Assembly: GCA_025832235.1 (NCBI GenBank) | Contig: GCA_025832235.1_3649.1 | Direction: 5' to 3' (one strand) | Length of the DNA stretch: 64,000 bases | Source of the DNA: a phage | Shown: piece after piece, positions 1 through 64,000 of the stretch | Layout: the number at the start of each line of letters is the position of its first letter | How positions within the stretch are numbered: the stretch's first letter is position 1 | Made by a program: the position numbers and the translations under genes | Notes under the pieces: model-generated | What the model saw: only the letters and a program-made list of their open reading frames with translations | What the model was told of the DNA's origin: nothing | Databases searched by the model: none

Positions 1-122
1 CGCACCTAAAACTGTTTATACTGTTCTTAAAGAGATTGCGTTCTACGCAGATCTTAGCCCGGCACCTTTATGGGAAAAGAGCATGTATTTAAAATGGTGC
101 GTTAATTTAGGGAGGCCTTCCA

Positions 123-242
123 GTGTTTCAAGCCATGTTTATTGAGATGCTATCTGGGGTATTGTTACTGGTAGCCATCTTAGGTGGTGCAGTTCTGATG
201 TATAACTATCTTGAAAAAGGAGACAGCAATGGTAAAAAATAA
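123..242 (+). CDS. small hydrophobic peptide (about 39 aa, single predicted TM segment)
   Basis: Hand-translated ORF below the 60-aa track cut-off; GTG start 9 nt after GGGAGG (108-113); hydrophobic core LSGVLLLVAILGGAVL; overlaps next gene start. Confidence 0.3.
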   Translation: MFQAMFIEMLSGVLLLVAILGGAVLMYNYLEKGDSNGKK

Positions 243-414
243 ATCTTTAGAGCAGGCTGAAAACCTTCTCCACGAGCTGGTAAAGGAGTGGAAAGTTGAA
301 TACTCAGATTTTAATGCACGAGAGGGTGAAGATTATTGGCCTACGGAGCGCTCAGAGGGCGAATGGTATCAAGATTTTATAGAGTGGTTATATCAGACGT
401 GCGATGAGGGGTGA
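229..414 (+). CDS. hypothetical protein
   Basis: ORF track 211..414; ATG at 229 preceded by AAGGAG; no recognisable domain. Confidence 0.5.
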   Translation: MVKNKSLEQAENLLHELVKEWKVEYSDFNAREGEDYWPTERSEGEWYQDFIEWLYQTCDEG

Positions 415-881
415 CGATGTTTGTTAAATATGTAAAAACGTGCCTCAACAGTCTTGGCAGAGAGCATTGGTACACCTTGCTTGAAAAAGGGGAAATTTTA
501 ACAAAATCTGGAAAGATAACTTTGATACCTCTTGATAGTAAAGGTAAAGACCCGTCACGACTTGTTATAGATGATTACGTTACAGGTGTGACGTTCGAGG
601 TCTCTGTGGAGAGGTTAATACGCAGAGCTGGCGGCCCTTATGACCGAAGAGAGTATGTTTTCGATTCCGTTACAGAGATGGGGGAGCATCCGTCTTTAAT
701 GTTCAGGATGGTAATCAGAGATATGAGGTCATCTATAGATAGGATCGTAAAGGACATTAAGGAACCTTTTAGAGTAAAAGTTAAGAAGTTTTTCGATTCT
801 AAGATTAACATACTCGCCGTTGCACTAGGTGTAGTTCAACTTCTGTTAATTTTGCACTATTTTGAACTACTATTTAAGTAG
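411..881 (+). CDS. hypothetical protein with C-terminal hydrophobic segment
   Basis: ORF track; start overlaps upstream stop; C-terminus ILAVALGVVQLLLILHYF is TM-like. Confidence 0.55.
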   Translation: MTMFVKYVKTCLNSLGREHWYTLLEKGEILTKSGKITLIPLDSKGKDPSRLVIDDYVTGVTFEVSVERLIRRAGGPYDRREYVFDSVTEMGEHPSLMFRMVIRDMRSSIDRIVKDIKEPFRVKVKKFFDSKINILAVALGVVQLLLILHYFELLFK

Positions 882-943
882 TAGTTGAGATATGGCACAA
901 AGGATGTGCCATAGTGAAATAAACTAAGAAAGAGGTAGAGAGA

Positions 944-1291
944 ATGCCAAAGATTAAAACGTTATTACTGTGGGTAGCTGTTTTAGCTTTTATAGGGTAC
1001 TGGACTTGGGAAACTGAATTAAAAGATATCGGATATACCAGTCTTGAGAGCAAGGCGTGCATTGGCATAACCGATGCGTTCAGGCAAAATGCTATGGATC
1101 ACGAATGTGTTGATGCAGATATAGATGAGAAACTGTCTAAGGACAAAGATTTTTACCATGGGCATGCTTTACTTGATAGTGGTGACACTGTAGAGTTCTG
1201 GTCGTGGTTTCGTGAAGATGGAACAATAAAAACAGCAGTAAAGATTTCTAACAAAGAGTTAATGCTGTTGCAGCAAAAGGAGGCTCAATGA
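944..1291 (+). CDS. hypothetical membrane-anchored protein
   Basis: ORF track; SD GAAAGAGG upstream; N-terminal TM-like LLLWVAVLAFIGYW. Confidence 0.6.
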   Translation: MPKIKTLLLWVAVLAFIGYWTWETELKDIGYTSLESKACIGITDAFRQNAMDHECVDADIDEKLSKDKDFYHGHALLDSGDTVEFWSWFREDGTIKTAVKISNKELMLLQQKEAQ

Positions 1292-1575
1292 TTTGGATAT
1301 CCTATGCTGATGGCACCATGCTGTATACTGCAGGTACCAGATATGAAGTTCAGGAGAACGATAAAAAATTTATCGTAAAAACATTTGACAAGGACGACAA
1401 CCTTTTGCTAGAATTGACTTACAAAGTTGGAGAGGTATCCAATATCCAGTTGGATTGTGGTCATAAAGATAATCCACTCAAAAAACCTGGAGTAGGTAAG
1501 GCTTCAGAAGAACGTCTGTCTCGTATTGCAGAAAGCGTTTCTCCCCAAAAATCTAAGAAGAGGACTAGAAAATGA
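1288..1575 (+). CDS. hypothetical protein
   Basis: ORF track; start overlaps upstream stop (translational coupling). Confidence 0.55.
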   Translation: MIWISYADGTMLYTAGTRYEVQENDKKFIVKTFDKDDNLLLELTYKVGEVSNIQLDCGHKDNPLKKPGVGKASEERLSRIAESVSPQKSKKRTRK

Positions 1576-1766
1576 AAAACTTACGTTTTAACACTTATTA
1601 CTACAACACATTGAATGATTTGTATTATATTGTTCGAAGTAAAAGTCCTGAAACAGTCCTATTCTGCCGCGAACCTTTCAAAGGGGAGGAAGTAGAGTCT
1701 GAGATGAATGTTAGCCAGATCACCTCTTTGTTGCTCTCAGGCGCAATGGAAGAAGCAATATTCTAA
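1572..1766 (+). CDS. hypothetical protein
   Basis: ORF track; overlapping start/stop with upstream gene. Confidence 0.5.
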   Translation: MKNLRFNTYYYNTLNDLYYIVRSKSPETVLFCREPFKGEEVESEMNVSQITSLLLSGAMEEAIF

Positions 1767-1784
1767 ACCAGGCGGGAGGGTTTT

Positions 1785-1970
1785 ATGAAGCACTATTGCC
1801 TGTCTGGTAGAATGGGTGCAGATTGTGATTGGGTTTTCTTAAAACTTGTCAGCATTCGAGAGTTCATCCCAGAGGAAGAGCAAGAAAGCGAGCTGATGTC
1901 ATGGATCAACCATTACGGTAACACTTTTCGGCATGTTAAGGTAGAAGAGTTGCCAAGCGAGGCTGATTGA
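1785..1970 (+). CDS. hypothetical protein
   Basis: ORF track; SD GGGAGGG upstream. Confidence 0.5.
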   Translation: MKHYCLSGRMGADCDWVFLKLVSIREFIPEEEQESELMSWINHYGNTFRHVKVEELPSEAD

Positions 1971-1972
1971 CT

Positions 1973-2062
1973 ATGATTGCATCAATATTAACGTTTATGG
2001 GTGGCGTGGCATTCGGATTCATTGTTTGCCTGTTTATAGTGATTATGTCTATGCGAGGCTGA
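1973..2062 (+). CDS. small hydrophobic peptide (29 aa)
   Basis: Hand-translated MIASILTFMGGVAFGFIVCLFIVIMSMRG; fills the gap between 1970 and 2066; GAGG upstream. Confidence 0.35.
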   Translation: MIASILTFMGGVAFGFIVCLFIVIMSMRG

Positions 2063-2065
2063 ATT

Positions 2066-2362
2066 ATGAAACTTTTTGAGTGGTTTAAAAAGTTTAAATA
2101 TAAAGCTGTAGCCATCGTGCCGTGGTCCATTCAGTGGGTTGATGAAGGTGGTCTACCGATACCTGGTGACAAAGATACTGGGTACTGGATTATGATGGAG
2201 AACGGGTTTGGAAAGCGAAAGTATACGTGCACAAACTCTACTCGATCTGCACTTAATAGAGTGCCTGGTTACAAACTTATGGTTGTGTGGAAAATGTCAG
2301 GCGTGCCTCCAGCCAATGCTCAATTTCTTACTGACAATCCTACCACGGTAGAGGGAGATTGA
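2066..2362 (+). CDS. hypothetical protein
   Basis: ORF track. Confidence 0.55.
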   Translation: MKLFEWFKKFKYKAVAIVPWSIQWVDEGGLPIPGDKDTGYWIMMENGFGKRKYTCTNSTRSALNRVPGYKLMVVWKMSGVPPANAQFLTDNPTTVEGD

Positions 2363-2364
2363 TA

Positions 2365-2646
2365 ATGAAAAAGATTAACAGTAGTGAAGTCGAGTTTAAA
2401 CTTGTCGGAAAAGGCACTTACTGGGAAGTTCGTCAAAAGGTATATTTGTTCGGTCTTATTCCTTACTGGTCTAAATTCTACTGGGGAGCTAACGAGTGGG
2501 GAAGATACGCCACCAAATCAATGGCACTTATTGGTATAGCAGAGTACATTGCAGCCAGAGATAGGGTTGGAGACACTTATTACTATACTGCGGACGATAT
2601 TCGTAACAGTGTTTACGTCCCACAACCACCTGATGGAGACCGTTGA
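2365..2646 (+). CDS. hypothetical protein
   Basis: ORF track 2359..2646 (TTG); ATG at 2365 is 7 nt after GAGGGAG. Confidence 0.55.
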   Translation: MKKINSSEVEFKLVGKGTYWEVRQKVYLFGLIPYWSKFYWGANEWGRYATKSMALIGIAEYIAARDRVGDTYYYTADDIRNSVYVPQPPDGDR

Positions 2647-2870
2647 TGAAAGTTAAAGTTTTAGATTCGAGCTTCTATATTGGTCAGGAGCCCTTAGTGG
2701 GGAAAGTGTTTACTGCTGTCCCTAACGAAGATTACCCCGACCTTTTAAAAATAAAAGGGGCAGATCTTATTGCCGCTGGTGCATCTCAGGAATGCTTTGA
2801 CAGTCAGTGGACCTACAACTTTGCCCTAGGTGAGGATGTAGAGATAGTGGAGGACAATCATGAAGGTTAA
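2643..2870 (+). CDS. hypothetical protein, small early family A (MKVK-LDS...GADLI-AGA)
   Basis: ORF track; paralogous to 2860..3114 (shared MKVK(V/I)LDS, GKV, GADLI(A/T)AGA, acidic VE tail). Confidence 0.6.
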   Translation: MMKVKVLDSSFYIGQEPLVGKVFTAVPNEDYPDLLKIKGADLIAAGASQECFDSQWTYNFALGEDVEIVEDNHEG

Positions 2871-3114
2871 AATTCTTGATTCTAACGTCTACTTGGGACA
2901 ATCCTTCCTGAAGGGAAAGGTCGTTCCTGCGGTATACTTTGAAGGGTTGCCGTGGGATGATCCTGTTCGGCAACATCACAGTTATGTAGGCCACAACGTA
3001 GTGTTTATCTTAGGAGCAGACCTGATCACCGCTGGTGCACCTGAATATTATTTCGGGGAAGAGTCCTATTATGCCTTTGGGGTAGGGTCAGATGCAAATA
3101 TTGTAGAGCTGTGA
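2860..3114 (+). CDS. hypothetical protein, small early family A paralog
   Basis: ORF track; paralog of 2643..2870. Confidence 0.6.
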   Translation: MKVKILDSNVYLGQSFLKGKVVPAVYFEGLPWDDPVRQHHSYVGHNVVFILGADLITAGAPEYYFGEESYYAFGVGSDANIVEL

Positions 3115-3126
3115 TGGGTAACCGTT

Positions 3127-3525
3127 GTGAAAAATAAACTGTTTAAAGTTACAATGAAAATTCGCGGAGCTTGGAGCATAAAGCAAGGGCGTATTCCAGA
3201 ATTTGAGAAAGACTTCTACGTAGTCTCCACCTCGGAGGAGGCTGCATGCTGGCAAGCTGGCTATGCCTATGCAAGAACCTGGTACGAAGGATACCAGACT
3301 GGGGGCTATGACGGAGAAATTATCAGCAAGGGTGTAGAAGAAATTAATGTGTTGACAAGTGAAAAAGTTTTTGTTATAGTGCATCCAGATTCCAGAGTGA
3401 AGCATTACTGGAATGCCAGAACAAAAACTTGGACACCGTTTGCAGATTCTGCTACACCACTTTTAAACCAGAAAGCTCTTGACTCTGTCCCGAGCTATGG
3501 GGTTGTTGAAGAAAAGCTAAACTGA
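3127..3525 (+). CDS. hypothetical protein, family B (HYWNARTKTWTP motif)
   Basis: ORF track; paralogous to 5332..5727 (YYWDVLNNEWTP). Confidence 0.6.
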   Translation: MKNKLFKVTMKIRGAWSIKQGRIPEFEKDFYVVSTSEEAACWQAGYAYARTWYEGYQTGGYDGEIISKGVEEINVLTSEKVFVIVHPDSRVKHYWNARTKTWTPFADSATPLLNQKALDSVPSYGVVEEKLN

Positions 3526-3542
3526 AACAGTGGGGTACTAAC

Positions 3543-3833
3543 ATGATGGATTTAGTTCTGGACACTGATAACACCGGAGCGTTTAAAAAGGATGGTGTAA
3601 CAAGCGTTGACCAATCCTTCCCTGCCAAGATTGACTCAAAATGGACCTACAAGTTTGATGGAGAGATCTTCGCAAATGATGAGAAGGTTGTAGATGCTGC
3701 AGCCATTTTGAACGCTCTAGGGTACGACCCTGTGAATTCTTTGATCAAGGATCCTGTTGAGTTTGCAGAGTATGTTCGAAAAATGGCAGATCTTGCTGTG
3801 GATATTTTAAAAACTATCGACAACAATCTGTAA
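3543..3833 (+). CDS. hypothetical protein
   Basis: ORF track. Confidence 0.55.
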   Translation: MMDLVLDTDNTGAFKKDGVTSVDQSFPAKIDSKWTYKFDGEIFANDEKVVDAAAILNALGYDPVNSLIKDPVEFAEYVRKMADLAVDILKTIDNNL

Positions 3834-3839
3834 AAACTG

Positions 3840-3868
3840 TTGACACAACGCTTCAGATTTAGTATCAT
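3840..3868 (+). promoter_or_regulatory. sigma70-like promoter (TTGACA-N17-TATCAT) for the HPF-like gene
   Basis: TTGACA at 3840-3845, 17-nt spacer, TATCAT at 3863-3868. Confidence 0.5.
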
Positions 3869-3876
3869 TGTTTTCA

Positions 3877-3897
3877 AAGAGGGTTTGGTTCCCTCTT
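3877..3897 (+). promoter_or_regulatory. 5'-UTR stem-loop (AAGAGGG-7-CCCTCTT) followed by CTTT; possible dual terminator/leader hairpin
   Basis: Perfect 7-bp inverted repeat between promoter -10 and SD of 3916 gene. Confidence 0.45.
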
Positions 3898-3915
3898 CTT
3901 TAAAAGGAACACGTT

Positions 3916-4233
3916 ATGCAAATTGAAATCACTGGCAACGTAGAAATCACTGAAGGTATGGTGTCTTTCATTTCCAACAAAATGTCTAAACTGGAGCGTT
4001 TGCACCCCTCTGCCAACTATGCACGTGTGAGTGTAAAAGTTGAAAATGATCACCAGGAAGTTATGGCGTTCATTTTTGACAATTCTGGAAAAGAAGTTAT
4101 TGCCAAGGCTAAAGGTAGTGATGCTTACGAGGCAACTGACCGTATGGTAGATGTTGCAGCACGTCAGCTGGCTAAATGCGGTGGAAAGAAAGGTAAGGGG
4201 AAAGGCAAAGTAAAGATTGACTTTGGAAAATGA
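3916..4233 (+). CDS. hpf: ribosome hibernation-promoting factor / YfiA (RaiA) family homolog
   Basis: 105 aa; MQIEITGNVEITEGM...KLERL...VSVKVE...AKGSDAYEATDRMVDVAARQLAK parallels E. coli HPF (MQLNITGNNVEITEAL...KLEQY...VLKVE...AEGQDMYAAIDGLIDKLARQL) recalled from memory; Lys/Gly-rich tail; own promoter and SD. Confidence 0.75.
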   Translation: MQIEITGNVEITEGMVSFISNKMSKLERLHPSANYARVSVKVENDHQEVMAFIFDNSGKEVIAKAKGSDAYEATDRMVDVAARQLAKCGGKKGKGKGKVKIDFGK

Positions 4234-4242
4234 GGTGCTACA

Positions 4243-4344
4243 ATGGGTGTGATTAAGAAATTAGTCCCAAATGTAGAGATTGCATGCTTTGAAATTATGT
4301 TTGCAATCGCAGTTGTAGTTAATGTGTTAGGTTACGGCTATTAA
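4243..4344 (+). CDS. small hydrophobic peptide (33 aa)
   Basis: Hand-translated MGVIKKLVPNVEIACFEIMFAIAVVVNVLGYGY; GAGGTG SD 6 nt upstream. Confidence 0.35.
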   Translation: MGVIKKLVPNVEIACFEIMFAIAVVVNVLGYGY

Positions 4345-4370
4345 TATCAAATAATTGAGGAGACCTCTAA

Positions 4371-4640
4371 ATGAAAATTAAATTATTCAAAACTGAGCTG
4401 GCAGACAAAAACTGTGGACTGGTTGAAGGCATGATTGTTGAAGCACAACCAGTGGACTATATGAAGGTGGTTCGTGATGCCCTGGGTGAAGGTTTTGATC
4501 TGATGGAGCCAGCTCTGCGAGAAGATGTTATCGAGATGGCTAAAAAGCACACACCTGAAGGTTTGGTGGTGTTTGTTGCACCGGGTAACGGAGAAGAATT
4601 GATTGTAACTCCTGATGTGTATGAGATTGTAGAGGAATAA
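4371..4640 (+). CDS. hypothetical protein (acidic C-terminus ...VYEIVEE)
   Basis: ORF track; SD GAGGAG; C-terminal motif shared with 5000..5332, 5807..6064 and 6065..6415. Confidence 0.6.
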   Translation: MKIKLFKTELADKNCGLVEGMIVEAQPVDYMKVVRDALGEGFDLMEPALREDVIEMAKKHTPEGLVVFVAPGNGEELIVTPDVYEIVEE

Positions 4641-4731
4641 TCCTGCTTGGATTAGCATACTTCCTCGATAAGGAAGATTTGTAATTATTTGTGGGAAAGG
4701 AATCCCAATCTCTTACCAGAGGTGATACTAT

Positions 4732-4995
4732 ATGATTGTTTATTTTAAAACTTCAGGTGGATACCCTGATTCTCAAAGCTTGATCGGAAAAACGTGCACA
4801 GCATACTCACCTCTTGATGAGGAGGTAAGCGATATTCTACGAAATATGTATCGGATTGACCCCCAAGAAGCCTTTGATCAAAACCTTGTATTTGTCAAGG
4901 GTTCAGATATGAAGTCTTTGGGAGCATTCCCTGAAGCAGATGATGATGCCGTTTATTCGTTCATGACTCCTTTTGAAGCTATGGTTGTTGGGTGA
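4732..4995 (+). CDS. hypothetical protein
   Basis: ORF track; SD GAGGTG upstream. Confidence 0.55.
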   Translation: MIVYFKTSGGYPDSQSLIGKTCTAYSPLDEEVSDILRNMYRIDPQEAFDQNLVFVKGSDMKSLGAFPEADDDAVYSFMTPFEAMVVG

Positions 4996-4999
4996 TAAT

Positions 5000-5332
5000 A
5001 TGAAAGTACGCTTTATTGGTGAAACAATTCCTGTGCATCTCCGGTCTCCTGAGGATTCTGCAGATCTTGCATCTCAAAAGGCGAGAGGTTATGATAAGAA
5101 AGTAACCTCAACCGATGTAGTGCTTGAGGCTACCAGTCTACCTGACCCTGCTGCATTCTTTAATCATTATGGGTACTATTTCAGCAATCTGATGAATATC
5201 GGTGAGCTTGTGTTTATTAGTGGTGGAGAGATTGTTAGCAAGCTTGGCGGCGATCCAGATGTCTTTCATGAAACCTGTCCTTTTGCATTTGTGGTAGGTT
5301 CAGATGTGGAAGTTATTGAGGAGGTGCGGTAA
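5000..5332 (+). CDS. hypothetical protein (C-terminal ...VGSDVEVIEEVR)
   Basis: ORF track 4973..5332; in-frame ATG at 5000 avoids overlap with upstream gene. Confidence 0.5.
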   Translation: MKVRFIGETIPVHLRSPEDSADLASQKARGYDKKVTSTDVVLEATSLPDPAAFFNHYGYYFSNLMNIGELVFISGGEIVSKLGGDPDVFHETCPFAFVVGSDVEVIEEVR

Positions 5333-5727
5333 TGGTAAGCCTATACCGTGTTGAGTATAGCTCAGATACTGTATACAACGTAAGAAGCAAAGATCGCAGC
5401 GACAGAGTGCAAGAAATGTATGTTCTTGCCGACAGTCCGTTATCTGCAGCGTTCAAGGCAGGGGCTCTTGCATCTCGTTGGAAATTTGAAGGGGGATCTT
5501 TCTATGAAGAAACCCTTGAAGATTCTGTTGTTATTTCTTCTGTAGAGGTTTCAGACGACTACGAAGGGAAAAAGTTCGTAATGCGGCACCCACACAGCAA
5601 CATTGCGTACTACTGGGATGTTCTGAACAACGAGTGGACCCCAGATCTTCAGAAGGCTACTGTGCTAACACCGTTTTTGGCAGATAAGTTCCCACCAGAA
5701 GGTAATTTATCCGCACTGTTTCAGTAA
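5332..5727 (+). CDS. hypothetical protein, family B paralog (YYWDVLNNEWTP)
   Basis: ORF track; paralog of 3127..3525. Confidence 0.6.
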   Translation: MVSLYRVEYSSDTVYNVRSKDRSDRVQEMYVLADSPLSAAFKAGALASRWKFEGGSFYEETLEDSVVISSVEVSDDYEGKKFVMRHPHSNIAYYWDVLNNEWTPDLQKATVLTPFLADKFPPEGNLSALFQ

Positions 5728-5745
5728 TTTTCTTGCACACAGGTG

Positions 5746-5776
5746 TTGACAACGCCAACCCTGTGTGAAATAATAC
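5746..5776 (+). promoter_or_regulatory. sigma70-like promoter with -35 TTGACA embedded between an 8-bp inverted repeat (CACACAGG/CCTGTGTG)
   Basis: TTGACA 5746-5751; AT-rich -10 region AATAATAC 5769-5776; IR arms 5736-5743 and 5760-5767. Confidence 0.45.
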
Positions 5777-5806
5777 CTTCATCTTAACAAGACAGGAGAC
5801 CGATTG

Positions 5807-6064
5807 ATGAAGATTAAATTGAAAAACCTTGAAACGGCAGAGATTCAGGACGGTGTTGATTTCCGTTCTAAAGATGGTGACATCTTAGAGGTAAATATTC
5901 CAACCTACGAGCTGATTAAAGGTTTTGGCAACGTTCCGGAAGAGGATATTACAGAAATTCTTATGATGTTGATTCTTGACGGAACTGTGTTTGTAGGTGA
6001 AGGTGAGAACGCTATTGCAATCCCAGGCCATTTTTATGAAGTAGTTGACGAAGAGGTGCTGTAA
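5807..6064 (+). CDS. hypothetical protein (C-terminal ...FYEVVDEEVL)
   Basis: ORF track (TTG 5804); ATG 5807 after SD CAGGAGA. Confidence 0.6.
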   Translation: MKIKLKNLETAEIQDGVDFRSKDGDILEVNIPTYELIKGFGNVPEEDITEILMMLILDGTVFVGEGENAIAIPGHFYEVVDEEVL

Positions 6065-6415
6065 ATGAAAGTAGAAATTACCGGTTTTGATGTGAATGTG
6101 GTTCCGGAAGATATTTTAGCTAAACTTCCAGAAGGTTTTGGTAACGGCGTTGTGGTGGATGCTGTTCCTCCTACCAAAGACATTCTGCTGCAGTATGGTG
6201 TAGCAGAGGAAGATGTCGATAAAGTTCTTACAATGATGGCAATCGATCGTGTTGTCGTTGTTAAAGGTCTCGATAATTTTGAGAGTGATCCCCTGATTAT
6301 TCGTGGAGATGACTACAAAATCATCGATAATGAAGGCCAAGAGTTCTATGAACCTTGTGCAGAAGATATTCTTAACTTATTACTGGAAGCAGGTACCGAA
6401 GAGGAGGACGAATAA
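6065..6415 (+). CDS. hypothetical acidic protein
   Basis: ORF track; tightly coupled to neighbours. Confidence 0.6.
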   Translation: MKVEITGFDVNVVPEDILAKLPEGFGNGVVVDAVPPTKDILLQYGVAEEDVDKVLTMMAIDRVVVVKGLDNFESDPLIIRGDDYKIIDNEGQEFYEPCAEDILNLLLEAGTEEEDE

Positions 6416-6744
6416 TGAAGATTGACCCGTTACTGAAGGCTCGTGCAGAAAAAGCGTACACCATTAAGCTGACCAACCTGGTTCCTACTTGTCATCCAGA
6501 TGTAGGTTGGCCTGAAGGTCTGGTAGAGGGGACTGTAACAGCTGCATACCTCCCTAACATCAAATACCTTATGGAAATCTTGGAGCTGGATGAGGAAACG
6601 GCAGAAGAGTTCCAGTTGGACATGAAACAAAGTGGGACTCTGGTTATTCACGGGTGGTATAATACTAAAGACGCAGAAGACCCTCTGGTAACTTCTAATC
6701 TGGCATATGAAATCTTAGGGCCTTTGAACCTGGAGGAAGACTAA
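6415..6744 (+). CDS. hypothetical protein
   Basis: ORF track; ATGA overlap with upstream gene. Confidence 0.6.
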   Translation: MKIDPLLKARAEKAYTIKLTNLVPTCHPDVGWPEGLVEGTVTAAYLPNIKYLMEILELDEETAEEFQLDMKQSGTLVIHGWYNTKDAEDPLVTSNLAYEILGPLNLEED

Positions 6745-7031
6745 TGAAAGATCTGGTTAAGATTAAGATTAAAGATACCAATGGAGAACTCAGCCATTTT
6801 GGAATTAATGATGGTGACGAGCTGATCGCACACCTGCCTACCAAGGAGGTTGTAAGCAAAGCAGTTGCCGGAGAAGAAGCTGCAATGCAGGCTGCAGGTG
6901 TGGATGAAAACTATGTAGCTATGTGCATGTGCCGAGATCAGGTTGTTCTGTATAAAGCGTATCGACCAAACGGAGCCACGGAGTGGCTTGTATTCCGACC
7001 CGAAGGATATGAAATCTTAGAGGCACTATGA
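6744..7031 (+). CDS. hypothetical protein
   Basis: ORF track. Confidence 0.6.
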   Translation: MKDLVKIKIKDTNGELSHFGINDGDELIAHLPTKEVVSKAVAGEEAAMQAAGVDENYVAMCMCRDQVVLYKAYRPNGATEWLVFRPEGYEILEAL

Positions 7032-7111
7032 TAAATCTTGCCAAGGTTGCAACGGCACTGTTAATTATTTGCTGGTCAGTAACCTTAACACTGTGTCTTG
7101 TATTTCAGTGA
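7028..7111 (+). CDS. small hydrophobic peptide (27 aa)
   Basis: Hand-translated MINLAKVATALLIICWSVTLTLCLVFQ; ATGA overlap with upstream stop. Confidence 0.3.
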   Translation: MINLAKVATALLIICWSVTLTLCLVFQ

Positions 7112-7120
7112 GGTGCTTGT

Positions 7121-7384
7121 ATGAACATCCTGATGTGGGTTATAGCAGTGGCGTTTGTTGCATGTTTTTGCTGCTGGGTTGCGGTGAGGATTTCTGTAGC
7201 TACCCTTCGGAAGTTGGGGTTCTCAGAATGGGATATTAATATCCTTTCTTTTCGCAATGAAACAATCTCAGCCGCCCTGCTTTGTAAGAAATTTAAGTGG
7301 GAACCTTGTGAGGTCATGAGCTATCTAAGAACAGGCGATATCCCTGAAAGATTTAAAAAAGTTCTTGACGGCAAGGATAAATGA
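7121..7384 (+). CDS. hypothetical membrane protein
   Basis: ORF track; N-terminal TM-like WVIAVAFVACFCCWVAV. Confidence 0.55.
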   Translation: MNILMWVIAVAFVACFCCWVAVRISVATLRKLGFSEWDINILSFRNETISAALLCKKFKWEPCEVMSYLRTGDIPERFKKVLDGKDK

Positions 7385-7437
7385 CAGTATAGTGACTAAC
7401 AAGAGGTGAGGGGGTGACTGATTTTACTGAAGCTTTA

Positions 7438-7554
7438 ATGATGGCCTTGTCTGTTTTAGCGCTATCGGTGTGTTTTGGGGCGTTATTCACATCTCTGGTT
7501 AAAGTTTTACATACAGTATTATTACCCAAGGAGCGCAGTAATGACGAAGATTGA
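7438..7554 (+). CDS. small hydrophobic peptide (38 aa)
   Basis: Hand-translated MMALSVLALSVCFGALFTSLVKVLHTVLLPKERSNDED; overlaps start of 7541 gene. Confidence 0.3.
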   Translation: MMALSVLALSVCFGALFTSLVKVLHTVLLPKERSNDED

Positions 7555-7792
7555 CTTGAATGCTGGTGATCATGTTGTTGTCAAATGCATTGGAGATTAT
7601 CTTGGATTCACAATCGGCAATACTTACGAGGCGGTAGTGGCGAAGGTTTATCATGATAAAGTCCTCAGTCTTGTATTTGACTGTGATGATGACGGAGATG
7701 ACCGTTACGTCTGTGAGGTGCTGGCTCGTGACGATAGTGAAGACCAGAAATTCCTGGTTATTGAACTGAACGGTATTTTTGTAGAACGTTAA
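7541..7792 (+). CDS. hypothetical protein
   Basis: ORF track 7475..7792; ATG 7541 (MTKIDLNAG...) follows AAGGAG. Confidence 0.55.
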   Translation: MTKIDLNAGDHVVVKCIGDYLGFTIGNTYEAVVAKVYHDKVLSLVFDCDDDGDDRYVCEVLARDDSEDQKFLVIELNGIFVER

Positions 7793-7820
7793 TTTAAAAC
7801 AACATAAGGAGACTCTTACT

Positions 7821-8126
7821 ATGGCTAAATCTAAAGTTGAACTGTTCACCTCTCTTCCTTCTGACACTGCAGAACGTGATCGCCTTCGCAAAACAATTGA
7901 AGAACTGGTGGAACTCCAGCTTCAGATTAAAGATTTGAAAGATGCCATCAAGGATATCATTCTTGTTGAGAAGCAGGATCATCTGTATTCTCCTAAATTC
8001 ATCAAATCTTTGGTGGCTACAGAGTTTGATATCCGCTACGAAGCTGAAAAACGTCGCGCTAAGATTGAAGAAGAGGTTGAGCACATGTCTGAGGCAGACA
8101 TTCTGTTCAAACGCTCTGTAGAATAA
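7821..8126 (+). CDS. hypothetical protein (predicted coiled coil)
   Basis: ORF track; SD AAGGAG upstream. Confidence 0.6.
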   Translation: MAKSKVELFTSLPSDTAERDRLRKTIEELVELQLQIKDLKDAIKDIILVEKQDHLYSPKFIKSLVATEFDIRYEAEKRRAKIEEEVEHMSEADILFKRSVE

Positions 8127-8178
8127 TATGGCAGAGGGGCTACGGCCCCTCTTTCACTATTTGCAAAAGGAACCAGCT

Positions 8179-8505
8179 ATGAGAATGCCAATCACTGTGA
8201 AAGAGCTAAATGAACGTGATGCAGGTGGTCTATGGCCTGCACGAAAAATCCGCTGCGTCTATATGAAAGAGAATCTTGAACATCTTGATCAACAGATCAA
8301 GGTCGGTGATATTTTCGAGGTCTTCTATTCCAATCGTCGCAACTGGGAAACCATTCAGCCTTCTGGTTTTGTTCTTGCCAAACTTGACACTGGAGAAGTG
8401 ATTATTCCTGGGTTGGATATTGTCTTCGAAATTATCCAGGAGTGGGATCCGGATAAGATTAGATATGAAGAGTTATTCGGTGAAGGTATTATCAAACCTG
8501 TGTGA
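8179..8505 (+). CDS. hypothetical protein
   Basis: ORF track 8128..8505; ATG 8179 follows AAGGAA. Confidence 0.55.
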   Translation: MRMPITVKELNERDAGGLWPARKIRCVYMKENLEHLDQQIKVGDIFEVFYSNRRNWETIQPSGFVLAKLDTGEVIIPGLDIVFEIIQEWDPDKIRYEELFGEGIIKPV

Positions 8506-8513
8506 GGTGGATT

Positions 8514-8813
8514 ATGTCTACAAAGGCGGCTAAATACTCCTATATGCCATCAACCTCTGCAGAGGTAGACTTTAGTTTCGATGTGTTTCCACTGTTTGAG
8601 GTGGTTCTGGCATACCCAACAATACTATCTACTCCTGAATCACTTGTGCCTGTTAAGTTGCAGAACGCTATGCATTCCATGCACTACAACAACAAATGTA
8701 GGCACAGATGGTGTCAGGACGAGGAAAAAGATTTGGATAGTTTGAGAGATTTTGACAGTCACCTTTTGACACCTTTCAGCTACTCCAACCTTGATAAGCC
8801 CTCGTGGGTATAG
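8514..8813 (+). CDS. hypothetical protein
   Basis: ORF track 8502..8813 (GTG); ATG 8514 follows GAGGTGG. Confidence 0.55.
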   Translation: MSTKAAKYSYMPSTSAEVDFSFDVFPLFEVVLAYPTILSTPESLVPVKLQNAMHSMHYNNKCRHRWCQDEEKDLDSLRDFDSHLLTPFSYSNLDKPSWV

Positions 8814-8837
8814 CAAAATATCAAATTTAAGACACCT

Positions 8838-8865
8838 AGGACGCTCTGTGGCGTCCTTTTCTTTA
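8838..8865 (+). terminator. rho-independent terminator (AGGACGC-loop-GCGTCCT + TTTTCTTT)
   Basis: 7-bp stem, 6-nt loop and T-tract immediately after stop of 8514..8813. Confidence 0.6.
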
Positions 8866-9026
8866 TCTGGTGCACGATTGCATACCTTGGGTAGTTAATC
8901 TCATTACAGAGCGTTTAAGAGCTCCCTACAAACAACTCCATATTTCGAGCGTAGCGAGAACGCACGTCCGTTTTGACCCAAATCACCATACGCTCGGATT
9001 TTAACCAAACCCTCGCGGCGTTTCTG

Positions 9027-9055
9027 TTGACACATTACCGCTCTCGTGATAGTAT
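9027..9055 (+). promoter_or_regulatory. sigma70-like promoter (TTGACA-N17-TAGTAT)
   Basis: TTGACA 9027-9032, 17-nt spacer, TAGTAT 9050-9055, about 20 nt upstream of 9076 start. Confidence 0.5.
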
Positions 9056-9075
9056 CCACACATCGTTTGGAGAAT

Positions 9076-9177
9076 ATGGGATACACAATGAGAACATTGT
9101 CTGAAGTTTTAGTGGTGATCCTGATGATCATTACGTCCATAGCGGCTGTTGCCGGAATACTCACGGGTGGAACATGA
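9076..9177 (+). CDS. small hydrophobic peptide (33 aa)
   Basis: Hand-translated MGYTMRTLSEVLVVILMIITSIAAVAGILTGGT; SD GGAGA; ATGA overlap with next gene. Confidence 0.35.
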   Translation: MGYTMRTLSEVLVVILMIITSIAAVAGILTGGT

Positions 9178-9386
9178 TCAACACACATGCATCTGAAGAG
9201 ACATCCGAAGGAGTGACCATATGTCCCTTGGATGAGCCAGTTAAAGAGGAAAACTTCGATTCTGAAGATTCTCCATCTTCGCTCCAGGTAGATCCTGAGG
9301 CTGATGACTTGACGTGGGGAGACATCGTAGATATCTGGTTCTCTATTATGCCTGAGCACGAAGAGTTCAGAGGTGGTAGACTATGA
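9174..9386 (+). CDS. hypothetical acidic protein
   Basis: ORF track; coupled to upstream peptide; preferred over antisense ORFs 8904..9359 and 9161..9400. Confidence 0.45.
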   Translation: MINTHASEETSEGVTICPLDEPVKEENFDSEDSPSSLQVDPEADDLTWGDIVDIWFSIMPEHEEFRGGRL

Positions 9387-9507
9387 AGCACCGAGCCCAC
9401 ACAGGTTCCTCATGCTAAAGCATGGCCTGAAGAGGCAAACGTGCATAATTCCTGTGCATCGGAGCGTATAAAACCCTGTTCACACTCTCATTTCCAGAGG
9501 AGATTTC

Positions 9508-9723
9508 ATGAAGATAGAAATATTTGGTGGAGCTGACAACACTCGTGGCCTGATTTACCTTGAATTCGATGAATCATACCTGCCAGAGGTGTTAAATATA
9601 GACTCTGTTGCTGAGGCTTTGGGAGTAAACCCTAAAGAACTCCACTCTTGTGCTGAGATCGATGGTTGGGAAGAGACCATGAACATTGATTTCAGTGAAG
9701 TAGAGGATGAACCGCTGGACTGA
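9508..9723 (+). CDS. hypothetical acidic protein
   Basis: ORF track; SD GAGGAG upstream. Confidence 0.55.
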   Translation: MKIEIFGGADNTRGLIYLEFDESYLPEVLNIDSVAEALGVNPKELHSCAEIDGWEETMNIDFSEVEDEPLD

Positions 9724-11220
9724 CACACAATATTAGCTGCCCGGCTAAAGTGCTGGAAGCACCTATAACACATCTTTCAACTAAATTTCCTACCACCACA
9801 ATCACTTACCTCCCATACATGACTGTTTGCTTGTTTAGTGAGCAGTCATGCCTTGACATTCTTGCCTATCCTGATAAAATTAAGTTCTTCTCTTTTCTTT
9901 TACCGAGTAATTCGGGTTTTCTGTTCTCTTCGGTTTGAAGGGGTATGGAGATACACCTGAGTGAACAGGGTGAACAACCGAACCATTGGCTATGGCATTA
10001 GCATGGCGAAGCGGACGGGTGACGAAAGAGGGGCCGGAGGACACCAGTCACTGCCATATGATATATGGGTGATAACCTGAAGAGTCTGAATAAGTGTTTA
10101 AGTACCAGTCAGAGGAAAAGGTGAATGGTAGCCGAAGGGGGAGGGGGGTTTCTTGTATCTTTAATTTGTATATTATGTATACACTTGTAAACCAATTTCA
10201 TCTGAATCTGTTTACCACACAAAGTGGATAGAGACAAATATTACCTATTAAACTTGAATTATTTATAGAAAATACCACAACACCACTTAAGTCTTTGATT
10301 TTACACACAAATCTTACAGATATTCAACCTCCATATTTAACATACCTGTAACATATTCCATACTCTACCTGTCTGATCAATCTACCCAACCACATCCTTC
10401 ATATTTTCCCTGTCTGTACCACCCCTGCCCCGCCGGGAGTCCCGTCATATCTGGCTTTCCAGCAAATATCACACCCACAAATATCATTGCCTGAAGAGGG
10501 TTTCATCCCATAATACATGCCTTACCTGAAGAGCGCTTCATACACCACGTAAATTTTTTAATTGACCTGCAATTTTCCCGTCATGACCCCCTGCCCCGCC
10601 GGAGAGGTTGGCTTTTCCCACACAGACCTGAAGAGTCAGCCAGAAATATCTGAACAGGCCCAATTCTACCACGATTTTGACCTGACCTACAGGAGTGCTG
10701 CCAGGCGGACGAAATGGGAATACTTCTCATTCTTATAACAATTCTCAAATATCAAGGCAGTGAGGCAAATTAATAGGCTAGGCCGTTCACACAGTGGCAC
10801 AACATTTGCAATCTATTTTGTGTGGGGGAATGAGAATACATATCATTGTGAGAACCATTATCATTACGGGCAATTTAACATAATACCCATTATGCGCACC
10901 ACTGGCGATACATACAGGGATTGATAACATGAGTTACTGTTTACGCATATAACAATTATATTTATTACTATTTGTGTGGGATATAGTTAGCAGCCGATAG
11001 ATTAGATATTGACCTGCGGACTTCTGACCGTCTAGACGTCTAAACGCCCACACAGCAAGGGTTATACATACATCGCTGAATGTAAACAGGGCCGCAAAAA
11101 TGCTACCATACCAGTTTGTAAATTTTCAATGCAGCACTTGACAAAGAGGAGAAAAACTTGTCTGACACCTTATACACTTTCGATACAATAACGACTGTTA
11201 TTATTTCATGTTTCACTGTT

Positions 11221-11295
11221 CACGTATAGATTGTTCCCGCATAGACTGTTTACGCCTGGATAGTTTACACCTTGACAGTTTACGCATAGATGATA
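11221..11295. repeat. five tandem 15-bp iteron-like repeats (consensus NNCGCATAGAcTGTT)
   Basis: cacgtatagattgtt / cccgcatagactgtt / tacgcctggatagtt / tacaccttgacagtt / tacgcatagatgata in perfect 15-bp register. Confidence 0.6.
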
Positions 11296-11297
11296 AG

Positions 11298-11544
11298 CCA
11301 TGCCATTCGTTTGCATGAAAACAATTAGCAAGTTAACAATTAACAAGTTAATAATATATGACATAATATAAAAGCAGGGCAACTATTATTAGATCTATAG
11401 TTGCCTTGCTTATTATGTCATGATTAACTGAATATAAGGCAACTATGATCTGATTAATAGATTGCAGACAAACTATCACGGGGGTGATGGTTACTGCTTT
11501 TATATTATGTCGCGACTCCGTCGCGCCATGCCATTCGTTTGCAT
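11298..11544. repeat. 19-bp direct repeat CCATGCCATTCGTTTGCAT (11298-11316 and 11526-11544) bracketing an 18-bp inverted repeat
   Basis: Exact direct repeat; inverted arms GACATAATATAAAAGCAG (11360-11377) and CTGCTTTTATATTATGTC (11494-11511); inner palindrome GGCAACTAT/ATAGTTGCC (11378-11405). Confidence 0.55.
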
Positions 11545-12170
11545 AGTTGCCTTATTGTTACAGGTAAAACAATTACATTGTTAACTATTTCTTATCTTTC
11601 TCTTAGTCATCTAATGATTCCAGTCAGTATAGTTATGTGCAGTAAACATTAGACGACTAAAGATTTCTCTGATTATAGTAACCTATCGTGACAATTTCGA
11701 ACTGTTTACGAAAAATGTTGACACCTGGGCAGGTTTATGTTATGCAGTTTGTACGAATAATTATTTTGTACAGGTATTGACTATTCCGTTATTCTGTGGT
11801 TGGAATAAATACTTTGCAGGCTATAGAATGGTGATCGTACGTGGATTCTGAGATCTGTCGGCTATAGTTACACCCGATTTTTCACGTAGGACACGCTTTT
11901 TGGTTTGTGTAAGTGTATGACTTATAAGGGTTTTTAATTGTTGACAGTATACTGAAGATGTGCATCAGGTTAAATTTTGTGCAATAGCTGCATTACGTGC
12001 AATTTTGGGAGAGAAAACGGGTAAAAATAGCACCGCTACCACACAATGAAAGGTTATGCAATAGCTATTTTACATGTATATTTGTACAGTGTGCGGGATT
12101 GATGGCTCGTCAATTATTCCACTTGTCAGGTAGGGCCGTTTATGGTAGGAAAAGAGCAAACAAAAAGAAA

Positions 12171-12185
12171 GGGGCCTAAGCCCCT
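12171..12185 (-). terminator. rho-independent terminator ending the leftward unit
   Basis: GGGGC-CTAA-GCCCC stem-loop; on the minus strand it is followed by a U-rich tract; just downstream of stop of 12199..12462. Confidence 0.55.
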
Positions 12186-12198
12186 TGATAATGTTGTA

Positions 12199-12462
12199 TT
12201 ATTTGTTGCTCATCCAGTTTTCCCAAGCTGCCTGATAATCTGCCTCACTGCGGCGGATCTCTTCTTGTTCTTCAAGCCGGATCTCTTCTTCCAGGTACCC
12301 AAGGATGTCGGATTTTTTGGTCTGGCGTAACATCCAATCATCTTTTTTACGAGTAAAGATCTTGTACGCTTTCTCGCAAACCTCTTTTTTACTACCTTTT
12401 TGTACTTCAAGAACTTTGTAGGCCATGTACTGAACTAGTTTGAGCTGATCAAGACGTTTCAT
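12199..12462 (-). CDS. hypothetical protein
   Basis: ORF track; SD AAGAGG before ATG. Confidence 0.55.
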   Translation of the reverse strand: MKRLDQLKLVQYMAYKVLEVQKGSKKEVCEKAYKIFTRKKDDWMLRQTKKSDILGYLEEEIRLEEQEEIRRSEADYQAAWENWMSNK

Positions 12463-12494
12463 GATGTTTACCTCTTTATGCGGTTCTGATTAGT

Positions 12495-12508
12495 GGGCCT
12501 TTTGGCCC
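12495..12508 (-). promoter_or_regulatory. 5'-UTR stem-loop (GGGCC-4-GGCCC), member of recurring hairpin family
   Basis: GC stem about 30 nt upstream of start codon. Confidence 0.4.
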
Positions 12509-12522
12509 GTGTCATTATCTTA

Positions 12523-12795
12523 TTACTTATGGCGGCAGAATTCAAGCGTTTTTAATTGATAATCTTCCTCAGCCTGGAGTACGACCGCCTCGATCATTTC
12601 GTTGGCATTGTTAAAGCCATAACCTTTAGCGAAATCATCCGCGCCACCTTCGTGATCATGTTCTGCGTTCATCGCTTCCACAAAATGGAATTCAAGATTA
12701 TTGAGGTAAGGGCTTGATGTTCCGTCCTCTTTTTCGATGAGATTCCAAATAGCATTAAAACGTGATTCGACTTCTTGATTAATCCAGCTTGACAT
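12523..12795 (-). CDS. hypothetical protein
   Basis: ORF track; SD AGAGAGGAAAAC before ATG. Confidence 0.55.
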   Translation of the reverse strand: MSSWINQEVESRFNAIWNLIEKEDGTSSPYLNNLEFHFVEAMNAEHDHEGGADDFAKGYGFNNANEMIEAVVLQAEEDYQLKTLEFCRHK

Positions 12796-12824
12796 GATGT
12801 TTTCCTCTCTTCTGGTTGTTGTGT

Positions 12825-12838
12825 GGGCACTTTTGCCC
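12825..12838 (-). promoter_or_regulatory. 5'-UTR stem-loop (GGGCA-4-TGCCC)
   Basis: Hairpin followed by CA-rich spacer and SD. Confidence 0.4.
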
Positions 12839-12848
12839 CTTCAAGATA

Positions 12849-12877
12849 ATGTTACCCCACCCCCTGGCAGATGTCAA
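12849..12877 (-). promoter_or_regulatory. sigma70-like promoter (TTGACA-N17-TAACAT)
   Basis: TTGACA (plus-strand TGTCAA 12872-12877), 17-nt spacer. Confidence 0.35.
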
Positions 12878-12902
12878 CGGTTTTTATAGTTCTTATATGA
12901 CA

Positions 12903-12945
12903 GGCAGGCCCGGTGATTGTCTCCACCCGTCGCCAGGTGCCTGCC
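12903..12945. repeat. GC-rich element copy C: GGCAGGC...GAGACAATCACCGGG...GCCTGCC (7-bp terminal inverted repeat)
   Basis: Reverse-complement matches copies at 21536-21571 and 21688-21716. Confidence 0.5.
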
Positions 12946-13005
12946 GTGTAATAAGTATAACAAAAAACAGGACCATAGCAAGCCCTGTTTTGTAGTTTAT
13001 AAATA

Positions 13006-13197
13006 TTATATTTTTTCGCCTATGTAGTCCGGTCGGTTTTTCTCTGTCATGCGCTTTAGCAATTCTTGCATGTTACTTATGGCTTGTAGCGTATCCTCTT
13101 CCAGACTTGAATCAACATAATCAGGATCGTCTATAACCTTTCTATGATTATGATAACGCAGTACCGCCAATACCTTTCTAACTTGTTCGGTATTCAT
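13006..13197 (-). CDS. hypothetical protein
   Basis: ORF track. Confidence 0.5.
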   Translation of the reverse strand: MNTEQVRKVLAVLRYHNHRKVIDDPDYVDSSLEEDTLQAISNMQELLKRMTEKNRPDYIGEKI

Positions 13198-13346
13198 TTT
13201 TATCGCTCTTTAAAACAAGGTGCCAACCGTTTCCAATAGATCACTGACTATCAGGACAATACTGATCAGCACATACCTAACCATAAAGGGAAAGATCGCC
13301 AACATTGCCGCCACGATTCCCATGGTGATAATTATCTTTCTCATGA

Positions 13347-13631
13347 TTAACGGGTCACGTAAGTTTTCCCGTTTACGGTTATCTGCAGATCCTCCAGGTC
13401 TGGATCTTCTTTAAGGTCGCGAGCAAGCTCACCGCACCGGATACCCTCGAATCCGTAGTACTCTGTTGTACCGTCATTAAAAGTTTTAGCGGCAAGGCAT
13501 AAGCGATAAGTAACCCCGATTTGATTGACGGCATGAATATCCGTTAGATTAACCTCTTTTGCCAGCTCTTTAGCCATTACAGGCGCATTAAGTCCAACAA
13601 CCAGGGCAACCACTGCGATCATCTTTTTCAT
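13347..13631 (-). CDS. hypothetical secreted/periplasmic protein
   Basis: ORF track; N-terminal signal-peptide-like MKKMIAVVALVVGLNAPVMA. Confidence 0.6.
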   Translation of the reverse strand: MKKMIAVVALVVGLNAPVMAKELAKEVNLTDIHAVNQIGVTYRLCLAAKTFNDGTTEYYGFEGIRCGELARDLKEDPDLEDLQITVNGKTYVTR

Positions 13632-13722
13632 TGTGTCTATCCTCTTTCTGCTACGTTTAAGGCGGCGGTAACCGCCTGTTTAAGCTTTGTTGGTTAATTT
13701 TCGGGTATCGGTATAAATTAAA

Positions 13723-13938
13723 CTATGCTGTACGCTCAACTATAACAACGGTTTGGGGGATCTCCCCCTCCACCACTAGTAAGGCCTTTTTCTGCGTGAT
13801 AGATATCTTTACCCGTTGCAGCGTGGCGGTGAAGTCTTTCATTTCGTCACGCGGTGTTTTAGTGCAGTACCAGATCTCAGGCTTGCCGATCTGTAAGTTG
13901 CGTAAAAATTCTGTTTTGCCTGTTTTGTTAGTGATCAT
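13723..13938 (-). CDS. hypothetical protein
   Basis: ORF track. Confidence 0.5.
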   Translation of the reverse strand: MITNKTGKTEFLRNLQIGKPEIWYCTKTPRDEMKDFTATLQRVKISITQKKALLVVEGEIPQTVVIVERTA

Positions 13939-13947
13939 TTGTCAACC

Positions 13948-14052
13948 TCACCCGATACCGTTGGAAGACAAGATCACATTAGCCATGGTTGCAATCAGGC
14001 CAATACCCAGGGCAATAACCAGGATCACCGCATCAATTAATTTCTGTTTCAT
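13948..14052 (-). CDS. small hydrophobic peptide (34 aa)
   Basis: Hand-translated MKQKLIDAVILVIALGIGLIATMANVILSSNGIG; SD GAAGAGGAAAAC. Confidence 0.3.
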   Translation of the reverse strand: MKQKLIDAVILVIALGIGLIATMANVILSSNGIG

Positions 14053-14142
14053 TTTGTTTTCCTCTTCTTGTTCCAGGTGGCGGACCATTCCACCGCCTTA
14101 TGTATTATGCTTTGTAAGATGGTTGTTTGTTTTCAAACTATT

Positions 14143-14322
14143 TTAACGATAATCATCGTACGCTTTATTAACCTGGCGAATATAACATTCAAAAGCCAGA
14201 TCAATAGATTTATATTCACGGATATACTCACCATAGGAAACCACATACATTTCTATAGCTTCCTCATATGCGAGGAGAATAGAATCCAAGCCTACGATCT
14301 CAGTCTTTGCAATAATAGCCAT
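14143..14322 (-). CDS. hypothetical protein (59 aa)
   Basis: Hand-translated ORF just under the track cut-off; SD AAAGAGGATAAAAATC before ATG. Confidence 0.4.
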   Translation of the reverse strand: MAIIAKTEIVGLDSILLAYEEAIEMYVVSYGEYIREYKSIDLAFECYIRQVNKAYDDYR

Positions 14323-14369
14323 GATTTTTATCCTCTTTGTGGTTGGTGGGGCTTGCCCCTTTGATTTAT

Positions 14370-14397
14370 ATACTACAGTCTTATATGGTCATGTCAA
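14370..14397 (-). promoter_or_regulatory. sigma70-like promoter (TTGACA-N16-TAGTAT) followed by 5'-UTR hairpin at 14348-14359
   Basis: Plus-strand TGTCAA 14392-14397; hairpin GGGG-CTTG-CCCC. Confidence 0.4.
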
Positions 14398-14627
14398 CTA
14401 TTTTCAAAAAATTTTTCTGCTGTAATATTTTTCCCGGTAGGGTTCGCTACTTTCAAAATTCTATCATGCACCGGACGCCCAAAAGAATAAGCGCCGTACA
14501 CAGTAAACCAATAATCGCCGTCAGGCTGTACTATTACCGCCGCATATGGTACGCCTTTTTCGTTTTTGCTGACAAAATAGATCACATTGCCATTAATAAC
14601 CTCAGCGCGTTTAATTTGTTCCATCAT
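14394..14627 (-). CDS. hypothetical protein
   Basis: ORF track. Confidence 0.55.
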   Translation of the reverse strand: MMEQIKRAEVINGNVIYFVSKNEKGVPYAAVIVQPDGDYWFTVYGAYSFGRPVHDRILKVANPTGKNITAEKFFENS

Positions 14628-14681
14628 GATGATTTACCTCTCTTTATTTTCATAATTGGGGCCTTTTCGGCCCCGCCAGGT

Positions 14682-14966
14682 TTATTTATTGATAGCGTGC
14701 AGCGGGAAAGCTACGCCAGGTTGATAGATAACCTTTACAACCTCATCAGGACAAAAGAAATTGCAGAACTCACCGCAATAGGCCTCATCCTCTTTTAATT
14801 CTTCATCAGCATACTCAAAAAAGTAGTCGATGCTTGGATAATCCTGCCCTGGGTTATAGTCAACCATTGTCAAGACCAGTTCAAGATCGTTGCGCAGGAT
14901 ATGCATACCCGCTTTTAAGTATTTTGCTTCCATTTCTACTACATCGCCAGCGGTAACAATAGCCAT
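14682..14966 (-). CDS. hypothetical acidic protein
   Basis: ORF track 14682..15014; internal ATG at 14966 (MAIVTAGD...) follows AGGAG. Confidence 0.5.
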   Translation of the reverse strand: MAIVTAGDVVEMEAKYLKAGMHILRNDLELVLTMVDYNPGQDYPSIDYFFEYADEELKEDEAYCGEFCNFFCPDEVVKVIYQPGVAFPLHAINK

Positions 14967-15107
14967 AGTTTTAACTCCTGTTTCTGTTAATGATTGGGGG
15001 CCGCCCCCTGACACGTACTATTATCCATATTGTAGGGCTTGATGCAAGTACTTCTTTAAAAAAATTTTTAAGCGCCTTGGAGGCCGTTGTAACGCCAAAA
15101 TAATAAA

Positions 15108-15127
15108 GGCCATGCGGTTGCATGGCC
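15108..15127 (-). terminator. rho-independent terminator (GGCCATGC-GGTT-GCATGGCC)
   Basis: 8-bp stem; on minus strand followed by UUUAUUAUUUU; downstream of stop of 15189..15494. Confidence 0.5.
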
Positions 15128-15188
15128 TTTATGTGATTATATCGCTGTAGGCCCTGCTAGGGGCCTTATTTTGCATCATTTGCCGGAA

Positions 15189-15494
15189 CTATACAGAGAA
15201 AACATCGTTCACAATAGCGATCACAATGCCGCCCACCTTGTCACGGTCAACAATGCACAAATCACCATAGATCATGTGGTAGTCTGGATGATCTTTCACG
15301 GAATAGTCAATGAGCGTTTTCTTGTCGTCCAGCTTTGTAACTTCCATTCTCATAACGATATGAGAATCATCAAAGGCATTATTCCGAAAAGTCATAGCCT
15401 GACCACCAGGGCACCCAGTGATCTCCACTTCCACACCATCTACGATCTGACCATCAAAGAAATAAAGATTATTAGCCTGGATAAACATGATCAT
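15189..15494 (-). CDS. hypothetical protein
   Basis: ORF track; SD AAGGAG. Confidence 0.55.
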   Translation of the reverse strand: MIMFIQANNLYFFDGQIVDGVEVEITGCPGGQAMTFRNNAFDDSHIVMRMEVTKLDDKKTLIDYSVKDHPDYHMIYGDLCIVDRDKVGGIVIAIVNDVFSV

Positions 15495-15535
15495 TACTCC
15501 TTGTTAACTGCGTGGTATTTTAACAGGGTTTAAAT

Positions 15536-15579
15536 TTACTTTATTGATGGCCCTAGAGTCAAGGCCATCTAAAAATAAA
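15536..15579 (-). promoter_or_regulatory. conserved 45-bp element, copy 1: hairpin GATGGCC...GGCCATC with TTGACT in the loop, then TAAATT (-10-like)
   Basis: Near-identical to copies at 19248-19292 and 19868-19912. Confidence 0.5.
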
Positions 15580-15581
15580 TT

Positions 15582-15782
15582 TTACAGGCCTACAATCTCT
15601 TTGATTCGTTTAACCGCCGCCTCAGCGCCTTGGGGGTAAAAATTATGGTAACCAATCACGCGAGTGATACTAATCGCCGTTTGATGATCTTCATAGTCGC
15701 CCTTGAAGATTTCTTGACCGTCAATCAGCACGGCAATTTTTTCTTCTTTTTTGAAGTTAATAACGCGGATATTGTTGCTCAT
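15582..15782 (-). CDS. hypothetical protein
   Basis: ORF track. Confidence 0.55.
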   Translation of the reverse strand: MSNNIRVINFKKEEKIAVLIDGQEIFKGDYEDHQTAISITRVIGYHNFYPQGAEAAVKRIKEIVGL

Positions 15783-16040
15783 TTTTGTTTCTCCTTTCTG
15801 GTTTTTGTGTTGGTGGGGATGTTTCCCCGTTGATTGTTATTATCCATATTCAGGACCGGATTGCAACACCCCGGAAGAAAAATTTTTTGAAAAAAGTTAG
15901 GCCCCCAGGGATCGGGGGCCGTTATCAGTTACTTACAGAGATAAAATACATCCCTACGCCTAACAATATTTCAAGGGCGATGATCTCAAGCCATACCATA
16001 ACACGGCGCACCTTATCGGTGCGGGGCTTATCCTTGGGTG

Positions 16041-16286
16041 TCATCGTCTCCCCCTTCCCTCCTGGTAGTAGTGACGTGGTTTACAATGGCCCCCAGGAGT
16101 ACCATCACCACGCACATCACAAGAAAAATTATCTCCGCTGTTGTTCGATCCATTGTTATAAAATTCCTCAAGATCAGGCCTGAAAATAAAGCGTTCGTTA
16201 TTGAATCCGTCACGCCAGGCGGCTGGCTTCAAATCTTCACTAAAGGGATTAATTAACGTGGCATTATTTAAACGGTTGGCCCACAT
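16041..16286 (-). CDS. hypothetical protein
   Basis: ORF track 16041..16304 (TTG); ATG at 16286; overlaps 3' end of 16264..16635 in another frame, so uncertain. Confidence 0.35.
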   Translation of the reverse strand: MWANRLNNATLINPFSEDLKPAAWRDGFNNERFIFRPDLEEFYNNGSNNSGDNFSCDVRGDGTPGGHCKPRHYYQEGRGRR

Positions 16287-16635
16287 ATTTTCTATTCCTC
16301 TCAAATAGGCGATCCGCCTCAGTTAAACATATCTCATGGGCTTGATCTCTGGTTTTAGCTTCATCGAAAACTTGTTGTGCAAGGCTGCAACGCAAGGAGA
16401 CCGGAAGATCACTATAATAGGCGTTGACAAACGTTTGAGCGTCGTACAGGTCTGAAAATACTTTACCCTTTCTATTATTCCCCTTGTCAACAATTGCAAG
16501 GATAACCAATACAATAGTTGCAACCACCCCCAGGAAAATAGATATAATAAACCATAAAAAGGCGGATCTACCCATCTTGCCAGCGATCCAGGCGTTAAAC
16601 AAGGCAACCAATACAGCCAAAATAATAAATTCCAT
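16264..16635 (-). CDS. hypothetical membrane protein (two predicted TM helices)
   Basis: ORF track 16264..16668; ATG 16635 follows AAAGAGG; TM-like MEFIILAVLVALFNAWIAG and FLWFIISIFLGVVATIVLVILAIV. Confidence 0.55.
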   Translation of the reverse strand: MEFIILAVLVALFNAWIAGKMGRSAFLWFIISIFLGVVATIVLVILAIVDKGNNRKGKVFSDLYDAQTFVNAYYSDLPVSLRCSLAQQVFDEAKTRDQAHEICLTEADRLFERNRKYVGQPFK

Positions 16636-16699
16636 TCTATGTACCTCTTTTGCAGTTCTGTTTAACAATAAGGCGGCAAATATGCCGCCTGTTACCTGA

Positions 16700-17080
16700 T
16701 TAAAAATTATCGCCGTAAATCTTTCCGCTTTCTGCCCACACCACCACGCGGGGCATACTATCCCACACGTCTTGTTTTAGATTGAGCGCGTGCAATTCTT
16801 CGGTGGTGCCCATACCTGGCACGGGCTGATTGTATACTGCAAAACGACCACCCGCATAGTCATAGGCCAGAGTTAAATCACACTGGATCATCTTTTTGAT
16901 CATGGCATTAAGCATGGCATTAGCCGCATACTGATCACGTTTTAAAGGCAACTCTTTGATTAGTTTGCGATAGTTTTCAATGTGATCGCACACTGTTTCA
17001 CGTGGAAGATCTTTCATATCCTCGCGAAAGGTAACCAGGTTAAACATGACGGTGTCAATAGCTTTAGTAGTGTTTTTCAT
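16700..17080 (-). CDS. hypothetical protein
   Basis: ORF track 16700..17113; ATG 17080 follows AGAGGAAAAC. Confidence 0.55.
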   Translation of the reverse strand: MKNTTKAIDTVMFNLVTFREDMKDLPRETVCDHIENYRKLIKELPLKRDQYAANAMLNAMIKKMIQCDLTLAYDYAGGRFAVYNQPVPGMGTTEELHALNLKQDVWDSMPRVVVWAESGKIYGDNF

Positions 17081-17171
17081 GATGTTTTCCTCTTTGTTTT
17101 GTGTGGGGGGCAAACGTCTTGCCCCCTTGAGTTTTAATATAGCAGGTTTTTAGGTTATTGCAACACTTTAT

Positions 17172-17795
17172 TTATGAAAAAGTCATCTCGCCATATTCAT
17201 CCACATCAAACCGCCAATCATTGGCCTCGATAAGGCCGATCAGGTTTTCGGTAGTGAATTGTTCAAGATAGGCTTGCTCCAGGTCTACGTAAACCTTGCG
17301 GGATAGCTCCCGTACCGTCTCGGTGATCAGCTCTTCCAGCTCTTCAACTTTATCCTCTTGCTTGGTGGTCAGGTCTAGCCAATTGGTATCGATGCACCCG
17401 CCTATTGTGTTTTCGTGGTGATAATGGCTAAACGGGATACGCTCAACGCTTGCGGATAGCTCGCCATCGTGCATTGTGCCGAACAAGTGACGAATTGAGC
17501 GGAATTTAGTCAAAGACTTGACTTTACGCAAGAATTTTTCTAAGTTTACATTTTCAGCGCTAATTGACGCGCCGTCACCCTGGCACCAAAAGCCGGACCA
17601 ATGTACATCTGTATCTTCAAGCCCGTACTCTGGAAAAACATATTCTTTATAGTATTCAATTACACTTTCTGCAAAAAAGTTATCCCCGCTGTGTTCTTCT
17701 CTTTCGCGGACCATTTCAACGGCTTTTTCTTTTTGTTCGTCGGTCAGCACGTCGAAAGATAAATTGTAACCTGTGGTAATGTTAACGGTGGTCAT
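17172..17795 (-). CDS. hypothetical protein
   Basis: ORF track; own promoter and hairpin; no motif recognised. Confidence 0.6.
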   Translation of the reverse strand: MTTVNITTGYNLSFDVLTDEQKEKAVEMVREREEHSGDNFFAESVIEYYKEYVFPEYGLEDTDVHWSGFWCQGDGASISAENVNLEKFLRKVKSLTKFRSIRHLFGTMHDGELSASVERIPFSHYHHENTIGGCIDTNWLDLTTKQEDKVEELEELITETVRELSRKVYVDLEQAYLEQFTTENLIGLIEANDWRFDVDEYGEMTFS

Positions 17796-17823
17796 GATAT
17801 TTTCTCCTATTTTCTTTGTTGGT

Positions 17824-17842
17824 GGCGGGAAGTTTTCCCGCC
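17824..17842 (-). promoter_or_regulatory. 5'-UTR stem-loop (GGCGGGAA-3-TTCCCGCC)
   Basis: 8-bp GC stem a few nt downstream of the predicted -10. Confidence 0.5.
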
Positions 17843-17852
17843 TGTGTGTTTA

Positions 17853-17880
17853 AGTATACTTATCGAGATTTACTTGTCAA
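17853..17880 (-). promoter_or_regulatory. sigma70-like promoter (TTGACA-N16-TATACT)
   Basis: -35 overlaps last codons of upstream gene 17870..18130; -10 TATACT. Confidence 0.55.
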
Positions 17881-18130
17881 CACTATTTTTTAAATTATTG
17901 TGGCGCAAAATGTTTAAAATCTCTTCAACGTCATCAACACGGCGGCAATTTTTAAACGCTACCAATTGCCCCATGATTTTAATCACTGGGCGGCCTTGCC
18001 AGTGCCCCTGAAGAAAGCGCGCCTTGACTTTATCGGTGGAACTATCACGCCACCAAATAGCCTTGTTGTTGCAGTAGTAAAAATTATTCAGGATAACATC
18101 AACTTTATCAAAATTTTTTAATTTACGCAT
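17870..18130 (-). CDS. hypothetical protein
   Basis: ORF track. Confidence 0.55.
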   Translation of the reverse strand: MRKLKNFDKVDVILNNFYYCNNKAIWWRDSSTDKVKARFLQGHWQGRPVIKIMGQLVAFKNCRRVDDVEEILNILRHNNLKNSVDK

Positions 18131-18535
18131 GGCGTTTACTCCTTTCTCTCTTTGATGTGGTTAGTATAGCTAACCTGTTGACGATGTCAATGATATTTTT
18201 AACGCCATAAAACGGCCCTGGGCGATGTTTTCAGGTTAAAGGGGGCGATTGCATAGGTGGGGGCCTTTTTGGCACTTACAGGGCCAACCAGGGGCGCTAT
18301 TCGTAGGATAGAAATAAAAAGCCCCGCACAATGGCGGGGCGTTGGTTGTTATTTGTCTTTATGGCGGTACCGTTCCGCCTGTCGTTCACGTTCCAAAAGC
18401 AGGCCCGGCAGTTTACGATCATAATGATTCCGCCAGATCTTCCCAAATCTTTTTGGCTTATTCAGTTTATTGTTCCGCTGGCGGCGTTCCGGCAGCTCTT
18501 CGGAATCATGAGATCGCTTTAAAATCTTTTCAAAA

Positions 18536-18883
18536 TTAATCTTCATATATTCCCCCCTTGCTAACTTCAATATTGGCCTGAATAGCCCGGATACGGCGCT
18601 TTATAACTTCCTGATCTGTGTGATCGTATCCCCAAAAGTCTACAATTTTTGCGCCCCCAGCTTCCAGGCGGTACAGTGTTTCCTGCATTTTGTAAGCCGG
18701 GATCGGTCGCGGTGTTACTTGGTCACCTTCTTTATTTTTATACTTTATAATATAATCTTCATTATCGTTGAATGTCCAAAATGGATATTCTGCAAGGGCG
18801 GTACTTTCCTTTTTATCCTGGATCTTGTTTACAATTAAAGCCGTAGCAATAGCGCCAATAATAAAACTAGCCCCGCTGATCAT
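18536..18883 (-). CDS. hypothetical membrane-anchored protein
   Basis: ORF track 18536..18946; ATG 18883 follows GAAAGGAG; N-terminal TM-like ISGASFIIGAIATALIV. Confidence 0.55.
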   Translation of the reverse strand: MISGASFIIGAIATALIVNKIQDKKESTALAEYPFWTFNDNEDYIIKYKNKEGDQVTPRPIPAYKMQETLYRLEAGGAKIVDFWGYDHTDQEVIKRRIRAIQANIEVSKGGIYED

Positions 18884-18958
18884 GTACTTTCTCCTTTCAT
18901 TGTGTTGATAAACTATCTTTATAGATGGCCCTGCTACCAGGACCACCGAAAAACCAGC

Positions 18959-19204
18959 TTATTTGACGATACCGACAAAACAGATCCCGCCTTCCCCTAT
19001 ATAGGCGATATCGGTAATTTGATAATTTGTCAAGATCCGCGTGTTCAGATCATTAATAAAATCGGTCATCGCGTTGGTGTAGTTGTCTTCCGTGTCTAAG
19101 GCATAATCCCAGGTGTAAACCTTTTTACGTCCGAAGCCTTTTACCATGATACGGGCGCTTTTGGTGTTGGTAGGGGCATAATATTTGGTAATTAGTGCGG
19201 CCAT
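18959..19204 (-). CDS. hypothetical protein
   Basis: ORF track; SD GAGGAG. Confidence 0.55.
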   Translation of the reverse strand: MAALITKYYAPTNTKSARIMVKGFGRKKVYTWDYALDTEDNYTNAMTDFINDLNTRILTNYQITDIAYIGEGGICFVGIVK

Positions 19205-19247
19205 TGTTTTAACTCCTCTGTATTAGTTCAGTGTTAACAGTGTAAAG

Positions 19248-19292
19248 TTTACTTTATTGATGGCCCTGGAGTCAAGGCCATCTAAAAATAAA
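19248..19292 (-). promoter_or_regulatory. conserved 45-bp element, copy 2 (hairpin with TTGACT in loop + TAAACT)
   Basis: Immediately downstream of stop of 19294..19635 and about 45 nt upstream of 18959..19204 start. Confidence 0.5.
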
Positions 19293-19293
19293 T

Positions 19294-19635
19294 TTACTCG
19301 TTTTCTTCCAGTTCTGCAAGCTCTTCTTTCACTTCTTCAAGCTCTGTTTGCAATTCCTGGTATTCTTCATCGTCCTCAATATCCAGGCTGTCGATGTAGT
19401 CGCTAAATCCGCAGCGGTAAGCGATAGGATCTAACTCCTTGAGGATACGCGACGGAAGAAAAGAAATGTTTCCGATCATAATTTCGCCATAGATCTCGTC
19501 TAACCATTCATCATAGTTTTCGTCGTACTTGTCCTCGTCGATTTCAAAATTATCGATCTTGTTCTCAAGGTCTGCGATCTGTTTTTTCAGCGCGGCGATC
19601 TGCATGGCTTTTTCTGTGGCGGTCATAGTAGTCAT
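19294..19635 (-). CDS. hypothetical highly acidic protein
   Basis: ORF track; about 30% Asp+Glu with acidic C-terminal tail; own promoter/hairpin. Confidence 0.55.
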   Translation of the reverse strand: MTTMTATEKAMQIAALKKQIADLENKIDNFEIDEDKYDENYDEWLDEIYGEIMIGNISFLPSRILKELDPIAYRCGFSDYIDSLDIEDDEEYQELQTELEEVKEELAELEENE

Positions 19636-19660
19636 AGTGTTTTCTCCTTTTGTGTGCTTT

Positions 19661-19673
19661 GGGAAGTTTTCCC
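19661..19673 (-). promoter_or_regulatory. 5'-UTR stem-loop (GGGAA-3-TTCCC)
   Basis: Same hairpin family. Confidence 0.45.
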
Positions 19674-19686
19674 GTTTACGTGTTTA

Positions 19687-19714
19687 AGTATACTGATTTA
19701 AGTTAGCTTGTCAA
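19687..19714 (-). promoter_or_regulatory. sigma70-like promoter (TTGACA-N16-TATACT)
   Basis: Plus-strand TGTCAA 19709-19714 and AGTATA 19687-19692. Confidence 0.55.
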
Positions 19715-19834
19715 TTAAAAGTTTAAGAAAAATTTTGCTACACCGTTGGCACTACCCATCAACATTTGCGCCAGGATGTAACCAATGATGCAAACGATAA
19801 TAGTTACCTTTGTGTGCTGGCGTGTAGTACTCAT
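19715..19834 (-). CDS. small hydrophobic peptide (39 aa)
   Basis: Hand-translated MSTTRQHTKVTIIVCIIGYILAQMLMGSANGVAKFFLNF; SD AAGGGGG; preceded by element copy 3. Confidence 0.4.
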   Translation of the reverse strand: MSTTRQHTKVTIIVCIIGYILAQMLMGSANGVAKFFLNF

Positions 19835-19867
19835 CTTTAAGCCCCCTTTCCGCTCAACTGTGGTTAG

Positions 19868-19912
19868 TTTACTTTATTGATGGCCCTGGAGTCAAGGCCA
19901 TCTAAAAATAAA
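19868..19912 (-). promoter_or_regulatory. conserved 45-bp element, copy 3
   Basis: Directly downstream of stop of 19914..20309. Confidence 0.5.
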
Positions 19913-19913
19913 C

Positions 19914-20309
19914 TCAGTAAGTTTTCAGTACTTTCCCGTCCAACCTGTCTAACTGAATCTCAATAGCTGCAGAAAACCTATTGTAAACCACATCGCCCAG
20001 GGAGTCCAGCCAATCTATGACGTTATACACCTGCTCTTTATTCTTGCAAGTCCGGATCCGTTTCATTACGTAAGACGGATCAATATTAGCGCTCTCGTTG
20101 TTGTGGTCATGCGCCTGGCCTGCTGCGCTAGTTATAGATTTTACAACCACCTGAAAGGGCTTTAAGGTGCCTTTTGCGTTCATCTCACGCGCTTTCGCGG
20201 CGCGGTTGTTGTATGTTACACAACGGCGGCAAATGTTGACCAAATGCATATCAATAATTTTTTCATCGTTTGCCAGTTCGTTCATGATGCGGCGTACGTT
20301 CTTATTCAT
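19914..20309 (-). CDS. hypothetical protein
   Basis: ORF track; SD AGGAAAAAAG. Confidence 0.55.
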   Translation of the reverse strand: MNKNVRRIMNELANDEKIIDMHLVNICRRCVTYNNRAAKAREMNAKGTLKPFQVVVKSITSAAGQAHDHNNESANIDPSYVMKRIRTCKNKEQVYNVIDWLDSLGDVVYNRFSAAIEIQLDRLDGKVLKTY

Positions 20310-20329
20310 GATCTTTTTTCCTTTGTGTT

Positions 20330-20348
20330 GGCGGGAAACATTCCCGCC
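20330..20348 (-). promoter_or_regulatory. 5'-UTR stem-loop (GGCGGGAA-3-TTCCCGCC)
   Basis: Same stem as 17824-17842 with a different loop. Confidence 0.5.
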
Positions 20349-20358
20349 TTTTGTGTAT

Positions 20359-20386
20359 AGTTTACTTGAATTTTGCAGCGTGTCAA
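20359..20386 (-). promoter_or_regulatory. sigma70-like promoter (TTGACA-N16-TAAACT) abutting an A18 tract
   Basis: Plus-strand TGTCAA 20381-20386; homopolymer immediately upstream on the minus strand. Confidence 0.5.
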
Positions 20387-20389
20387 TAA

Positions 20390-20407
20390 TTTTTTTTTTT
20401 TTTTTTT
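20390..20407. repeat. 18-nt homopolymer (T on plus, A on minus strand)
   Basis: Uninterrupted T run; overlaps stop codon of 20406..20804. Confidence 0.7.
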
Positions 20408-20804
20408 ATTCGTGGGCACATGTTACAATGTGCTTTTTATATCCCAGGCGGTCAGCAAGTGCCGACAAAAACTCTTCTTCGTAGATCCAGCCGTCGGCAG
20501 TGATCCCCATAGCATTTAATGCGCTCTCAAGTGCTGCGTTAGCTTTATCATAACCGTGACCGCTCGCCTTGCCGCCAGTATAGCCGTACTTATTGTTCTT
20601 GTTGTCGTGTATCCAAAAAACGCAGTAGTGAGTGTTCCCACTGGCGGCGGCATAATACCGGATCTCAGCTACTTCGTGCAAATTATTGTCATCGTCCAGG
20701 CCCACCAGATTATAAGCCTTATAAAATCCACGATCACGGCGGCAGTTCTTGACATCAGAAAAAGAAAAGTCCGCATTGTCAAAATTAAAGGTAGTGGTTT
20801 TCAT
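20406..20804 (-). CDS. hypothetical protein
   Basis: ORF track. Confidence 0.55.
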   Translation of the reverse strand: MKTTTFNFDNADFSFSDVKNCRRDRGFYKAYNLVGLDDDNNLHEVAEIRYYAAASGNTHYCVFWIHDNKNNKYGYTGGKASGHGYDKANAALESALNAMGITADGWIYEEEFLSALADRLGYKKHIVTCAHE

Positions 20805-20868
20805 GATTTTATCCTCTTAGTGTTTTTTGTGCTTTTAGTGTATTTTGTGTCAGGCTATATGTCAATAC

Positions 20869-21066
20869 TTATTTTTTATTAAACCAGTGGTTGATCTGGC
20901 CTTTTGTCAGGGCGCAACGATTAAGCTGTTGCAGGGTATAGCTATGACCGCGACGAAATTTATAAAGGCCTTGCCCGTTGTTGATGGTTACATCCGCCCG
21001 GCAAATCACTTGATTGGTGACCACCTGGCGAGTGTTGCGACGTGCTTTGATTCCGTATGCGTTCAT
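20869..21066 (-). CDS. hypothetical protein
   Basis: ORF track; SD GAGAGGACAAG. Confidence 0.45.
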   Translation of the reverse strand: MNAYGIKARRNTRQVVTNQVICRADVTINNGQGLYKFRRGHSYTLQQLNRCALTKGQINHWFNKK

Positions 21067-21144
21067 GATTTCTTGTCCTCTCTGTTAATTAGTGGGGTGT
21101 TGTTCACCTTGCGAGAATAAGAATAACAAGAACTGTCCGAGCTG

Positions 21145-21327
21145 TCAACCATTAGTTAAAATTATTTTTTGGGTAGAATTCTCCAGCCGCCGCCCCTGCC
21201 AGGTTAACCACCGTTTTTCGTACTCTTCTTTATGTTCCAACGCTCCCGCCATAGCCTTTTCAACCAGGGCGATAGCCTCAGCGTCATTAATCGCTACATT
21301 TCCCAGGTGAGTAGCATTACCTTTCAT
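21145..21327 (-). CDS. hypothetical protein
   Basis: ORF track; SD GAGGAGG. Confidence 0.4.
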   Translation of the reverse strand: MKGNATHLGNVAINDAEAIALVEKAMAGALEHKEEYEKRWLTWQGRRLENSTQKIILTNG

Positions 21328-21535
21328 TTTTGTACCTCCTCTTCAATTGTTACCTATCCTATAGCATAGGCCCACCAGGTTTGCAAGCCTTCATTCTCTC
21401 CTACCTGGTCAGTTAGGCCCTGCCAGGCTGGCCCCGCCAGGTTGCAGCGGTCAGCGCATCAGGTTAGAAATTTTTTTTTTTGAAAAGTGTTGACAGCGGC
21501 CCCGCCAGGTGGCAAAATATACCTATCGAAAGGAC

Positions 21536-21716
21536 GGCAGGCACCGGTGACGGGGGAGACAACCACCGGGGATGGGCGCTGCATAAAATGAGAACGGTTA
21601 TCATTATCATTTAAAAATTTATGCAAAAAAAAAAATCCTTGCTTTCTTTGTCCTGTGTGATACTATAATAACAAGCCGGGGCAACAGGGGCCGGGAGACA
21701 ATCACCGGGCCTGCCC
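21536..21716. repeat. GC-rich element copies A (21536-21571) and B (21688-21716), each followed by a conserved AT-rich tail
   Basis: Shared core GGGAGACAA(C/T)CACCGGG; third inverted copy at 12903-12945. Confidence 0.5.
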
Positions 21717-21957
21717 GTTATTCTGCAAACGAGAATGATTATCATTCAAAATTCTAAATGAGAACTCCTCGCATTTAATAAATTTAATTAGCATGCTAAT
21801 TACCTTCCGTAACAATCTCCTATAAAATAGTGCCCCATAAAATATTCCCATATAGAAATTTTAAAAATCCATTTCTGAAAACGAAAAATCGATTTCGTCC
21901 CCAAAAATTTCAGGTCGAGAGCTGGAACGATTTCCAGAAAATCCGATTCAGAAAACG

Positions 21958-22039
21958 AAAAACAGATCGAGTACTGAGAAATTTGTCGAGAAAAATTTTC
22001 AGAAAATCAGGTCTTTGAAATGAAAAACAGATCGAGTAC
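21958..22039. repeat. 17-bp perfect direct repeat AAAAACAGATCGAGTAC (21958-21974 and 22023-22039)
   Basis: Exact repeats 65 bp apart; related GAAAACGAAAAATCGAT at 21877-21893. Confidence 0.55.
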
Positions 22040-22351
22040 CGAAAGAGATGTGCCGAAACTTTCTGATAATAATGGACTTATTGTTATAAAAGGTCAGAGG
22101 TAAGCTGGGAAAGTTCTGGTAGAAGGGTGAGAGTATGTGCGGAAAATCTGGAATAGTGACTTAAAGTACGGTGCGAACGATAGAATGAGCAGCACATCTT
22201 ATCGTGCCTGTCTTGAAAAATCCATTTTAGTTTTCGATCCATTTTCTGATTTTCTAAGAATTTTAAAATATCTGGCCCGGTGAAATATCAAAAGGAGGAA
22301 ATCCATTTTAGAAATCCTCCTTACACTTGATATGCCAGGGATTTTCAAGTA

Positions 22352-22681
22352 TCAGCTGTCTTTGTTTTTAGGTTTGTACATGCGCAGAGGTATGGTCTTT
22401 GTAACATTCCATTTCCTCAACCCTTCCCAGCTCCAGTTGTGGGCGTGATACCCGGTTATGCATGCACTGCTGGCGTGATCATAAGCATAAGAGAACGCTA
22501 TGTGCACCAGGTGGGGCCAGTCCTTCCACGGCTGTGGACCGTAAGCCTTTCTCCAACACCGACACAAACTAATTGTCTCAAGAATAGGGAGAATAACAAT
22601 TCCATATACCACCACCAGAATGGTCAGTGCAATGATTGTCAGGAACACATACCCTGCAGTTGAAATGATGATCTCTGTCAT
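22352..22681 (-). CDS. hypothetical membrane protein
   Basis: ORF track; N-terminal TM-like ISTAGYVFLTIIALTILVVVYGIVILPIL. Confidence 0.5.
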   Translation of the reverse strand: MTEIIISTAGYVFLTIIALTILVVVYGIVILPILETISLCRCWRKAYGPQPWKDWPHLVHIAFSYAYDHASSACITGYHAHNWSWEGLRKWNVTKTIPLRMYKPKNKDS

Positions 22682-22875
22682 TTGTCGTCCCCTTTCTTAC
22701 GAATATAGATGTGAGAGCCTGCCTGTATATAAATTTCTCGACCATCTTCTGCAAAGATATGAAATACACGATCACCTTCGTACTCGATACGAGATATCTT
22801 CATAATGGTCTTTCCACCTGGGATGCGGATCTCGTCCCCCACAGCGATGTTCCATGCAGATTTAAGCTTAAACAT
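22678..22875 (-). CDS. hypothetical protein
   Basis: ORF track 22678..22941; ATG 22875 follows AGGAGGG. Confidence 0.5.
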   Translation of the reverse strand: MFKLKSAWNIAVGDEIRIPGGKTIMKISRIEYEGDRVFHIFAEDGREIYIQAGSHIYIRKKGDDK

Positions 22876-23113
22876 CCGCACCCTCCTTTGGGAGCTCGAA
22901 CTCTGGCATAGCCATATACGCCACAACAGGGTTGTAATCAAAGTAGAAATGACCGTTAATTATCCCAGTTTTGTGAGCATAGTCACCAGATCCTGCAAGA
23001 ACAACCTCGCAAGCTCCGAAATCTACATTGCCATCCTCATCAGCCATGGCTACGATATACTTTCCTAGAGGCATGTTTTTAACGCCGTCTACAAATGTCC
23101 ACCCTTTGTTCAT
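22868..23113 (-). CDS. hypothetical protein
   Basis: ORF track. Confidence 0.5.
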   Translation of the reverse strand: MNKGWTFVDGVKNMPLGKYIVAMADEDGNVDFGACEVVLAGSGDYAHKTGIINGHFYFDYNPVVAYMAMPEFELPKEGADV

Positions 23114-23133
23114 ACTTTATCTCCTGCACTTTC

Positions 23134-23466
23134 TTAAGGTAACCAGTAAACAATCTCGCCTTTCAGCTTCATGTCGTTTCCAACATAAATTTCCCAGCCA
23201 TCCATCTTAGCAACTGTAGGCCCAAAGTCATCCGCACCCCTTACCTCTTTCCAGGCTCCGTAGTCAGGTTGCCAGATATAGAATCCACCTTCTTTGTCCC
23301 ATGCTCCGTACACTACGTTTAACAGGTTTCCCATTGCAACAATGGTGGGCCGTGGGAATAATACATCTACAGATGCGCCACAATTTCGGGTATCTTTTAA
23401 GTTGCAATCCCAAAAGATGTCTGCCAGTGTGGCGGCGATAGCTTTACGTCTTTCCAATGTTACCAT
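23134..23466 (-). CDS. hypothetical protein
   Basis: ORF track. Confidence 0.5.
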   Translation of the reverse strand: MVTLERRKAIAATLADIFWDCNLKDTRNCGASVDVLFPRPTIVAMGNLLNVVYGAWDKEGGFYIWQPDYGAWKEVRGADDFGPTVAKMDGWEIYVGNDMKLKGEIVYWLP

Positions 23467-23476
23467 GGCACGATAC

Positions 23477-23668
23477 TCACTTGTTGTTAATAAGTTCTAA
23501 AACTTTCTGTCTTACTTTGTCAAGGTCTGTTGATTCAAAAACTGTGCGATATCCCCAACTTTGCCCATAGGAGTGACTGCAATCTCCGTAGCACCATTGC
23601 TCAATTTGATAGTATTCAAGGAAGGGGTGCTGTCTAACTATGATGCCATCCCGGTTAAAAATTACCAT
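23477..23668 (-). CDS. hypothetical protein
   Basis: ORF track. Confidence 0.45.
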   Translation of the reverse strand: MVIFNRDGIIVRQHPFLEYYQIEQWCYGDCSHSYGQSWGYRTVFESTDLDKVRQKVLELINNK

Positions 23669-23731
23669 AATACGTCGCTCTCTGTTAGTCTGTGCGTATA
23701 TTATACACTGTAGTTTTCAGATGTCAATCTT

Positions 23732-23983
23732 TTACAGGTTACTCCAGTATACTCGGCATTTACATTTCGGGCAATGAGGCTCTTTTATGTAATAACCATC
23801 AGTCTTTGGAACACTTTTTGGTGCAGTTTTAAGATTGTACCGAGTAAAACACCGGAAGCAGGTTACCTCTCCAACCTGTTGATCGTTTATCCACTCGCCA
23901 GAGTAAAGCTCTCTCTTGTTTCTCATAATTCTCTCCCAAATCCTCTGCAATCTTATACCAAAATCTCCAGCCAGAAAGCACAC
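23732..23983 (-). CDS. hypothetical protein with Cys-rich zinc-ribbon-like motifs
   Basis: ORF track; CFRCFTRY ... CPKCKC. Confidence 0.5.
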   Translation of the reverse strand: MCFLAGDFGIRLQRIWERIMRNKRELYSGEWINDQQVGEVTCFRCFTRYNLKTAPKSVPKTDGYYIKEPHCPKCKCRVYWSNL

Positions 23984-24176
23984 GGGAACACTTTGATGAT
24001 TGAATCTTTACCTGGTTCAGCAGTTCTTTTTCCGTAGGGTAGGTAGAAATACCCTCCTGCAGATTCGAACACAGCCCCTTCGGTTGTATCTATCACAGCC
24101 AGAATTAAGATTTTAGTCTCCATAGTGCTCCCTCTCTCAATCGTTGTGGTGACTATACCATCTCAAAAACCCGCTG

Positions 24177-24635
24177 TCAACACTTTTTGTACTCCACCAC
24201 GATAATATTCATATCAAAAGTGGCAAGGTTAATAACGTCCTCTACGTGCTCCCACTTCAAACCGCCTATGCCGCACCCGATCTTAGGGATGTAGAATGGT
24301 AAAGTCGATCCACTGAATACCTCATTGACTAGCTCAAAGCCTTTCAGGATTGAGAAATATTCAGCATTAGGTCCTGGGTAGAACTGAGTATACAGATTGA
24401 TTCCGTAGACAATACCTCTCGGAGATAAGTGCTCCCATCGGGAGAACGCACCCAGTTTACTTAGGCAACCGTGTCTGGTCTCTTTGTCAGCTGCCAATGC
24501 TTGAGGGAACTCACGGGCAATCTGTTTTGCTATCCCCTTGCCCATTGTGTGGAAGCAGTTACAACCGTGGATCAGGTGACCAGCACCGCTCTTAAAAAGG
24601 GAGATTAAATCTCCCTCTACAGTATCAATAATCAC
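24177..24635 (-). CDS. macro-domain protein (ADP-ribose binding / ADP-ribosyl hydrolase family)
   Basis: HLIHGCNCFHTMGKGIAKQIA and IPKIGCGIGGL parallel the two glycine-rich ADP-ribose-binding motifs of macro domains such as E. coli YmdB; probable GTG start at 24635 (SD GAGGAG) rather than track start 24734. Confidence 0.65.
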   Translation of the reverse strand: MIIDTVEGDLISLFKSGAGHLIHGCNCFHTMGKGIAKQIAREFPQALAADKETRHGCLSKLGAFSRWEHLSPRGIVYGINLYTQFYPGPNAEYFSILKGFELVNEVFSGSTLPFYIPKIGCGIGGLKWEHVEDVINLATFDMNIIVVEYKKC

Positions 24636-25050
24636 GGTATGCCAGCTCCTCTTCCGCAATTTCAAAAAACTCAGTCCAGCACTGTGGCATATTGGAGTTA
24701 CCGAAGTGGCTTTCATAGTAAAGGTTCTCACCACTTGGAAGATAGAAATCTGTTACCTCATAGAATCCACAATCGTCGCACTCGCCTTCTTCAAACTTAG
24801 CCTCAACCTTAATACCGAGGAAGGTGAAAAGTTTATGGATATCTTCAGTTTCGAACTCCCAGTGAATGTTGTTTTCCGCATCGGTGTAGAACTGGATCAG
24901 CAGACCATTGTCCAGTTTACCAAAATACTCTGTGAAGTAACTTCCTTCCCAGAAATCTTTATGACAAATAATATCCATGCGTTTGCCCATAATAATGGTG
25001 TGAGCGTTTTGGGCATCGTCACGAATCAGTTTTGGCATTTCATAGATCAT
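24625..25050 (-). CDS. hypothetical protein
   Basis: ORF track; coupled to macro-domain gene. Confidence 0.5.
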   Translation of the reverse strand: MIYEMPKLIRDDAQNAHTIIMGKRMDIICHKDFWEGSYFTEYFGKLDNGLLIQFYTDAENNIHWEFETEDIHKLFTFLGIKVEAKFEEGECDDCGFYEVTDFYLPSGENLYYESHFGNSNMPQCWTEFFEIAEEELAYRDY

Positions 25051-25118
25051 CTTAGTTCTCCGGGTTCAACAGGTGGTGGTGCTACAGGAAGATCATAAAA
25101 CATGGCTATCACAGTCTC

Positions 25119-25316
25119 TTACACAGGAATTGCTTCAAACAGGCCGTTATCTATACCATCCTTCAGATAAAGATTATACTCTATGTCGGTATCTGTATAA
25201 AGGGCAGCATCCAGCATTCTATCTGTGAGTCCATCCATTGGGTGGAGAAACCACCACCCACGCCAGTCAAAGTAACAACCTGGTGCATCTTCTCTTACAC
25301 GGATTCGATAAATCAT
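25119..25316 (-). CDS. hypothetical protein
   Basis: ORF track. Confidence 0.4.
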   Translation of the reverse strand: MIYRIRVREDAPGCYFDWRGWWFLHPMDGLTDRMLDAALYTDTDIEYNLYLKDGIDNGLFEAIPV

Positions 25317-25412
25317 GGGCAGTGGCCTCCTGTTAGTTATACATCCCAGTTTTCTTCGTTCATCACGTCCTCCCGTTTTATGAAGTTATAATTGCACACC
25401 TTTCAACCTGTG

Positions 25413-25829
25413 TCAACAGAAAACTTCAACAAATTCTTCCACAGTTTTAATGTCATGGGAAAAAGGTTTACGGCTATAACGGGCAATAGCACTATCAACC
25501 ACCGCCCGGTACTCCAAATCTTCAGAATATTTCATGAAGCATTGCAGCGTCTCTGGGCAGATAGCTAAATAGCTCCACCACCCCTCTTCAGATTGGTAGT
25601 CGAATCCCATACTCTCCAACCATGAAGCATACACACCTGCACCCTCAAGCCAGTGAGTATTTTCATCCAGAAACTTGTTAATAGACATGTGAGCTTCTAA
25701 GCATTTATCCAGCTCTTTTCCGTTAACCATCCACGCACTGACCGTGGCGCATCCAAGGTCTACAGATTGAGTTGACAGGTTGTATTGGTCATAGTTCTCA
25801 GGTTTAACAATGATATCTTCTAATGTCAT
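25413..25829 (-). CDS. hypothetical protein
   Basis: ORF track. Confidence 0.55.
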   Translation of the reverse strand: MTLEDIIVKPENYDQYNLSTQSVDLGCATVSAWMVNGKELDKCLEAHMSINKFLDENTHWLEGAGVYASWLESMGFDYQSEEGWWSYLAICPETLQCFMKYSEDLEYRAVVDSAIARYSRKPFSHDIKTVEEFVEVFC

Positions 25830-25891
25830 TTTTCAGATCTCCTTATACAAAAATGCCCCACCCTTTCGGGCAGGGCTATGTTAGTTATGTG

Positions 25892-26470
25892 TTAAAAGTA
25901 TTCGTATAAGTATCCATCTGGAGCTGGAATTTTTTCATGAATGTAGTAACCAATATATATTCCGGTTTCTCTGCTACAAGAGTTGTGAGATACCCATTCT
26001 TCAAGAACGTTACCATTCATGTCCAACCTCCTTACATTTTTGCACCGTCTACCGCTGGTGCTTCTATGTAACAGAATATCCTCTGTCTGCTTGTCTTTAT
26101 TTTCTCCCCAAGTCGTTAAACGGATATTATCAAAAGAGTACCCTTTGAAATCATCTATCCTGTCACAAGAAGGCTTTTTCCTTTTGTCGTATCCGCTGGC
26201 TACCCACTGATCATACAACTCTTTGTAACCGTTAAGGTATAGCCACTCCTTAAACTCTTTTTTGGTGTAAGTCGGAGGAGGGTGACCTCTTTGCTTGCTG
26301 TTGCACTTTTGAGCCTTGTACAACACACGTATTACACCTTTTTCTGAAGAGTCTTTAGCAAATTGGTCAGCCTCCCTGCTGGCCTTCTTGCAACACTCTT
26401 TGCACGTTGATTTGTTACTGGTGTAGAAGTCGGAGGCCTCCTTGTCCTCTCCACAACGTTTGCATTTCAT
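25892..26470 (-). CDS. putative HNH-family (homing) endonuclease with N-terminal zinc ribbon
   Basis: CKRCG...CKECC zinc ribbon; SCDRIDDFKGYSFDNIRLTTWGENKDK resembles HNH-type motif; same motif in 48815..49795. Confidence 0.45.
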   Translation of the reverse strand: MKCKRCGEDKEASDFYTSNKSTCKECCKKASREADQFAKDSSEKGVIRVLYKAQKCNSKQRGHPPPTYTKKEFKEWLYLNGYKELYDQWVASGYDKRKKPSCDRIDDFKGYSFDNIRLTTWGENKDKQTEDILLHRSTSGRRCKNVRRLDMNGNVLEEWVSHNSCSRETGIYIGYYIHEKIPAPDGYLYEYF

Positions 26471-26478
26471 AACTGACC

Positions 26479-27705
26479 TCAGAAAGGGATCGAGTCATCG
26501 AACTCATACTGCGCCGGATTCTGATCCATCGGGTCATCTTCCTCATCATTTACAGGAGGAGCGTCTACAGTGTTTTGCTGTAGAGCTGTTTCCTGTTTGG
26601 CAGCCTGAGGTTCTTGATGGTCAGTTGACCCAGCACCGTTCTTGATCCAATCGTACAACGGCTCAGCCAGATTAGTCAAGACATCTTTTGCTTCTGCAGT
26701 AATTGCCGCTGCAAAATCATCAACTTTAGTTTTCTTGTCAATACGGCGACAAGCGTTCAACACCGCATTACCGACACTGGCACCTACTTCATCTTCAGTT
26801 CGGTTGGTGGCTTGAGCATACTCTTTCTTAAGCTCAATAGTGACTACGTGCAGTGTTTTAGCCACGCCTAGTGGGTCGTCTACCTTAAACCCGCGATCCA
26901 GGATGATTTGCAACGCATTGATGCTATGTCCCGTCTCCACACCAATAGGGTCGTAAGAGGATTTACGCTTGCCACCAGAGCCTTGAGTGCCGTTCTCTGC
27001 CTTAGGTGGGTAGGCTTTGAAACCACTGATAATGTTTCCGGTGTCTTTGTCAACAATGGCTGCAACACGACCACCTACCACCAGGTCTTTAAGCTGCTCA
27101 TCAGTGACAACCATAGCACCTTCGCCAATCTTGTGGTCATTAACAGTAACCACGTTGCCAACAATCTGAGTCACATCACCATAGATGCGTAAAACGTCCT
27201 GATTGGCATTCTGCTGAGGTTTCTGCTTCTGGCCTTGTGATTGTGCACCTTGTTGCTGTTTTTGCTGCTGAGTCGCTGCTGGAGCCTCTCCTGCACCCAG
27301 CTTGACCATCTTAGCCAGTGAGCCTTTGTAATAGGTCTTACCGTTATGCTCGTTTGCCTTCAAAGGGATATTTACGATCCATCCCGGTGTTACGGTTTCC
27401 CACTTGTCATCAATTTTAACAGAGACAGAGTCTTGATGACCCGGTTTAAGCAGTTTATCACCCATACTGATCCAGACTTCTTCACCACCTTGAAGTAGGT
27501 TATCAGAGGAATCCAGTTCAGAAATCAGTAAAGAGATGGTGTGGCTGGATTCAATTTTCTTACCTTGCCACACAGTGGTTTTAATACCTGTTGTAGGATC
27601 AGCACCTTTGATAGGCTTGATGCTGACACGTTTAATCATGCCGTGAGCCAGTAAAACAGTTTCACGCGGATTCATCGGGTTAGCGAATTGTTGAATAACG
27701 CTCAT
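26479..27705 (-). CDS. putative single-stranded DNA-binding protein
   Basis: Gln/Gly-rich linker and acidic C-terminal tail ...EFDDSIPF like bacterial SSB ...DDDIPF; sits beside the replication module; OB fold not verified. Confidence 0.4.
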   Translation of the reverse strand: MSVIQQFANPMNPRETVLLAHGMIKRVSIKPIKGADPTTGIKTTVWQGKKIESSHTISLLISELDSSDNLLQGGEEVWISMGDKLLKPGHQDSVSVKIDDKWETVTPGWIVNIPLKANEHNGKTYYKGSLAKMVKLGAGEAPAATQQQKQQQGAQSQGQKQKPQQNANQDVLRIYGDVTQIVGNVVTVNDHKIGEGAMVVTDEQLKDLVVGGRVAAIVDKDTGNIISGFKAYPPKAENGTQGSGGKRKSSYDPIGVETGHSINALQIILDRGFKVDDPLGVAKTLHVVTIELKKEYAQATNRTEDEVGASVGNAVLNACRRIDKKTKVDDFAAAITAEAKDVLTNLAEPLYDWIKNGAGSTDHQEPQAAKQETALQQNTVDAPPVNDEEDDPMDQNPAQYEFDDSIPF

Positions 27706-28070
27706 TATTTGTCTCCTTGTTCTTCGTTAGTGTTTGCCGTGTGTGCAAACCCTGCTTGAATTAATTTGTCCTGAACTTGAGCCAGCAGGCCCATTGCAAA
27801 ACTTGTGGTCCCAGAGAGGGCCATCAGCATATCTCGTTGTTGAGCTACCCAACCTAAGGCATAGTCCAAACGACGATATTTTTCTTCTTCACGCAAAGCT
27901 TGGAATAATTGTTCAGCCTCTGGCTGTTGTGTGAGCTCCTGAAGTCTTCCCATGAAAGAAGAAAGCACTAGCAGAAGAGACACTTGATCTTTACTTAACC
28001 CTAAGAAAAATTCTTGAGGTTGTTCTTGCTCGTTCATCGCAACCGACGCTTGATCGTTCATTTGTTCCAT
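27705..28070 (-). CDS. hypothetical protein
   Basis: ORF track; coupled to SSB-like gene. Confidence 0.5.
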   Translation of the reverse strand: MEQMNDQASVAMNEQEQPQEFFLGLSKDQVSLLLVLSSFMGRLQELTQQPEAEQLFQALREEEKYRRLDYALGWVAQQRDMLMALSGTTSFAMGLLAQVQDKLIQAGFAHTANTNEEQGDK

Positions 28071-28153
28071 TATGGAATCTCCGATTTTATTTGAACAACA
28101 TAGAAGGAGACACTATTTTAGCATCCCCTTCTGTAAATTACAATAGGTATTTG

Positions 28154-28399
28154 TTAGCCAATCACTTCGAAAGTTCCCCAATTCCCGTCCAGCAGGCAGG
28201 TGATCGGATCTCCATCGTCGTCAAAGATTTCAAAGTTTTCAGCATCCAGGATGTGGCCCTCGAACACAATACTCTCGTCGCCACCACCAGAAATAACAGC
28301 GTATTCCTTACCTTGAGTCAAGTTTTGACACCCTTTGCCACCAAAACCTACTTCCACACAACGTACTTTCTGTCCTGCGCGAGCAACTACTTCAGCCAT
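28154..28399 (-). CDS. hypothetical protein
   Basis: ORF track. Confidence 0.5.
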   Translation of the reverse strand: MAEVVARAGQKVRCVEVGFGGKGCQNLTQGKEYAVISGGGDESIVFEGHILDAENFEIFDDDGDPITCLLDGNWGTFEVIG

Positions 28400-28416
28400 C
28401 TTAAGGTCTCCTGATA

Positions 28417-28737
28417 TTAATCGTCAAGTTCAAAATAGATTTTAACAGCTTCATCAAAGATTGGAATCCCGATGTTGTTGATAAGCTGCCAAACTACCAT
28501 ATCTTTACCTGGATCTGGGAGAATGTCAACCTTTCTCCATGCGCTGTATATCCAGTTCGGACCACCTTCTGCACTAACTGGCAGATTTTCACCAGCTTCC
28601 TGTAGATACTTATACAGCAAAAGATATTCTGGATACTCTAGAACACTGTCCTCTGTAGTATATAGCAGTTCACGGTATACTTTTAAAAACCCTGCGGGGG
28701 TGATGTTTTCAGTCTTCATTTGCTGCTTCTCCTGCAT
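28417..28737 (-). CDS. hypothetical protein
   Basis: ORF track. Confidence 0.5.
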   Translation of the reverse strand: MQEKQQMKTENITPAGFLKVYRELLYTTEDSVLEYPEYLLLYKYLQEAGENLPVSAEGGPNWIYSAWRKVDILPDPGKDMVVWQLINNIGIPIFDEAVKIYFELDD

Positions 28738-29101
28738 TCATCAGATCTGCCATAGCGTCACCAACGAAGAGGACAACCACATCGTTGACAGCGTCAGCAT
28801 CATCTTTGTTGACGTTGCTGAATTTAGGACACACAGCAATGATCATATAGACACCGTTGCCCACCTGAACTGTCCGTGTGGTGCACATCATGGCGGTATT
28901 TGTGCCTTCTTTGAAGGCGAAGCCTTGAAGACGCTCCTCTAGAGTGTTACCGGTAGATTTCAGAAGCGCCAGCTCGTCCAAGGCATATATGATATCTCCG
29001 GAAGTTAGTGTTGCCTTTCCATCAGACACCATAATCACTCCATCAGCACCGTCAAGCTTAGAGGCTTCAAAGATATCAATATCCCAAATATTTTTCATCA
29101 C
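28709..29101 (-). CDS. hypothetical protein
   Basis: ORF track. Confidence 0.5.
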   Translation of the reverse strand: MMKNIWDIDIFEASKLDGADGVIMVSDGKATLTSGDIIYALDELALLKSTGNTLEERLQGFAFKEGTNTAMMCTTRTVQVGNGVYMIIAVCPKFSNVNKDDADAVNDVVVLFVGDAMADLMNAGEAANED

Positions 29102-29430
29102 GCTTCCTCGTCGTCTAAGTAATCATCAAGAGAGGTGAAGATTTCACCGAAGTATTCTAAGATTTCTAGCTCACGTGTGGTGCAGCAAACATAATCTCCT
29201 TGGTCGTCCTTAATAGTGGCCTCTTTACCCAGAATATCTACTTCAAGTTCATCGTTCAACAGGACGGCCCCTGTGTAAACTTTGTCAGCTGTGCAGTCCC
29301 GAAAAGCAGAGTCCTTCTCCAGATAGTCTGGCTTAACCTTGGCTTTAATTCGTTGATATTGTTTGGTCATTGCTGTGGTCCCCTTTCGTTTTGATAGGGC
29401 CATTATAGTAGGCCCTATCACTGTTGTCAA
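29098..29430 (-). CDS. hypothetical protein, Cys-motif family (D-AF-DCT ... DDQGD-V-CT)
   Basis: ORF track; paralog of 29434..29688. Confidence 0.55.
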   Translation of the reverse strand: MTTVIGPTIMALSKRKGTTAMTKQYQRIKAKVKPDYLEKDSAFRDCTADKVYTGAVLLNDELEVDILGKEATIKDDQGDYVCCTTRELEILEYFGEIFTSLDDYLDDEEA

Positions 29431-29433
29431 GTA

Positions 29434-29688
29434 TTAATGTTCAGGTTTTACAAAAACTACTTCATTAACAGTGCACCAGACAGAGTCTCCTTCATCATCT
29501 TTAAAGGTAAGGCACTGTGCTGAGTTTTCCAGCTCATCGATCTCTTCTTGTGATAAAGGGGCCCCTTCTTCCAGGAGGGCTTTTACCAGAGGGTTCTCAC
29601 AAAACTCTGCTTCATAAATTGCACCGACTGTGCAATCTTTAAAAGCTCGGTCATTTGCAACGCATTCTGACTTCAAAGTAATTTTCAT
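29434..29688 (-). CDS. hypothetical protein, Cys-motif family paralog
   Basis: ORF track; DRAFKDCT ... DDEGDSVWCT. Confidence 0.55.
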   Translation of the reverse strand: MKITLKSECVANDRAFKDCTVGAIYEAEFCENPLVKALLEEGAPLSQEEIDELENSAQCLTFKDDEGDSVWCTVNEVVFVKPEH

Positions 29689-29764
29689 CTTAGCAGTCTC
29701 CTTAGTTATTTAAAAATCAACGCTCTGTTTGTGTAAAGCATCTTATATCTAATCTTACTTCTTG

Positions 29765-30136
29765 TCAATGACTATTTTCAATCAGCCACACAGGGTCGAG
29801 GTAAATTTGTTGGCGTGTTGCCCAATGACAAACTTCATTGTACATCTGAACCTCTTTGTCCGTCAGTTCACGAATAGGCTCATCTATACCCTCATTTTTG
29901 TGGTAATCCCAGTCGGCATCGATTTCCCACAGCCATGACTTGTTGTCACCACGCTTACGCACACAGAAGTCACCAGGACGGCCTGCCAGTGCATTTAAGA
30001 ACTCGTTCTCCGCTCGCTCCTGAAGAATACTAAGGAGCAAAACGTTGGAGCATGACCGTAAAATATGCTTCAGCTCACAATCATCAATCTCAACTTCAAT
30101 ACGTTGTTTGACTGTGTGGGTACCTTTTACTAACAT
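29765..30136 (-). CDS. hypothetical protein
   Basis: ORF track 29765..30163; ATG 30136 follows GAGGAGG. Confidence 0.55.
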   Translation of the reverse strand: MLVKGTHTVKQRIEVEIDDCELKHILRSCSNVLLLSILQERAENEFLNALAGRPGDFCVRKRGDNKSWLWEIDADWDYHKNEGIDEPIRELTDKEVQMYNEVCHWATRQQIYLDPVWLIENSH

Positions 30137-30146
30137 ACTACCTCCT

Positions 30147-30341
30147 CTAAACGAACTCTGCAAGAGTTGTGTTGTTCACTGCACCGCAGTAAATGGAGTA
30201 TCCCAGCCCATTAGAGTGCAGAAACCACGGCGTGCCGAAATTATCTTTCACGTAGACATCACCGTTGTTTGTAAAGGGCCAATATTCTTCCCCAAGGGTA
30301 AAATACCTATTCATACCTTCAGCAAGATACTTTACTTTCAT
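30147..30341 (-). CDS. hypothetical protein
   Basis: ORF track. Confidence 0.45.
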   Translation of the reverse strand: MKVKYLAEGMNRYFTLGEEYWPFTNNGDVYVKDNFGTPWFLHSNGLGYSIYCGAVNNTTLAEFV

Positions 30342-30565
30342 AGGTCCTCTTCAACAACTACAAACTTGGCAAGCAAAGTGGTTCCGTAGATATGATACTC
30401 ACCGTTTGCCAGGTGAGAGATATACCAGGCAACCCCTTCCTCGTCTTTAATCATTTTGTTTGCACGAGCTTTATCGTAATAAACCTCGTAGGTCTTTCCT
30501 TCTTTAAAGAATGACAGGTCTGTCATCTTTTCTTCTACAAAGGTAGCTTTAACCAAAGTCGTCAT
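30338..30565 (-). CDS. hypothetical protein
   Basis: ORF track. Confidence 0.5.
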   Translation of the reverse strand: MTTLVKATFVEEKMTDLSFFKEGKTYEVYYDKARANKMIKDEEGVAWYISHLANGEYHIYGTTLLAKFVVVEEDL

Positions 30566-30969
30566 TGATCAGTCTCCTTCTTGTTAAGTCTGAATACTGC
30601 AATAATAGCATTCCCAAGGTGCAGTGTCAAGTCATTTCCAAGATACCACAGCATTCCACGGTCATCTTTGATGAAAGGGTAGCAATTTGGTGCCTTCTCT
30701 TTAATGAAAGGGTGACAATCTGGTGCTTTCCAGACATTGTACACTTTCCCAACCTGAAAGAAATCAGGCCCTGTTGGGATTTTAGTGCCTGGCCACACTT
30801 GAGATACCTGAACACACTCCACCTGCATAATAACAGGGATAGTCATGGATGTAAATGTTTTTGTTGGTTCTACTACCATAAAAGTCTCCTCTTTGCTCAA
30901 CAACACTTCCATGTGTTGATAGTTTACATTAGTGACAATCACCCCAGTTACGACCACACAAGTATTCAC
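30562..30969 (-). CDS. hypothetical protein
   Basis: ORF track (GTG start overlapping end of polymerase exon 2); true start uncertain. Confidence 0.45.
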   Translation of the reverse strand: MNTCVVVTGVIVTNVNYQHMEVLLSKEETFMVVEPTKTFTSMTIPVIMQVECVQVSQVWPGTKIPTGPDFFQVGKVYNVWKAPDCHPFIKEKAPNCYPFIKDDRGMLWYLGNDLTLHLGNAIIAVFRLNKKETDQ

Positions 30970-31282
30970 CTGTGATCTGGAACGGGACTCCCATCATTTT
31001 AGAAGCTTGCCAGAAGCAATGCACCACCATTTCACCCACAGGGCTCCAGATAAGTTCAAGCTTTCCGTCATCGTTCAGGATAGGATCGTACACCGTGTTT
31101 CCGTCTCTGTCAACCACTTCGTTTCCGTTTTCATCCTTGCGTGCCTTTTTGTACTTATGACCGTCGAACACATGAAGTTTGGCTTCCTGCTCTGCCTTAA
31201 ATGCTTCCAGTTCTTCAATTGTGTCGAAGGTGTACACAGTCTTATACTTCGGTGTGTCAGGCACTTGAAGTTGGTACTCATC
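30929..31282 (-). CDS. DNA polymerase (family A, T7 gene 5-like), exon 2 (C-terminal, begins with the DE of motif C)
   Basis: Translation DEYQLQV...GEYLCGRNWGDCH; C-terminus parallels T7 DNA polymerase ...TEGKMGPNWAICH; no SD or start codon of its own. Confidence 0.7.
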   Translation of the reverse strand, partial: DEYQLQVPDTPKYKTVYTFDTIEELEAFKAEQEAKLHVFDGHKYKKARKDENGNEVVDRDGNTVYDPILNDDGKLELIWSPVGEMVVHCFWQASKMMGVPFQITGEYLCGRNWGDCH

Positions 31283-31558
31283 CAATAGTTCAGGTAGGTC
31301 GTTAAGCTACCCCGCACCATTACGTGCATAGCCATACGTTTTCACGTAGGATCGGACCATCTCATATTCCTATGATAAGCAACCACAGGAATCCTCCCAT
31401 TTCGACCGCACTTGCTGGTCTACTTCCTTTCGGAATGGCCTCTGAGCGTTCGCTCTTTTGAGCGCTTCGTTGCGGATTACCTTGCCATAAGGTTTAGGCT
31501 TCCCGCAGTTAAAGAGGTTATTCGACATAGATTACTCTATGAAGCCACAATGTTATTT
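31283..31558 (-). mobile_element. group I intron (276 nt, ORF-less) in the DNA polymerase gene
   Basis: Splits H|DE of motif C; 5' exon ends in U, intron ends in G; IGS GUGG pairs with exon CCAU; P-like AACUGCGGGAAG (31499-31510), Q-like AAUCCGCA (31471-31478), R-like GCUCAGAGGCCA (31436-31447), S-like GAGAUGGUCC in canonical order; stops in all frames. Confidence 0.7.
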
Positions 31559-34500
31559 ATGGTAATAAATAATACGACGAACACCTTCATCGTACCACCC
31601 ACGCTTCACCATCTGGCGGTGCATGAGTATTCCAACTAAGTCACACAGCGATGCACCACCATTTTGTTGGTATGCATTAAGTAAAGAGTGTTTAGATCTG
31701 GTCCAGATAGCATGACCATCAAAAGAGTAGATAAACTTCTTACCCGTTGCTTCCCAGAATTTCTCCAGATCTTCTTTACGCCCCTTAAGACCAGGGTTGG
31801 CATCCCAGAGTGCATCGATTACCCTTTGTCCCAACTCTGGAGAGATGTCCAGCATATCTGCAACTTTATCTTTTTGTGCCCCATACATAACCCCATACGT
31901 GATAGGTTTACCGTCGTTACGGGAAATCTCCTTGCCTGCTACAGAAGAGTAAGCTTTGGCGTTATTACAGTTACCGCACACTGCCACTTTACCATTCCTT
32001 CTCACAATGATTGCTCCAGAAGGGACGGTAACGCAATAAACCAAAGAACCGCTCACCTCGACAGACTCTTTAGATAGTGTCAGCAACCCTGCTCTCTGTT
32101 TGCTACCAATTGTGATTCTGTGCTGCACGGCACGACCTTTTTTGTGAATCGCCACCGTATTATTCCGTAAACCACACTGAGTAGCCAGCGCAGACACCAC
32201 CTCTACAGATTTCTTCCTGCACTCGGCCTGGGAGTAGTAAGCAACCTTTCCACCTTCGGAAGATACCCACCCGTCCCAGTTAGATAAAGAAGCTATAAAC
32301 AGGTTTTTAGATTCTTTATCAAGGTTCATCAGGTTATAGGTGAAATCCTTATTGTTGTCCAAAAACTCAAATACCCAGGACGGAACGTGGAATTGGAACC
32401 TTCTCGCCAGTAAGCCTCCTTTTGTGGTTTTCCCGCTCTGCTCTACATAACTAAGGCTTAGAGCAGAAAAAGTATCTAAAAGCGTTGCAACTTTTCTTCC
32501 CTTTCCGACCTGAATCCTGCACACGATGCTGCCGTCCTTATTTGTATGCAAGTGCCCATCATCGTGAATAGCAATAAGCAAATTAACCTGGGCAGGAGAT
32601 AAGGTTGTATTCCCATAAAACTCTGCCGCATGGATAAACCTTCTTCCTGAATTAGACCCTTTACCTGCTTTCAGGTCTTTTGCCAAATCTTCAAACAATT
32701 TATTGCTTCTGTGATCCACAGTCAGCATCCTGTGTTGATCTGTAACCATAAAATCCACACTACTGTTGTGGAAATGATACATATCCCCACAATAACTACG
32801 CTTAACGTAATTTAATGGAGTAACAAGGTTCATTGACGAGGTGTTGTGATCGTACTGGAACACTTGTGTTCCCGGATCAAGATCTTCAAACCTCACCCAC
32901 CCTTTCTCCGTGAGAATTTGTGTATCTCCTGAATAACAGTGTGCATCGCCGTTACTTACAACATCGTAATACAGGCCGTTGTCGAACTCAAAGGCACCCC
33001 AAGCCCCGATAAGCTGCTCTAAGTTGGACCCGTCAATACCGATCTCAAAGTATCCTGGAGGAACACCCCACAGACTACGCATCTCTTTACCCATAACCAC
33101 TTTAGGAGATGGTTTAGGCATGTTTGCACAAATACTGTGTTTCTGTCGGGAAGTGTTTGTTAATCCAGAACTTTTAGCAGGAAGCTTATGGTCAATCTTC
33201 AAACGTGGGTGATTAAGAAGACCAGTATCAACCTTATCCTCCTTGATTGGATCAAGGACCGATCTGCGGTTTCGCAATGATAACCACAAGACGATATCTT
33301 TAGCCATCTCTCCGTTCAATTTTTCAAGATTCGGGCATAGGTGTCCAAACGTATCTTTCAGTTGCGGAGAAGTAATAAGTGCCCTAGCTTTTCTACGTAT
33401 TTTCCCGAATACTTCCTTTTTAATCCTTTCGGAGTTAGGAAAGCTTCTGAACTTGTGCACGGTTGTCTGGAACTTAGCATCAGTTTTGTTCCAGAAGTTG
33501 ATAATTAGGTCACAATACTCTGACTCTAAAAGCTCGTCCATATATGCATACACTCGTGCATCAACATCTGCATCAGGTAGAGCTTTCTTCTTGCTGTCTT
33601 TAGTTACATCCTTAGTTCTCCACATTGTCGGAAGCCAACCAGCACTGATCAGGTATCGCTTAATATCGTCCTGATTGCTGATTTTCATAGGTATCTTGCA
33701 GTCAGGCATTCGCTTCTGCTGTAGATCACTTATTGCCTGATCCATTAGCTCTTTAGGTAAAGGTTGTGGTGTGGAGGTGCCCTTGATATAGCCCCTCAAG
33801 AAATCCGCCATCTTATCAGGGTCTTTACAGCCCATCTCTTCACACCATTTTATCCCCATCTTACTGACATCTCCTGTGGAGGTAAATGCTCGCTTAGGAG
33901 GAGCTTTGAATTCTAAAGCACTCATGTCCACAGGGTAGCCAAGCTTGTCTTTTAACCATTTCCAACCATTATTGGAGATTGTCCCATCCTGGTTAAACGG
34001 CTTTTCAGGGAACTTAGGCCGCTGAGACATTGATAACTCTTTTAAAGGAAGTTGTGGTTCAACACGATCAGCGATCTCTTTCATCCACGCATCGCAGCGG
34101 TCACGTAAAGCAATAGCCCCATCTATGTCGAAATACACACCCTGTCGAGCCTGCAGCTCCATCAGGAAATGTTGCAGCATGCCTCGGCGTAATGCATTCT
34201 TCCAGGTAATCTTCTTGAATCCTTTAGGCTTCTCTTTGGCAGGGTCATACATAAAGTTCTGCATGTCAGATTTGCCGTAGAATACACCTTTTGATTCCGC
34301 TACCAACTCTTTCCAGAGCAACTCCTGGATGATAACGTCCTCGAACACACGATCCACATATTTCCACAGCGGAAGATCGCGCCAGTCATCAATTTGAACT
34401 TTCTGGTTACCAAGGGCGTAGCCCCATGCCATAAGGCCGTGAGGACCAACAGGTTGCATTTTCTTAGTAACCGGGTTGAATACAGCGTCCGGACAACCTT

Positions 34501-34951
34501 TTGGTAAAGGGCGATCAGGCCACAAGATTCGGCTCATAGCCAACGTATCAAACAGGTTAACCTGGTGGTCGTTGATAGTCCCCATGCATTTAGGATCACG
34601 GAACATATCAAAATGAATACCGGATAATCTTTCCATTAGCATAAAGTCATAACTGTAGCAGTTATGGCAGTTCAAAGCTGTTGGTGACCAGTCAGAATTG
34701 CCTGTAAGCCAACCTTCCAACTCCGAAAAATCTGCTATGCGAACTTCAAAATCTTTATAAAGAGTTTTCTTTGCCAGAATGAAGTTCTTAGCCTTTTCTA
34801 TATCCTCCTCGGAGTAGTGTGTGCGGTCATTTAGAGGAAGGAACAGCATAAAACGGTTCTTATTCAGCTCTTTAAACAGACCGCAGTGATAATAAAGATC
34901 TGGGTCTTCCAGCAAACCGGATGACTCAAAATCGAAAGACCACATACTCAT
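31559..34951 (-). CDS. DNA polymerase (family A, T7 gene 5-like), exon 1, containing an in-frame intein
   Basis: N-terminal 3'-5' exonuclease motifs (FDFESSG, CHNCYSYD, GPHGLMAWGYALG); motif A IDGSNLEQL; motif B KPITYGVMYGAQK; ends ...RRIIYYH where HDE is expected. Confidence 0.85.
31970..32938 (-). mobile_element. intein (323 aa) with LAGLIDADG-type homing endonuclease domain
   Basis: Block A CYSGDTQILTEKGW, block B LTVDHR, LAGLIDADG-like LLIAIHDDGH and FIASLSNWDGW, C-terminal VYCVTV...VAVCGN followed by +1 Cys; flanking exteins NGDAH|CNNAKAY restore a T7-like NGDIHTKNQIA segment. Confidence 0.75.
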
Positions 34952-35009
34952 ATACAGTTCTCCTTAAAGGGGAGGCGGTTGTACTACCCCTCCCACTCTT
35001 TGTTAAACA

Positions 35010-37088
35010 TTAAAAAGGCGTTTCATCATCCTCAAAACCAGGGACCGGGTCAGAGGATGGATCATCGTACTGGAGGTCTTCCTGCGTGTCAACAGGCTTA
35101 ACAGTAGGAGTTACAACCTTATCAGCCACAACCTTGCCCATAGGTGTTTCTACAACTGCATGCTCCTGATCCTCAAACATAGCCTGAGGTCTCCAAACAA
35201 CCTCCCCACCTTCTCCGTCTGTAAACATTTGCATTTCTTTGTCCCAGTACCAATTACTGGCATCATGGAACTTACCTGTATGCGGATCCATAACTAAAGT
35301 GTCAGCAATACCTAAAGTTTTTGCTGGACGGTTTTTAAGACCTACCAGACGGACACGTCCACGAGAACGATCCACCATTTCTTCAGCCTCGACACCTATG
35401 ACTACCCAACTCAACTGTTCAAGCCCAGCCGATCCTCGCAAATTCTCTTTTCGCACAGGATACCAGAAAGGTAACGGGTTACCATCCTTGTCCTTAGGAG
35501 GCACAATCTCTGTACGTTTGAGGTGAGCGATCACCAAGATAAACACGTTAAACTGCTTACAAAACGCAGCCAGCTGAGTCATAGCCATGTCCAGTTCTTT
35601 TCGCTCATCCTTAACATTAAGCCCTGAAATTACCATGGACAGGTGATCCAGCACAATATAACGGCAATGGTACAGGCAAACCATTTGCTTAAGCTTGGTA
35701 ATCAACTCGTCCACCGGAATAGATCCGAAATGTTTGAACACTTTGATTTTTCCAGCTTTTGCCCATGATTGGTGAATCTCTGCGTGTTCTTGATCAGTTA
35801 AAAACTGGCTAGGATCTTCAACAAACTCTTTAACATCAAACCCTAACTGGTTTGCATACAAGGAGTTAATTGCTTCCTCTGGGTCCTCCTCAAGATGGAT
35901 CATACATAGACGATCATCCTCTTCATAGTCATCAGCCTTCGGGCATGTCGGGTCCATTAGGTATCTTGCAATACAATGTTCCAGTTTTTTAGCTACAGTT
36001 GTTTTACCGCCCCCTGATGGCCCTGTAAGCATTACGAGTGTCCCTTTGTGCAAGCCTTTTAGCATTTTTTGCAGTTTTGGGAACTCTGCGCTGATATCTA
36101 CCCCGTTGGAAGTCTTTTTCCGCAAAGACTCGATAGAGAAGTCTTCTAAATCCGACACAGCATCAGGCACATATTTAACAGGGTGCCGGAACATGTTGAC
36201 AATATCTTCCAGCTTTTTAGCCTTCAGCATGTCACGGATATCTTTTACCCCGTCAGGGTCATTTACTTCACCAGGGTATTCTACGTGGTAAACGTTATCA
36301 GCCATCAAAAATGCTGCGATATTGTGCGTGGCCTCAACACCTTTAATGACGTGTTTTTGCTTCTCTACCTCGTTAGCTGCATCGTTATCCATTGCCAGCA
36401 CAACTGTTCCATAGCTACGGATAAACTTCTCATTGTTTGCAAAAGTATCTACTGCGTTTGCACATCCACAGTTAATTCCAACAAAAGGCAGGCAGGGTTT
36501 TCCTGCCAGATCACCACCGTTGATAACTGCGTCGATCCCGTCCTGGACCTCTTTAGCCCACTGCTTCACCTTTGCCGGGGCTTTAGCGTTGGTGAGAATC
36601 CCTTTTACTTGTATCTGATATGCAGCCTGCCATGCTGCAATAACATCACCTTCCCCCTCACAAACGTTAATCTGCTTACGGTTGTTGGAAGATGCACACA
36701 GCTTTTGACCAAACATCTGGGAGTTGGCCTTTACGATGCCAACAACGGAGAAGTGGCCCCTTTGTTCTTTAGGAATAGTCCAGTCACGCTTTTTGAAACC
36801 GGACAGATTTCCGTAGCGGTCGTAATATGGGAAATATGTTGCAGTGACTGTCACACCGTCTTCTTGTGACAATGCTGATCGCACACCAAAATATTGTGCA
36901 GCCATCAGACCGATATTTTGTTGTGGGACAGGGACAATTTTAGTATTTTCTAAAACAGTCTCTACAGTTTCAACTTCTTTTTCATCACGATAGTCTCGTT
37001 TCACACTTCCCCCACTTTTATACTTAGTTGCTTTCGGGTTTGGCTCACCGAAACGGTTGTATGCAGATGCCATAAATTTACTTCCCAT
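35010..37088 (-). CDS. primase-helicase (toprim domain + DnaB-like helicase; T7 gp4-like)
   Basis: Toprim motifs CEGEGD and LAMDNDAANE; Walker A LTGPSGGGKTT; Walker B IVLDHL; AHLKR; acidic C-terminal tail ...FEDDETPF. Confidence 0.8.
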   Translation of the reverse strand: MGSKFMASAYNRFGEPNPKATKYKSGGSVKRDYRDEKEVETVETVLENTKIVPVPQQNIGLMAAQYFGVRSALSQEDGVTVTATYFPYYDRYGNLSGFKKRDWTIPKEQRGHFSVVGIVKANSQMFGQKLCASSNNRKQINVCEGEGDVIAAWQAAYQIQVKGILTNAKAPAKVKQWAKEVQDGIDAVINGGDLAGKPCLPFVGINCGCANAVDTFANNEKFIRSYGTVVLAMDNDAANEVEKQKHVIKGVEATHNIAAFLMADNVYHVEYPGEVNDPDGVKDIRDMLKAKKLEDIVNMFRHPVKYVPDAVSDLEDFSIESLRKKTSNGVDISAEFPKLQKMLKGLHKGTLVMLTGPSGGGKTTVAKKLEHCIARYLMDPTCPKADDYEEDDRLCMIHLEEDPEEAINSLYANQLGFDVKEFVEDPSQFLTDQEHAEIHQSWAKAGKIKVFKHFGSIPVDELITKLKQMVCLYHCRYIVLDHLSMVISGLNVKDERKELDMAMTQLAAFCKQFNVFILVIAHLKRTEIVPPKDKDGNPLPFWYPVRKENLRGSAGLEQLSWVVIGVEAEEMVDRSRGRVRLVGLKNRPAKTLGIADTLVMDPHTGKFHDASNWYWDKEMQMFTDGEGGEVVWRPQAMFEDQEHAVVETPMGKVVADKVVTPTVKPVDTQEDLQYDDPSSDPVPGFEDDETPF

Positions 37089-37872
37089 TAATTCTGCTCC
37101 TTACTACAGGCTCGTTTGCTAGGAATACGGCTTTTGCCCAGCCACGTGGTGTGAGGCTTCGAATCATCTTCGTTCTTGCACTCTTTCCACCCAGCTTGGC
37201 GTGTTGCATGGAATACCCGCTAACCGCGTCAACTATTTGCGGGACAGGTTTTGTGGCTGGGATTATAAATCCATTACCTATCCAGCCGCAAGTTATTTTT
37301 GGATAGGCATCACGTGGAGCTATAAATTCAGGAAACCATGGGTTTACATCATCTTCCGGTAAATACCCGCCATAATCCGAAGGGTGAAAACGGTAATCAG
37401 GTTTGCGCCACAGTGTGGACATAACACCCACAGGATTCTCTACATGCCACGGGCAATCGTAAATCTCTCCCAGCTCTTCCGCAACCCGAGCATCCTTTAC
37501 AGCATTAATTTGGATCATGGGGTCCTTAGCCAGCTTTTTCTTAAAATGTGCAGCACCTGATACCGCTAAATGCGTGCACGGAGGAAATGCAAGAATAAAA
37601 TCTGGAGCCGGATACATGCAAAAAGTTTCCTGAGGGAACCACGGGTCAATCCAATAGTCCACATAGTGAATGTTGGGATGATCGGTGATCACCTCTGCAT
37701 AACTGCCGTGATCAGCGCCTTCTGCATTAAAGCACAGGCACAGGTACCCAGCTTTTGCCCAGTCAATGGCTGCACCACCAGACCCGTCAAATAGACTCCA
37801 CACAACACCTTTGTGGTAGTGTTCTTTGTAGATAAATTTCAATTTGCTGTCTCCTAATGCAAAAAGCCCCAC
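37078..37872 (-). CDS. DNA (cytosine-5)-methyltransferase-like protein (tentative)
   Basis: Motif I-like LFDGSGGAA, motif IV-like FPPCTHLAVSGA (PCT instead of PCQ), motif VI-like HVENPVG, in canonical order; only 264 aa. Confidence 0.4.
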   Translation of the reverse strand: MGLFALGDSKLKFIYKEHYHKGVVWSLFDGSGGAAIDWAKAGYLCLCFNAEGADHGSYAEVITDHPNIHYVDYWIDPWFPQETFCMYPAPDFILAFPPCTHLAVSGAAHFKKKLAKDPMIQINAVKDARVAEELGEIYDCPWHVENPVGVMSTLWRKPDYRFHPSDYGGYLPEDDVNPWFPEFIAPRDAYPKITCGWIGNGFIIPATKPVPQIVDAVSGYSMQHAKLGGKSARTKMIRSLTPRGWAKAVFLANEPVVRSRINGK

Positions 37873-37893
37873 CCTTTCGGGCAGGGCCTAGTG

Positions 37894-38376
37894 TTAAACC
37901 CGGATACCTATTGTATACTCGGTGGATACCAATGTCAAATCTAAATTTAAAATTTCTTGCATCTCATAATATGCGTCCAGGGTTAGATACATTTCCCCAT
38001 CCTTTTCTGCATACTTGTCCAAGTGCTTAAGGCATTTCGGATAACTATCGAGTGCAGCTTTCAGACACTCAAATTCTGTGCTGTTAATGAATCCTTCCAT
38101 CTTAGCTACCCGTTCTGGAGTAACGATAGCACTGTAGTGAGATTTAGCTTCCTGAATGCAATGGGTCCAAGCATCAACTTTCTCTTCGAAAAGCCCGAAG
38201 AACTTCTTTTTGGTGAGCTTCAGATTCTTTAAGTGCTTAAGCACTCGGTTGCCGATCACAGCCACATCACGAAACTTAAGGATCACTTTGTCGATATCCT
38301 CGCGGCCTATTTTCACAAAGCAAGCCTCGCACATTTCAGGAGTGGCATAGCCTACTTTCCACATAAAATCTGACAT
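37894..38376 (-). CDS. hypothetical protein
   Basis: ORF track. Confidence 0.55.
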   Translation of the reverse strand: MSDFMWKVGYATPEMCEACFVKIGREDIDKVILKFRDVAVIGNRVLKHLKNLKLTKKKFFGLFEEKVDAWTHCIQEAKSHYSAIVTPERVAKMEGFINSTEFECLKAALDSYPKCLKHLDKYAEKDGEMYLTLDAYYEMQEILNLDLTLVSTEYTIGIRV

Positions 38377-38388
38377 AACACCCTCTCC

Positions 38389-38784
38389 TTATTCCTGAAA
38401 AGCAACGATATCATATGAACTTGCAGATGATCCTGGTGAAGAATGACTCCAGTCTAGGTCATCAGAGTAGTCAGCGTACTGTGCACCACTACGTAGTTTG
38501 TATTTTACCCACTTACCTGGTGCAGGGTTTTCACCACCTTCCCATACTTCCCAGCCTTCTGGCAGGCCGTCCTGAGAGTAGTCATCCACCTCACTAATGA
38601 TCTTAGGGTTTGGCACCAAGATCCCCGCAGGCTCTTCCTTCCGGATAAGTGTCCACACAGCGTAGGTGTCGGAGCAGGCGCACGATAGCAAAGTATATCC
38701 ACTGTTCAGAACTTCTGCAATCTCTTTTTCAGCATCTTCCAATTTAGTTAAGTGGTATTGGAGAATCTTCACACCTGTAATCAT
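38389..38784 (-). CDS. hypothetical protein
   Basis: ORF track. Confidence 0.55.
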   Translation of the reverse strand: MITGVKILQYHLTKLEDAEKEIAEVLNSGYTLLSCACSDTYAVWTLIRKEEPAGILVPNPKIISEVDDYSQDGLPEGWEVWEGGENPAPGKWVKYKLRSGAQYADYSDDLDWSHSSPGSSASSYDIVAFQE

Positions 38785-39086
38785 CAGAAACCTCCCACTT
38801 CTTCGGCAAATGCAGCTGCTGTCGTCGCTGCATCCAGATAGGACTCTAGTTCACGGGCTGCACGTTTGTAAATTGAGTGGCGCATATCGTTTGGCAGTTG
38901 GTGGAAGTCCACCTCTTCACCGTTGTGGTAAACATGCACATCGGTAATTTGTCTAAATCCGTAATAGTCAACATCAGAATCACGGCACTCCGGGTCTGGC
39001 AACTGGACAACTGCCTGAGCTTCCACAGTAAACATATCGTCAAGTTCGAAATCGATTTCAAAAGTGTATGGTTTATAACGTTTCAT
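38784..39086 (-). CDS. hypothetical protein
   Basis: ORF track; overlapping start/stop with neighbour. Confidence 0.55.
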   Translation of the reverse strand: MKRYKPYTFEIDFELDDMFTVEAQAVVQLPDPECRDSDVDYYGFRQITDVHVYHNGEEVDFHQLPNDMRHSIYKRAARELESYLDAATTAAAFAEEVGGF

Positions 39087-39146
39087 CGTTTAGTGCTTCC
39101 TTAGTTTTTGTGGGGAGGAGTGCCTCCCCTTTAGACCCACATCTTA

Positions 39147-39488
39147 CTACTCAAGGTCTTCAGAGTCAAGCTCAAAAAGAATCAAACTGTGCATACCTGC
39201 AGAGAGATCAACACACCCTGCAACAATAAGGGTCTGATAGTAAGGTTCAGTACCCTCGATGTCTTCGTTAAAATCCACAACAAGGTAGTCACCTTTGTTA
39301 AAGGTGTATTTGTCCGATGTAAATGCAAAACCTGCCCAGTCCCCTACTGCAGGATCTTTATCAGTCACCTTTGTTAGCAGTAGATCTTTTTCACGAGATC
39401 TTTTAGTAAAATCGTGAATCACAACATCCTTCTCTTCAGGAGTTGGATTTCCACACACGTAGTTAACTATATTTCTCCACAAACTCAT
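39147..39488 (-). CDS. hypothetical protein
   Basis: ORF track. Confidence 0.55.
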   Translation of the reverse strand: MSLWRNIVNYVCGNPTPEEKDVVIHDFTKRSREKDLLLTKVTDKDPAVGDWAGFAFTSDKYTFNKGDYLVVDFNEDIEGTEPYYQTLIVAGCVDLSAGMHSLILFELDSEDLE

Positions 39489-40855
39489 ACGTCCCCCTCT
39501 TCGGCTCTGGTTTCAAAATCTTTCCTGACAATTTTGTCTAAGTCAGGGAATGTTGTATTGTAAAACTCTACGACTCGCGGGTCAACAATAATGTCAACTT
39601 CTCTTAGTGGACGCAACAAGTTTATTCCTTGTATCGTCTTAACTCTACTCAAAGCGACATACGTCATCCCAGGAGAGAAAGCTCCGTTCTTTCCAAGGTC
39701 CAGGTTGTAACAATCTAGCGTAAGTCCTTGACTTTTATGAGATGTTACGGCGTACCCAGATTTCAGAGGGAGTTGCTTGTATGATCCAATCACTACCCTC
39801 TCTATAAACTTCTCCATCTTCCTTTCTGCAATGTTGTATCTTTGAGATGGCTTATACTCGTTATTCTCCCACAACCTTTGTTCTATGTCAACCTGTGTTC
39901 CATCTTCAAGCTCCACCACCACCGCCTTGTTCTTAAATTTAACAATTGTGGCACGTGTTCCGTTAACATAATAAGGTACTTTGTGCGTCGGGTCAACATC
40001 GTTGGCGGTTATCATAACTTTCATGCCAATTTTCAACTTCATCTCCTGCTCAACTGGCAAGGTGGAGGGAAACTTACCCTTCATTTCACCAGTGTATACC
40101 TTCTCTGGGGCGTTGATGGCATCATAGAACCTTCTGTTCACTTCCTCTGCTTGTTTGTTGGTGGCGCAAATTGTGAGAGCGTCTGTTGGTACACCTCCTT
40201 TGTAACAGCGAGCATTAAGTTCTGCTACAACCTCTTTTATACGACGACCCTCACGAACACAGTTGAGCATTGTAGCAAATCGAATAGACTCCTGTCGGAA
40301 CTGATCTATTAGGGCTATGTTGTGGAGGTCAAGCTCTTTCCAAGATTCGGTATAGCAACACAAGTCCGTATGGTAGAAATTGAAGTAGGCTTCCTTCTCC
40401 ATAGAAGAGACAACAGGAGGTGCCTGGTAAAAATCGCCAAACAATATGACCTGTATGCCTCCGAAAGGTTTGTCATTTTTTCGAAGGAAGCGGAGTTTCC
40501 TATCCATCTCTATAAACTTATCAGCACGGATCATAGAGATTTCATCGATAATTAGGATGGTAAATGCCTTGCTCTTCAAAGGCTTTGCTGTTTTTGCCCT
40601 TATTGCGGTCCAGTCTGACTCCATGCTCACACCTGCTGCAAGATCGAAGGTTCGGTGTGCTGTTGCTCCATTAACGTTTAAAGCGGCTACCCCTGTCGGG
40701 GCAACCGTTATGCAAGAGTCTCCATACATTGACTGGATCATGTTGATGAGGTACGTCTTCCCACAACCTGCGGGTCCTGAAACGAAGACATTCTCACCGC
40801 TCATGATTGCAACGAGGGCAGCATCTGTGCCTACATCATACTGCCCTTTTTCCAT
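39485..40855 (-). CDS. dda: SF1B DNA helicase (Dda/RecD/Pif1-like)
   Basis: Walker A GPAGCGKTY; Walker B ILIIDEISMI; AVTSHKSQGLTLD; YVALSRV. Confidence 0.8.
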   Translation of the reverse strand: MEKGQYDVGTDAALVAIMSGENVFVSGPAGCGKTYLINMIQSMYGDSCITVAPTGVAALNVNGATAHRTFDLAAGVSMESDWTAIRAKTAKPLKSKAFTILIIDEISMIRADKFIEMDRKLRFLRKNDKPFGGIQVILFGDFYQAPPVVSSMEKEAYFNFYHTDLCCYTESWKELDLHNIALIDQFRQESIRFATMLNCVREGRRIKEVVAELNARCYKGGVPTDALTICATNKQAEEVNRRFYDAINAPEKVYTGEMKGKFPSTLPVEQEMKLKIGMKVMITANDVDPTHKVPYYVNGTRATIVKFKNKAVVVELEDGTQVDIEQRLWENNEYKPSQRYNIAERKMEKFIERVVIGSYKQLPLKSGYAVTSHKSQGLTLDCYNLDLGKNGAFSPGMTYVALSRVKTIQGINLLRPLREVDIIVDPRVVEFYNTTFPDLDKIVRKDFETRAEEGDV

Positions 40856-42060
40856 TACGCCTCCTCGTAAAGAATGTCGATAGTGTTACCATCACGGTCA
40901 ACCACGTATTCAATCGGATCGCCATCTTTGCGTGATTCCGGTGCTGCTACGATTTCGTAGCGGCATGCACGGCACTTAGCACTGTTGTGTTGGTATGGCA
41001 CACTAACCACATCCGCAGGGTCAACCATAACCATCATTACGGTGCCATAGCCCGCTGCATACTCTTTGCTGGCGCAGTGCAGGCCATAAGAACACGCAGC
41101 TTCCGGATCATCTTCTACAAAGTTACGAGGCATGGATACAAAAGCACCCTGGTATTGTGGAACTTTACCGCTGTGCCAATCCACCCACTTGCTTCCGTTA
41201 AACTGAACCCCCTTATAGCAAATGATTCGACCATCTTCTGCAACCTGGATGTCATTAGCCTGCATGAAATCGTAGAGCATGTTCACAGATTTTGCAGACG
41301 GGTTGCGTAGCAGACGGACAAGGAATTTAACATATCGGTCGTCCAGTGTTCCATCTATATAATCTTCCTCAATTTTCTTTGCAATGGTAGATTGCATCTC
41401 TACACCGTAGTAATAGAGCTTACCATCTTTCATAATCAGGTTGTCTGCAAGTGTAGTGAACTCATTCTTGCGTTCCAACCAGACAAGGATTTCACCAATT
41501 GCCTCGTCATATTCCTGAACAGAGATATGGTCGAAGACTTTCTGGTAAACTTCCTCACTTTCGCTGCGGCGAATTTCAAAAATGCCTTCGTTGCAGGTGA
41601 TCTGGAGGAGTTCCCCACAAATAACCACCAAAGGCTCGATGTTTCGAGTCTGTTGCTGAGACACACTGCTCACCACCTCCAGCACCGGATCTTTGACTTC
41701 TACTAAAGGTTCTTCTGACTTGATTGCCACCCCAGTGAACCCCACACCGTGAACAACACACAGTGGGTATACCACGCCCCAACGTTTAACGGAACCTTCG
41801 CCTAAATCTAAGATCATAGCGTACTTACCGTTATCTTCCAGACCGTATCGAAATAAACGGGCCTCTTCGCGGGTTTCAAAATCCTCACGGGTGTAGCAGA
41901 CGCTGTCACGGTCAGGATTGAACAACTCTGGGGCACCAACTGCCAGTGTCCAGGTTGTGTCGCCTTTCTCAATGGCACATGTGAAACCCTTCTTCTCAAG
42001 TTCTGCACGGCGGTCTCGTGCTTCTTTACGGGTTTTGAAATGTTCGTAGATGAAAATCAT
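40855..42060 (-). CDS. rIIB: rIIB-like protein
   Basis: Immediately downstream of rIIA-like gene (T4 order); SAKSVNMLYDFMQANDIQVAEDG and MPRNFVEDDPEAACSYGLHCASKEY...VDPADVVSVP...NSAKCRACRYEIV parallel T4 rIIB as recalled from memory. Confidence 0.6.
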   Translation of the reverse strand: MIFIYEHFKTRKEARDRRAELEKKGFTCAIEKGDTTWTLAVGAPELFNPDRDSVCYTREDFETREEARLFRYGLEDNGKYAMILDLGEGSVKRWGVVYPLCVVHGVGFTGVAIKSEEPLVEVKDPVLEVVSSVSQQQTRNIEPLVVICGELLQITCNEGIFEIRRSESEEVYQKVFDHISVQEYDEAIGEILVWLERKNEFTTLADNLIMKDGKLYYYGVEMQSTIAKKIEEDYIDGTLDDRYVKFLVRLLRNPSAKSVNMLYDFMQANDIQVAEDGRIICYKGVQFNGSKWVDWHSGKVPQYQGAFVSMPRNFVEDDPEAACSYGLHCASKEYAAGYGTVMMVMVDPADVVSVPYQHNSAKCRACRYEIVAAPESRKDGDPIEYVVDRDGNTIDILYEEA

Positions 42061-42070
42061 CTTGGTCTCC

Positions 42071-44053
42071 TTATTTGATGTTATTCTTTGTATCGATCAG
42101 CTCACGGTATTCAATCATAGCAGGGGTGTCCCAATATTTCAAGCCCACATGCTTCAAAAGTGGATATTTCTTTTCCAATCTTGCAATATAGGCCTTCCCG
42201 CACTTAACCCGGTTGGTGATTAAGATTTTGGCACGATGATTTAGCTCACTGTGCTTCCACGCGGTGTTACCTTCCCACTTGTGGAAATGTGGCCGATAAT
42301 TTCCAAAATCCTGCATGGGGATAATTTTCCCTAATTGTCTATACAAGCTGTCATATGAAGTTTCATTTGCTGCGCGAGTCAGTAAGAATTTCCAAGCATC
42401 CTCTTTCAACAAATGTTCCACATTCTTCTCTGTAACATACTGGCAATCAGGATCAGTCCAAAGCAGACGAGATTCTGATACCAAGTACAGATCTTCACCT
42501 TCAGGAATCTGGAGTGCAGCACGCACACGGTCATAATTTTGCTGGTAGATGTTACTCAGCTGTCCCAGCCAACAACTTCCACGTTGGATATCACCCTCAT
42601 AAGGAATGCAGTGCTTAATCTTCTTGAACTCTGCCTTAGTAATACGTTCACGACGGAAGTAACCATCCTTCTCAAGCTTTTTAACCCAATAACCTGGCTC
42701 GTAATGAGTTTTTGTTTCACCTTTCTTCGCAGGTCGGCGAGGGAGCTCTGATAACAATTTGACAGTATCTGCAAAGAACGGATGGTGTGCCGCCTCTTTA
42801 AACTCTTTCACCAGATCCGTGTTCCGGCAATAGAAAACGTTGCGTCCGGTGATTTCGCTTAAGTAGTTACACTTATTTCGGTTATATTTGCCGTCTCCGT
42901 CGTTAAATACAAGGTATACACCTCGTAAGAACTCCGACTTTCCGTAACAAGCGTAACCTATGCGGCCTTTATTTAAGCCGCCAGCGAAGATCTCACAGTC
43001 CCCCAAATTTCCTAGGCCTGTCTCTTCCCATCGTTCCCACATAAAATTCTTACCGAAGATGTGCCCGAACACTCCACTGTTCTTCATCATCTCGCGTGCT
43101 TCTGAGGATGTTTTTGCTGTCTCCAATTCCGCAACAACTTCTGCCCCACGTAAACGGATACCCTCTTTGACAAAAGCCTCCAGGCGATCCTGGAATCCAC
43201 CGTCGTCATGGCCCTCTATGGTCCATTCGCGCCCAGGGTTAATATTGCAATCCCCAATAGGAATCTCTACACAGATTGCAGGGTAGTCTGTCAATGTTTC
43301 CAGGAATTTAGATCGGTAAGGTTGGTGACCCATTACCACGCGACTCTCGTCAGAGCTGGTATAACCTTTCAGGATAGTCATTTTCCAACCATCTTTCTCG
43401 TAGCGATACTGAGCCTCAACCTTGTCACCTTCCAGCATCTTACTGGTCATAGGGTCGGTAACGGTAAACGGAAACTTTGCATAGCGTAGGCATGACGCAA
43501 TAGCAGTGCGATATTTCAGAACATGCTCTTTCTTAACATGGAACTGAACTTTTACCCCGTTGTGCTCTTCAGTCTTCCGCTCGCGGATCTTGGTAACGTT
43601 TGGGATACCCTGATCCAAGAACAATAGATATGTGCTTTCAACACCGTTGTGCACACTAATCACATCGAAAGTGTCCACCATGCTGAACGGGGCCTTTGAA
43701 CCTACACCTTTATTACCTACCAGAGCGTTGCTGTTGCGCTTGGTTGACTCCCCGAGGTTCATGAAAGTGTTGCGGACCATCTCTTCTGACATACCCAATC
43801 CAACGTCCTGCACAAAGAAGTATGGTTCAAGGTCTGTAGGAGAGTGAATGATGATCGGTACATCACCCCGTCCAGACTCAACATGGGAGTCCACAGCATT
43901 GAAGATTGGTTCACGGCAGCTTGCCAGCACCTTATCTTCGTAAATCCCTTTAATGATTAGCCCAAAAGTCTCTTTGTTCAGAGAAATTGAGCCCCTGGTG
44001 ACCTCCATATTTCCGGTCAGCACTGCTTTAGTTTCATTACTGTTTACAATCAT
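42071..44053 (-). CDS. rIIA: rIIA-like protein (N-terminal GHKL/HATPase domain)
   Basis: Bergerat-fold motifs: N-box IFNAVDS, G1 VQDVGLGMS, G2 VGNKGVGSKAPFS; 660 aa; upstream of rIIB-like gene. Confidence 0.7.
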   Translation of the reverse strand: MIVNSNETKAVLTGNMEVTRGSISLNKETFGLIIKGIYEDKVLASCREPIFNAVDSHVESGRGDVPIIIHSPTDLEPYFFVQDVGLGMSEEMVRNTFMNLGESTKRNSNALVGNKGVGSKAPFSMVDTFDVISVHNGVESTYLLFLDQGIPNVTKIRERKTEEHNGVKVQFHVKKEHVLKYRTAIASCLRYAKFPFTVTDPMTSKMLEGDKVEAQYRYEKDGWKMTILKGYTSSDESRVVMGHQPYRSKFLETLTDYPAICVEIPIGDCNINPGREWTIEGHDDGGFQDRLEAFVKEGIRLRGAEVVAELETAKTSSEAREMMKNSGVFGHIFGKNFMWERWEETGLGNLGDCEIFAGGLNKGRIGYACYGKSEFLRGVYLVFNDGDGKYNRNKCNYLSEITGRNVFYCRNTDLVKEFKEAAHHPFFADTVKLLSELPRRPAKKGETKTHYEPGYWVKKLEKDGYFRRERITKAEFKKIKHCIPYEGDIQRGSCWLGQLSNIYQQNYDRVRAALQIPEGEDLYLVSESRLLWTDPDCQYVTEKNVEHLLKEDAWKFLLTRAANETSYDSLYRQLGKIIPMQDFGNYRPHFHKWEGNTAWKHSELNHRAKILITNRVKCGKAYIARLEKKYPLLKHVGLKYWDTPAMIEYRELIDTKNNIK

Positions 44054-44550
44054 TTATTGCGCTCCTTGTAGTAGATATGGCTCCCGAATTGAGCTGTCCT
44101 CTGCATCTTTTTTGCCCATTTCGGTCGTACTTTGGTTGTATGGTAGTGTGTTGCTCCACCTGTTATGTCCATAGCCATGTATGCAACATGGTTGTTATTA
44201 TAGACCTTTAGAAGCATCTTTGCAAGACTTTTAGCGTGATCCCATGAATCTTTTTCTGTCACCTTAAAAGTTTTGCCGTGGTTTGTCCACGAAAACTGGT
44301 TAGGTTGGTAGACAATCTTTCTTATAGTGTCTGGGTATTTGGGGTGAGATTTCCTGTTTAGTGTGGCAAACCCTGATGCCAGCATACCCATCGTGCCATC
44401 CCCTCTAGCCTCCCTGTAGATATTGCATGCCAGAATGTTTTCCTTAGTATCTGAGGGCTTGCAAGTATGATATACTTTTTGTTTTGGTGCTGCAACAACA
44501 GGCAGCGATAAAAATGCGCTCAAAATAATAGCAAAGATCTTAATTTTCAC
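44050..44550 (-). CDS. secreted cell-wall hydrolase (SleB/Hydrolase_2-like); candidate endolysin
   Basis: N-terminal signal peptide MKIKIFAIILSAFLSLPVVAAP; motifs NIYREARGDG and YQPNQFSW; start overlaps rIIA stop. Confidence 0.6.
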   Translation of the reverse strand: MKIKIFAIILSAFLSLPVVAAPKQKVYHTCKPSDTKENILACNIYREARGDGTMGMLASGFATLNRKSHPKYPDTIRKIVYQPNQFSWTNHGKTFKVTEKDSWDHAKSLAKMLLKVYNNNHVAYMAMDITGGATHYHTTKVRPKWAKKMQRTAQFGSHIYYKERNK

Positions 44551-44599
44551 AATAACTCCAAATAGAAAATCCCCGCCGAAGCGGGGGAGGTCTTAGAAA

Positions 44600-44980
44600 T
44601 TAATCGTAGTGTGCCAAAATCTCTCCATCGTTGCAAGTTCCCTCTACAAAGTTATGAAGATTCATGCACTCATCTTGATAGAAGAATTTACCGCTTTTCA
44701 GCCGTAAGCCAAACAACTCCGCATCTCCACGATGGCAAGCCTCTACAAGTTCATAGATTTCATACGGCAACTCTCCGTCGTCATGGAAGAACCCAGCCTT
44801 ATCGTTGACATAGATGAAGAAATAATCACTGCTATCGCAAGCGTCCAATATTTTAAACCAGATTTCATCTACATCTTTTTCTCGGATATCAATCACGCAA
44901 GTGGAGCTGCATTCGTACTCCTTCTCCGGCTCCTCGGTCAATACCACCCGGTAATTTCCCCGCTTACCTACTTTAGCCAT
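44600..44980 (-). CDS. hypothetical protein
   Basis: ORF track. Confidence 0.55.
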   Translation of the reverse strand: MAKVGKRGNYRVVLTEEPEKEYECSSTCVIDIREKDVDEIWFKILDACDSSDYFFIYVNDKAGFFHDDGELPYEIYELVEACHRGDAELFGLRLKSGKFFYQDECMNLHNFVEGTCNDGEILAHYD

Positions 44981-44989
44981 ACAACCCCC

Positions 44990-46174
44990 TTAAGCTTTAG
45001 CTAAAATGGCGCTAAACTCTTCACCAAACTCTTTTACAATCTTCATCAGGTTTGGGTACGCTTTGATCAGTTGAGCAACGATCTTGTCACGCCCTTTACC
45101 GATAAGCAAGGCATTTCCTAAGGCGTTAGGTTTCATCATCGCCATAAAGACTGAGAATACAAAATCTCGGTTCTCGTCCTTGAAATTTTCCCAAAGGAAA
45201 TCGAGGAAGTTTGCCACACAGCTAACAAGATCTTCGTCAGAGATACTTGCATTTTCCATCATATTACGAATAGCGATACAACCTTCAGATCCAAGAATCC
45301 ACAAGATGTCTGGCTGCTTAGGCCCTACGTATTCTTTGCAACCCCCTGCCATAATCCGACCGATTTCCGGTAAATTGCGTTTCTTGGTGTGGTAGGTCCA
45401 GATCTCTACCGCTGCAGTGTGACCAATAGCACCTTGCAGAAGAACACGGGCCATAGCGTCAGAAATAATACCGCTGTCAAAATCGTGCAGGATATCAGAT
45501 GCAGCAACCCAAGATCGCGGTGTGGCAAAAGATGGGCAATTAATTTCAGCCATAGCCTCATAATTATCAATAGCTGATGGAACTCTTTTCAGATACCCAA
45601 TTACAGAGGAGTGAACCCCGTTGAGGAATGCGTAGTCCTCAATAAACACCTCTGCATTGCTTGTAACCTCTACAATGATAAAACGGTTAGCCAGAGGGGC
45701 TTCGAGCGCCGAAAGAACCGCACCATCTGTAGAACGGTTACCCGCAGCCACAAAAACAGAACCCTTAGGGAATGCATAGGTGCCGCACTTGTGGTCAAGC
45801 ATAATTTGCATTGCAACCTTTTGCAGGTAGTTATCTGCATGAGTGAGCTCATCCAGAAAGATAATTCCGCTCCAGTCAGGATCCGCAGGCCAAAATTCTG
45901 GAATTGCAAACACTGTACGTGTAGTTCCATCCGCTTCTACAGGGATAGGTAGCCCAGATAAGTCGGCAGGATCTTTATCTGACAGTCGCACGTCAACAAG
46001 GTTGTCATCTCGCTCACCGAACATATTATCAGCGATCTGCTTCATCACCTGGCTTTTACCCACACCCATTGGTCCCAAAATTAGGACAGATCGGCTATGA
46101 CGTTGGGCAAACTGAATAATAGCTGGCAACTCACGGACAGTGATTTGACCACTTTCGAATACGTTTCTTGACAT
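44990..46174 (-). CDS. AAA+ ATPase (MoxR/AAA_5-like)
   Basis: Walker A LILGPMGVGKSQ; Walker B IIFLDELTHA; 394 aa. Confidence 0.6.
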   Translation of the reverse strand: MSRNVFESGQITVRELPAIIQFAQRHSRSVLILGPMGVGKSQVMKQIADNMFGERDDNLVDVRLSDKDPADLSGLPIPVEADGTTRTVFAIPEFWPADPDWSGIIFLDELTHADNYLQKVAMQIMLDHKCGTYAFPKGSVFVAAGNRSTDGAVLSALEAPLANRFIIVEVTSNAEVFIEDYAFLNGVHSSVIGYLKRVPSAIDNYEAMAEINCPSFATPRSWVAASDILHDFDSGIISDAMARVLLQGAIGHTAAVEIWTYHTKKRNLPEIGRIMAGGCKEYVGPKQPDILWILGSEGCIAIRNMMENASISDEDLVSCVANFLDFLWENFKDENRDFVFSVFMAMMKPNALGNALLIGKGRDKIVAQLIKAYPNLMKIVKEFGEEFSAILAKA

Positions 46175-46443
46175 TAGTAAAAGTCCTCTACTTGTGTGTA
46201 AGTGTTTTCAAAGTTTTCCAAAACAGATATCACATCGGATCTGTCAATATTATACGTGACTTTCCAGTTGAACGCAACCCTTTCTGCTGTTGCCTCTTCT
46301 GGCGCTAGTCGTCTGCTGGCATAAAAGAGTGTTGGAGTACACTTTCTTGCTTGCCCTCTAACTTTCCCATAATAATATCTGTGAATATCTTTGTCAAAAT
46401 TTAACTCTTTTTCTGCACGAAGTTCATATTGCTGGTATAACAT
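46174..46443 (-). CDS. hypothetical protein
   Basis: ORF track; ATGA-type coupling with upstream gene. Confidence 0.55.
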   Translation of the reverse strand: MLYQQYELRAEKELNFDKDIHRYYYGKVRGQARKCTPTLFYASRRLAPEEATAERVAFNWKVTYNIDRSDVISVLENFENTYTQVEDFY

Positions 46444-46487
46444 CTCTACTACTCCTTAAGCAGCATCCTTGCCGCCATTCCTGCCCA

Positions 46488-46868
46488 CTAGAATGCAGTC
46501 CGAATCCAGACAAGGTTCTTATCTGCCCAATCATAGAGGCAAGTCATTGCACTATTGAATTGCTCACACGGAGGATAATCTTCTTCCATCTGGCGCATAG
46601 CAGAGCCTTGTGGGTAAAGCTCCCGTGCTGCAAACCACGCATCGTAGTCATCCACGGTATCGAAGTAGTATACAACATCCTCCAACTCAGGATCGAACTT
46701 TGAACTATCAGGATCCAGTTGTTCAGGGAACTTGGAGCGTAACTTACCAGCCACAATACTTGCCAACTCGCTAACATGCTTATTGTCCCACTCCACTAGC
46801 TTCCCGTCTTCAGTGATGCGTCCTAACCACTGATCATGCAGGTCAACTGTTGTCTTCCACCGGGCCAT
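46488..46868 (-). CDS. hypothetical protein
   Basis: ORF track. Confidence 0.55.
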   Translation of the reverse strand: MARWKTTVDLHDQWLGRITEDGKLVEWDNKHVSELASIVAGKLRSKFPEQLDPDSSKFDPELEDVVYYFDTVDDYDAWFAARELYPQGSAMRQMEEDYPPCEQFNSAMTCLYDWADKNLVWIRTAF

Positions 46869-46870
46869 TA

Positions 46871-47128
46871 TCAGTCCACCTCTTCTTCTCGTTGTAGTTC
46901 AAGATACCCGTAGGTCTGGATATCTTCAAGAGTGTGGAACTCCCCATCTGCCGCTAAGGCACGAACAACTTGGCACAAAACCTTATGAGGAACTTCATCC
47001 AGACCCATATTCAGTGCAGGGAACACCTTATCTAAGTCAACAAAATAAATGAACTGTAGCTCACCAGCTTCAAAAGGTGTATCTTCAATAAACATCTTCT
47101 CGGCATTGGTCAAGATCTGCACTTTCAT
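46871..47128 (-). CDS. hypothetical protein
   Basis: ORF track. Confidence 0.55.
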   Translation of the reverse strand: MKVQILTNAEKMFIEDTPFEAGELQFIYFVDLDKVFPALNMGLDEVPHKVLCQVVRALAADGEFHTLEDIQTYGYLELQREEEVD

Positions 47129-47505
47129 TATTCTACCTCCTCTTCTTTTTCTTCGGCATTAGTTTCAGAGCTACCCCACTCTGGAGTTTCCACCTCGATA
47201 GTGAACTCACGCACTACACGGTAATTGCCCATGAAGCGCTCCACTTCGTCAAGGTTTATGGAGAGGCCATTGGCAACCAGGTCTGCAGCACCCTCTTCTA
47301 CCAGGTAGTCCAGATTGGCTTCCAAAGCTTCAGGCTCAAACCCTGTCAATGCAATCAGATAACCTTTCCCTTCATCAGGGAGGACAATACAGCCCAACTG
47401 ATTTTCTTTAAAAAGACAGTGACCATCATTATTGATTGGGTGTTCATTGCAGTAAATAGCTGCACGATAAGTAACTTTAGACATCGGTAAGGCCTCCTTA
47501 GGCAA
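47128..47505 (-). CDS. hypothetical protein
   Basis: ORF track. Confidence 0.55.
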   Translation of the reverse strand: MPKEALPMSKVTYRAAIYCNEHPINNDGHCLFKENQLGCIVLPDEGKGYLIALTGFEPEALEANLDYLVEEGAADLVANGLSINLDEVERFMGNYRVVREFTIEVETPEWGSSETNAEEKEEEVE

Positions 47506-47776
47506 TTGTCATTTTACATTCTTGAAATTTTAACACAAGACGGTGATTGTGTCTAGTGTCTAAAAAGATTTTTTCAACCATCAGGCACACGGTATAACCG
47601 TCCATCTTGTTAACAACAAAATCTCCAGGGTGAGGGAGGATGTCTCCCGGGTTGGGGAAACATAGTCCGCTCAAGAAGGCATCGTCGGTGGTAGACTTAA
47701 TAGATTTCCACACGCTATCTGCCTGAACATTCTCACCCACATAGTATACGCTACCACATGTCTTCATCATAGTCAA
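47498..47776 (-). CDS. hypothetical protein
   Basis: ORF track. Confidence 0.55.
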   Translation of the reverse strand: MTMMKTCGSVYYVGENVQADSVWKSIKSTTDDAFLSGLCFPNPGDILPHPGDFVVNKMDGYTVCLMVEKIFLDTRHNHRLVLKFQECKMTIA

Positions 47777-48672
47777 ATCTCCGCGTAAATTAAACTGGAA
47801 TCAGTATACTTCTTTAATGGGTAAATATCCTGTCCATAGATGCAGTCATTAAACACCTCATCTACCCAAAGGCTACACTTATATCCCATCATTTCTAAAA
47901 CGCCCATCTCTTCTTCGGTGAACTTATCACCGCTCTTGCAAGATGTCAATACCTCATTCTGTACTCTTGCTACCTCGAAGCGGTTATTGGCAATATCACT
48001 ATTGGCAATCAAATACTCACCTAAAGGGTGTGCAGCATTAAAGATGCACAGTGGACGGTTGACGTAATAGTCTCCCGGTGTATAAAAATTGTTGAGATCC
48101 TTCACCAGAACATTCTTATCAGTCACTTCATTTATAACATCATGCATATCACACATCTTTATATGTTTGAGGATTCCATCCCCCATCACAAAATAAAAAC
48201 TTGCTGAGACACTCTCGGCATAGATCTTACTAGATCCGTTGTAGTTGTATTTTACGCGAATGCTTACAGGGGTTTTGCCTGTCGCGTTAGCCATCATCCA
48301 AAGGAACGGAAGTTCAAACCTCTCCTCTGAGGAAACAAAAGGTGAAGTTGCCAGAGATCGGAAACCTCCAGAAAAGTTGAAAGTTACAGAGCCGCTCCGG
48401 CGATATGATACCGCATATTCTACTTTTATATCGACATAGCCGTTGGAGTAAGTGTGGCCTCCATTATCCAGATATGTCCACTTATCAGATCCGGATACCA
48501 GCCTACGCTCAATAACCTTCATTACTATAGGAATTAGCGGGTTGGTACAAACCGATTTTGAAGTAGCTTTATCATCCAAAGCCTCGTAAATTGCAGAAAG
48601 GATATCACCTGCTGAGAGATTGGTTGTGATATCTTGTTTCCACCGAGTGCTAAAGCTGTTAAGATTTGCCAT
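47773..48672 (-). CDS. hypothetical protein (first gene of the leftward operon)
   Basis: ORF track 47773..48714; ATG 48672 follows CAGGAG and lies downstream of the predicted leftward promoter. Confidence 0.55.
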   Translation of the reverse strand: MANLNSFSTRWKQDITTNLSAGDILSAIYEALDDKATSKSVCTNPLIPIVMKVIERRLVSGSDKWTYLDNGGHTYSNGYVDIKVEYAVSYRRSGSVTFNFSGGFRSLATSPFVSSEERFELPFLWMMANATGKTPVSIRVKYNYNGSSKIYAESVSASFYFVMGDGILKHIKMCDMHDVINEVTDKNVLVKDLNNFYTPGDYYVNRPLCIFNAAHPLGEYLIANSDIANNRFEVARVQNEVLTSCKSGDKFTEEEMGVLEMMGYKCSLWVDEVFNDCIYGQDIYPLKKYTDSSLIYAEI

Positions 48673-48712
48673 GATTAAGTGCTCCTGTGTTCGTTTTCTT
48701 TCGAATGGGTGC

Positions 48713-48741
48713 ACTATATCGTAGATTTATAGTAAAGTCAA
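48713..48741 (-). promoter_or_regulatory. leftward sigma70-like promoter (TTGACT-N17-TATAGT)
   Basis: Plus-strand AGTCAA 48736-48741 and ACTATA 48713-48718; -35 lies in one arm of palindrome GTCAAC-N11-GTTGAC. Confidence 0.5.
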
Positions 48742-48754
48742 CACGTTTTTGAGG

Positions 48755-48783
48755 TTGACATCTGTCGAGGCACTTGATAAGAT
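48755..48783 (+). promoter_or_regulatory. rightward sigma70-like promoter (TTGACA-N17-TAAGAT)
   Basis: TTGACA 48755-48760 in the other palindrome arm; TAAGAT 48778-48783. Confidence 0.5.
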
Positions 48784-48814
48784 TTCTTCACCTACAGAGC
48801 ACGAGAGACAACTC

Positions 48815-49795
48815 ATGAATCTTGAAAAATATTATACACCAGAAGAGTTAGAGCGCCTGCTCAAAAAATACAGACGCAAACAAAATAATGCACGGAAACG
48901 AGATATAGAGTTCAACCTGTCATGGGAAGAATACCTCCTATTTGGTAAAAAACTTTTAGGAGAGGGGGTATGCGACTATACCCTTATACCTTTCGACATG
49001 CACACAGATGAAAACGGGCTGGGGAATCCTTTCTACCCATCTCTGGAGCGGATAGATGATGAAGGTCCTTACGCAATTGACAATTGTTGTGTGGTAGGGT
49101 TGAGGTGCAACGCTCTGAAAGACTGTCTGGTAGATAAAAAGACTGCAATATTGATAAAAGACAAAACTGATCGAAAAATTGTCCAGCAGATGATGCTTCA
49201 CCTGAGCGAAGAGCGTATGGAGAAATTGAAAGGTGATTATACTTTTGAAGATTTCATCTTGCAATACGGGACAGAAGAAGATAAACTAGCACTTTTTGAC
49301 GAAGAGGAAGAAGATATGTCACCAATGCAGGACTTTAAAAATTTCATGGCTGATCGTGCAGCCAACAAACACATTTCAGACATCGTAAACGAAACTGTGA
49401 CAGAAGAAATTGGAGAACAGAACTCTGAAGAGGAAAAAGAGCCTCAGGAGGTCGAAGAGGAGATTGCAGAAGAGGTTCCTGCACTGCCTGACGATGTTGA
49501 GATTGCCAAAGCTTACACTTTCTATTGCCAGACGTTCTACGATGCAGGTATGAAAGTTGATCTGTCATTCAGCCAGTTTAAGAGCACATACATTCGAAAA
49601 TGTTGTGCTTTAACTGGTGAACGTCTCGGTGCCGGACTTAAACCCCTATTAGTTACCGACTGGAACAAAGGTTTCACCAAAGGTAACTTCATGGTAGTAT
49701 CTCCAATCATGGAGAAGGCTATGACAGACCTTATGAAGACCACTCGCATGACAATGACCGAGTTGGCTGGTATTTTCAAGCACGTTAAACAATGA
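48815..49795 (+). CDS. hypothetical protein with HNH-like motif and acidic linker
   Basis: ORF track 48749..49795; ATG 48815 is downstream of promoter; PSLERIDDEGPYAIDNCCVVGLRCNALK shares motif with 25892..26470. Confidence 0.45.
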   Translation: MNLEKYYTPEELERLLKKYRRKQNNARKRDIEFNLSWEEYLLFGKKLLGEGVCDYTLIPFDMHTDENGLGNPFYPSLERIDDEGPYAIDNCCVVGLRCNALKDCLVDKKTAILIKDKTDRKIVQQMMLHLSEERMEKLKGDYTFEDFILQYGTEEDKLALFDEEEEDMSPMQDFKNFMADRAANKHISDIVNETVTEEIGEQNSEEEKEPQEVEEEIAEEVPALPDDVEIAKAYTFYCQTFYDAGMKVDLSFSQFKSTYIRKCCALTGERLGAGLKPLLVTDWNKGFTKGNFMVVSPIMEKAMTDLMKTTRMTMTELAGIFKHVKQ

Positions 49796-49804
49796 CAGGG
49801 GCCA

Positions 49805-51286
49805 ATGGCCCCTTCTGGAGTTTTAATGGATAGCAGAAGTTCAGAAATCATTACCGCACAAAAAGATGATGCCTTGCGAATGCTGCAGGCCGCTCGCATG
49901 TACCTTCTTGAAAAGCTGCCGTTTTATGGCACACTGTTGTCAGGGTTGCAGTTCGTAGAAAACCACACATGGTGCTCCACCATGGCAACAGACCATAAAC
50001 GCATCTACTACAGCCCTGAGTTCATTATGGGGTTGGCAGATGAGCGTAAAACCATTCTTAAAGCATCTCTGACTGACAAGCAGTTTGAGATGGCTGAGGT
50101 TTTCTATTCCCCAAAATCTGTGAAAGAGGTGGCCTTTCTTCTGTCACATGAGGTGGGGCATATTATCTGTGATCATCTGGTCCGTGGTAAAAGCTTTGAG
50201 CCGGAACTGTTCAATATTGCTTGTGATCACGTTATCAACACAGGTCTTGTGGTTGACTTTAGCAAGCCTCCTTGTGTTTTCTTCCCGAAGGGGAAAAGCA
50301 CTGAGTTCGTAAAAGGTAAGCCTTTTGGCTTCTTAGCTAATTGCTACTGCGACATGAGGTTTCATGGATGGATTGCTGAGAACGTCTATGCAGTTCTTGA
50401 TAAACAAAGAGATCAGAATGGCGGTAAAAGTAAGAACGGTAAAGGTGAGAACTCCCAAGGAGATAAACGACAAACCGATGATCACATGAGCGGGAACGGT
50501 GGCACTAGTGATGATCTTGGAAAGGCTATGGGGTATGATCAGCCGCAACCAGTAATCAGTCAATCTGACAAAGATCAGGCCATGCAGGACTCTGGTGACA
50601 TGTTGGAAGCAGCAATGCAAGCTTCAGGAGGTCGTTGCCCCGAGGCGGTGCGCGAGTTTGTCAAAAACAGAGGCAAGCCTGTAATCAATTATATAGATAT
50701 TATTAAGCAACGTATGTTATCTAAAAGAAAGGCTGAGTTAACCTACAGAAAACCTGGTCGCCGATCTGGGTCTTTGACCACCACAATGCGAAAAGTTGGA
50801 GCTATAAACAAGAATCAACACGTTATTGTTCCTGGTCGTAATCCGGAAAACACTATAGATATTGTAGTGGCTTTAGACGTTTCTGGGTCGATCTCACAAA
50901 GAACTTTAAAGAAAATGTTCAATGAGATCACCGGGTTGTGCAATTTGTATAAAGAGTTTAAGGTTACTATGTTCTGTTGGTCAACGGAGGTTGGAGAGGT
51001 TAAAGTATACACTCGCGGTAACATCGATGAGATGATTAACTATGAGGTCCACTCAACATGGGGCACAACAGCCGCCTGCGTGTTCGAGTATCTGGATGCT
51101 AACATACCGAATGCAAAAGATGTCATCGTCCTTACCGACCTCTACTTTGAGCATAACTTTGAACAAAAGGCTGTTGACAACAAGTGGAAAAAGTACGATA
51201 CTTTATGGGTTCTCACCGAAGGGTATAATAAAAATTATATCCCGAGCTTTGGGAAAACTGTGGAATTAATCGAGTACGCTAAGTAA
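49805..51286 (+). CDS. VWA-domain protein with N-terminal zinc-metallopeptidase-like HExxH motif
   Basis: SHEVGHIICDH (HExxH); VWA MIDAS-like IVVALDVSGSIS; 493 aa. Confidence 0.6.
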   Translation: MAPSGVLMDSRSSEIITAQKDDALRMLQAARMYLLEKLPFYGTLLSGLQFVENHTWCSTMATDHKRIYYSPEFIMGLADERKTILKASLTDKQFEMAEVFYSPKSVKEVAFLLSHEVGHIICDHLVRGKSFEPELFNIACDHVINTGLVVDFSKPPCVFFPKGKSTEFVKGKPFGFLANCYCDMRFHGWIAENVYAVLDKQRDQNGGKSKNGKGENSQGDKRQTDDHMSGNGGTSDDLGKAMGYDQPQPVISQSDKDQAMQDSGDMLEAAMQASGGRCPEAVREFVKNRGKPVINYIDIIKQRMLSKRKAELTYRKPGRRSGSLTTTMRKVGAINKNQHVIVPGRNPENTIDIVVALDVSGSISQRTLKKMFNEITGLCNLYKEFKVTMFCWSTEVGEVKVYTRGNIDEMINYEVHSTWGTTAACVFEYLDANIPNAKDVIVLTDLYFEHNFEQKAVDNKWKKYDTLWVLTEGYNKNYIPSFGKTVELIEYAK

Positions 51287-51292
51287 GAGAGG

Positions 51293-51559
51293 GTGGTATT
51301 TATGGCAACAGAGGTAGTAATTAAAGCTGAACGCCCAGTTAAAAAAGCTATCAACACGTTCCCTGTAGGAACCATTGTGAGCATGATTACAGAGTCAGGC
51401 CGTGTATCTACACTGCTAATCGTGAAATCTGCATGCTCATCTTGTGTGTGGGCATACGATCTTGACGAGAAAGAACTGAAAGATTTTGTTGGGGAGCTGA
51501 AAGCAACAGAGCTTGACGCTCGTATCGAAGTATTTGGTGAAACTATGAAGGAAGAGTAA
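51293..51559 (+). CDS. hypothetical protein
   Basis: ORF track; SD GAGAGGGTGG. Confidence 0.55.
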   Translation: MVFMATEVVIKAERPVKKAINTFPVGTIVSMITESGRVSTLLIVKSACSSCVWAYDLDEKELKDFVGELKATELDARIEVFGETMKEE

Positions 51560-51822
51560 TGACTACAAAAATCACTATTGCAGAACCAAAAGCTAACACG
51601 CAACCTATCGAAAAGTTTAAATGCGGTGAGGTGGTAACATTCACACCGGATAATGAAGATGCTAAGATTTTTGCCATGGTCACAGCCGAGTGGATGTGTG
51701 ACAATACCACACAGGTGCTGCGTTTTGACACCTATCTTACAGATGAAATCAGGAACGACAAGATCGTGACTGGTGTGGATACTGAGATTATTTTCTACAA
51801 GAGCTTTTTAGAGGGTTTCTGA
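51559..51822 (+). CDS. hypothetical protein
   Basis: ORF track. Confidence 0.55.
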   Translation: MTTKITIAEPKANTQPIEKFKCGEVVTFTPDNEDAKIFAMVTAEWMCDNTTQVLRFDTYLTDEIRNDKIVTGVDTEIIFYKSFLEGF

Positions 51823-51823
51823 T

Positions 51824-52057
51824 ATGGCAAAAATTCGTAAATTATCCAGCAATCAGGTTGTGAAAGACTTTGAATCTGGAGAGATTTTGTATGTTCGTGA
51901 TGCAGATGAGGAAGGTGAAGATCTTGTTATGCTGGTAGGGCACGCTGAAGACGGATGCATACAGGCTGTTTTTCTTGAAACAGCTATGGTGCACTGGATA
52001 GAGCTGGACCTGAAAGCACGAAAACCTAAAGCAGAGATCCTGATTTACGAAGATTAA
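51824..52057 (+). CDS. hypothetical protein
   Basis: ORF track. Confidence 0.55.
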   Translation: MAKIRKLSSNQVVKDFESGEILYVRDADEEGEDLVMLVGHAEDGCIQAVFLETAMVHWIELDLKARKPKAEILIYED

Positions 52058-52073
52058 CAAAAAGGAGATAGCC

Positions 52074-52523
52074 GTGTTGAGCAAGCGTGAATGCGACAGC
52101 ATTAGCCGGAATTCTTATAAGAAACAATGGTTTGGGGTAGAAGTTTGCCGACTGCGGCTAGGCTCCTACCTGAACTTCGTTTATTATGAGAGCGATAGTC
52201 GTATCGTTTCTTATGAAGTGTTCTACACTAAGAACACCTTCGAACTGCGCCGTAAAGTGGAGGGTGGGAGAACTACCCCCCAGAATAATTGGGAAACTAT
52301 CCTACCTACAGATGTTATAGGAAGTCCCCTGAATGTATCTGAAGATGAAAATCTTATGGTTCATGCTATGATGGGACTTGACAGCTTAGAGCTGGCGATC
52401 TATGATATGTCCATCGAAGCAGTTAAGCTGGACTACATCGAAAACACTTTAGAGGAAGGTATCAAGAGGTTTCTCAGTGAGAAATTAAAAGACCACTTTC
52501 ATAAGGAGCTATACCTGTTATGA
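52074..52523 (+). CDS. hypothetical protein
   Basis: ORF track; SD AAAGGAGA upstream. Confidence 0.5.
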   Translation: MLSKRECDSISRNSYKKQWFGVEVCRLRLGSYLNFVYYESDSRIVSYEVFYTKNTFELRRKVEGGRTTPQNNWETILPTDVIGSPLNVSEDENLMVHAMMGLDSLELAIYDMSIEAVKLDYIENTLEEGIKRFLSEKLKDHFHKELYLL

Positions 52524-52765
52524 AGACCCGTAAAGAACGTAACAAAATTTTACCTGGAGCTCTAGAACACCTGATGAAGTGCAGATCTATCTGGCACTCT
52601 GCCAAGGAAGGGCAGAAGGTGGTTGTGGTTAGTGACAATACCAACCCGTTTGGAGATTATACCACCATGATGGCCCCATATGTCCGTGATGGCGTTGTGG
52701 AAGTGGTCCCTTACAACGGTCTGCATGAACGGCACTTTGAAAGCACTTTGCTAGTGGAGCTATAG
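52520..52765 (+). CDS. hypothetical protein
   Basis: ORF track. Confidence 0.55.
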   Translation: MKTRKERNKILPGALEHLMKCRSIWHSAKEGQKVVVVSDNTNPFGDYTTMMAPYVRDGVVEVVPYNGLHERHFESTLLVEL

Positions 52766-52767
52766 TC

Positions 52768-53334
52768 ATGGCGGTCAATGTGGCTTACAACACAGGAAAG
52801 CTTGACAGAGACATTGGGTGTCTTGTCCTTTCAGATACAGAAGAGTATTGGGGTTATGGGTTGCTGTCAGACCCACACCCGAGCAACCTTGTATCAACAG
52901 TGCTATACCGCTACGACCCTGTGCCAACGGTACACGACAAAGACATTCACGACCTTCGGATCAAGTGTCTGGAAGATCTGCTGAACAATGGTTGCAATGA
53001 TCTGAGGGTAGCCAAAGAGAAGCTTACAAACATTCACAAAGAGGAAGTGATGAGCACCCTCAGTAAGAGATCAGTGCACAAAAAGATGATGCTGAACTTT
53101 GCAATGGGTATCTACATGGACGGGTATAAGGGAGGTGATCCGATTCTCAAGCTTCGCTGCCCAACACTGTGGGAAAGGGTGGTTGACAGTAAGGACGGCA
53201 CTGCCCTGCTTGAGCTTCACACTGCAGGTTGGATATGGCGGTATGTTGATGGATACCCTCTATGGGCATGTGGGCCTGGGGAATTTGTTGACAGGCCTAG
53301 TGCGGTGGTGGACTTGCTATTGCAGTTTGAATAA
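52768..53334 (+). CDS. hypothetical protein
   Basis: ORF track. Confidence 0.55.
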   Translation: MAVNVAYNTGKLDRDIGCLVLSDTEEYWGYGLLSDPHPSNLVSTVLYRYDPVPTVHDKDIHDLRIKCLEDLLNNGCNDLRVAKEKLTNIHKEEVMSTLSKRSVHKKMMLNFAMGIYMDGYKGGDPILKLRCPTLWERVVDSKDGTALLELHTAGWIWRYVDGYPLWACGPGEFVDRPSAVVDLLLQFE

Positions 53335-53389
53335 AAGTGAGATATAAGGTGTTCATGCACCTACTAACAATACAACAAGAGAGACTGAG

Positions 53390-53665
53390 ATGACGAAAGA
53401 AGAAGCTGACGTATTAGACTTTGCACTGGAGGCTACGCAAGAGGCTCTGGTGTTAGCTTGGAAAATGAACCAGCGTGCTGCAGAATGCAACCGCCGAATC
53501 AATGAGATCCTGGGCATGTCTATGTATGATTTCACCATGCATGCTGGAGAGATTCCTGAATTAACTGCTGAGATGAATGATCTTGACGATAAAATTAATA
53601 TCATTCTGAAGACAGCAGAAACAACTCACCAAACCGCCCGTAAATTTATCAACGAGAAGGTGTGA
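53390..53665 (+). CDS. hypothetical protein
   Basis: ORF track. Confidence 0.55.
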   Translation: MTKEEADVLDFALEATQEALVLAWKMNQRAAECNRRINEILGMSMYDFTMHAGEIPELTAEMNDLDDKINIILKTAETTHQTARKFINEKV

Positions 53666-54132
53666 ATATGGACTACAGCTACTGCGGGGAAGAGGTCCCT
53701 TTTAACTACAGCAATCTTACCACAAGCAATCCATATGAGACACGCCACGGCACACACATCATTGCCATTGACTTTGATGGAACATTTAATGCGAGTCCTT
53801 TCATCTTCTCCCGCCTGATCAGGGACCTGAAGAAGGAGAGGTGGACAGTATACCTTGTGACTTTCCGATTCATTACTCAAGACAATGTGGACATTGAGTA
53901 TTGGCGCAAGGAGCTTGATGTTGGTGTGTTTTATACTGGAGGTATTCAGAAGGCAGCCTATCTGGCGCAGTTTGATATCTACCCAGATATTTGGATTGAT
54001 GATTCTCCGGCATGTATTCCGGCTAAAAATCAGTTAGAGTTTGCAATGAAGGAGATCGAGTATAAGTCTGAGGCTAAGCGGAACGGATGGCCTTTTATTA
54101 TTGAAGATTACCCAGATCCTGAACCGGAGTAA
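53662..54132 (+). CDS. HAD-superfamily phosphatase-like protein (possible nucleotidase)
   Basis: Motif I HIIAIDFDGTF (DxDGT) and motif IV-like IWIDDSP. Confidence 0.5.
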   Translation: MNMDYSYCGEEVPFNYSNLTTSNPYETRHGTHIIAIDFDGTFNASPFIFSRLIRDLKKERWTVYLVTFRFITQDNVDIEYWRKELDVGVFYTGGIQKAAYLAQFDIYPDIWIDDSPACIPAKNQLEFAMKEIEYKSEAKRNGWPFIIEDYPDPEPE

Positions 54133-54137
54133 GAGCC

Positions 54138-54308
54138 ATGAGGCGAAGATATCATTACCTGATGTGGAAGTTATATCATGGTGCTGCTAAAGCTTACCGC
54201 ACCGTGTTTAGTAATGACAATCACTGCATTATGTTACGCCTTGCCGCCATTGGACATCACAATGAGTGGATTCGTGCAATCGTAATAGGTGACAAAGATT
54301 TTAAGTAA
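54138..54308 (+). CDS. hypothetical small protein (56 aa)
   Basis: Hand-translated ORF below track cut-off; GGAG 8 nt upstream. Confidence 0.3.
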   Translation: MRRRYHYLMWKLYHGAAKAYRTVFSNDNHCIMLRLAAIGHHNEWIRAIVIGDKDFK

Positions 54309-54338
54309 AGTATTGCTTTCTAGATGGAGACTGATTAA

Positions 54339-54719
54339 ATGTGCAAGTGTAAATCCTATAATTGGAAAGTGAAAGGTGCCAAGCATCAAAATGTTATCGT
54401 TGATGTGCCTAAAAAGCTCCGTGACGGCAAAAAACATGTGTGCCTTGATAAGTGCATGGCTAAGCCTATCATGAGTCTATGGGCGGCAGGATTGAAAACT
54501 CTAAACTGCTGCTGTGGTCATAACAAAGATGTTCCAAGTATCATTATCCCAGAAGATGCAGACCCTAAAGCTTATGCCAAAATACTGACCCGCTACCCCA
54601 GCACCTTCCTGATCGGAAAATGGTGTCACGATGAACTTCAATGGTGGGTAGCATACGGTAGTATAGGTACTGCTTTTGGCTTTCCAGCCCTGTCAGAGCG
54701 CTACGTAAAAGTGTCATAA
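54339..54719 (+). CDS. hypothetical Cys-rich protein
   Basis: ORF track; CKCKSYNW...CLDKC...NCCCGHN. Confidence 0.55.
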   Translation: MCKCKSYNWKVKGAKHQNVIVDVPKKLRDGKKHVCLDKCMAKPIMSLWAAGLKTLNCCCGHNKDVPSIIIPEDADPKAYAKILTRYPSTFLIGKWCHDELQWWVAYGSIGTAFGFPALSERYVKVS

Positions 54720-54884
54720 TCGATTTTAAGGCCTCAAACGAGGCCTGTGCCTTCATAAATTGTCCTACCCTATGTGATTACCCACCCTGAACAAAATACC
54801 TCTCCAAAATCGTTTAAAATTAAGCTTGACCCCAACATCAGATCTATGTATGATTACCTCACCAACCAAACAGAGGAGATCGTC

Positions 54885-55292
54885 ATGAACAATCTTGCAG
54901 ATGTAAATGTCGAAATTGTTAAACTAAAGTTCTTGGGCTTTCGAGACCCTTATTCTTTAACAGCTATACTAATGGGCACTCACTTCACACCAGGTAAAGA
55001 GTACACAGCCTTCCGTTATATTTGTGGAGATCACGAATCAGCTTATAGTGTGAATACAAACCTCGGCGAGGGATATTTCATCAGAGATATCACAGATCAC
55101 TTATGGGGAATGTGGGAGTTGGTGGAAGAAGAGAATAAATCCCTTCCTAAAGAGATTTGGGTGCACACCTTCCACACAGGTAAGTTTGGAGGTACGGAAC
55201 ATAAGTCTATCCACTATGATGAAGAAAGTGCCATCAAACAACAAGCTGTGCTTGGTGGATCTGTAGAAAAATTTTTTAAATGCGAGGACTGA
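54885..55292 (+). CDS. hypothetical protein
   Basis: ORF track 54774..55292; ATG 54885 follows CAGAGGAG; upstream hairpin AGGCCTC-AAAC-GAGGCCT at 54731-54748. Confidence 0.55.
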   Translation: MNNLADVNVEIVKLKFLGFRDPYSLTAILMGTHFTPGKEYTAFRYICGDHESAYSVNTNLGEGYFIRDITDHLWGMWELVEEENKSLPKEIWVHTFHTGKFGGTEHKSIHYDEESAIKQQAVLGGSVEKFFKCED

Positions 55293-55295
55293 GAA

Positions 55296-55496
55296 ATGGC
55301 TGATTTTTGTAAAGATTGCTCTGAAGAGTTGTTTGGCTTTGACTGCAAAGATTTGGAAGGTCTGATCACTGAGGATCAGTGGAAGGAAGGCTATGCAGCA
55401 CCTGTTATTTGTGAAGGTTGTGGCTATACCTATGTTGACCATAAAGGTAAGCGCGTCAAGCCGTCTGAAGATGGGGCATGTTGGGAGTATTACTAA
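55296..55496 (+). CDS. hypothetical Cys-containing small protein
   Basis: ORF track; CKDC...CEGCGY. Confidence 0.55.
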   Translation: MADFCKDCSEELFGFDCKDLEGLITEDQWKEGYAAPVICEGCGYTYVDHKGKRVKPSEDGACWEYY

Positions 55497-55508
55497 CTAT
55501 AAAAAGAA

Positions 55509-55526
55509 AGGGGCCGTTTGGCCCCT
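55509..55526. terminator. bidirectional rho-independent terminator between convergent units
   Basis: AGGGGCC-GTTT-GGCCCCT flanked by A-rich (left) and T-rich (right) tracts. Confidence 0.65.
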
Positions 55527-55542
55527 TTTTATTTACCCCTTG

Positions 55543-58500
55543 TTAACGAGAAAAGGTTGCGTAGGCTTCTAGACGATACTGCTGGTCACCAGGGAACATA
55601 ACACCTATAGAGGCTGTCCCTAGAATCCTGCCTTCCCTTCCAGACTCCATTCTGAACCCTACCCATCCTGAACTCCTTGCAGCCTCGATGTTGTCGCTAT
55701 ACCCGAAAGTGGCAAGATCGTCAACACCAGCCCCAAACAGCAACTGAAGCTGACTTCTCGGAAGCCCTATAATTTCAGGAATATACGCACCAAAGTACAC
55801 CATCTGCCCTACCTTAGGACCGCTGCCGTACTCCATCGGTTTGCTTGTAGAGAAAGTCTTCATACCAGAAGTACCTGCCGGATTAGGGTATGCCCCGTTT
55901 GTTGCTGTACCTATCCACATTCTCCACTGTGGTGCCATCTGTTTAACAGTAAAAGATGTTGAGGACGTTTTGCGGCCTGCATCATCTGTAACTACAAACT
56001 TTATGGTGACATTCCCAGTAGCTTTAAATGTTACCAGTCCTGTGGTAGCATCCACTGTTGCAATGTTGGTATTGCTACTTTCCCAAGTCTTTCTAATCCC
56101 AGATACGTTGGAAGGGGTAATAGAAGGTTCCTGCATCTGCAGTTTACCGCCCACAATCCCTATGCCGTTGCCAGGATTATACAGTGCACCAACCTCGTCT
56201 ATAATGTTCCCTGCTTTGAGACTATACTTCCTTGAGAAATTGTAGGTTCCGTTATAAGTGTGTGTCCCTGAGAAGGTGACATCTGCCTTCCCGTAAGAGA
56301 TGCAAACCAACGCATACTTCCTGTCAGGCAACGTTTCTCCAGTCTCTGGGTGAGTTTTACCTACCTGGAACACACTCGGGTCAGCAGAGTCGTGACTATC
56401 ACTAACGGAGCTTGGACCGCCCATCAACTGTGACAAACAATTCCTTACCCATGTCCAGTTATTATCGCTGGAGAAGTCCACAGTCAAATCAAACACAACC
56501 CACTCATTTGGCTTCCACACAGGTGTTGTAATGGACTTGCCTACACCACCTCCTTGGAGTGTTGCCGACTGTTCAGTGATCAGGGCCGCATAGGCCAGAG
56601 TTCCTAAACTCAGAGTCTGGCTTGCTGTCCTCACTACCTTAGAATCAGCATCTGTGAAGTTGTTGATGATTTGGAATGTGCCATAAGTGTTTTTACAGGT
56701 AATTCTGGCGTTCAGTGTGTCAATCTTCCTCACATCTGCCATAGCAGTGTTAGACACAGAGAAGTCAGAAGCTTTAGCTGAGTTTGCCGCAACAGCAGGA
56801 TCAACGTTAAGAGTTGCGTTGAACTGACAAGCAGGAGTAACCAGTAGCTTGTTATCGCCTATTTGCTTCCATGAAACACTTTGAACAGGGAGATTCCATT
56901 TAATACCTGAGAAAACCTTAGCAACCCTTGGCCCCAAAGCTCCAGCCCTGTTGTCTTTACAGCACATAGACATGGTGATCGTTGACGGAGTGGCCTGACC
57001 AAATAATTGCTGTGCTTTTGCAGAGGACATAGTGTAGAAATTGTCCTTAACAAACTCATCAGCAGCTAAAGATCCATCAGCTCTCCACCACTGAACCTGA
57101 TACCCTGTTTTGTCCCAACCACCGACCTGCTTCAAGTCCTCCCAGGAGATTTCCAGATCCCCGGTGGTAGGATTGATTGCAGCAGTTCCTGGTGTTCCAG
57201 ATGACCATATTGGAATATCGAACCACGCTGGTTTAACCGACTGCACTGCGCTGGGACCTATTGCGGCAGCAAGTTGCTGGCCCATCAATACGCGAGCATC
57301 TTTCACATAACCCCACTCGATCATAGACCCAGAGTAACCCTCTTTCTTATACGCGGATGACCCATTCAAGTGAATAAGTCTACTTGTGCCGAAGTTATAC
57401 GCCCCACCACCATTATCATCTGCAAAATTGTATATGATTCTATCCCTAATATCTTTCCATGCCCTACCGCCAATCTCGTAGTCATGGTCATAGCATCTTT
57501 GCAGCGTTGTCCAGCAGATGATTGCCATCCTTCTACCGTTACTGAAGCCGAAAGCCTGATCGTTAAGCTCTCTCCACAAGTAGCAGTTGGTGGTCCACAT
57601 GGCTCTGTGAATGTTGTACCAGTTTATAGATTTGGCAGAGTTGTTCCACTGAGTTCCGGGTAATTCAGGCCATACTGCATTAACCAGCATGTCCTCTGTC
57701 CCTGCATCTATCAAGAAGCCTCTCACCTTCTTACCCATACCTACTCTGTCTTTGGCAATCCATGTGCCAAACAATCTCAGTTTTGGACCGTAAACATCCT
57801 CTTCGCGATGCTCAAGAGAAACATACTTTAGATATACCGTAGGGTCACCGTAGGTACCATCACAAACACTTTTATGCATGTTCTCACCAAGGTCCAGACG
57901 GATACCTGTGAGAGTTTTGGTATCATCTGTGAACTTATCTGTCAAATCAAACTCGTACCACCACCACCCGGCTCCAAGTAAAACTTTCTTACAGCGCTTA
58001 GAGTCTGTGTCGGATATTCTTTTATCCCCTGCATATGGTGAGTCTGCAAACTGGTAGTGCAGAGCAACTTCAAAAGGATGTGTGGATGTTCCGTTTTCTG
58101 CAAGAACTTGCTTCCCGATCAGATCGCATTTAATAATCATCACGACACGTTTGTACCCCCAGGTTAACGGAACAACAAACGGATATCTCCCTCCATCCAT
58201 ATTAGCATGTATAGCTGCGAAATTTATGTACGGGTCAACAGCATTACCTAAAGTTTCAGGTCCAGGAATCATCTTGTACTTCTTGACCTGACCCATAATA
58301 TAGTCACTGCCATAGGTTGCAGCCTCGAAGCAAGAACCACTATCAGGCAGTTCACCAGGTCCCCAAAATATTGCTCCGGAACAGTTGTAGAACCACTTGT
58401 TAGGATCATAGTTGTTCTTGAAGGTCTGAACCTCGTTTGCCTGTTTCAACAAGAAAACATGAGTATCTGTGAAGATTGCAGGATTCACTCTTGCCTGTCG

Positions 58501-61179
58501 ATCAGCATATCCAGGTTGGTTAAACCACTGATTGCAAGAATAGTCCCGCATATAGTCATAATCAGAGTATTTGTTGTTTGCATCCTCGTTCCAACACAAG
58601 TTCAGGTTGGTGCCGCCCATGCACACAATATATTCTTCAACGTATTTATCACTTCGGGTGGGAATACCTATGAACCATCTGTTAACAGGTTCGTCCCAAG
58701 CTGTGCGCTCATCTTTAACGCAGATAGCAATCCAGTCATGTGTTCCTGTTTTCTTGCACACATCGCGCTTCATACCGTAGTAGAACTCTTTAGTATTTGG
58801 CTCAGGTGCGCTTATCAGGTAGCTCCACGCCTGGTCTGCATAGGTTCCGTTGGTGCGAGGGTCATGATCAAAGGCATACATGATGATCCTTTCCCCACCA
58901 AGATGTTCGCCAAGAGTAACTTTGACATTCACATCGCCGTAACCGTTGCGAACAACATCCATATTGTCAATAGAGATGCCTCTAGGGGTGTAGGCAATTT
59001 TCAGTGAGTTATCCTCACTAGTGCCACCAAGGGTGATCCCTATGTTATTTGTTGTCCCGTCGGCATATCTTACTGTAGCTTCCCAGCGTATTCCGAAATA
59101 TCCTGCATCATGGCTAACAATTTTCAGTGTACGAGCACCAGAGTTAGGTTTTCCAGGATCAGGCCAAGGGTTTGGGTGTTCGTGAACAGTCAACGATGTC
59201 CCGTTTTGTTCATTGACCTGCAACATTTTACCACCTCTGCCGTTTGGGTTGAACTCCCATAAGGCCTGTGTCTGCACCAAGTTATCATAGGTATTTCGTC
59301 GCTGATTATAAATCTCTTGGGTAACATCATAAGTTACTGATCCAGCATCCATTCTGTGGAGTCTGACCATATACGATGTATCCCCTTCTACTGCAGGCTG
59401 AGCCGCATTCAGCCCAAAGTATACAGTATCATTAACATGGAACTGTTTGTTTCTACCGACAGTATGCCATTTACCATCAGACGGGTACGCTGGGACGATA
59501 GTGTTCCAGTTCAAAGTCCTTGTTGTGTGGGTTCTGCCTGTGCCATGTTTGTCATGATAGGTTATTTTTACAGAGTACAGTCCACGTCTGTTAACATTTC
59601 TGTTATATTGGGTAATAACAACTTCGTTGGCCCCGCCGTGGTTCCAGTTGGTGGAGAATTGGTAATTTGCATCTGTAACAACCGTGCCTGCAGCATTTAC
59701 CAGTTCAATCTTGTCAATAATGAACGTAGCCCCCTCTGGCTGAGGCTTCAATTTCATCTTGACCGTGTCACCAATGTAAATATTGCTAACGCTGCTAACA
59801 CCGTTAACTTCGAAAATATCATCAACACCCCAACTGTCTACTGGGACATTTTTATACCAATTCTCAGGAACCTCTGTGAACCCCTGGCTATTAAGTCTGC
59901 CGCCAAACAGGTTGTTAGATCCTGCAAAACTTCCCCTTGGGATGCCTGACCACCAAAGTTTACCATTAACAACAGTAAAGGTTCCTAAGAAACCTTCTCT
60001 GTGGATGCCTTGGAAATAAACACTCTCTGTCCAGCTAACTGGCAGGCGTTGCTCAACATATTTAGCTGTAGCAAGAGCTTGATAGTGGATAAAATTAGCC
60101 CTAGGGCTATTGTTTGCAGATTGTGCACCAATATCATTACACAAGTTGCGAGAGAATCCACGATACTGTTTAGTGCCATTATTGAAGAAAATGCCACTTG
60201 TGCCATATCCACGAGCCATTATCACCTCATGGGTGTAGGTGATATTTAAGGAACGCCATGTGTCATCTCCCCAGACGTCTTGCCCGTAGAATACGTTAAC
60301 AAGCTGCTGGTCATTGGGTTTGTGCATCCTCTGTGTGGCAATTATTGCCCCGTTAGGGCCACACATAAACCCTTTCCACTCCTCATCTGCAGGAATGCCC
60401 CTCAAATCGTTACGAGTAATCTGCACAGGGGGCCAAACAAGGTCGTTTCTACTGTTATTTCTCAGAAAGTCGTATCCAGCAATCCAGAAACCCCTAGGAC
60501 CACCGAAAATAACAGAATTGTCATGCACCTCGCAGTTGATGCTTGGGTTTTTCCAAGGTCCTGTTTCAGGATTTTCCGATGTCTCACCAATCTTCACAGG
60601 GGTTGCATGCTGATTTTTATCTACATGTAAAGATCCGTAGGTGTTGTTACCAGATCCATACAGGTTAAGTATGCCAGTACCTTCTGCCTCTGCAATAACC
60701 CAGACAGTGTTGTTAATACCGCCCATCACCTCAATAAGGCGTTCTGGGTGGGTGTCAAGGTGCAATCCTTTAACAATCTGCTCTGGGAGTGGTGTCCACT
60801 CGTTTACGCAAACATCATTACCGCCTGCAGCAGTGGATCCGATAAGACCTGCAGTGCAGCCGATGTAGAAAAACTGGTTATCAAAAGTCCGGATCACAAA
60901 CGCGCGGTCTGCTCTCCACACATGATCAACATTCCAGGCTGTTTCGCTCGGATAGTTTATAGGGCTACGATCCCCAGTGCGGCACTCTCCGAACTTGTTA
61001 TAGCCGGTAATATTAAGCTGACCATCATCAAAAAGTATAGCTAAGCTATTTACATAGGATACTGTGTTGCTTGTACCATCACTGTTGTCTATTGGGTATG
61101 ACAGAACAGCAAGTTCCTTAATTCCACCCCTCTTATCGAGGAAATGACGACCAAGTTTTAGCAAAGGGATTGGAAGCAT
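55543..61179 (-). CDS. large structural protein, probable tail fibre / host-recognition protein with Ig-like domain
   Basis: 1878 aa, Gly/Asn/Thr/Trp-rich; Big_2-like segment SNTNIATVDATTGLVTFKATGNVTIKFVVTDDAGRKTSSTSFTV. Confidence 0.5.
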   Translation of the reverse strand: MLPIPLLKLGRHFLDKRGGIKELAVLSYPIDNSDGTSNTVSYVNSLAILFDDGQLNITGYNKFGECRTGDRSPINYPSETAWNVDHVWRADRAFVIRTFDNQFFYIGCTAGLIGSTAAGGNDVCVNEWTPLPEQIVKGLHLDTHPERLIEVMGGINNTVWVIAEAEGTGILNLYGSGNNTYGSLHVDKNQHATPVKIGETSENPETGPWKNPSINCEVHDNSVIFGGPRGFWIAGYDFLRNNSRNDLVWPPVQITRNDLRGIPADEEWKGFMCGPNGAIIATQRMHKPNDQQLVNVFYGQDVWGDDTWRSLNITYTHEVIMARGYGTSGIFFNNGTKQYRGFSRNLCNDIGAQSANNSPRANFIHYQALATAKYVEQRLPVSWTESVYFQGIHREGFLGTFTVVNGKLWWSGIPRGSFAGSNNLFGGRLNSQGFTEVPENWYKNVPVDSWGVDDIFEVNGVSSVSNIYIGDTVKMKLKPQPEGATFIIDKIELVNAAGTVVTDANYQFSTNWNHGGANEVVITQYNRNVNRRGLYSVKITYHDKHGTGRTHTTRTLNWNTIVPAYPSDGKWHTVGRNKQFHVNDTVYFGLNAAQPAVEGDTSYMVRLHRMDAGSVTYDVTQEIYNQRRNTYDNLVQTQALWEFNPNGRGGKMLQVNEQNGTSLTVHEHPNPWPDPGKPNSGARTLKIVSHDAGYFGIRWEATVRYADGTTNNIGITLGGTSEDNSLKIAYTPRGISIDNMDVVRNGYGDVNVKVTLGEHLGGERIIMYAFDHDPRTNGTYADQAWSYLISAPEPNTKEFYYGMKRDVCKKTGTHDWIAICVKDERTAWDEPVNRWFIGIPTRSDKYVEEYIVCMGGTNLNLCWNEDANNKYSDYDYMRDYSCNQWFNQPGYADRQARVNPAIFTDTHVFLLKQANEVQTFKNNYDPNKWFYNCSGAIFWGPGELPDSGSCFEAATYGSDYIMGQVKKYKMIPGPETLGNAVDPYINFAAIHANMDGGRYPFVVPLTWGYKRVVMIIKCDLIGKQVLAENGTSTHPFEVALHYQFADSPYAGDKRISDTDSKRCKKVLLGAGWWWYEFDLTDKFTDDTKTLTGIRLDLGENMHKSVCDGTYGDPTVYLKYVSLEHREEDVYGPKLRLFGTWIAKDRVGMGKKVRGFLIDAGTEDMLVNAVWPELPGTQWNNSAKSINWYNIHRAMWTTNCYLWRELNDQAFGFSNGRRMAIICWTTLQRCYDHDYEIGGRAWKDIRDRIIYNFADDNGGGAYNFGTSRLIHLNGSSAYKKEGYSGSMIEWGYVKDARVLMGQQLAAAIGPSAVQSVKPAWFDIPIWSSGTPGTAAINPTTGDLEISWEDLKQVGGWDKTGYQVQWWRADGSLAADEFVKDNFYTMSSAKAQQLFGQATPSTITMSMCCKDNRAGALGPRVAKVFSGIKWNLPVQSVSWKQIGDNKLLVTPACQFNATLNVDPAVAANSAKASDFSVSNTAMADVRKIDTLNARITCKNTYGTFQIINNFTDADSKVVRTASQTLSLGTLAYAALITEQSATLQGGGVGKSITTPVWKPNEWVVFDLTVDFSSDNNWTWVRNCLSQLMGGPSSVSDSHDSADPSVFQVGKTHPETGETLPDRKYALVCISYGKADVTFSGTHTYNGTYNFSRKYSLKAGNIIDEVGALYNPGNGIGIVGGKLQMQEPSITPSNVSGIRKTWESSNTNIATVDATTGLVTFKATGNVTIKFVVTDDAGRKTSSTSFTVKQMAPQWRMWIGTATNGAYPNPAGTSGMKTFSTSKPMEYGSGPKVGQMVYFGAYIPEIIGLPRSQLQLLFGAGVDDLATFGYSDNIEAARSSGWVGFRMESGREGRILGTASIGVMFPGDQQYRLEAYATFSR

Positions 61180-61227
61180 TGTGTTCTCCAGATAAGAAAA
61201 CCGCCCCGTCAGGAGCGGTTAGATATA

Positions 61228-62973
61228 TTAACGTTGTGCAATTACTACGTCTACGATATCACCAACACCACAATACGTTAATTGCAGCAAGGTAACACTG
61301 TTAGCCTTGTTGTTAATAACAGGTGTTGCCGACAGGATAGCATACTTATCGTGCAAAGTCACGTTGTGACCTACAGCATCCTGAATTACATAGATAACCG
61401 CAGTGAATGGATAAGGTTTATCTTCCGCTGATGTCCCAGGCCACTGTCCTATTGTAAAATCCCCTTTCGCGTGAACAACATACATACTGGCCTGCCCGTT
61501 AGGTGTCCATGTCCCACTGGACGCGTCAACCTCCTCTAAATCAAAATCTACCTTTCCTGCGTGGAAAGTAGGGGCAGTAATGGTTTTACCCGCCTCAATT
61601 TCTTGAGAGGTGGTTATCTTGCCACTGGAGTTAATGCCATTACAGACAAAGTTGACATTAGAGAAGTCAGGCAACCACCCAGTCACCGTGCCGGATATTT
61701 CAAGGTTGTGAACAGAGGTGGTGCCAGTCCCTGCTGCGTTTAAACTGACATCTCCATTTACCTGCAAGTTGCGGGTAACGTTGCAGTTTTCAGAGTTTGC
61801 AGTTGTTGCAGTTAAAGTGGTTGTTGTCAGCTCGGTAATTACACCTTTGTTGGCTGTAAGCCCTTCTCCTTCAAAAGTTGCACGCTCATTGACTCTTAAG
61901 GTATTCAGAGCTATGTTTTGGATAGAGGCCGTACCTCGAATAACTACAGACCCGCCAATCTCCAAATCGCCATTTATCAATGCATCACCAGTGCTTTCAA
62001 TATAGCTAGGGTAGATCATGGTGCCATCGACAGAGTATGTTATCCCTGTAACGGTACCTGTCACCTCAAGGTTCTTAACCCTGGTGGTCCCATCGACCTG
62101 CAATGTCGGTTCGGTTGCTGCCTTCATGGCATTACCACGAATGTACACGTAGTCAAAAAAGTTATTACCCAGACCATCAAAATGCACATCGTTATTATTA
62201 GCCACTGGTTTCCCAGAAGTTATAGTGTCAGCTATAACCCTGTGGGTGGACACTTCATGAGGTTGCAGCTCTGTACTTCTCCAGTCTGCATGCTTAGGAT
62301 CGCTCCACGCAAAAGTAAGTGTAGAAGTATTTGCCGTGAGGATTAGATTCCTAAAGCGTGCAGTAGAATCTGCCCCATTAACAGGTCCATGTAAGGTAAG
62401 GGTGCCACCAACTATAGTGTTAGCGAGTTCTGTAAGACCTTTTACCACCAAAGATCCTACAGTAACTTTCATCCCCTCCATGGCTTTAAATATGCTATCA
62501 ACATAGTCAACAACAAACTCTGTGTTTGCTATGGACTCTGACTTATCGTCCATTGGAGGTGTAGGTACTCGCGGGTCACCTTCGAACCTTGGGCTGTTAA
62601 GTTTTGCGTAGTATTTTGCCATTACTGCAGAGTCGGTGTATAATCTCCAGTTTGGAGATTGTGAAGGATCTGCTGGCATTCTAACCGGGTTAGATTTTGA
62701 TGCTGCTGGGGCGTACCACCACTGAGTGCCTGTATCCCCTTTAAACTCATACAACTGGTTAAAAACTGTTGTGGATGCACCATACGCCCAAGGGATTGGT
62801 GGCGTTTTAAAATAAAGGGTGTCAAGCATGGCTTTTCGTACCGTAGGGATAGTGGTCCCATCCTCTACGACAACTTCATCCACAGCGTTACCGTTGACAA
62901 TCAAGTGCAAACGTTCAGAATCAACAATTACTTGATCTACCGCCTGCTCGAAGCTTGTCATGTCTTGCGCCAT
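61228..62973 (-). CDS. tail fibre-like protein
   Basis: 581 aa; repetitive beta-rich Thr/Gly/Asn segments. Confidence 0.5.
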   Translation of the reverse strand: MAQDMTSFEQAVDQVIVDSERLHLIVNGNAVDEVVVEDGTTIPTVRKAMLDTLYFKTPPIPWAYGASTTVFNQLYEFKGDTGTQWWYAPAASKSNPVRMPADPSQSPNWRLYTDSAVMAKYYAKLNSPRFEGDPRVPTPPMDDKSESIANTEFVVDYVDSIFKAMEGMKVTVGSLVVKGLTELANTIVGGTLTLHGPVNGADSTARFRNLILTANTSTLTFAWSDPKHADWRSTELQPHEVSTHRVIADTITSGKPVANNNDVHFDGLGNNFFDYVYIRGNAMKAATEPTLQVDGTTRVKNLEVTGTVTGITYSVDGTMIYPSYIESTGDALINGDLEIGGSVVIRGTASIQNIALNTLRVNERATFEGEGLTANKGVITELTTTTLTATTANSENCNVTRNLQVNGDVSLNAAGTGTTSVHNLEISGTVTGWLPDFSNVNFVCNGINSSGKITTSQEIEAGKTITAPTFHAGKVDFDLEEVDASSGTWTPNGQASMYVVHAKGDFTIGQWPGTSAEDKPYPFTAVIYVIQDAVGHNVTLHDKYAILSATPVINNKANSVTLLQLTYCGVGDIVDVVIAQR

Positions 62974-62982
62974 GATTTCTCC

Positions 62983-63249
62983 TTAAGCTTTTTGCTCTTC
63001 GTTTTTAACGTGGTCAGGGTGCTGGCAACCCCACCGGAGCGAGATGAATTTGCTAATAAGCTGGGGGCAGGCTACTGAAGGTGCATATATCCACGCATAC
63101 CATTCAGGAAGCGTATCATTATACCCCATATGAATAAACACCCCAGTCATCACCGCCATGCCTATGTTCGACCATAGCTTAGATTGGGATACTTTCGTAG
63201 GGTCATCAGATGCCGCAACCAGTCCCCATAAAAACTGAGTTAGTTTCAT
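62983..63249 (-). CDS. hypothetical protein with hydrophobic segments
   Basis: ORF track; 88 aa. Confidence 0.45.
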   Translation of the reverse strand: MKLTQFLWGLVAASDDPTKVSQSKLWSNIGMAVMTGVFIHMGYNDTLPEWYAWIYAPSVACPQLISKFISLRWGCQHPDHVKNEEQKA

Positions 63250-63260
63250 TTACCCTCTTT

Positions 63261-63998
63261 TTAAGCATAAGATATAGTGATCCATTGACCGTTTACAAGT
63301 TTTTGGATAGCACCTGTCCAGTAATCACCTTGATAAGGGTGTTTATAAGCGTAGTTACCAGAGCACATCACATGTCCAGGGTAGACTCTTGACTCTCTGT
63401 AGGTGGTTTTGAAACGGTTTGCTATCCTTACATCGTCAACCCCTCTACTGGGCATAGGGACAGTAAGGTTACCACTACCGTCTGCGCTGTTACCGTTTAC
63501 CCTGCGGACCACGTTTCTTCCACCAACGGTTGCATATTGGCCTCTAACGGTTTCATCGTTACAATCAACTCTTCCACCTATTTGAGCGCTTCCGCAGGAT
63601 TGTTGTCCGTTAACAGTGGCTCTTGGTATCGTGACCGCATTGGCATTTGCAGAGGAACTTTTTGCATCGTTGCATTCAAGATTTCCTTGGATAGCCAGTC
63701 TTGCACGGTTGGCAGTTATAGCATTGAGCTTCATAGCCGAAAACACAGGCTGCCCACCAGAAGGTTGAAATCTCCAACGGAACCCGTCTATTTGGTGAGA
63801 AGGATCATCAAGGTCTGTGCCGTCAGCACCACCGATGTTGTCCATAATCCAGAAATCCATCGTCGTCTTGTCTGGCGTTATGGTGGTATATATTGCCGCA
63901 CTGTCTGTTGACGCAGATGCAAACTCGATTCTTTGGAGACCTAAAGTTTGAGTCTGAGTCATTATGTCTCCAGACTTGTCAACATATAGATCGTCCAT
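63261..63998 (-). CDS. tail fibre-like / structural protein
   Basis: ORF track; Gly/Asn/Ser-rich; transcription unit continues past window end. Confidence 0.45.
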   Translation of the reverse strand: MDDLYVDKSGDIMTQTQTLGLQRIEFASASTDSAAIYTTITPDKTTMDFWIMDNIGGADGTDLDDPSHQIDGFRWRFQPSGGQPVFSAMKLNAITANRARLAIQGNLECNDAKSSSANANAVTIPRATVNGQQSCGSAQIGGRVDCNDETVRGQYATVGGRNVVRRVNGNSADGSGNLTVPMPSRGVDDVRIANRFKTTYRESRVYPGHVMCSGNYAYKHPYQGDYWTGAIQKLVNGQWITISYA

Positions 63999-64000
63999 TT

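What the first reader, a model, noticed from the sequence alone, without database searches (positions are those of the whole stretch)
12199..21327. Recurring expression cassette: promoter, GC hairpin at the 5' end of the leader, CA-rich spacer, SD
At least ten leftward small genes are each preceded by TTGACA-N16/17-TATACT-like boxes, then within a few nt a perfect GC stem-loop (for example GGCGGGAA-3-TTCCCGCC at 17824-17842 and 20330-20348, GGGAA-3-TTCCC at 19661-19673), then ACCAACACAAA-like CA-rich sequence, an AGAGGA-type SD and ATG. The hairpins lack a following U-tract, so they are not terminators. They would sit at the extreme 5' end of each transcript, as a stabilising or processing element or a binding site. 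The -35 boxes often overlap the last codons of the upstream gene.
Basis: seen in the sequence. Interest (0 to 1): 0.6.

Follow-up and report, generated by a model that had tools for sequence, protein, structure and literature searches.

The report
Phage early promoter-hairpin-leader expression cassettes
An rV5-type virulent E. coli phage puts the same small control module (host-type promoter, a GC hairpin at the very start of the message, an A/C-rich leader, a strong ribosome site) in front of most small early genes; it is a relative of the 'PeSL' cassettes of T4-like phages, but here the hairpin lies inside the transcript.

Summary
The window is an rV5-like coliphage (Vequintavirus, 93-94% identical to navn, Gotham and rV5). 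On the minus strand between 12.4 and 21.2 kb, eight genes match the full pattern: a sigma70 promoter of at least 9/12, a GC hairpin starting 8-14 nt after the -10 box, then SD and ATG. One more lies at 3.8 kb on the plus strand. Dinucleotide shuffles of the window give 0.12. Two further cassettes have weaker promoters, and three hairpins have none. In 12 related genomes the hairpins mutate, shift register and even invert their loops. They keep their stability all the same (ddG +0.3 against +5.8 kcal/mol simulated). The same layout recurs in phi92, phAPEC8, an Avunavirus and a jumbo Asteriusvirus. None of the hairpins has a U-tract, although six canonical or terminator-like hairpins with U-tracts sit in the same 9 kb. 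Three cassette hairpins lie just downstream of such terminators. Gene-sized indels between relatives are bounded by repeated cassette parts. The closest known system is the PeSL cassette of T4-like phages, where the hairpin sits inside the promoter. My best reading is a transcribed 5'-proximal stem-loop that protects and insulates each early mRNA, with the repeated cassette also serving as recombination homology. No transcript data exist, and RNA-level versus DNA-level action is unresolved.

The parts
20307..20386 (-). Cassette A1: TTGACA-16-TAAACT, 10 nt, hairpin GGCGGGAAtgtTTCCCGCC (20330-20348), AACACAAAGGAAAAAAGATC, ATG at 20309
   Evidence: Leader MFE -14.6, z -4.35.
19633..19714 (-). Cassette A2: TTGACA-16-TATACT, 13 nt, hairpin GGGAAaacTTCCC (19661-19673), A/C-rich leader, AAGGAG, ATG at 19635
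   Evidence: z -1.7. The hairpin is unchanged in all 12 orthologues.
17793..17880 (-). Cassette A3: TTGACA-16-TATACT, 10 nt, hairpin GGCGGGAAaacTTCCCGCC (17824-17842), ACCAACAAAG..., AGGAG, ATG at 17795
   Evidence: z -5.5. A 54-nt repeat is shared with A2 at 80% identity (D8).
17078..17163 (-). Cassette A4: TTGCAA-16-TATATT, 9 nt, hairpin GGGGGCAAGacgTTTGCCCCC (17106-17126, one G.U), CACACAAAACAAAGAGG, ATG at 17080
   Evidence: z -3.4. Orthologues carry a re-registered stem, GGGGCGAGatgaCTTGCCCC.
15780..15866 (-). Cassette A5: TTGCAA-16-GATAAT, 10 nt, hairpin GGGGAaacaTCCCC (15815-15828), ACCAACACAAAAACC, AAGGAG, ATG at 15782. It lies about 35 nt downstream of the canonical terminator at 15900-15920.
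   Evidence: (z -2.9)
14964..15047 (-). Cassette A6: weak promoter TTGCAT-16-GATAAT (8/12), 11 nt, hairpin GGGGGcggCCCCC (14996-15008), AATCATTAACAGAAAC, AGGAG, ATG at 14966. It lies downstream of the terminators at 15103-15132 and 15149-15166.
14320..14397 (-). Cassette A7: TTGACA-16-TAGTAT, 10 nt, hairpin GGGGcaagCCCC (14348-14359), ACCAACCACAAAGAGG, ATG at 14322. The -35 box contains the stop codon of the upstream gene.
   Evidence: Orthologues have longer G-runs and other loops.
12793..12877 (-). Cassette A8: TTGACA-17-TAACAT, 10 nt, hairpin GGGCAaaagTGCCC (12825-12838), ACACAACAACCAGAAGAGAGG, ATG at 12795. It lies downstream of the terminator at 12964-12991.
12460..12545 (-). Cassette A9: TTGAAT-17-TAAGAT (8/12), 8 nt, hairpin GGGCCaaaaGGCCC (12495-12508), leader, GAGG, ATG at 12462. 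Its leader (12459-12494) is the 36-nt junction homology of a one-gene indel relative to rV5 and Gotham.
   Evidence: (z -3.1)
21064..21148 (-). Cassette A10 (weak): TTGACA-17-TATTCT, 11 nt, 4-bp hairpin GGTGaacaaCACC (21096-21108), leader, GAGG, ATG at 21066
   Evidence: z -0.4, not significant on its own
14050..14097 (-). A11: hairpin GGCGGTGGAatggTCCGCCACC (14076-14097), leader, SD, ATG at about 14052. The promoter is doubtful (spacing of 21 nt). Its leader (14037-14068) is the 32-nt junction homology of a one-gene indel.
   Evidence: (z -2.35)
13660..13677 (-). A12: intergenic hairpin AGGCGGTtaccGCCGCCT with no recognisable promoter, upstream of the gene starting at 13631
14658..14674 (-). 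A13: intergenic hairpin GGGGCCgaaaaGGCCCC with no promoter, 10 nt after the upstream stop codon and before the gene starting at 14627. In one relative the loop is inverted (TTTTC).
16671..16690 (-). Intergenic hairpin AGGCGGCAtattTGCCGCCT followed by TATTGTT (weakly terminator-like), with no promoter, before the gene starting at about 16635
19856..19912 (-). Type-B element, copy 1: T-rich stretch, then hairpin GATGGCCTTGactcCAGGGCCATC (19879-19902) containing the -35 box TTGACT, 18 nt, TAAACT. It precedes the gene starting at 19834.
   Evidence: D2
19236..19292 (-). Type-B element, copy 2 (hairpin 19259-19282), before the gene starting at 19204
   Evidence: D2
15523..15579 (-). Type-B element, copy 3 (hairpin 15546-15569), before the gene starting at 15488
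   Evidence: D2
18917..18953 (-). Type-B variant: hairpin GGTGGTCCTGgtagCAGGGCCATC (18924-18947), before the gene starting at 18883
   Evidence: D3
18321..18340 (-). Canonical intrinsic terminator (GCCCCGC...GCGGGGC then TTTTTATTT). Given for contrast, together with 15900-15920, 15103-15132, 12964-12991 and 12169-12186.

Best explanation
The region is a hyperplastic block of about 28 small early ORFans in an rV5-like phage. Most of them carry a PeSL-like composite cassette. Its parts are an AT-rich upstream stretch, a host sigma70 promoter, a short GC-rich stem-loop beginning about 10 nt after the -10 box, a G/U-poor A/C-rich spacer, a strong SD and an ATG.

Most likely mechanism (inferred, not shown):
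1. E. coli RNA polymerase starts about 7 nt after the -10 box, so the stem-loop forms at roughly +2 to +7 of each primary transcript.
2. There it hinders 5'-end-dependent decay, that is, RppH conversion and RNase E 5'-sensing and scanning.
3. It also locks the only G/C-rich bases of the leader into a local structure. The A/C-rich spacer and the SD therefore stay single-stranded whatever lies upstream.
4. In read-through RNA from upstream promoters, the same hairpin serves as an intercistronic 3' and 5' protector.
5. Because the cassette is repeated many times in one orientation, its promoter and leader parts also act as short homologies. Recombination between them inserts, deletes or swaps single genes.
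For: Recurrence is far above chance: 9 full cassettes against 0.12 in shuffles.

The distance from the -10 box to the hairpin is tightly constrained. It is 9-13 nt in 81 of 85 unique cassettes from the window and 14 related loci.

Orthologues in 12 Vequintavirus genomes keep hairpin stability despite substitutions, indels, register shifts and loop inversions. Across 55 variants the mean ddG is +0.28 against +5.8 kcal/mol for random changes, p about 1e-9.

No cassette hairpin is followed by a U-tract on the sense strand. Six terminator-like hairpins with U-tracts lie in the same 9 kb.

A5, A6 and A8 lie just downstream of such terminators, so a second terminator there would be redundant.

The promoterless hairpins A12 and A13 precede genes that can only be expressed by read-through. 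They therefore cannot be efficient terminators.

The same layout is conserved in Stephanstirmvirinae (phi92, phAPEC8), an Avunavirus and a jumbo Asteriusvirus.

The spacer is 80% A+C.

One-gene indels between relatives are flanked by repeated cassette parts: 36-nt and 32-nt leader repeats, and TTGACAT repeats.

The window encodes an Srd-like protein (rV5 gp11 in PMC3606486). T4 Srd stimulates RNase E (Qi et al. 2015, cited in PMC7430671). This would make 5' protection of phage mRNAs useful.

Five-prime stem-loop stabilisation is established for ompA and papA (Emory 1992; Bouvet and Belasco 1992; Arnold 1998; listed in PMC3997798).
Against: There is no experimental 5' end, half-life or termination measurement for any rV5-like phage.

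RNAalifold finds no two-sided compensatory pairs within the orthologue alignments.

Sense-type G.U changes and antisense-type A.C changes are about equally common (and a hand count).

A strand-neutral comparison of sense and antisense folding energy is not significant, p 0.075 and 0.12. A DNA-level role is therefore not excluded.

The type-B hairpins include the -35 box and cannot be 5' ends of their own transcripts.

Several strong promoters lack any hairpin: 20865, 18190, 23727, 24180, 29430 and 30630.

The predicted single-stranded 5' overhang is 1-6 nt. The upper part of that range may be too long for full protection.

The constant spacing may be partly inherited through cassette duplication rather than independently selected.

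For RB49, the PeSL authors showed that one stem-loop reduced downstream lacZ expression about as much as rrnB T1 (PMC2839356).
Confidence: 0.45

Rival explanations
1. The hairpins are terminators or attenuators (or 3'-end stabilisers) for transcription arriving from upstream cassettes. This is the role proposed for PeSL stem-loops. They would insulate each gene and prevent promoter output from accumulating along the array.
For: This is the published interpretation of PeSLs. One RB49 stem-loop lowered downstream lacZ about as much as rrnB T1 (PMC2839356). Nearly every intergenic region of at least 45 nt between 12.2 and 21.1 kb has a GC hairpin, including type-B and promoterless ones that cannot be 5' ends. 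Many consecutive strong promoters would otherwise sum their output.
Against: None of the cassette hairpins has a sense-strand U-tract, whereas true terminators in the same region do. A5, A6 and A8 sit just after canonical terminators. A12 and A13 precede promoterless genes that need read-through. This role would not require the tight 9-13 nt spacing from the -10 box.
Confidence: 0.22
2. The palindromes act on DNA. They would be recombination hot spots, either as cruciform or hairpin structures or as sites for a phage or host recombination protein. They would drive shuffling of gene cassettes, and any RNA structure would be incidental.
For: Gene indels between relatives are bounded by cassette parts. 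Whole-hairpin and loop inversions occur (A13 in L009, A1 in L012), which is typical of palindrome template switching. There is no strand asymmetry in wobble changes. A GGGAA-N3-TTCCC core recurs across phage families. The PeSL authors speculated about a GGGG...CCCC-binding recombination protein.
Against: The junction homologies observed are the -35 box or the leader and SD, not the hairpin itself. Stem sequences differ widely between cassettes, which argues against a sequence-specific protein site. A DNA role does not explain the fixed position just after the start site or the G/U-poor spacer.
Confidence: 0.15
3. The hairpin, with or without the A/C-rich tract, is the binding site of a regulator. 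This would be a phage or host RNA-binding protein, or a DNA-binding repressor at +10 to +30. It would co-ordinately shut off or boost the early genes.
For: A common element at the same place in many early leaders is what a regulon operator looks like. The palindrome overlaps the initially transcribed region, where repressors can act. Part of the hairpins share GGGAA-N3-TTCCC.
Against: Stem and loop sequences are not conserved between cassettes, and loops invert between orthologues. No candidate regulator was identified. There is no Rfam match.
Confidence: 0.1
4. The hairpins have no function of their own. They spread because whole cassettes are copied by recombination, and they persist by descent.
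For: Cassettes share extended similarity: A2 and A3 are 80% identical over 54 nt, and the type-B copies are 86-93% identical. Some promoters work without hairpins.
Against: Hairpin stability is retained through many independent sequence changes, far better than random changes would allow. The architecture is kept across several phage subfamilies that have different stems.
Confidence: 0.05

Closest known systems
PeSL (promoter-early stem-loop) cassettes of T4-like phages RB49 and phi1, also PST and nt-1 (Arbiol et al. 2010, PMC2839356; Comeau et al. 2014, PMC4122927)
   Same: Both have an AT-rich stretch, a consensus sigma70 promoter, a G/C-run stem-loop, an A/C-rich leader, SD and ATG. Both are repeated before ORFans in hyperplastic early regions. 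Both are associated with single-gene insertions, deletions and replacements between close relatives. The window's type-B elements (hairpin over the -35 box) match a described PeSL subclass.
   Different: The phage lineage differs: Vequintavirinae, Stephanstirmvirinae and Asteriusvirus rather than Straboviridae. In the RB49 loci I read, the stem-loop lies between or over the -35 and -10 boxes, so it is not in the cassette's own transcript. Here the main class lies at a fixed 9-13 nt after the -10 box, inside the transcript. PeSL stem-loops were interpreted as terminators. Here context argues against termination. Mini-circles were not tested.
5'-terminal stabilising stem-loops of E. coli mRNAs (ompA hp1, papA; Emory, Bouvet and Belasco 1992; Arnold et al. 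1998) and engineered 5' hairpins
   Same: A short stable hairpin within a few nucleotides of the 5' end. Sequence is free as long as the structure is kept. An unstructured ribosome-binding region follows.
   Different: Those are single, experimentally proven cases. Here it is a genome-wide repeated module whose 5' ends are unmapped. The predicted overhang is 1-6 nt.
Rho-independent terminators
   Same: A GC-rich stem of 5-9 bp with a loop of 3-5 nt.
   Different: No U-tract follows on the sense strand. They are located between a promoter and its gene. Genuine terminators with U-tracts coexist in the same region.
Intercistronic stabiliser hairpins and REP-type elements in polycistronic mRNAs
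   Same: GC hairpins between cistrons that could block 3' exonucleases. This fits the promoterless hairpins A12, A13 and 16671-16690.
   Different: There is no REP consensus. Most copies here are tied to a promoter at a fixed distance.
Hairpin promoters of the phage N4 virion RNA polymerase
   Same: A stem of 5-8 bp with a 3-nt loop near a transcription start.
   Different: No giant virion RNA polymerase is encoded. The large ORFs of the window are a DNA polymerase, a primase-helicase, RIIA and tail proteins. Strong sigma70 boxes lie upstream. Loop and stem sequences are not conserved.

Membership tests
PeSL cassette | Near-consensus sigma70 -35 and -10 boxes | tested here: met
   Matches of 9-11 out of 12 at A1-A5, A7, A8 and A10, and 8 out of 12 at A6 and A9.
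PeSL cassette | AT-rich stretch upstream of the -35 box | tested here: met
   The 9 nt before the -35 box are 62-100% A+T in 9 of 10 cassettes. A5 is the exception (read directly from the alignments). An A19 run precedes A1.
PeSL cassette | Adjacent stable stem-loop, often G-run and C-run | tested here: met
PeSL cassette | SD and start codon of a downstream ORFan at the 3' end; clustered in hyperplastic regions | tested here: met
   All downstream genes are small proteins of unknown function. The region varies in gene content among relatives.
PeSL cassette | Cassettes mark the boundaries of gene insertions, deletions or replacements between close relatives | tested here: met
   There are seven indel sites. 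Four have junction repeats made of -35 or leader-SD sequence.
PeSL cassette | The stem-loop acts as a transcription terminator or attenuator | not testable with these tools
   Sequence context argues against it: no U-tract, placement after real terminators, and promoterless downstream genes.
PeSL cassette | Formation of excised mini-circles | not testable with these tools
   This needs PCR with outward-facing primers on infected cells or virion DNA.
PeSL cassette | Stem-loop placed within or overlapping the promoter (most common PeSL classes) | tested here: not met
   The main class here lies 8-13 nt downstream of the -10 box. Only the four type-B copies overlap the -35 box. In the RB49 loci I read, the stem-loop lies within the promoter. 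The authors do list a rarer 'downstream of -10' subclass.
5'-terminal stabilising stem-loop (ompA type) | Hairpin no more than about 2-4 unpaired nt from the mRNA 5' end | tested here: inconclusive
   The start site is not mapped. With a start 6-8 nt after the -10 box, the overhang is 1-6 nt.
5'-terminal stabilising stem-loop (ompA type) | Structure, not sequence, is conserved | tested here: met
   Stability is kept across 55 orthologue variants, and stems differ between cassettes. There is no classical two-sided covariation.
5'-terminal stabilising stem-loop (ompA type) | Prolongs mRNA half-life in an RNase E / RppH-dependent way | not testable with these tools
   This needs rifampicin-chase experiments.
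Intrinsic terminator | U-tract directly after the stem on the transcribed strand | tested here: not met
   None of A1-A13 is listed on the minus strand by the terminator scan. Their 8-nt tails hold at most 3 T.
Known RNA families (Rfam 15) | Match to a curated covariance model | tested here: not met
   The only hit is a chance-level one (E 0.24, far below the gathering score).

The most novel reading that the evidence does not exclude
The 5' hairpins could be a self-marking device. The phage encodes an Srd-like protein which, as in T4, may stimulate RNase E to destroy host mRNAs. The stem-loop at the start of each early phage message would then exempt phage transcripts from that attack. This would amount to RNA-level discrimination of self from non-self. 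The device would travel with every gene cassette that is shuffled between large virulent coliphages (rV5-like, phi92-like and Asteriusvirus jumbo phages).
Probability: 0.15. Interest if true: 0.75.

Novelty: new variant of a known kind. Interest (0 to 1): 0.45.

Why it matters
If the hairpin is a 5' protector and insulator, these phages have evolved the same design that synthetic biologists use for context-independent expression: a strong promoter, a 5' hairpin, an unstructured leader and a strong SD. They apply it gene by gene to their host-takeover ORFans.

The finding extends PeSL-type modular gene shuffling beyond T4-like phages to at least three other groups of large coliphages. That supports the idea that regulatory cassettes act as the linkers of modular phage evolution.

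It also corrects annotation. The 20-mers deposited as 'PHIRE promoters' in phAPEC8 are the hairpins, not promoters.

It offers ready-made natural parts and clear experiments on early mRNA stability during infection.

Tried and rejected
N4-type hairpin promoters were rejected. No virion RNA polymerase is encoded, sigma70 boxes are present, and the loops are variable.

nut/boxB or put-type antitermination sites were rejected. There is one hairpin per gene, no boxA, and no conserved loop.

RNase III sites were rejected because the stems are only 4-9 bp.

The Rfam search found nothing.

The wobble-asymmetry test of sense G.U against A.C was inconclusive.

My first comparison of sense and antisense MFE gave p = 4e-7. 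I discarded it because the segments had been chosen on the sense fold. The strand-neutral version is not significant.

RNAalifold on orthologues of A4, A5 and A11 gave no two-sided compensatory pairs. I therefore do not claim classical covariation.

An IMG/VR scan with promoter plus half-hairpin returned mostly chance matches. Only 6 of 129 were complete cassettes, all from contigs of 97-149 kb.

Searching phages with the 90-aa protein (rV5 ORF167, annotated as RB49-like) did not list RB49 among the rows shown, so that lead was dropped.

The antisense-terminator idea was considered because a few hairpins are followed by T-rich sequence on the plus strand. It holds for only 3-4 of 13, and there are no plus-strand genes to protect.

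Literature searches for transcript mapping in Vequintavirinae found nothing.

Full report
IDENTITY OF THE WINDOW

The stretch 12199-21327 is 93-94% identical over its full length to Vequintavirus genomes: navn, Gotham, JES2013, FFH2 and rV5, among 199 matching records. In rV5 it corresponds to ORF165-197, which are small leftward genes of unknown function.

The rV5 genome paper predicted 33 sigma70-type promoters and 20 terminators. It concluded that the phage relies on host RNA polymerase, and it says nothing about hairpins downstream of promoters (PMC3606486). The large ORFs of the window are a DNA polymerase, a primase-helicase, RIIA and tail proteins. No RNA polymerase is present.

CHECK OF THE OBSERVATION

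The example hairpins are at the stated coordinates.

I scanned for three things together: a promoter of at least 9/12, a Watson-Crick hairpin (at least 4 bp, at least 3 GC pairs, loop 3-7) starting 8-14 nt after the -10 box, and SD-ATG within 45 nt.
- This finds 8 cassettes on the minus strand, all between 12.8 and 21.1 kb, and one on the plus strand at 3.8 kb.
- One hundred dinucleotide-preserving shuffles of the window give 0.12 +/- 0.35, with a maximum of 2.
- Two more cassettes, A6 and A9, have 8/12 promoters.
- A10 has only a 4-bp stem.
- A11 has a doubtful promoter.
- Three GC hairpins (13660-13677, 14658-14674, 16671-16690) have no promoter.

Leader folding energies beat at least 197 of 200 shuffles for 8 of 13 leaders.

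The spacer between hairpin and SD is 54% A, 26% C, 9% G and 11% T. However, A/C-rich pre-SD sequence is also seen at hairpin-less promoters of this phage. It is therefore a general leader property, not a property of the hairpin cassettes.

The hairpin is not 'within a few nt' of the -10 box. It starts 8-13 nt after it. Across the window and 14 related loci, it starts 9-13 nt after the -10 box in 81 of 85 unique cassettes.

WHAT ELSE IS IN THE REGION

A 57-nt element is present three times, plus one variant. It carries a 10-bp hairpin, GATGGCCTTGactcCAGGGCCATC, that contains the -35 box of a TTGACT-18-TAAACT promoter. I call this type B.

Six terminator-like hairpins with U-tracts lie on the same strand: 18321-18340, 15900-15920, 15103-15132, 12964-12991 and 12169-12186, plus the weaker 16671-16690.

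Nearly every intergenic region of at least 45 nt between 12.2 and 21.1 kb therefore holds a GC hairpin of some kind. By contrast, the promoters at 20865 and 18190 and the strong promoters between 21.3 and 31 kb have none.

COMPARATIVE EVIDENCE

I fetched the homologous region from 12 Vequintavirus genomes and aligned each cassette.

Promoter boxes, leader and SD are well conserved. The hairpins are the most variable part. They show substitutions, G-run length changes, re-registered stems (A4), stem extension (A5), and loop or whole-hairpin inversions (A13 in L009, A1 in L012). Almost all variants still fold.

Across 55 distinct variants, the mean change in folding energy is +0.28 kcal/mol. The same number of random changes gives +5.8 kcal/mol (Wilcoxon p about 1e-9).

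RNAalifold nevertheless reports no pair with changes on both sides within these shallow alignments. It finds only one-sided wobble changes. I therefore claim conservation of hairpin potential, not classical covariation.

Tests meant to separate RNA from DNA were inconclusive:
- G.U and A.C changes are about equally frequent.
- A strand-neutral comparison of sense and antisense folding energy is not significant.
- An earlier significant result was biased by how I chose the segments, and I discarded it.

BREADTH ACROSS PHAGE GROUPS

The same order recurs in several other groups. It runs: promoter, about 11-15 nt (often CACATAG), a hairpin such as GGCGGGAAAtggTTTCCCGCC or GGGCGGCAatagTGCCGCTC, an A-rich leader, SD, ATG. 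The groups are:
- phi92
- phAPEC8 (Stephanstirmvirinae)
- an Avunavirus
- the jumbo Asteriusvirus slurp01

In the phAPEC8 record, the 20-mers annotated as 'PHIRE promoters' are these hairpins.

A pattern scan of IMG/VR returned complete cassettes only from contigs of 97-149 kb.

GENE SHUFFLING

Pairwise comparison with the 12 relatives shows seven sites of single-gene insertion, deletion or replacement, all in intergenic DNA. At four of these sites the junctions are direct repeats made of cassette parts:
- a 36-nt leader repeat at 12459-12494
- a 32-nt leader-SD repeat at 14037-14068
- TTGACAT repeats flanking an extra gene at the 18190 promoter

COMPARISON WITH WHAT IS KNOWN

The closest published system is the PeSL cassette of the T4-like phages RB49 and phi1. 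It consists of strong sigma70 promoters plus GGGG...CCCC stem-loops in hyperplastic regions. The stem-loops were interpreted as terminators or attenuators, and the cassettes as recombination linkers that can form mini-circles (PMC2839356; PMC4122927).

I read RB49 PeSLs directly. There the stem-loop lies between or over the -35 and -10 boxes, so it is not part of the cassette's own transcript.

PeSLs appear in the searchable literature only for T4-like phages. Papers on rV5, Certrevirus CB7, CBB and PA5oct mention only sigma70-like promoters. No Rfam family matches.

HOW IT MOST LIKELY WORKS

These points are shown by sequence:
- a recurrent, conserved hairpin at a fixed place just after the expected start site
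- no U-tract
- coexistence with real terminators
- three cassette hairpins (A5, A6, A8) placed right after real terminators
- promoterless hairpins in front of genes that need read-through
- indel junctions in cassette repeats

From these I infer a mechanism:
- The main-class hairpin works in the cassette's own mRNA as a 5'-proximal stem-loop.
- It impedes RppH and RNase E entry. This is established for ompA and papA (references listed in PMC3997798). Obstruction of RNase E scanning by structure is my own recollection of Richards and Belasco 2019.
- It also keeps the ribosome-binding region unstructured.
- It doubles as an intercistronic protector in read-through RNA.
- The repeated promoter and leader segments supply homology for cassette exchange.

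A protein of the window (48815-49795) matches the Srd family (rV5 gp11). T4 Srd stimulates RNase E. That would give 5' protection a clear purpose, but this link is speculative.

I put 0.45 on this mechanism. The rivals are attenuation of upstream transcription (0.22), a purely DNA-level recombination role (0.15), a regulator-binding site (0.10) and no function (0.05).

VERDICT

This is a new variant of a known kind of element. It is a PeSL-like cassette in other phage lineages, with the stem-loop moved into the transcript, and that implies a different job for the hairpin.

It is of moderate interest, for three reasons:
- Five-prime stabilising hairpins and PeSLs are both known.
- Their systematic combination across several families of large coliphages is, as far as I could find, undescribed.
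- It is directly testable.

Noticed in passing
window 21369-21509 (minus strand), also 21193, 14670 and 15151: The motif CCTGGYRGGGC occurs 12 times in the window against 2.2 expected. Five copies cluster within 140 nt, in the largely non-coding stretch upstream of the first gene of the finding.
   Followed up: partly
window about 20388-20406 and 21470-21480 (minus strand): There are long A homopolymers. An A19 run lies directly upstream of the -35 box of cassette A1, and an A11 run lies near the CCTGG motif cluster. They could be UP elements or slippage-prone tracts.
   Followed up: no
window 48815-49795 (+): A 326-aa protein, the first gene after a divergent promoter pair, matches PHROGs named 'Srd anti-sigma factor' (8e-10) and 'decoy of host sigma70' (1.6e-12). 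Its best PHROG hit is labelled HNH endonuclease. It corresponds to rV5 gp11.
   Followed up: partly
window 31556-34951 (-): The DNA polymerase ORF (1132 aa) has an insert of about 340 aa (residues 664-998). The insert matches unrelated PHROGs (PhoH-like, ribonucleotide reductase, thymidylate synthase). This is the pattern expected of an intein or another mobile insertion.
   Followed up: no
window 3840-3916 (+): This is the only plus-strand cassette: TTGACA-17-TATCAT, 8 nt, then the hairpin AAGAGGGtttggttCCCTCTT. Its arms look like an SD and an anti-SD sequence. CTTTAAAAGG and ATG follow.
   Followed up: no
L136 (Asteriusvirus slurp01) 2100-7400; L137 (Avunavirus 24-2-1) 3900-6500: A jumbo phage and an Avunavirus both carry homologues of the window's 207-aa gene (17172-17795). 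In both, small genes are preceded by the same promoter-hairpin-leader layout, for example TATAATgttttacatcgagaGCGGGAAcacTTCCCGC.
   Followed up: partly
L014 (phAPEC8) 556-575, 937-956, 1787-1806, 3202-3221: The GenBank features 'putative promoter determined with PHIRE' are the hairpin 20-mers (GTAGGGCGGCAATGGTGCCG). They lie downstream of sigma70-type promoters, so the annotation is probably wrong.
   Followed up: yes
orthologues of window 14658-14674 (L009) and 20330-20348 (L012): In some relatives the hairpin loop or the whole hairpin is inverted (GAAAA to TTTTC; TGT to ACA). This indicates palindrome-mediated template switching.
   Followed up: partly
window 15176-15196, 12965-13005, 13210-13351, 14003-14128, 18168-18190: Relatives differ from the window by whole small genes at these points, with 282-620 nt extra or 140-219 nt missing. 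The block is therefore hyperplastic.
   Followed up: yes

Follow-up and report, generated by a model that had tools for sequence, protein, structure and literature searches.

A GC-rich, promoter-proximal element of an rV5-like phage with a core common to unrelated large phages: a candidate signal of early transcripts

To our knowledge, early gene control in the rV5-like, phAPEC8-like and PA5oct-like phages, several of which are therapy candidates, is essentially undescribed. The closest precedents come from other systems. The nut sites of lambdoid phages consist of boxA and boxB and work with the N protein; the boxB of P22 carries a GACAA pentaloop. The put RNAs of phage HK022 are cis-acting antiterminator transcripts of ~70 nt, folded into two stem-loops in a V shape with a triplex, which require no phage protein and act on the conserved host polymerase (PMC9378689). 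In T5, inverted repeats are found at two sites of the first-step-transfer DNA (bioRxiv 10.1101/866236).

The locus described here belongs to an rV5-like Vequintavirus, of which a stretch of 64,000 nt, hereafter the window, was analysed. It carries a GC-rich imperfect hairpin of ~45 nt that is probably, to judge from sequence comparison, a conserved regulatory signal heading early transcripts. Sequence evidence supports the copies themselves, their sense placement close to predicted promoters and their conservation across phage families; we infer that the active form is RNA, and likewise the identity of the reading factor and the effect.

Three copies and their surroundings

The 16-nt core, GGAGACAAYCACCGGG, defines exactly three copies in the window (Table 1). 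With three mismatches allowed, 0.54 matches to it are expected by chance, and a family profile built from 26 members and run over the window recovers the same three sites with E values of 6e-5 to 3e-4, the next best hit having E = 8. The core and profile searches thus bear out the original prediction of three GC-rich copies, one of them inverted. The perfect 7-bp inverted repeat said to bound the inverted copy is also there, GGCAGGC being read on the plus strand at 12903-12909 and GCCTGCC at 12939-12945. The copies have the core and the 3' arm in common, whereas their 5' arms are unlike: GGCAGGCACC in A and B (in B it begins at 21536) and GCCGGGGCAACAGGGGCC in C, where GGAGACAATCACCGGGCCTGCCC finishes at 21716. 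A repeat finder returned 12897-12924 and 21694-21721 as the arms of a 28-nt inverted repeat, 93% complementary and the longest in the window.

Table 1. Coordinates of the element copies, predicted promoters and palindromic boxes in the window
Feature	Position	Strand	Description
Second promoter-like site	12849..12877	-	TTGACA-17-TAACAT; after copy A and before the next gene
Copy A	12903..12945	-	~43-nt imperfect hairpin, outer helix GGCAGGC/GCCUGCC; leftward transcription predicted
Core of copy A	12909-12924	-	GGAGACAATCACCGGG
Promoter PA	12954..12981	-	TTGCTA-16-TATACT with TG (promoter scan)
Region without credible ORFs	21328..22351	.	~1 kb, holds copies B and C; flanked by leftward genes
Promoter PB	21490..21518	+	TTGACA-17-CAAAAT with TG; predicted start ~21525
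Copy B	21536..21582	+	hairpin GGCAGGC...GCGCUGC, inner stem CCGGUG/CACCGG
Core of copy B	21555-21570	+	GGAGACAACCACCGGG
Box after copy B	21590..21612	.	palindromic, 7-1-7 type: GAGAACGGTTATCATTATCATTT
Promoter PC	21639..21669	+	TTGCTT ... TATAAT with a 19-nt spacer, or extended -10 TGTGATACT; read by eye
Copy C	21679..21716	+	hairpin GGGCA...UGCCC, predicted apical CCGG-GA[GACAA]UC-A-CCGG
Core of copy C	21694-21709	+	copy C is followed by UUAUUCUG
Boxes after copy C	21731..21775	.	GAGAATGATTATCATTC, which scores 15/19 against the Fur consensus, and degenerate ATGAGAACTCCTCGCATT

Each of the three copies is sense to a sigma70-type promoter whose predicted start lies 3-15 nt before the copy. Their earlier description as dispersed and orientation-independent was therefore misleading: the 'inverted' copy A simply sits on the leftward-transcribed strand. 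The start predicted for PA (~12947-12949) places the hairpin of copy A from ~+3 and its core from ~+24, and a terminator-like hairpin of the upstream gene (12964-12991, terminator scan) overlaps the promoter. Copy A leads into a second promoter-like site and then into two small early genes; the next gene in the ORF list lies at 12523-12795 on the minus strand. This layout of promoter, element, second promoter and gene recurs in PA5oct-like and uncultured phages. On the rightward strand, the -10 hexamer of PB reads CATAAT or CACAAT in relatives, and PC was missed by the scan tool because its spacer exceeds 18 nt; the orthologues of PC in CR3 and phAPEC8 have spacers of 16-17 nt.

No ORF longer than 62 aa is found in the region of copies B and C, which lies ~10.8 kb (~8%) from the physical left genome end as placed by the Gotham terminus. 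The rV5 paper marks a 'non-coding' box here, and its supplements do not list these promoters. Both copies are followed by palindromic boxes. The box after copy B scores 16/19 to the Fur-box consensus, the best value in the whole window, and the score after copy C is joint second best, another 15/19 being located at 2361. The boxes after copy C are kept in all C-type orthologues and occur also in the T5-like iss region.

Recurrence in other phages and folding

In the form (G)GGAGACAA-N-CACC, the core recurs promoter-proximally in other genera of the Vequintavirinae, in phAPEC8-like phages and Pseudomonas phage PsgM04F, and in PA5oct-like jumbo phages and uncultured phages of ~45 kb, so that several large phages unrelated to one another have it in common. 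Some 35 copies in other phages show the same orientation and near-constant distance to an upstream sigma70-type promoter as those in the window. The arrangement is present also in Cronobacter phages CR3 and GAP31, Pectobacterium P7_Pc, Erwinia Hena1, Klebsiella BIS47, Salmonella SSBI34, SalP219 and SSE121, and Serratia ChuuTotoro. The motif search in the genome and its relatives that had been proposed with the original prediction accordingly yields three copies in the window and conservation beyond it. As for A-type variants, only two contigs were found in IMG/VR.

The predicted distance from start to core is ~+16 to +31 throughout, although the promoters differ. From family to family the flanks, promoters and downstream genes change and nothing but the 12-16-nt core persists, a signature of selection on the core. 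In the uncultured ~45-kb phages the core heads at least 14 distinct cassettes or transcription units, in which the sequence is poorly conserved between the -10 hexamer and +1 and well conserved from ~+1 to +35; this edge at the predicted +1 is as expected of a transcribed signal. Annotation of the flanking proteins with PHROG and Pfam returned only small proteins of no assigned function. Among the 120 matches listed in a 16-mer scan of bacterial genomes, hits are apparently due to chance and mostly coding, with flanks judged by eye (contexts such as EETTTG and GETIT), and a second scan of IMG/VR with a 15-mer likewise gave mostly chance matches in coding DNA.

The range of ideas in the original prediction, protein-binding sites or small structured RNAs, was right; stable structure, on the other hand, is not uniform across the family. 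Folding better than that of shuffled sequence is seen for A-type copies, for copy B and for the copy in CR3 (z from -2.2 to -3.9), with copy A at -3.9 and a minimum free energy of -26.2 kcal/mol and copy B at -2.2. Most family members do no better than shuffled sequence: z is ~0 for the uncultured-phage copies, which are essentially unstructured by prediction, for Paride and for many C-type orthologues. The covariation-type check that had been suggested came out negative, RNAalifold finding no consensus helix when 16 C-type orthologues were aligned with MAFFT, since their 5' arms defy alignment by sequence. Within the Vequintavirinae the outer helix is kept despite the differing 5' arms, whose changes are absorbed by G-U pairs; a CC/GG swap toggles it between two registers, both paired, and the 7-bp inverted repeat is one of these. 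For C-type copies the prediction is a GACAA loop with an A-U closing pair, for other copies larger loops, and the position that would close the GACAA loop varies freely between U, A and C. Since stable folding reaches significance for some of the copies only, the constrained feature is the invariant 12-16-nt primary sequence, not structure.

Possible roles of the element

The explanation that we favour, with a probability of roughly 40%, is an RNA signal in the 5' leader, which a conserved host component reads during transcription. The element would be a conserved module close to the 5' end of three early transcripts synthesised by the host sigma70 RNA polymerase, its motif placed at ~+16 to +31 in the upper part of the GC-rich hairpin in the window phage. 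Copies B and C would head two tandem rightward transcripts devoid of ORFs, followed by the palindromic boxes. On the nascent transcript the motif may act as an RNA tag, whose reader could be the elongating polymerase and its factors or else the RNA decay or ribosome machinery. We infer a conserved host reader from the presence of the motif in unrelated phages of E. coli, Pseudomonas and other hosts, among which no common protein was detected in the genome parts compared. We know of no host factor that recognises the core sequence. PA5oct, for its part, relies on the host polymerase (PMC7318152). The effect would likely be felt at the next obstacle, be it a hairpin with a U-rich tail, operator-like boxes or a second promoter, such that the motif would control read-through (processivity) or the fate of the transcript.

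Several considerations weigh against an RNA leader. Most family members fold no better than shuffled sequence, the alignment yields no consensus helix, and the closing position of the predicted GACAA loop varies freely. The conservation would be accounted for just as well by a site at +16 to +45 recognised as DNA in a sequence-specific way, and the regular partnership with palindromic boxes, a form typical of DNA operators, points to DNA. The core may then be an operator, alone or together with the boxes, for a phage or host protein that modulates or blocks transcription at ~+16 to +95; we regard this as a somewhat unlikely possibility that nevertheless deserves serious weighing. It accords with the conservation of primary sequence rather than structure, with a weak dyad character of the core (GGAGA-CAA-TCACC) and with the Fur-like scores of the boxes after B and C. 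Palindromic boxes of the 7-1-7 type accompany the element in the Vequintavirinae, phAPEC8-likes, PsgM04F and PA5oct-likes, and operator-like TGTAA repeats come after it in the uncultured phages. However, conservation starts at the predicted +1 instead of straddling it, the sense orientation is strict in independent promoter contexts, it is the T of the right half-site that varies freely, and the outer helix is preserved by G-U-compatible changes. Moreover, BLASTP between sampled genome regions of Vequintavirinae, ~45-kb phages and PA5oct-likes gave only noise, and so identified no common DNA-binding protein.

Alternatively, B, C and orphan copies elsewhere could be genes for trans-acting small RNAs of ~55-100 nt, the loop serving as a seed or decoy for a conserved host RNA or protein and copy A merely carrying the module. 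We consider this unlikely. B and C do have predicted promoters with no ORF after them, the core is mostly unpaired in predictions, and a U-rich UAUUCUG is conserved after C-type hairpins in all genera, A and B being without such a tract. One uncultured-phage copy and the PA5oct-like copy are antisense to neighbouring genes, and PA5oct has abundant ncRNAs from its terminal repeat, though its four annotated ones lie at other loci (PMC7318152). Against this, copy A and most uncultured-phage copies lead into genes, and no complementary target was found within the window. Nor did the terminator scan call an intrinsic terminator on the element's own strand at A, B or C, the loops being too long for the scan rule, and no 43-nt match exists in 5,426 complete E. 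coli genomes.

It is still less probable that the copies act at the DNA level, marking as inverted repeats or hairpins the ~8% of the genome that enters first, and have a role in DNA entry, looping or replication and not in transcription, after the model of the IRC/IRD repeats of the T5 injection-stop region or of an origin. A-type and C-type copies do form an inverted pair 9-11 kb apart in the window, CR3 and P7_Pc. The location of B and C at ~8% of the genome, the boxes and repeats common to their region and T5-like regions, and the two sites of inverted repeats in T5 would fit such a role, and the CC/GG swap resembles quasi-palindrome correction. Yet the core is absent from the T5-like terminal repeat, the non-coding region lacks DnaA boxes, and the fixed distance to promoters is left unexplained; in the uncultured phages, furthermore, both strands bear many copies, every one of which goes with a promoter and a gene. 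That the element is a neutral passenger of recombining promoter cassettes or a chance repeat is very improbable: PA and PC are alike, the uncultured-phage cassettes are repeated as units and T4-type phages shuffle promoter/stem-loop cassettes, but selection on the core opposes the former and the core count and profile search exclude the latter.

A broader and distinctly speculative reading, to which we attach a low probability, joins the motif and the T5-type boxes into a 'pre-early control module', the motif being a novel type of promoter-proximal signal for the host transcription machinery; the module would be common to Vequintavirinae, phAPEC8-likes and PA5oct-likes as unrelated large virulent phages, and T5-likes would have the boxes only. 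If so, the orphan rightward promoters of the Vequintavirinae would mark an injection-stop-like boundary at ~8%, and one might expect T5-like stepwise and/or transcription-assisted DNA entry, or a termination-resistant polymerase. An invariant 12-16-nt signal on selected early transcripts across families and hosts would point to a shared way of engaging the host machinery, directly testable by reporter fusions and in vitro transcription.

Comparison with known systems

Rfam 15 contains no family matching the element: at gathering score the window yields only a group I intron elsewhere, and permissive searches gave only noise, at E up to 10 for window regions and up to 1 for the CR3 region. ARAGORN found no tRNA or tmRNA gene in the window. 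A host or prophage origin, and REP/MITE-like dispersed repeats, are contradicted by the E. coli search mentioned above and, for the latter, by a mere three copies, all promoter-proximal. Other candidates were rejected: a pseudo-ToxI mimic (P7_Pc has no 36-nt ToxI-like tandem repeat, and the pseudo-ToxI escape locus of the relative phiTE lies elsewhere than the element; PMC3475682), a CsrA site (neither phAPEC8 nor SSE121 keeps the GGA), a sigma-dependent pause at GACAAT (its T is variable), a T7-type promoter (the upstream part lacks conservation) and RfaH ops (no sequence match). A k-turn, a G-quadruplex and a mini-ORF from AUC were considered and dropped.

The likeness to Fur boxes, with their 19-bp consensus GATAATGATAATCATTATC, concerns the boxes after B and C, not the GC-rich element. 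These boxes sit downstream of the start site and not over the promoter, Fur binding is putative, and the PA5oct-like box reaches only ~10/19 by hand count.

Like lambdoid nut sites, the element is promoter-proximal in predicted early transcripts, and folding predictions place a GACAA pentaloop at the tip of its C-type copies. It differs in the varying closing pair, in the many copies for which this loop is not predicted, in the lack of an identified N-like protein and in the absence of boxA: no CGCUCUUUA-like sequence occurs in the A or B/C regions with up to two mismatches (9-mer) or four (13-mer).

The put sites are likewise phage-borne, sense and just 3' of an early promoter, and a put-like action on the conserved host polymerase would explain a motif common to unrelated phages. 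The element has no sequence similarity to put, consists of one imperfect hairpin of ~38-47 nt (at most 50) or is unstructured in some phages. Put RNAs work in cis through the beta' zinc-binding domain to overcome pauses and terminators; for the element such read-through is only putative.

With respect to the surroundings of B and C, the parallel is the injection-stop (iss) or untranslated repeat region in the left terminal repeat of T5, which like theirs is large, untranslated and situated ~8% in from the left end. T5-type iss also goes with DNA transfer in two steps that depends on A1/A2-like proteins. T5-likes have a GC-rich hairpin at the equivalent place before the first box, but without the GAGACAA-N-CACC core, and the paired DnaA boxes of T5 iss are missing from the window's non-coding region, where no TTATCCACA is found at up to one mismatch (21328-22351). 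Palindromes of the type AATGAGAAT-N-ATTCTCATT and TTGTAAAGA repeats are common to T5-like phages and the B/C region, and this iss-like setting opens new systems for the old question of what stops and restarts DNA entry of the T5 type.

Three copies behind predicted promoters

The window belongs to an rV5-like Vequintavirus and shares ∼93% identity with the phages navn, JES2013 and Gotham. Because the physical left end and a 459-bp direct terminal repeat, located by alignment with Gotham, fall at about 10706-11165, the window spans the genome ends. From 12.2 kb on, the small early genes are all carried by the minus strand. Two genes of the minus strand flank copy A of the GC-rich element, at a distance of 2.2 kb from the left end. 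Copies B and C are found 10.8–11.0 kb from the left end, at about 8% of the genome, within a ∼1-kb stretch without a credible ORF, which is drawn as a 'non-coding' box in the rV5 genome paper, without explanation there (PMC3606486). About 20 GenBank records (MG0656xx) named 'Campylobacter phage', with C. jejuni as host, are ∼93% identical to E. coli rV5-like phages across this region, and their host assignment looks doubtful. A group I intron in the window presumably interrupts a minus-strand gene.

The element is real, non-random and conserved. All three sequences named in the original prediction are present, as is the perfect 7-bp inverted repeat said to bound the minus-strand copy (plus strand: GGCAGGC, 12903-12909; GCCTGCC, 12939-12945). 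The 16-nt core GGAGACAAYCACCGGG has exactly three matches in the window, the chance expectation being 0.54 as computed with three mismatches allowed, and a profile HMM of 26 family members recovers these three sites only (E 6e-5 to 3e-4; next match E = 8). A repeat finder ranks the arms 12897-12924 and 21694-21721 as the window's longest inverted repeat. The copies have the core and the 3' arm in common, and their 5' arms diverge.

Each copy is located directly downstream of a predicted σ70-type promoter (PA, PB and PC, respectively) and in sense orientation. Since this holds for every copy, the single inversion that had been singled out merely tracks the transcribed strand. The hairpin begins 3–12 nt after the predicted start, which puts the core at about +24 (A), +31 (B) and +20 (C). 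In relatives, the PB −10 hexamer reads CATAAT or CACAAT, and the PC orthologues of CR3 and phAPEC8 have a spacer of 16–17 nt. Copy A is followed by a second promoter-like site and a 90-aa gene, copy B by a palindromic box and then PC, and copy C by further boxes and AT-rich repeats.

Features of the window and related loci; Fur matches are scored against the E. coli consensus, for which 13/19 or higher is common by chance
Feature	Position	Strand	Description
Copy A	12903-12945	-	core 12909-12924
Copy B	21536-21582	+	core 21555-21570
Copy C	21679-21716	+	core 21694-21709
PA		-	TTGCTA-16-TATACT; promoter scan; predicted start about 12947
PB		+	TTGACA-17-CAAAAT with TG upstream; promoter scan; predicted start about 21525
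PC		+	TTGCTT ... TATAAT; read from sequence; predicted start about 21672
Box after copy B	21590-21612		Fur match 16/19, best in the 64-kb window
Box after copy C	21731-21747		Fur match 15/19, equal second-best (tie with site at 2361)
Four palindromic-box-like sites	10715-10863		at genome terminus
B/C non-coding stretch	21328-22351		∼1 kb
GGCCCCGCCAGGT repeats	21370-21520		GC-rich; four to five copies, variants included
Direct repeats	21851-22054		three, about 65–74 nt
57-nt repeats	15523-15579, 19236-19292, 19856-19912	-	86–100% identical
Group I catalytic intron RF00028	31333-31568	-	64.7 bits, E 4e-14, full-length match
∼100-nt transcript, CR3 (L041)	11790-11925		predicted
∼100-nt transcript, phAPEC8 (L235)	1215-1340		predicted
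∼100-nt transcript, Hena1 (L162)	10790-10915		predicted
∼100-nt transcript, P7_Pc (L163)	11600-11720, 11795-11920		predicted

Distribution and constraint

A search of relatives, proposed along with the original prediction, recovered the core at the same promoter-proximal place in other Vequintavirinae genera (CR3, P7_Pc, Hena1, SSBI34, SalP219, SSE121, BIS47, GAP31, ChuuTotoro), in Stephanstirmvirinae (phAPEC8, nieznany, ABPW7) and in Pseudomonas phage PsgM04F, as well as in PA5oct-like jumbo phages and uncultured phages of ∼42–47 kb. Of the roughly 450 GenBank genomes with the C-type unit (that of copy C), about 25 entered the comparison. In the PA5oct-likes, TTGCAT-17-TATTAT precedes, in this order, GGGGGAGACAATCACC, a box, another promoter and a 79-aa gene oriented against those around it, the whole arrangement residing within the long terminal repeat. 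The uncultured phages contain at least 14 distinct core cassettes, ordered as terminator, (TGn)TATAAT, N6, cAATACCTGARAACGGGGGAGACAAWCACC, operator-like TGTAA repeats, second promoter and gene. Many of their small genes (contigs Ga0255098_1000234, Ga0255090_1000022, Ga0228700_1000372 and Ga0255088_1000376) occur in repeated cassettes of terminator, P1, conserved leader, TGTAA/ATAACATT repeats, P2 and gene, and P2 has a conserved leader of its own, GAACACAUCAAGACAAC. The family consensus is (G/C)(G/A)GAGACAA-N-CACC, where N is U, A or C. Nothing similar to the element was found in 5,426 E. coli genomes; bacterial genomes give at least 120 matches, and those listed look like chance, mostly within coding DNA.

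The copies of the window are predicted to fold as imperfect hairpins that carry the core close to their apex. Folds more stable than those of dinucleotide shuffles (z −2.2 to −3.9) are predicted for the A-type copies (orthologues of copy A), for copy B and for the copy of CR3. The outer helix is retained despite 5'-arm divergence; a CC/GG swap beside the core exchanges the GGCAGGC/GCCUGCC register of the window for GGCAGGCACC/GGUGCCUGUC in Gotham, and a second A-type lineage (A51.2, phita32, AlexBoehm) has a different 5' arm paired via G-U pairs. The variable base of the core is the closing position of a predicted GACAA loop. Most other members (many orthologues of copy C, or C-type copies, the PA5oct-like copy and all uncultured-phage copies) fold no better than shuffles, and RNAalifold found no consensus helix on the sequence alignment. 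From these comparisons we conclude that the primary sequence is the constrained feature: the core is presented by a predicted hairpin in Vequintavirinae, the hairpin being not established as a family-wide trait.

A proposed leader signal, boxes and the B/C region

We infer, tentatively and with a probability of roughly 0.4, that the element works as RNA, as a signal in the 5' leader for some conserved host component to read; whether transcription continues past the next obstacle, or what becomes of the transcript there, would depend on it. What the sequences support is the motif as such, promoter-proximal, sense-oriented and conserved across families, with promoters and starts that are predictions. 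Two observations fit a host reader: the genome regions sampled gave no phage protein in common, and PA5oct is dependent on host polymerase (PMC7318152).

The main rival, a possible but less probable one, is a DNA operator acting with the palindromic boxes. These boxes, of the AATGAGAAT-N-ATTCTCATT or AAATGCGAAT-N-ATTATCATTTGCA type, are found 20–40 nt 3' of the element in all enterobacterial-phage groups and the PA5oct-likes. In the uncultured phages, the bases between the −10 hexamer and +1 are poorly conserved and those of about +1 to +35 highly conserved, an onset that favours RNA. Trans-acting small RNAs from B and C, the two copies in the ORF-less stretch, are a still less probable alternative.

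The window has further repeats. Those of GGCCCCGCCAGGT, each with a CCWGG Dcm site and with the CR3 counterpart GGCCCGGCGGG, overlap the PB spacer and the leftward promoter of gene 21145-21327, and look like operators. The three direct repeats, with GAAAAC-GAAAAAC-GATCGAGTAC (GATC sites) and matching CGATCGAGACCC repeats in CR3 and P7_Pc, look like iterons. The 57-nt repeats, which read on the minus strand as a terminator hairpin plus σ70 promoter, recall the mobile promoter/stem-loop cassettes known from T4-type phages. In CR3, phAPEC8, Hena1 and P7_Pc, a promoter 5' of the C-type unit heads a predicted conserved ∼100-nt ORF-less transcript (…GGAGACGCCACCCCACGGCGAAAAGGCGGGGCUAAC…GGUGGAUCGCCGGUAGUUCGUC) that is without a match in Rfam and is a candidate structured ncRNA.

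A DNA-level role of the inverted pair, in a region akin to an origin or to the T5 injection-stop region (iss), is less probable again. In CR3 and P7_Pc, too, an A-type copy stands inverted, at about 10.7 kb from the C-type one, so that the subfamily conserves the inverted pair. That the element is a neutral passenger is very improbable.

By BLAST, the palindromic boxes also occur in T5-like phages, within the untranslated repeat region, the site of the injection-stop signal (bioRxiv 10.1101/866236). T5-likes, CR3 and phAPEC8 have a GCCG-GTAGTTCGTC block and repeats of the TTGTAAAGA type in common. Across the loci compared (the B/C stretch; L041, 11702-12660; L234, 1290-2200; L235, 1200-1600), the ∼1-kb non-coding region of Vequintavirinae and phAPEC8-like phages shares with T5-likes the AATGAGAAT-N-ATTCTCATT and AAATGCGAATCATTATCATTTGCA boxes, TTGTAAAGA-N-TGTAAAGA repeats and that block; its position, about 8% from the left end, is comparable to that at which T5 first-step-transfer DNA ends. 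These likenesses suggest that the phages may have a region for pre-early control or DNA entry in common. The surroundings of B and C resemble the T5 iss-type region in position and shared repeats and differ in a third feature, as the paired DnaA boxes of T5 have no counterpart in the B/C stretch. In T5-likes, the site that corresponds to copy C is occupied by a different GC-rich hairpin, without the core. Demerecviridae and Vequintaviruses are both reported to be highly sensitive to daunorubicin (2026 PNAS paper, PMC13250531).

Comparison with antitermination RNAs

No Rfam family matches the element, which is without description there or in the literature examined. HK022 put requires about 70 nt and two stem-loops (PMC9378689), a form that the element does not have. 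The boxA required of a lambdoid nut site is absent. The predicted GACAA loop, shared with P22 boxB, is a lead only. The element, in type a promoter-proximal phage leader or operator, thus qualifies neither as a put RNA nor as a nut site, and HK022 put and lambdoid nut are its nearest precedents in possible mode of action.

Follow-up and report, generated by a model that had tools for sequence, protein, structure and literature searches.

The window, a 64,000-nt stretch of DNA, belongs to an rV5-like Vequintavirus, a phage of E. coli. Its early-gene region, made up of small genes with functions unknown, carries a repeated element on the minus strand. A 24-nt inverted-repeat core (GATGGCC-TTGACTCYAG-GGCCATC) was located without mismatch at 15546-15569, 19259-19282 and 19879-19902, while no match was obtained in 100 dinucleotide shuffles. 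The core lies within a 47-nt unit, TTTATTTTTAGATGGCCTTGACTCCAGGGCCATCAATAAAGTAAACT, at 15533-15579 (copy 1, two mismatches), 19246-19292 (copy 2, none) and 19866-19912 (copy 3, none), and a repeat search extended this family of three copies to 57 nt with 86-100% identity. The first-pass annotation had described three near-identical minus-strand elements, and all of them lie where it had placed them, with none expected by chance; it had, however, overlooked a fourth, diverged paralog at 18906-18964 on the same strand (copy 4). A covariance model recovered exactly these four members in the window, which span 4.4 kb.

Gene context and transcription of the elements

At the three canonical copies the stop codon of the preceding gene is located 1-2 nt ahead of the unit, and the next ATGs, at 15494, 19204 and 19834, follow 31-41 nt past it. 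The gene coordinates thus agree with the earlier description of each copy as beginning just past a stop codon and shortly before the next start, and the element occupies the space from that stop codon to the next ribosome-binding site and ATG. All neighbouring genes are likewise encoded on the minus strand. Copy 1 is flanked by a 66-aa ORF upstream (phrog_12347, 15582-15782) and a 101-aa ORF downstream (phrog_7366, 15189-15494). Copy 3 is preceded by a 131-aa ORF (phrog_13245, 19914-20309), and an 81-aa ORF (phrog_3199, 18959-19204) is situated between copy 2, upstream, and copy 4, downstream. Between copies 3 and 2 lies a cassette (19293-19865) comprising a 39-aa ORF (19715-19834), the canonical promoter P192 (19687-19714) with its 5'UTR hairpin and a 113-aa ORF (19294-19635). 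The functions of all six flanking proteins are unknown.

A second canonical promoter, P194 (20359-20386), marks the start of an early transcription unit of ~2 kb. The first canonical intrinsic terminator past copies 3, 2 and 4 was found at 18321-18340 (GCCCCGC...GCGGGGC followed by TTTTTATTT), which places these three hairpins within the P194 unit. No good promoter of its own was found for the gene following copy 4, implying that this gene needs read-through. Intergenic lengths at the elements (79-89 nt) match those at neighbouring canonical promoters. Comparison with 17 relatives showed that this gene region is rich in insertions and deletions. The element itself is present in 121 phage records, at about three places per record, and changes among 62 copies from relatives avoid the stems.

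A two-part hairpin in the sense RNA

The 7-bp stem previously proposed around TTGACT corresponds to an exact inverted repeat, but the predicted structure is larger. In the sense RNA the G/C-rich upper stem comprises 10 bp, since UUG and CAG also pair, with one U.G wobble, and is closed by the tetraloop ACUC. Below it a small internal loop (2x3 or 1x3; 19283-19284 and 19256-19258 in copy 2) is followed by an A/U lower stem of 8-13 bp, in which the stop codon of the preceding gene and the -10 box are located. Sense folds of the three copies reached dG values of -21.5 to -26.4 kcal/mol, with z scores of -4.7 to -6.5 relative to shuffled sequence: -21.5 kcal/mol and z -4.66 for copy 1 (~15532-15582), -24.3 and -6.49 for copy 2 (~19242-19297), and -26.4 and -6.50 for copy 3 (~19857-19918). 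The antisense fold of copy 2 was weaker than the sense fold, at only -16.6 kcal/mol. Concordantly, the covariance model scored all members at 71-78 bits in sense (71.5, 77.6 and 77.3 bits for copies 1 to 3) and at 29-39 bits in antisense.

Across 50 copies from 20 genomes, 14 core stem bases were invariant. Variation was seen at the third and fourth tetraloop bases, on the two strands of the internal loop and at position 5 of the -10 box, and a C-to-U change preserved a G.U pair. One lower-stem pair covaries (GC 23, AU 8, GU 1). In a combined alignment of paralogs and orthologs 98.6% of the cells were paired, rising to 100% in the upper helix, compared to at most 55% in slid controls. The covariation score of 0.285, against 0.200+/-0.013, was equalled by none of 500 shuffles and depends on a few pairs and on related sequences, most stem pairs being invariant because all genomes are >90% identical. 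Searching Rfam yielded no covariance-model match at the elements, and the sole weak match in 12-24 kb was unrelated (E=0.26). In phage Gotham the right arm of copy 3 is lost, so that a single copy is dispensable.

Copy 4 forms the same kind of two-part hairpin as the canonical copies, with the upper stem GGUGGUCCUG/CAGGGCCAUC, the loop GUAG and the stop codon of the 81-aa gene (18959-18961) inside its lower stem, although it reads CTGGTA where the canonical copies have the -35 box. Three changes in its 5' arm leave pairing intact (A-U to G.U, C-G to U.G and U.G to C-G), and its orthologs show five loop variants together with a CG/UA compensatory pair. It folds in the sense orientation (dG -24.4, z -3.62; 76.7 bits) but not in antisense (z -0.70). 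Retention of the hairpin without a -35 box, combined with sense-only folding, implies that a function at the RNA level has been conserved. Among the three readings offered by the first-pass annotation, namely a structured promoter, an RNA processing site and a regulator binding site, RNA structure is the best supported.

This shape resembles that of the early RNase III sites of phage T7. Folded with the same tool, T7 R0.3, R0.5, R1, R1.1 and R1.3 showed an upper stem of 9-13 bp, a loop of 3-5 nt, an internal loop and a lower stem of 5-9 bp, to be compared with the 10-bp upper stem, tetraloop, 2x3 or 1x3 internal loop and 8-13-bp lower stem of the elements. The elements also fit the T7-type irregular hairpin in extending over about two helical turns with the internal loop ~10 bp from the apical loop, and they share the intercistronic position in a polycistronic early transcript of the host RNA polymerase. 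There is no sequence homology, and whereas promoters are annotated directly beside the T7 sites, the boxes of the elements lie inside the hairpin. Stem-loops in bacterial operons, for example the malE-malF REP hairpins, can shield the preceding cistron from 3' exonucleases and give rise to differential expression. The elements likewise place a stable hairpin right after a stop codon within an operon, but REP hairpins lack promoter boxes and are not phage-specific repeats. The hairpin of the elements is probably an intercistronic processing or stability signal.

Promoter boxes and cassette exchange

Three of the four family members combine TTGACT with TAAACT or TAAATT across an 18-nt spacer, exactly as first noticed: 15557-15562 and 15533-15538 (TAAATT) in copy 1, 19270-19275 and 19246-19251 (TAAACT) in copy 2, and 19890-19895 and 19866-19871 (TAAACT) in copy 3. 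The boxes match the sigma-70 consensus at 9 of 12 positions, with a suboptimal spacer of 18 instead of 17 nt. Matches of this quality are common (43 found versus 25 expected in 12 kb), and the boxes are not significant by themselves. The earlier proposal of a structured promoter is nevertheless backed by their position ahead of the start codons and by an A/T-rich tract, (A)AATTTATTTTTA, immediately upstream of the -35 box in all copies. Moreover, the promoters predicted by PhagePromoter in the GenBank entry for phage Gotham coincide exactly with TTGACT..TAAACT/TAAATT in copies 2 and 1. In phi92-like phages a hairpin of unrelated sequence surrounds a strong TTGACA-17-CATAAT promoter with an 11/12 match. 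On these grounds, a function of the element as a sigma-70 promoter is plausible. Conservation cannot separate promoter from structure, since the conserved promoter bases all lie within a stem or at a conserved loop position.

Promoters associated with a DNA hairpin are also known from phage N4, whose virion RNA polymerase reads promoters with a 5-7-bp stem and a 3-nt loop extruded from supercoiled DNA. The boxes of the elements differ in being of sigma-70 type, the loop measures 4-10 nt, and it is the sense RNA that is constrained. To our knowledge, rV5 has no reported virion RNA polymerase. Its genome paper infers that the phage relies on the polymerase of its host, and the element is absent from the 33 promoters listed there (PMC3606486). 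Our literature search found no transcriptome study of Vequintavirinae.

The copies also coincide with sites of gene gain and loss. A 621-bp repeat-to-repeat unit, comprising the cassette between copies 3 and 2 and one repeat copy, is missing exactly in four relatives (ECP32, phiWec189, magaca and one IMG/VR contig), and one chimeric element copy remains at the junction. In trees built from the flanks, these four genomes fall on more than one branch. Between phages magaca and naswa, which share 99.9% identity on either side, the 621-bp unit is the only difference. Minor loop alleles were common to copies within a genome more often than expected (7 pairs versus 2.4; P=0.004). Homology to the phi92-like phage KKE7M (95.5% over 468 nt) extends from the P192 -35 box to the copy 2 -10 box, so that the cassette common to both phages ends inside an element. 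The deletions in rV5_ev146 have endpoints away from the elements. Comparison of the genomes shows the near-identical copies to be recombination points at which small gene cassettes are added or removed.

Proposed composite cassettes and alternative readings

In T4-type phages, promoter-early stem-loop (PeSL) cassettes have been described (Arbiol et al. 2010, PMC2839356; Comeau et al. 2014, PMC4122927). Like these, the elements combine a putative sigma-70-type -35/-10 pair, an upstream A/T-rich tract and a stem-loop between a stop codon and the next RBS and ATG; they are repeated across an early region that differs among relatives and consists of small uncharacterised genes, and they flank cassettes present or absent in close relatives, marking exchange points. 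In one PeSL subclass the stem-loop overlaps the -35 box. The elements differ in belonging to Vequintavirinae instead of T4-type phages, in lacking sequence similarity to PeSLs, in their 18-nt spacer, and in occurring as only four copies at fixed loci, whereas PeSLs number dozens. Furthermore, their hairpin is two-part and encloses the promoter boxes from the A/T tract to the -10, in contrast to a short polyG/polyC stem, and copy 4 has a hairpin but no -35 box. For PeSLs, reporter assays and inverse PCR have been used to measure promoter and terminator activity and the formation of mini-circles (PMC2839356). Neither this resemblance nor the recombination role had been part of the first-pass annotation.

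We favour, with moderate confidence, the interpretation that the elements are composite promoter/stem-loop cassettes of PeSL-like type in an early region of variable gene content in an rV5-like phage. At the RNA level, as the sequence comparisons support, the read-through transcript from the upstream gene folds the ~50-nt unit into the two-part hairpin, which most likely marks the boundary between cistrons. The hairpin would act as a barrier to 3' exonucleases or as a substrate for RNase III; by either route the upstream message would obtain a stable 3' end, uncoupled from the downstream message. This processing or stability step is deduced from the shape of the hairpin, which is like that of the T7 early sites. 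At the DNA level, three of the four copies probably act as host sigma-70 early promoters that restart transcription for the next small gene. At the genome level, the comparisons show the copies serving as short homology for recombination, through which they swap alleles and the 621-bp cassette is lost or gained; they also form the border of the cassette common to the phi92-like phage.

A more specific version of this interpretation, which we put forward only tentatively, is that the same ~50 bases are dual-coded, forming a sigma-70 promoter preceded by an A/T element in the DNA and an RNase III-type processing hairpin in the sense RNA. The points at which new transcripts start would then also be those at which read-through transcripts are cut and stabilised. 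Hairpins around promoter-type boxes occur in two unrelated sequence families, the rV5-like and the phi92-like; if dual coding holds, a promoter nested inside a processing hairpin would represent a convergent design principle in early regions of large coliphages and go beyond a PeSL look-alike.

Alternatively, the elements might constitute a processing or stability family of RNA hairpins only, with TTGACT and TAAAYT arising incidentally from the sequences of the loop and of the A/U lower stem, and the downstream genes would be transcribed solely via read-through from P194, P192 and similar promoters. Canonical promoters are indeed located upstream of every copy with no terminator in between, every putative promoter base is also structural, the 9/12 match with its 18-nt spacer lacks significance, the rV5 promoter list omits the element, and copy 4 retains the hairpin without the -35 box. 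We regard this alternative as possible but rather improbable, because at three loci TTGAC stands exactly 18 nt ahead of TAnnnT on the coding strand, 31-41 nt from a start codon and behind an A/T-rich tract. In addition, loop position 2 (the C of TTGAC) is invariant in 62 canonical copies but C or T in copy 4, PhagePromoter calls fall at these sites, and the phi92-like hairpin of unrelated sequence encloses an 11/12 promoter.

A terminator or attenuator, which would stop or lower upstream transcription and insulate each small gene as proposed for PeSL stem-loops, seems unlikely. The upper stem is stable on its own (-16.3 kcal/mol), the hairpin immediately follows a stop codon, and read-through fell as much with PeSL stem-loop 211/210 as with rrnB T1 (PMC2839356). 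However, the hairpin is followed by AAUAAAGUAAA, and neither the upper nor the full hairpin precedes a U-tract (AAUAAAG...). The elements are not among the 25 terminator-like sites that our scan predicted in 12-24 kb, and no terminator is annotated at the element in the Alma record, although canonical terminators exist in the region. Moreover, the gene after copy 4 depends on read-through.

In comparison with the composite cassette, a regulated promoter is very doubtful: the perfect 7+7-bp inverted repeat centred on the -35 region, invariant in 62 copies and with arms in promoter regions normally free of sequence constraint, could be an operator bound by a dimeric regulator of phage or host origin that turns the genes off or on, but this two-fold DNA symmetry of the three canonical copies is lost in copy 4, whose arms are asymmetric as DNA (GGTGGTCC versus complement GATGGCCC) and yet pair fully as sense RNA via G.U, and this poor palindrome with a good sense-RNA hairpin disfavours the regulator binding site proposed earlier. 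In addition, every one-sided stem change across the paralogs kept RNA pairing, the structure continues into the lower stem with compensatory changes, no DNA-binding domain was seen in the products of the neighbouring genes, and the arms, 17 bp apart centre to centre, would not lie on one helix face.

Sequence, position and fold of the canonical copies

The three canonical copies of the element, all on the minus strand, are as nearly identical as the first-pass annotation had claimed. The inverted-repeat core GATGGCC-TTGACTCYAG-GGCCATC occurs without mismatch at 15546-15569, 19259-19282 and 19879-19902, and 0 matches to it were obtained across 100 shuffles of the sequence. The 47-nt unit around the core carries two mismatches at copy 1 (15533-15579) and none at copy 2 (19246-19292) and copy 3 (19866-19912); a repeat search stretched the element family to 57 nt (family D1). 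Each unit starts 1-2 nt past a stop codon, as had been noted before, with the upstream ORFs ending at 15582, 19294 and 19914; a further 31-41 nt separate its end from the following ATG (15494, 19204 and 19834). In a consensus scan the proposed arrangement of TTGACT and TAAACT or TAAATT at 18-nt spacing was recovered at all three sites.

A stem around TTGACT had likewise been proposed and is present, but it is larger than the 7 bp assigned to it. Folded as sense (minus-strand) RNA, each canonical unit gives a hairpin in two parts. The upper stem of 10 bp (GAUGGCCUUG/CAGGGCCAUC, one U.G pair included) is closed by the tetraloop ACUC and separated by an internal loop of 2x3 nt (UA/AAU) from an A/U lower stem of 8-13 bp, where AAAGUAAAYU (the -10 box) is the pairing partner of UUUAUUUU and the upstream stop codon. 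Folding energies of the canonical hairpins range from -21.5 to -26.4 kcal/mol (z -4.7 to -6.5 versus shuffles), compared to just -16.6 kcal/mol for the antisense strand of copy 2. An N4-type hairpin promoter was rejected on this anatomy, since the boxes are of the sigma-70 type and the loop comprises 4-10 nt. Because no U-tract follows the hairpin at the copies, a canonical intrinsic terminator was rejected as well. The elements are not among the terminators predicted in the Alma GenBank record, and no Rfam family matched them.

A diverged fourth copy and the strand under constraint

Listing every early intergenic region exposed a fourth, diverged copy at 18906-18964 (-), located between the gene for an 81-aa protein and the following gene (ATG 18883). 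It has the 3' half (CAGGGCCATC-TATAAAG) plus a T-run in common with the other copies; its 5' arm is GGTGGTCCTG and its loop GTAG, changes that eliminate the -35 box and leave CTGGTA at the homologous position. All three arm changes are compatible with pairing in the sense RNA (A-U to G.U, C-G to U.G, and U.G to C-G). The sense strand folds into the same two-part hairpin (-24.4 kcal/mol, z -3.6), and the antisense strand folds no better than shuffles (z -0.7; 42 of 200 equally good). Orthologs of copy 4 display five different loops and stem changes that preserve pairing; their lower stem contains a compensatory pair, CG/UA. Copy 4 therefore constitutes a natural control, a hairpin without the -35 box. 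A covariance model of both subfamilies identified exactly four members in the window, with 71-78 bits on the sense and 29-39 bits on the antisense strand; searched against the window and four relatives, it returned nothing outside the four known loci at E below 1.

For the canonical form, 62 copies (39 unique) were gathered from 20 GenBank loci plus metagenome contigs, and the first 50 served to score variation position by position. In these, none of the 14 core stem bases changed. Variation was found at position 1 of the unit (its outermost base in the lower stem), at the third and fourth tetraloop positions, at -10 position 5 and on both sides of the internal loop, together with a C-to-U change converting G-C into G.U and one singleton G-to-U. 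Of the eight variable positions, four belong to the nine that are unpaired (hypergeometric P=0.03). In the lower stem, one pair shows covariation among the copies (GC 23, AU 8, GU 1, unpaired 7).

As 16 of the 20 pairs never vary among the canonical copies, covariation is nearly uninformative for these alone, and the test became informative only once copy 4 was added. In the combined alignment 98.6% of cells are paired (100% in the upper helix) and the covariation score is 0.285 versus 0.200+/-0.013, a value reached by 0 of 500 shuffles; slid controls attained at most 55% pairing. All genomes are >90% identical, hence most pairs are uninformative and the sequences non-independent, and the case for hairpin constraint rests on the paralog comparison and the strand asymmetry. 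Of the readings offered in the first-pass annotation, these data favour the RNA-level site, with constraint acting on the sense RNA, whereas copy 4 and the strand asymmetry argue against a symmetric DNA operator for a phage regulator. When a regulator was sought among the six proteins flanking the copies, only sub-threshold coiled-coil Pfam hits were obtained; domain searches assigned all six to PHROG families of unknown function. Altogether, the four elements make up a genuine and conserved family of RNA hairpins on the sense strand, three of them with promoter boxes, and offer a compact test case for overlapping DNA and RNA codes.

Candidate functions and likeness to known phage cassettes

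The promoter reading draws on the boxes themselves, their position before the next gene, and intergenic lengths at the copies that resemble those of neighbouring canonical promoters. In the Gotham GenBank record, moreover, TTGACT..TAAACT/TAAATT of copies 2 and 1 is annotated as 'promoter predicted by PhagePromoter'. The tract AAATTTATTTT upstream of copies 1 and 2 appears to match AAAWWTWTTTT, the distal half of the UP-element consensus in E. coli. Weighing against a promoter are the 18-nt spacer and the weak box match, with only 9 of 12 consensus positions (43 such matches versus 25.2+/-5.5 expected in 12 kb). Since every conserved 'promoter' base is also structural, promoter function does not follow from conservation; the sole discriminating position is the C of TTGAC, invariant in the canonical copies and C or T in the fourth. 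Judged from sequence, we lean slightly towards promoter activity of the candidate boxes. The element is absent from the 33 promoters and 20 terminators listed in the rV5 genome paper (PMC3606486), and the promoter consensus of the Certrevirus paper differs and comes without a hairpin. Our literature search found no Vequintavirinae transcriptome.

The T7 early RNase III sites (R0.3 to R1.3), folded likewise, have the same overall shape, with an internal loop between an upper and a lower stem, and annotated promoters lie next to them. Given this match, an RNase III site or a 3'-end barrier would be a reasonable function of the hairpin; a mechanism involving RNase III specifically is judged rather unlikely.

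The closest match to the elements are the promoter-early stem-loop (PeSL) cassettes of T4-type phages. In a PeSL, the interval from a stop codon to the following ribosome-binding site holds a stem-loop together with a sigma-70 promoter and an A/T-rich tract; one subclass places the stem-loop over the -35 box. These cassettes cluster in variable regions and bring about insertions and deletions as well as mini-circles (PMC2839356; PMC4122927). Five of the six sequence-level PeSL features are found in the elements, the sixth being the promoter boxes with their 9/12 match and 18-nt spacer. The elements would represent a PeSL-like cassette in a new phage lineage, with predicted activities: one short sequence that may end or process one message, start the next, and provide a handle by which recombination exchanges small accessory genes. 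If this reading is right, the PeSL strategy extends beyond the T4-type phages. The finding does not open a new category, although it is richer and better supported than the first reading.

A hairpin unrelated in sequence occurs in phi92-like phages, where a 12-bp stem wraps the near-consensus promoter TTGACA-17-CATAAT (11 of 12 positions) and an A/U lower stem includes both the stop codon and the -10 box (-27.5 kcal/mol, z -5.7). The 121-nt region around it matches 132 phage records. In KKE7M, a phi92-like Justusliebigvirus, this hairpin lies at 5465-5530, directly after the stop codon.

Distribution and recombination at the copies

The window derives from an rV5-like Vequintavirus matching 123 phage records, the best being phage BP9 (96.3%). 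Small early genes on the minus strand, with numerous canonical TTGACA-16/17-TATACT promoters, make up the region at 12-27 kb, in which 17 relatives differ by many insertions and deletions. At 15176-15196, for instance, 12 of the 17 relatives have an extra ~364 bp with a 351-bp gene that is lacking in this genome. The comparison with related genomes suggested earlier revealed the element in 121 phage records, with three sites in nearly every genome. When IMG/VR, JGI metagenomes and GTDB genomes were scanned with degenerate patterns, it turned up only in Vequintavirus-like contigs; the few other matches were dismissed as chance, lying within coding regions of high-GC MAGs. The region is also matched by seventeen GenBank records that bear the name 'Campylobacter phage' (best five listed, 92.8-93.9% identical). 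Record A147 among them is titled UNVERIFIED and classified as Vequintavirus, and mislabelling or contamination probably accounts for these names.

The copies behave like handles for recombination. Just two canonical copies are present in ECP32, phiWec189, magaca and one IMG/VR contig, and at their junction the gene upstream of copy 3 is followed by one chimeric element and then by the leader downstream of copy 2. In trees from either flank, these genomes fall on more than one branch. Between magaca and naswa, whose flanks are 99.98% and 99.88% identical, the repeat-to-repeat unit is the sole difference. Furthermore, minor loop alleles are common to paralogous copies within a genome (7 pairs versus 2.4 expected, permutation P=0.004), which among these related genomes indicates probable gene conversion. 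Repeat-mediated deletion was also considered for the evolved rV5_ev146, which provides no support for it, as neither of its two deletions (20317 to 19822 and 18399 to 12918) terminates at an element. In Gotham, a 5-nt deletion in copy 3 destroyed both the right arm and the spacing, implying that one copy is dispensable.

KKE7M shares 468 nt at 95.5% identity with the window between unrelated flanks, and this homology extends from the -35 box of the predicted canonical promoter P192 (19714) to the -10 box of copy 2. Further patches of 75-93% identity pair KKE7M 3760-4095, 5279-5472 and 11122-11401 with window positions 16714-17049, 14141-14334 and 13725-14003, respectively. The sequence comparison suggests repeated exchange of early-gene cassettes between the phi92-like and rV5-like subfamilies, and the promoter P186 (18163-18190) suggests that other promoters also act as cassette borders. 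The element family explains both the gene cassette common to different phage subfamilies and the recurrent presence/absence of the 621-bp segment from copy 3 to copy 2 among Vequintavirus genomes. The rV5-like phages are in wide use as therapy and biocontrol candidates, and the repeats mark predictable deletion points during their engineering or passaging.

In most other early intergenic regions a canonical promoter comes first, the 5'UTR then opens with a G/C-rich hairpin, and a CAACACAAAG-like tract precedes the ribosome-binding site (17827-17880 and 19661-19714 on the minus strand; also 20310-20405, 17081-17171, 15783-15924 and 14323-14393). Those of the promoters P185 and P192 form an 80%-identical repeat (family D3), and 16 consecutive A residues (20390-20405, -) directly precede promoter P194. 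Three degenerate direct repeats of ~65 nt (62-100% identity) occupy 21851-22054, a segment poor in convincing ORFs that may correspond to the 'non-coding' box of the rV5 map. Two terminator-like hairpins GCCCCACCCTTTCGGGCAGGGC, 96% identical and 12 kb apart (25850-25876 and 37861-37887), correspond to t213 and t232 of the rV5 paper.
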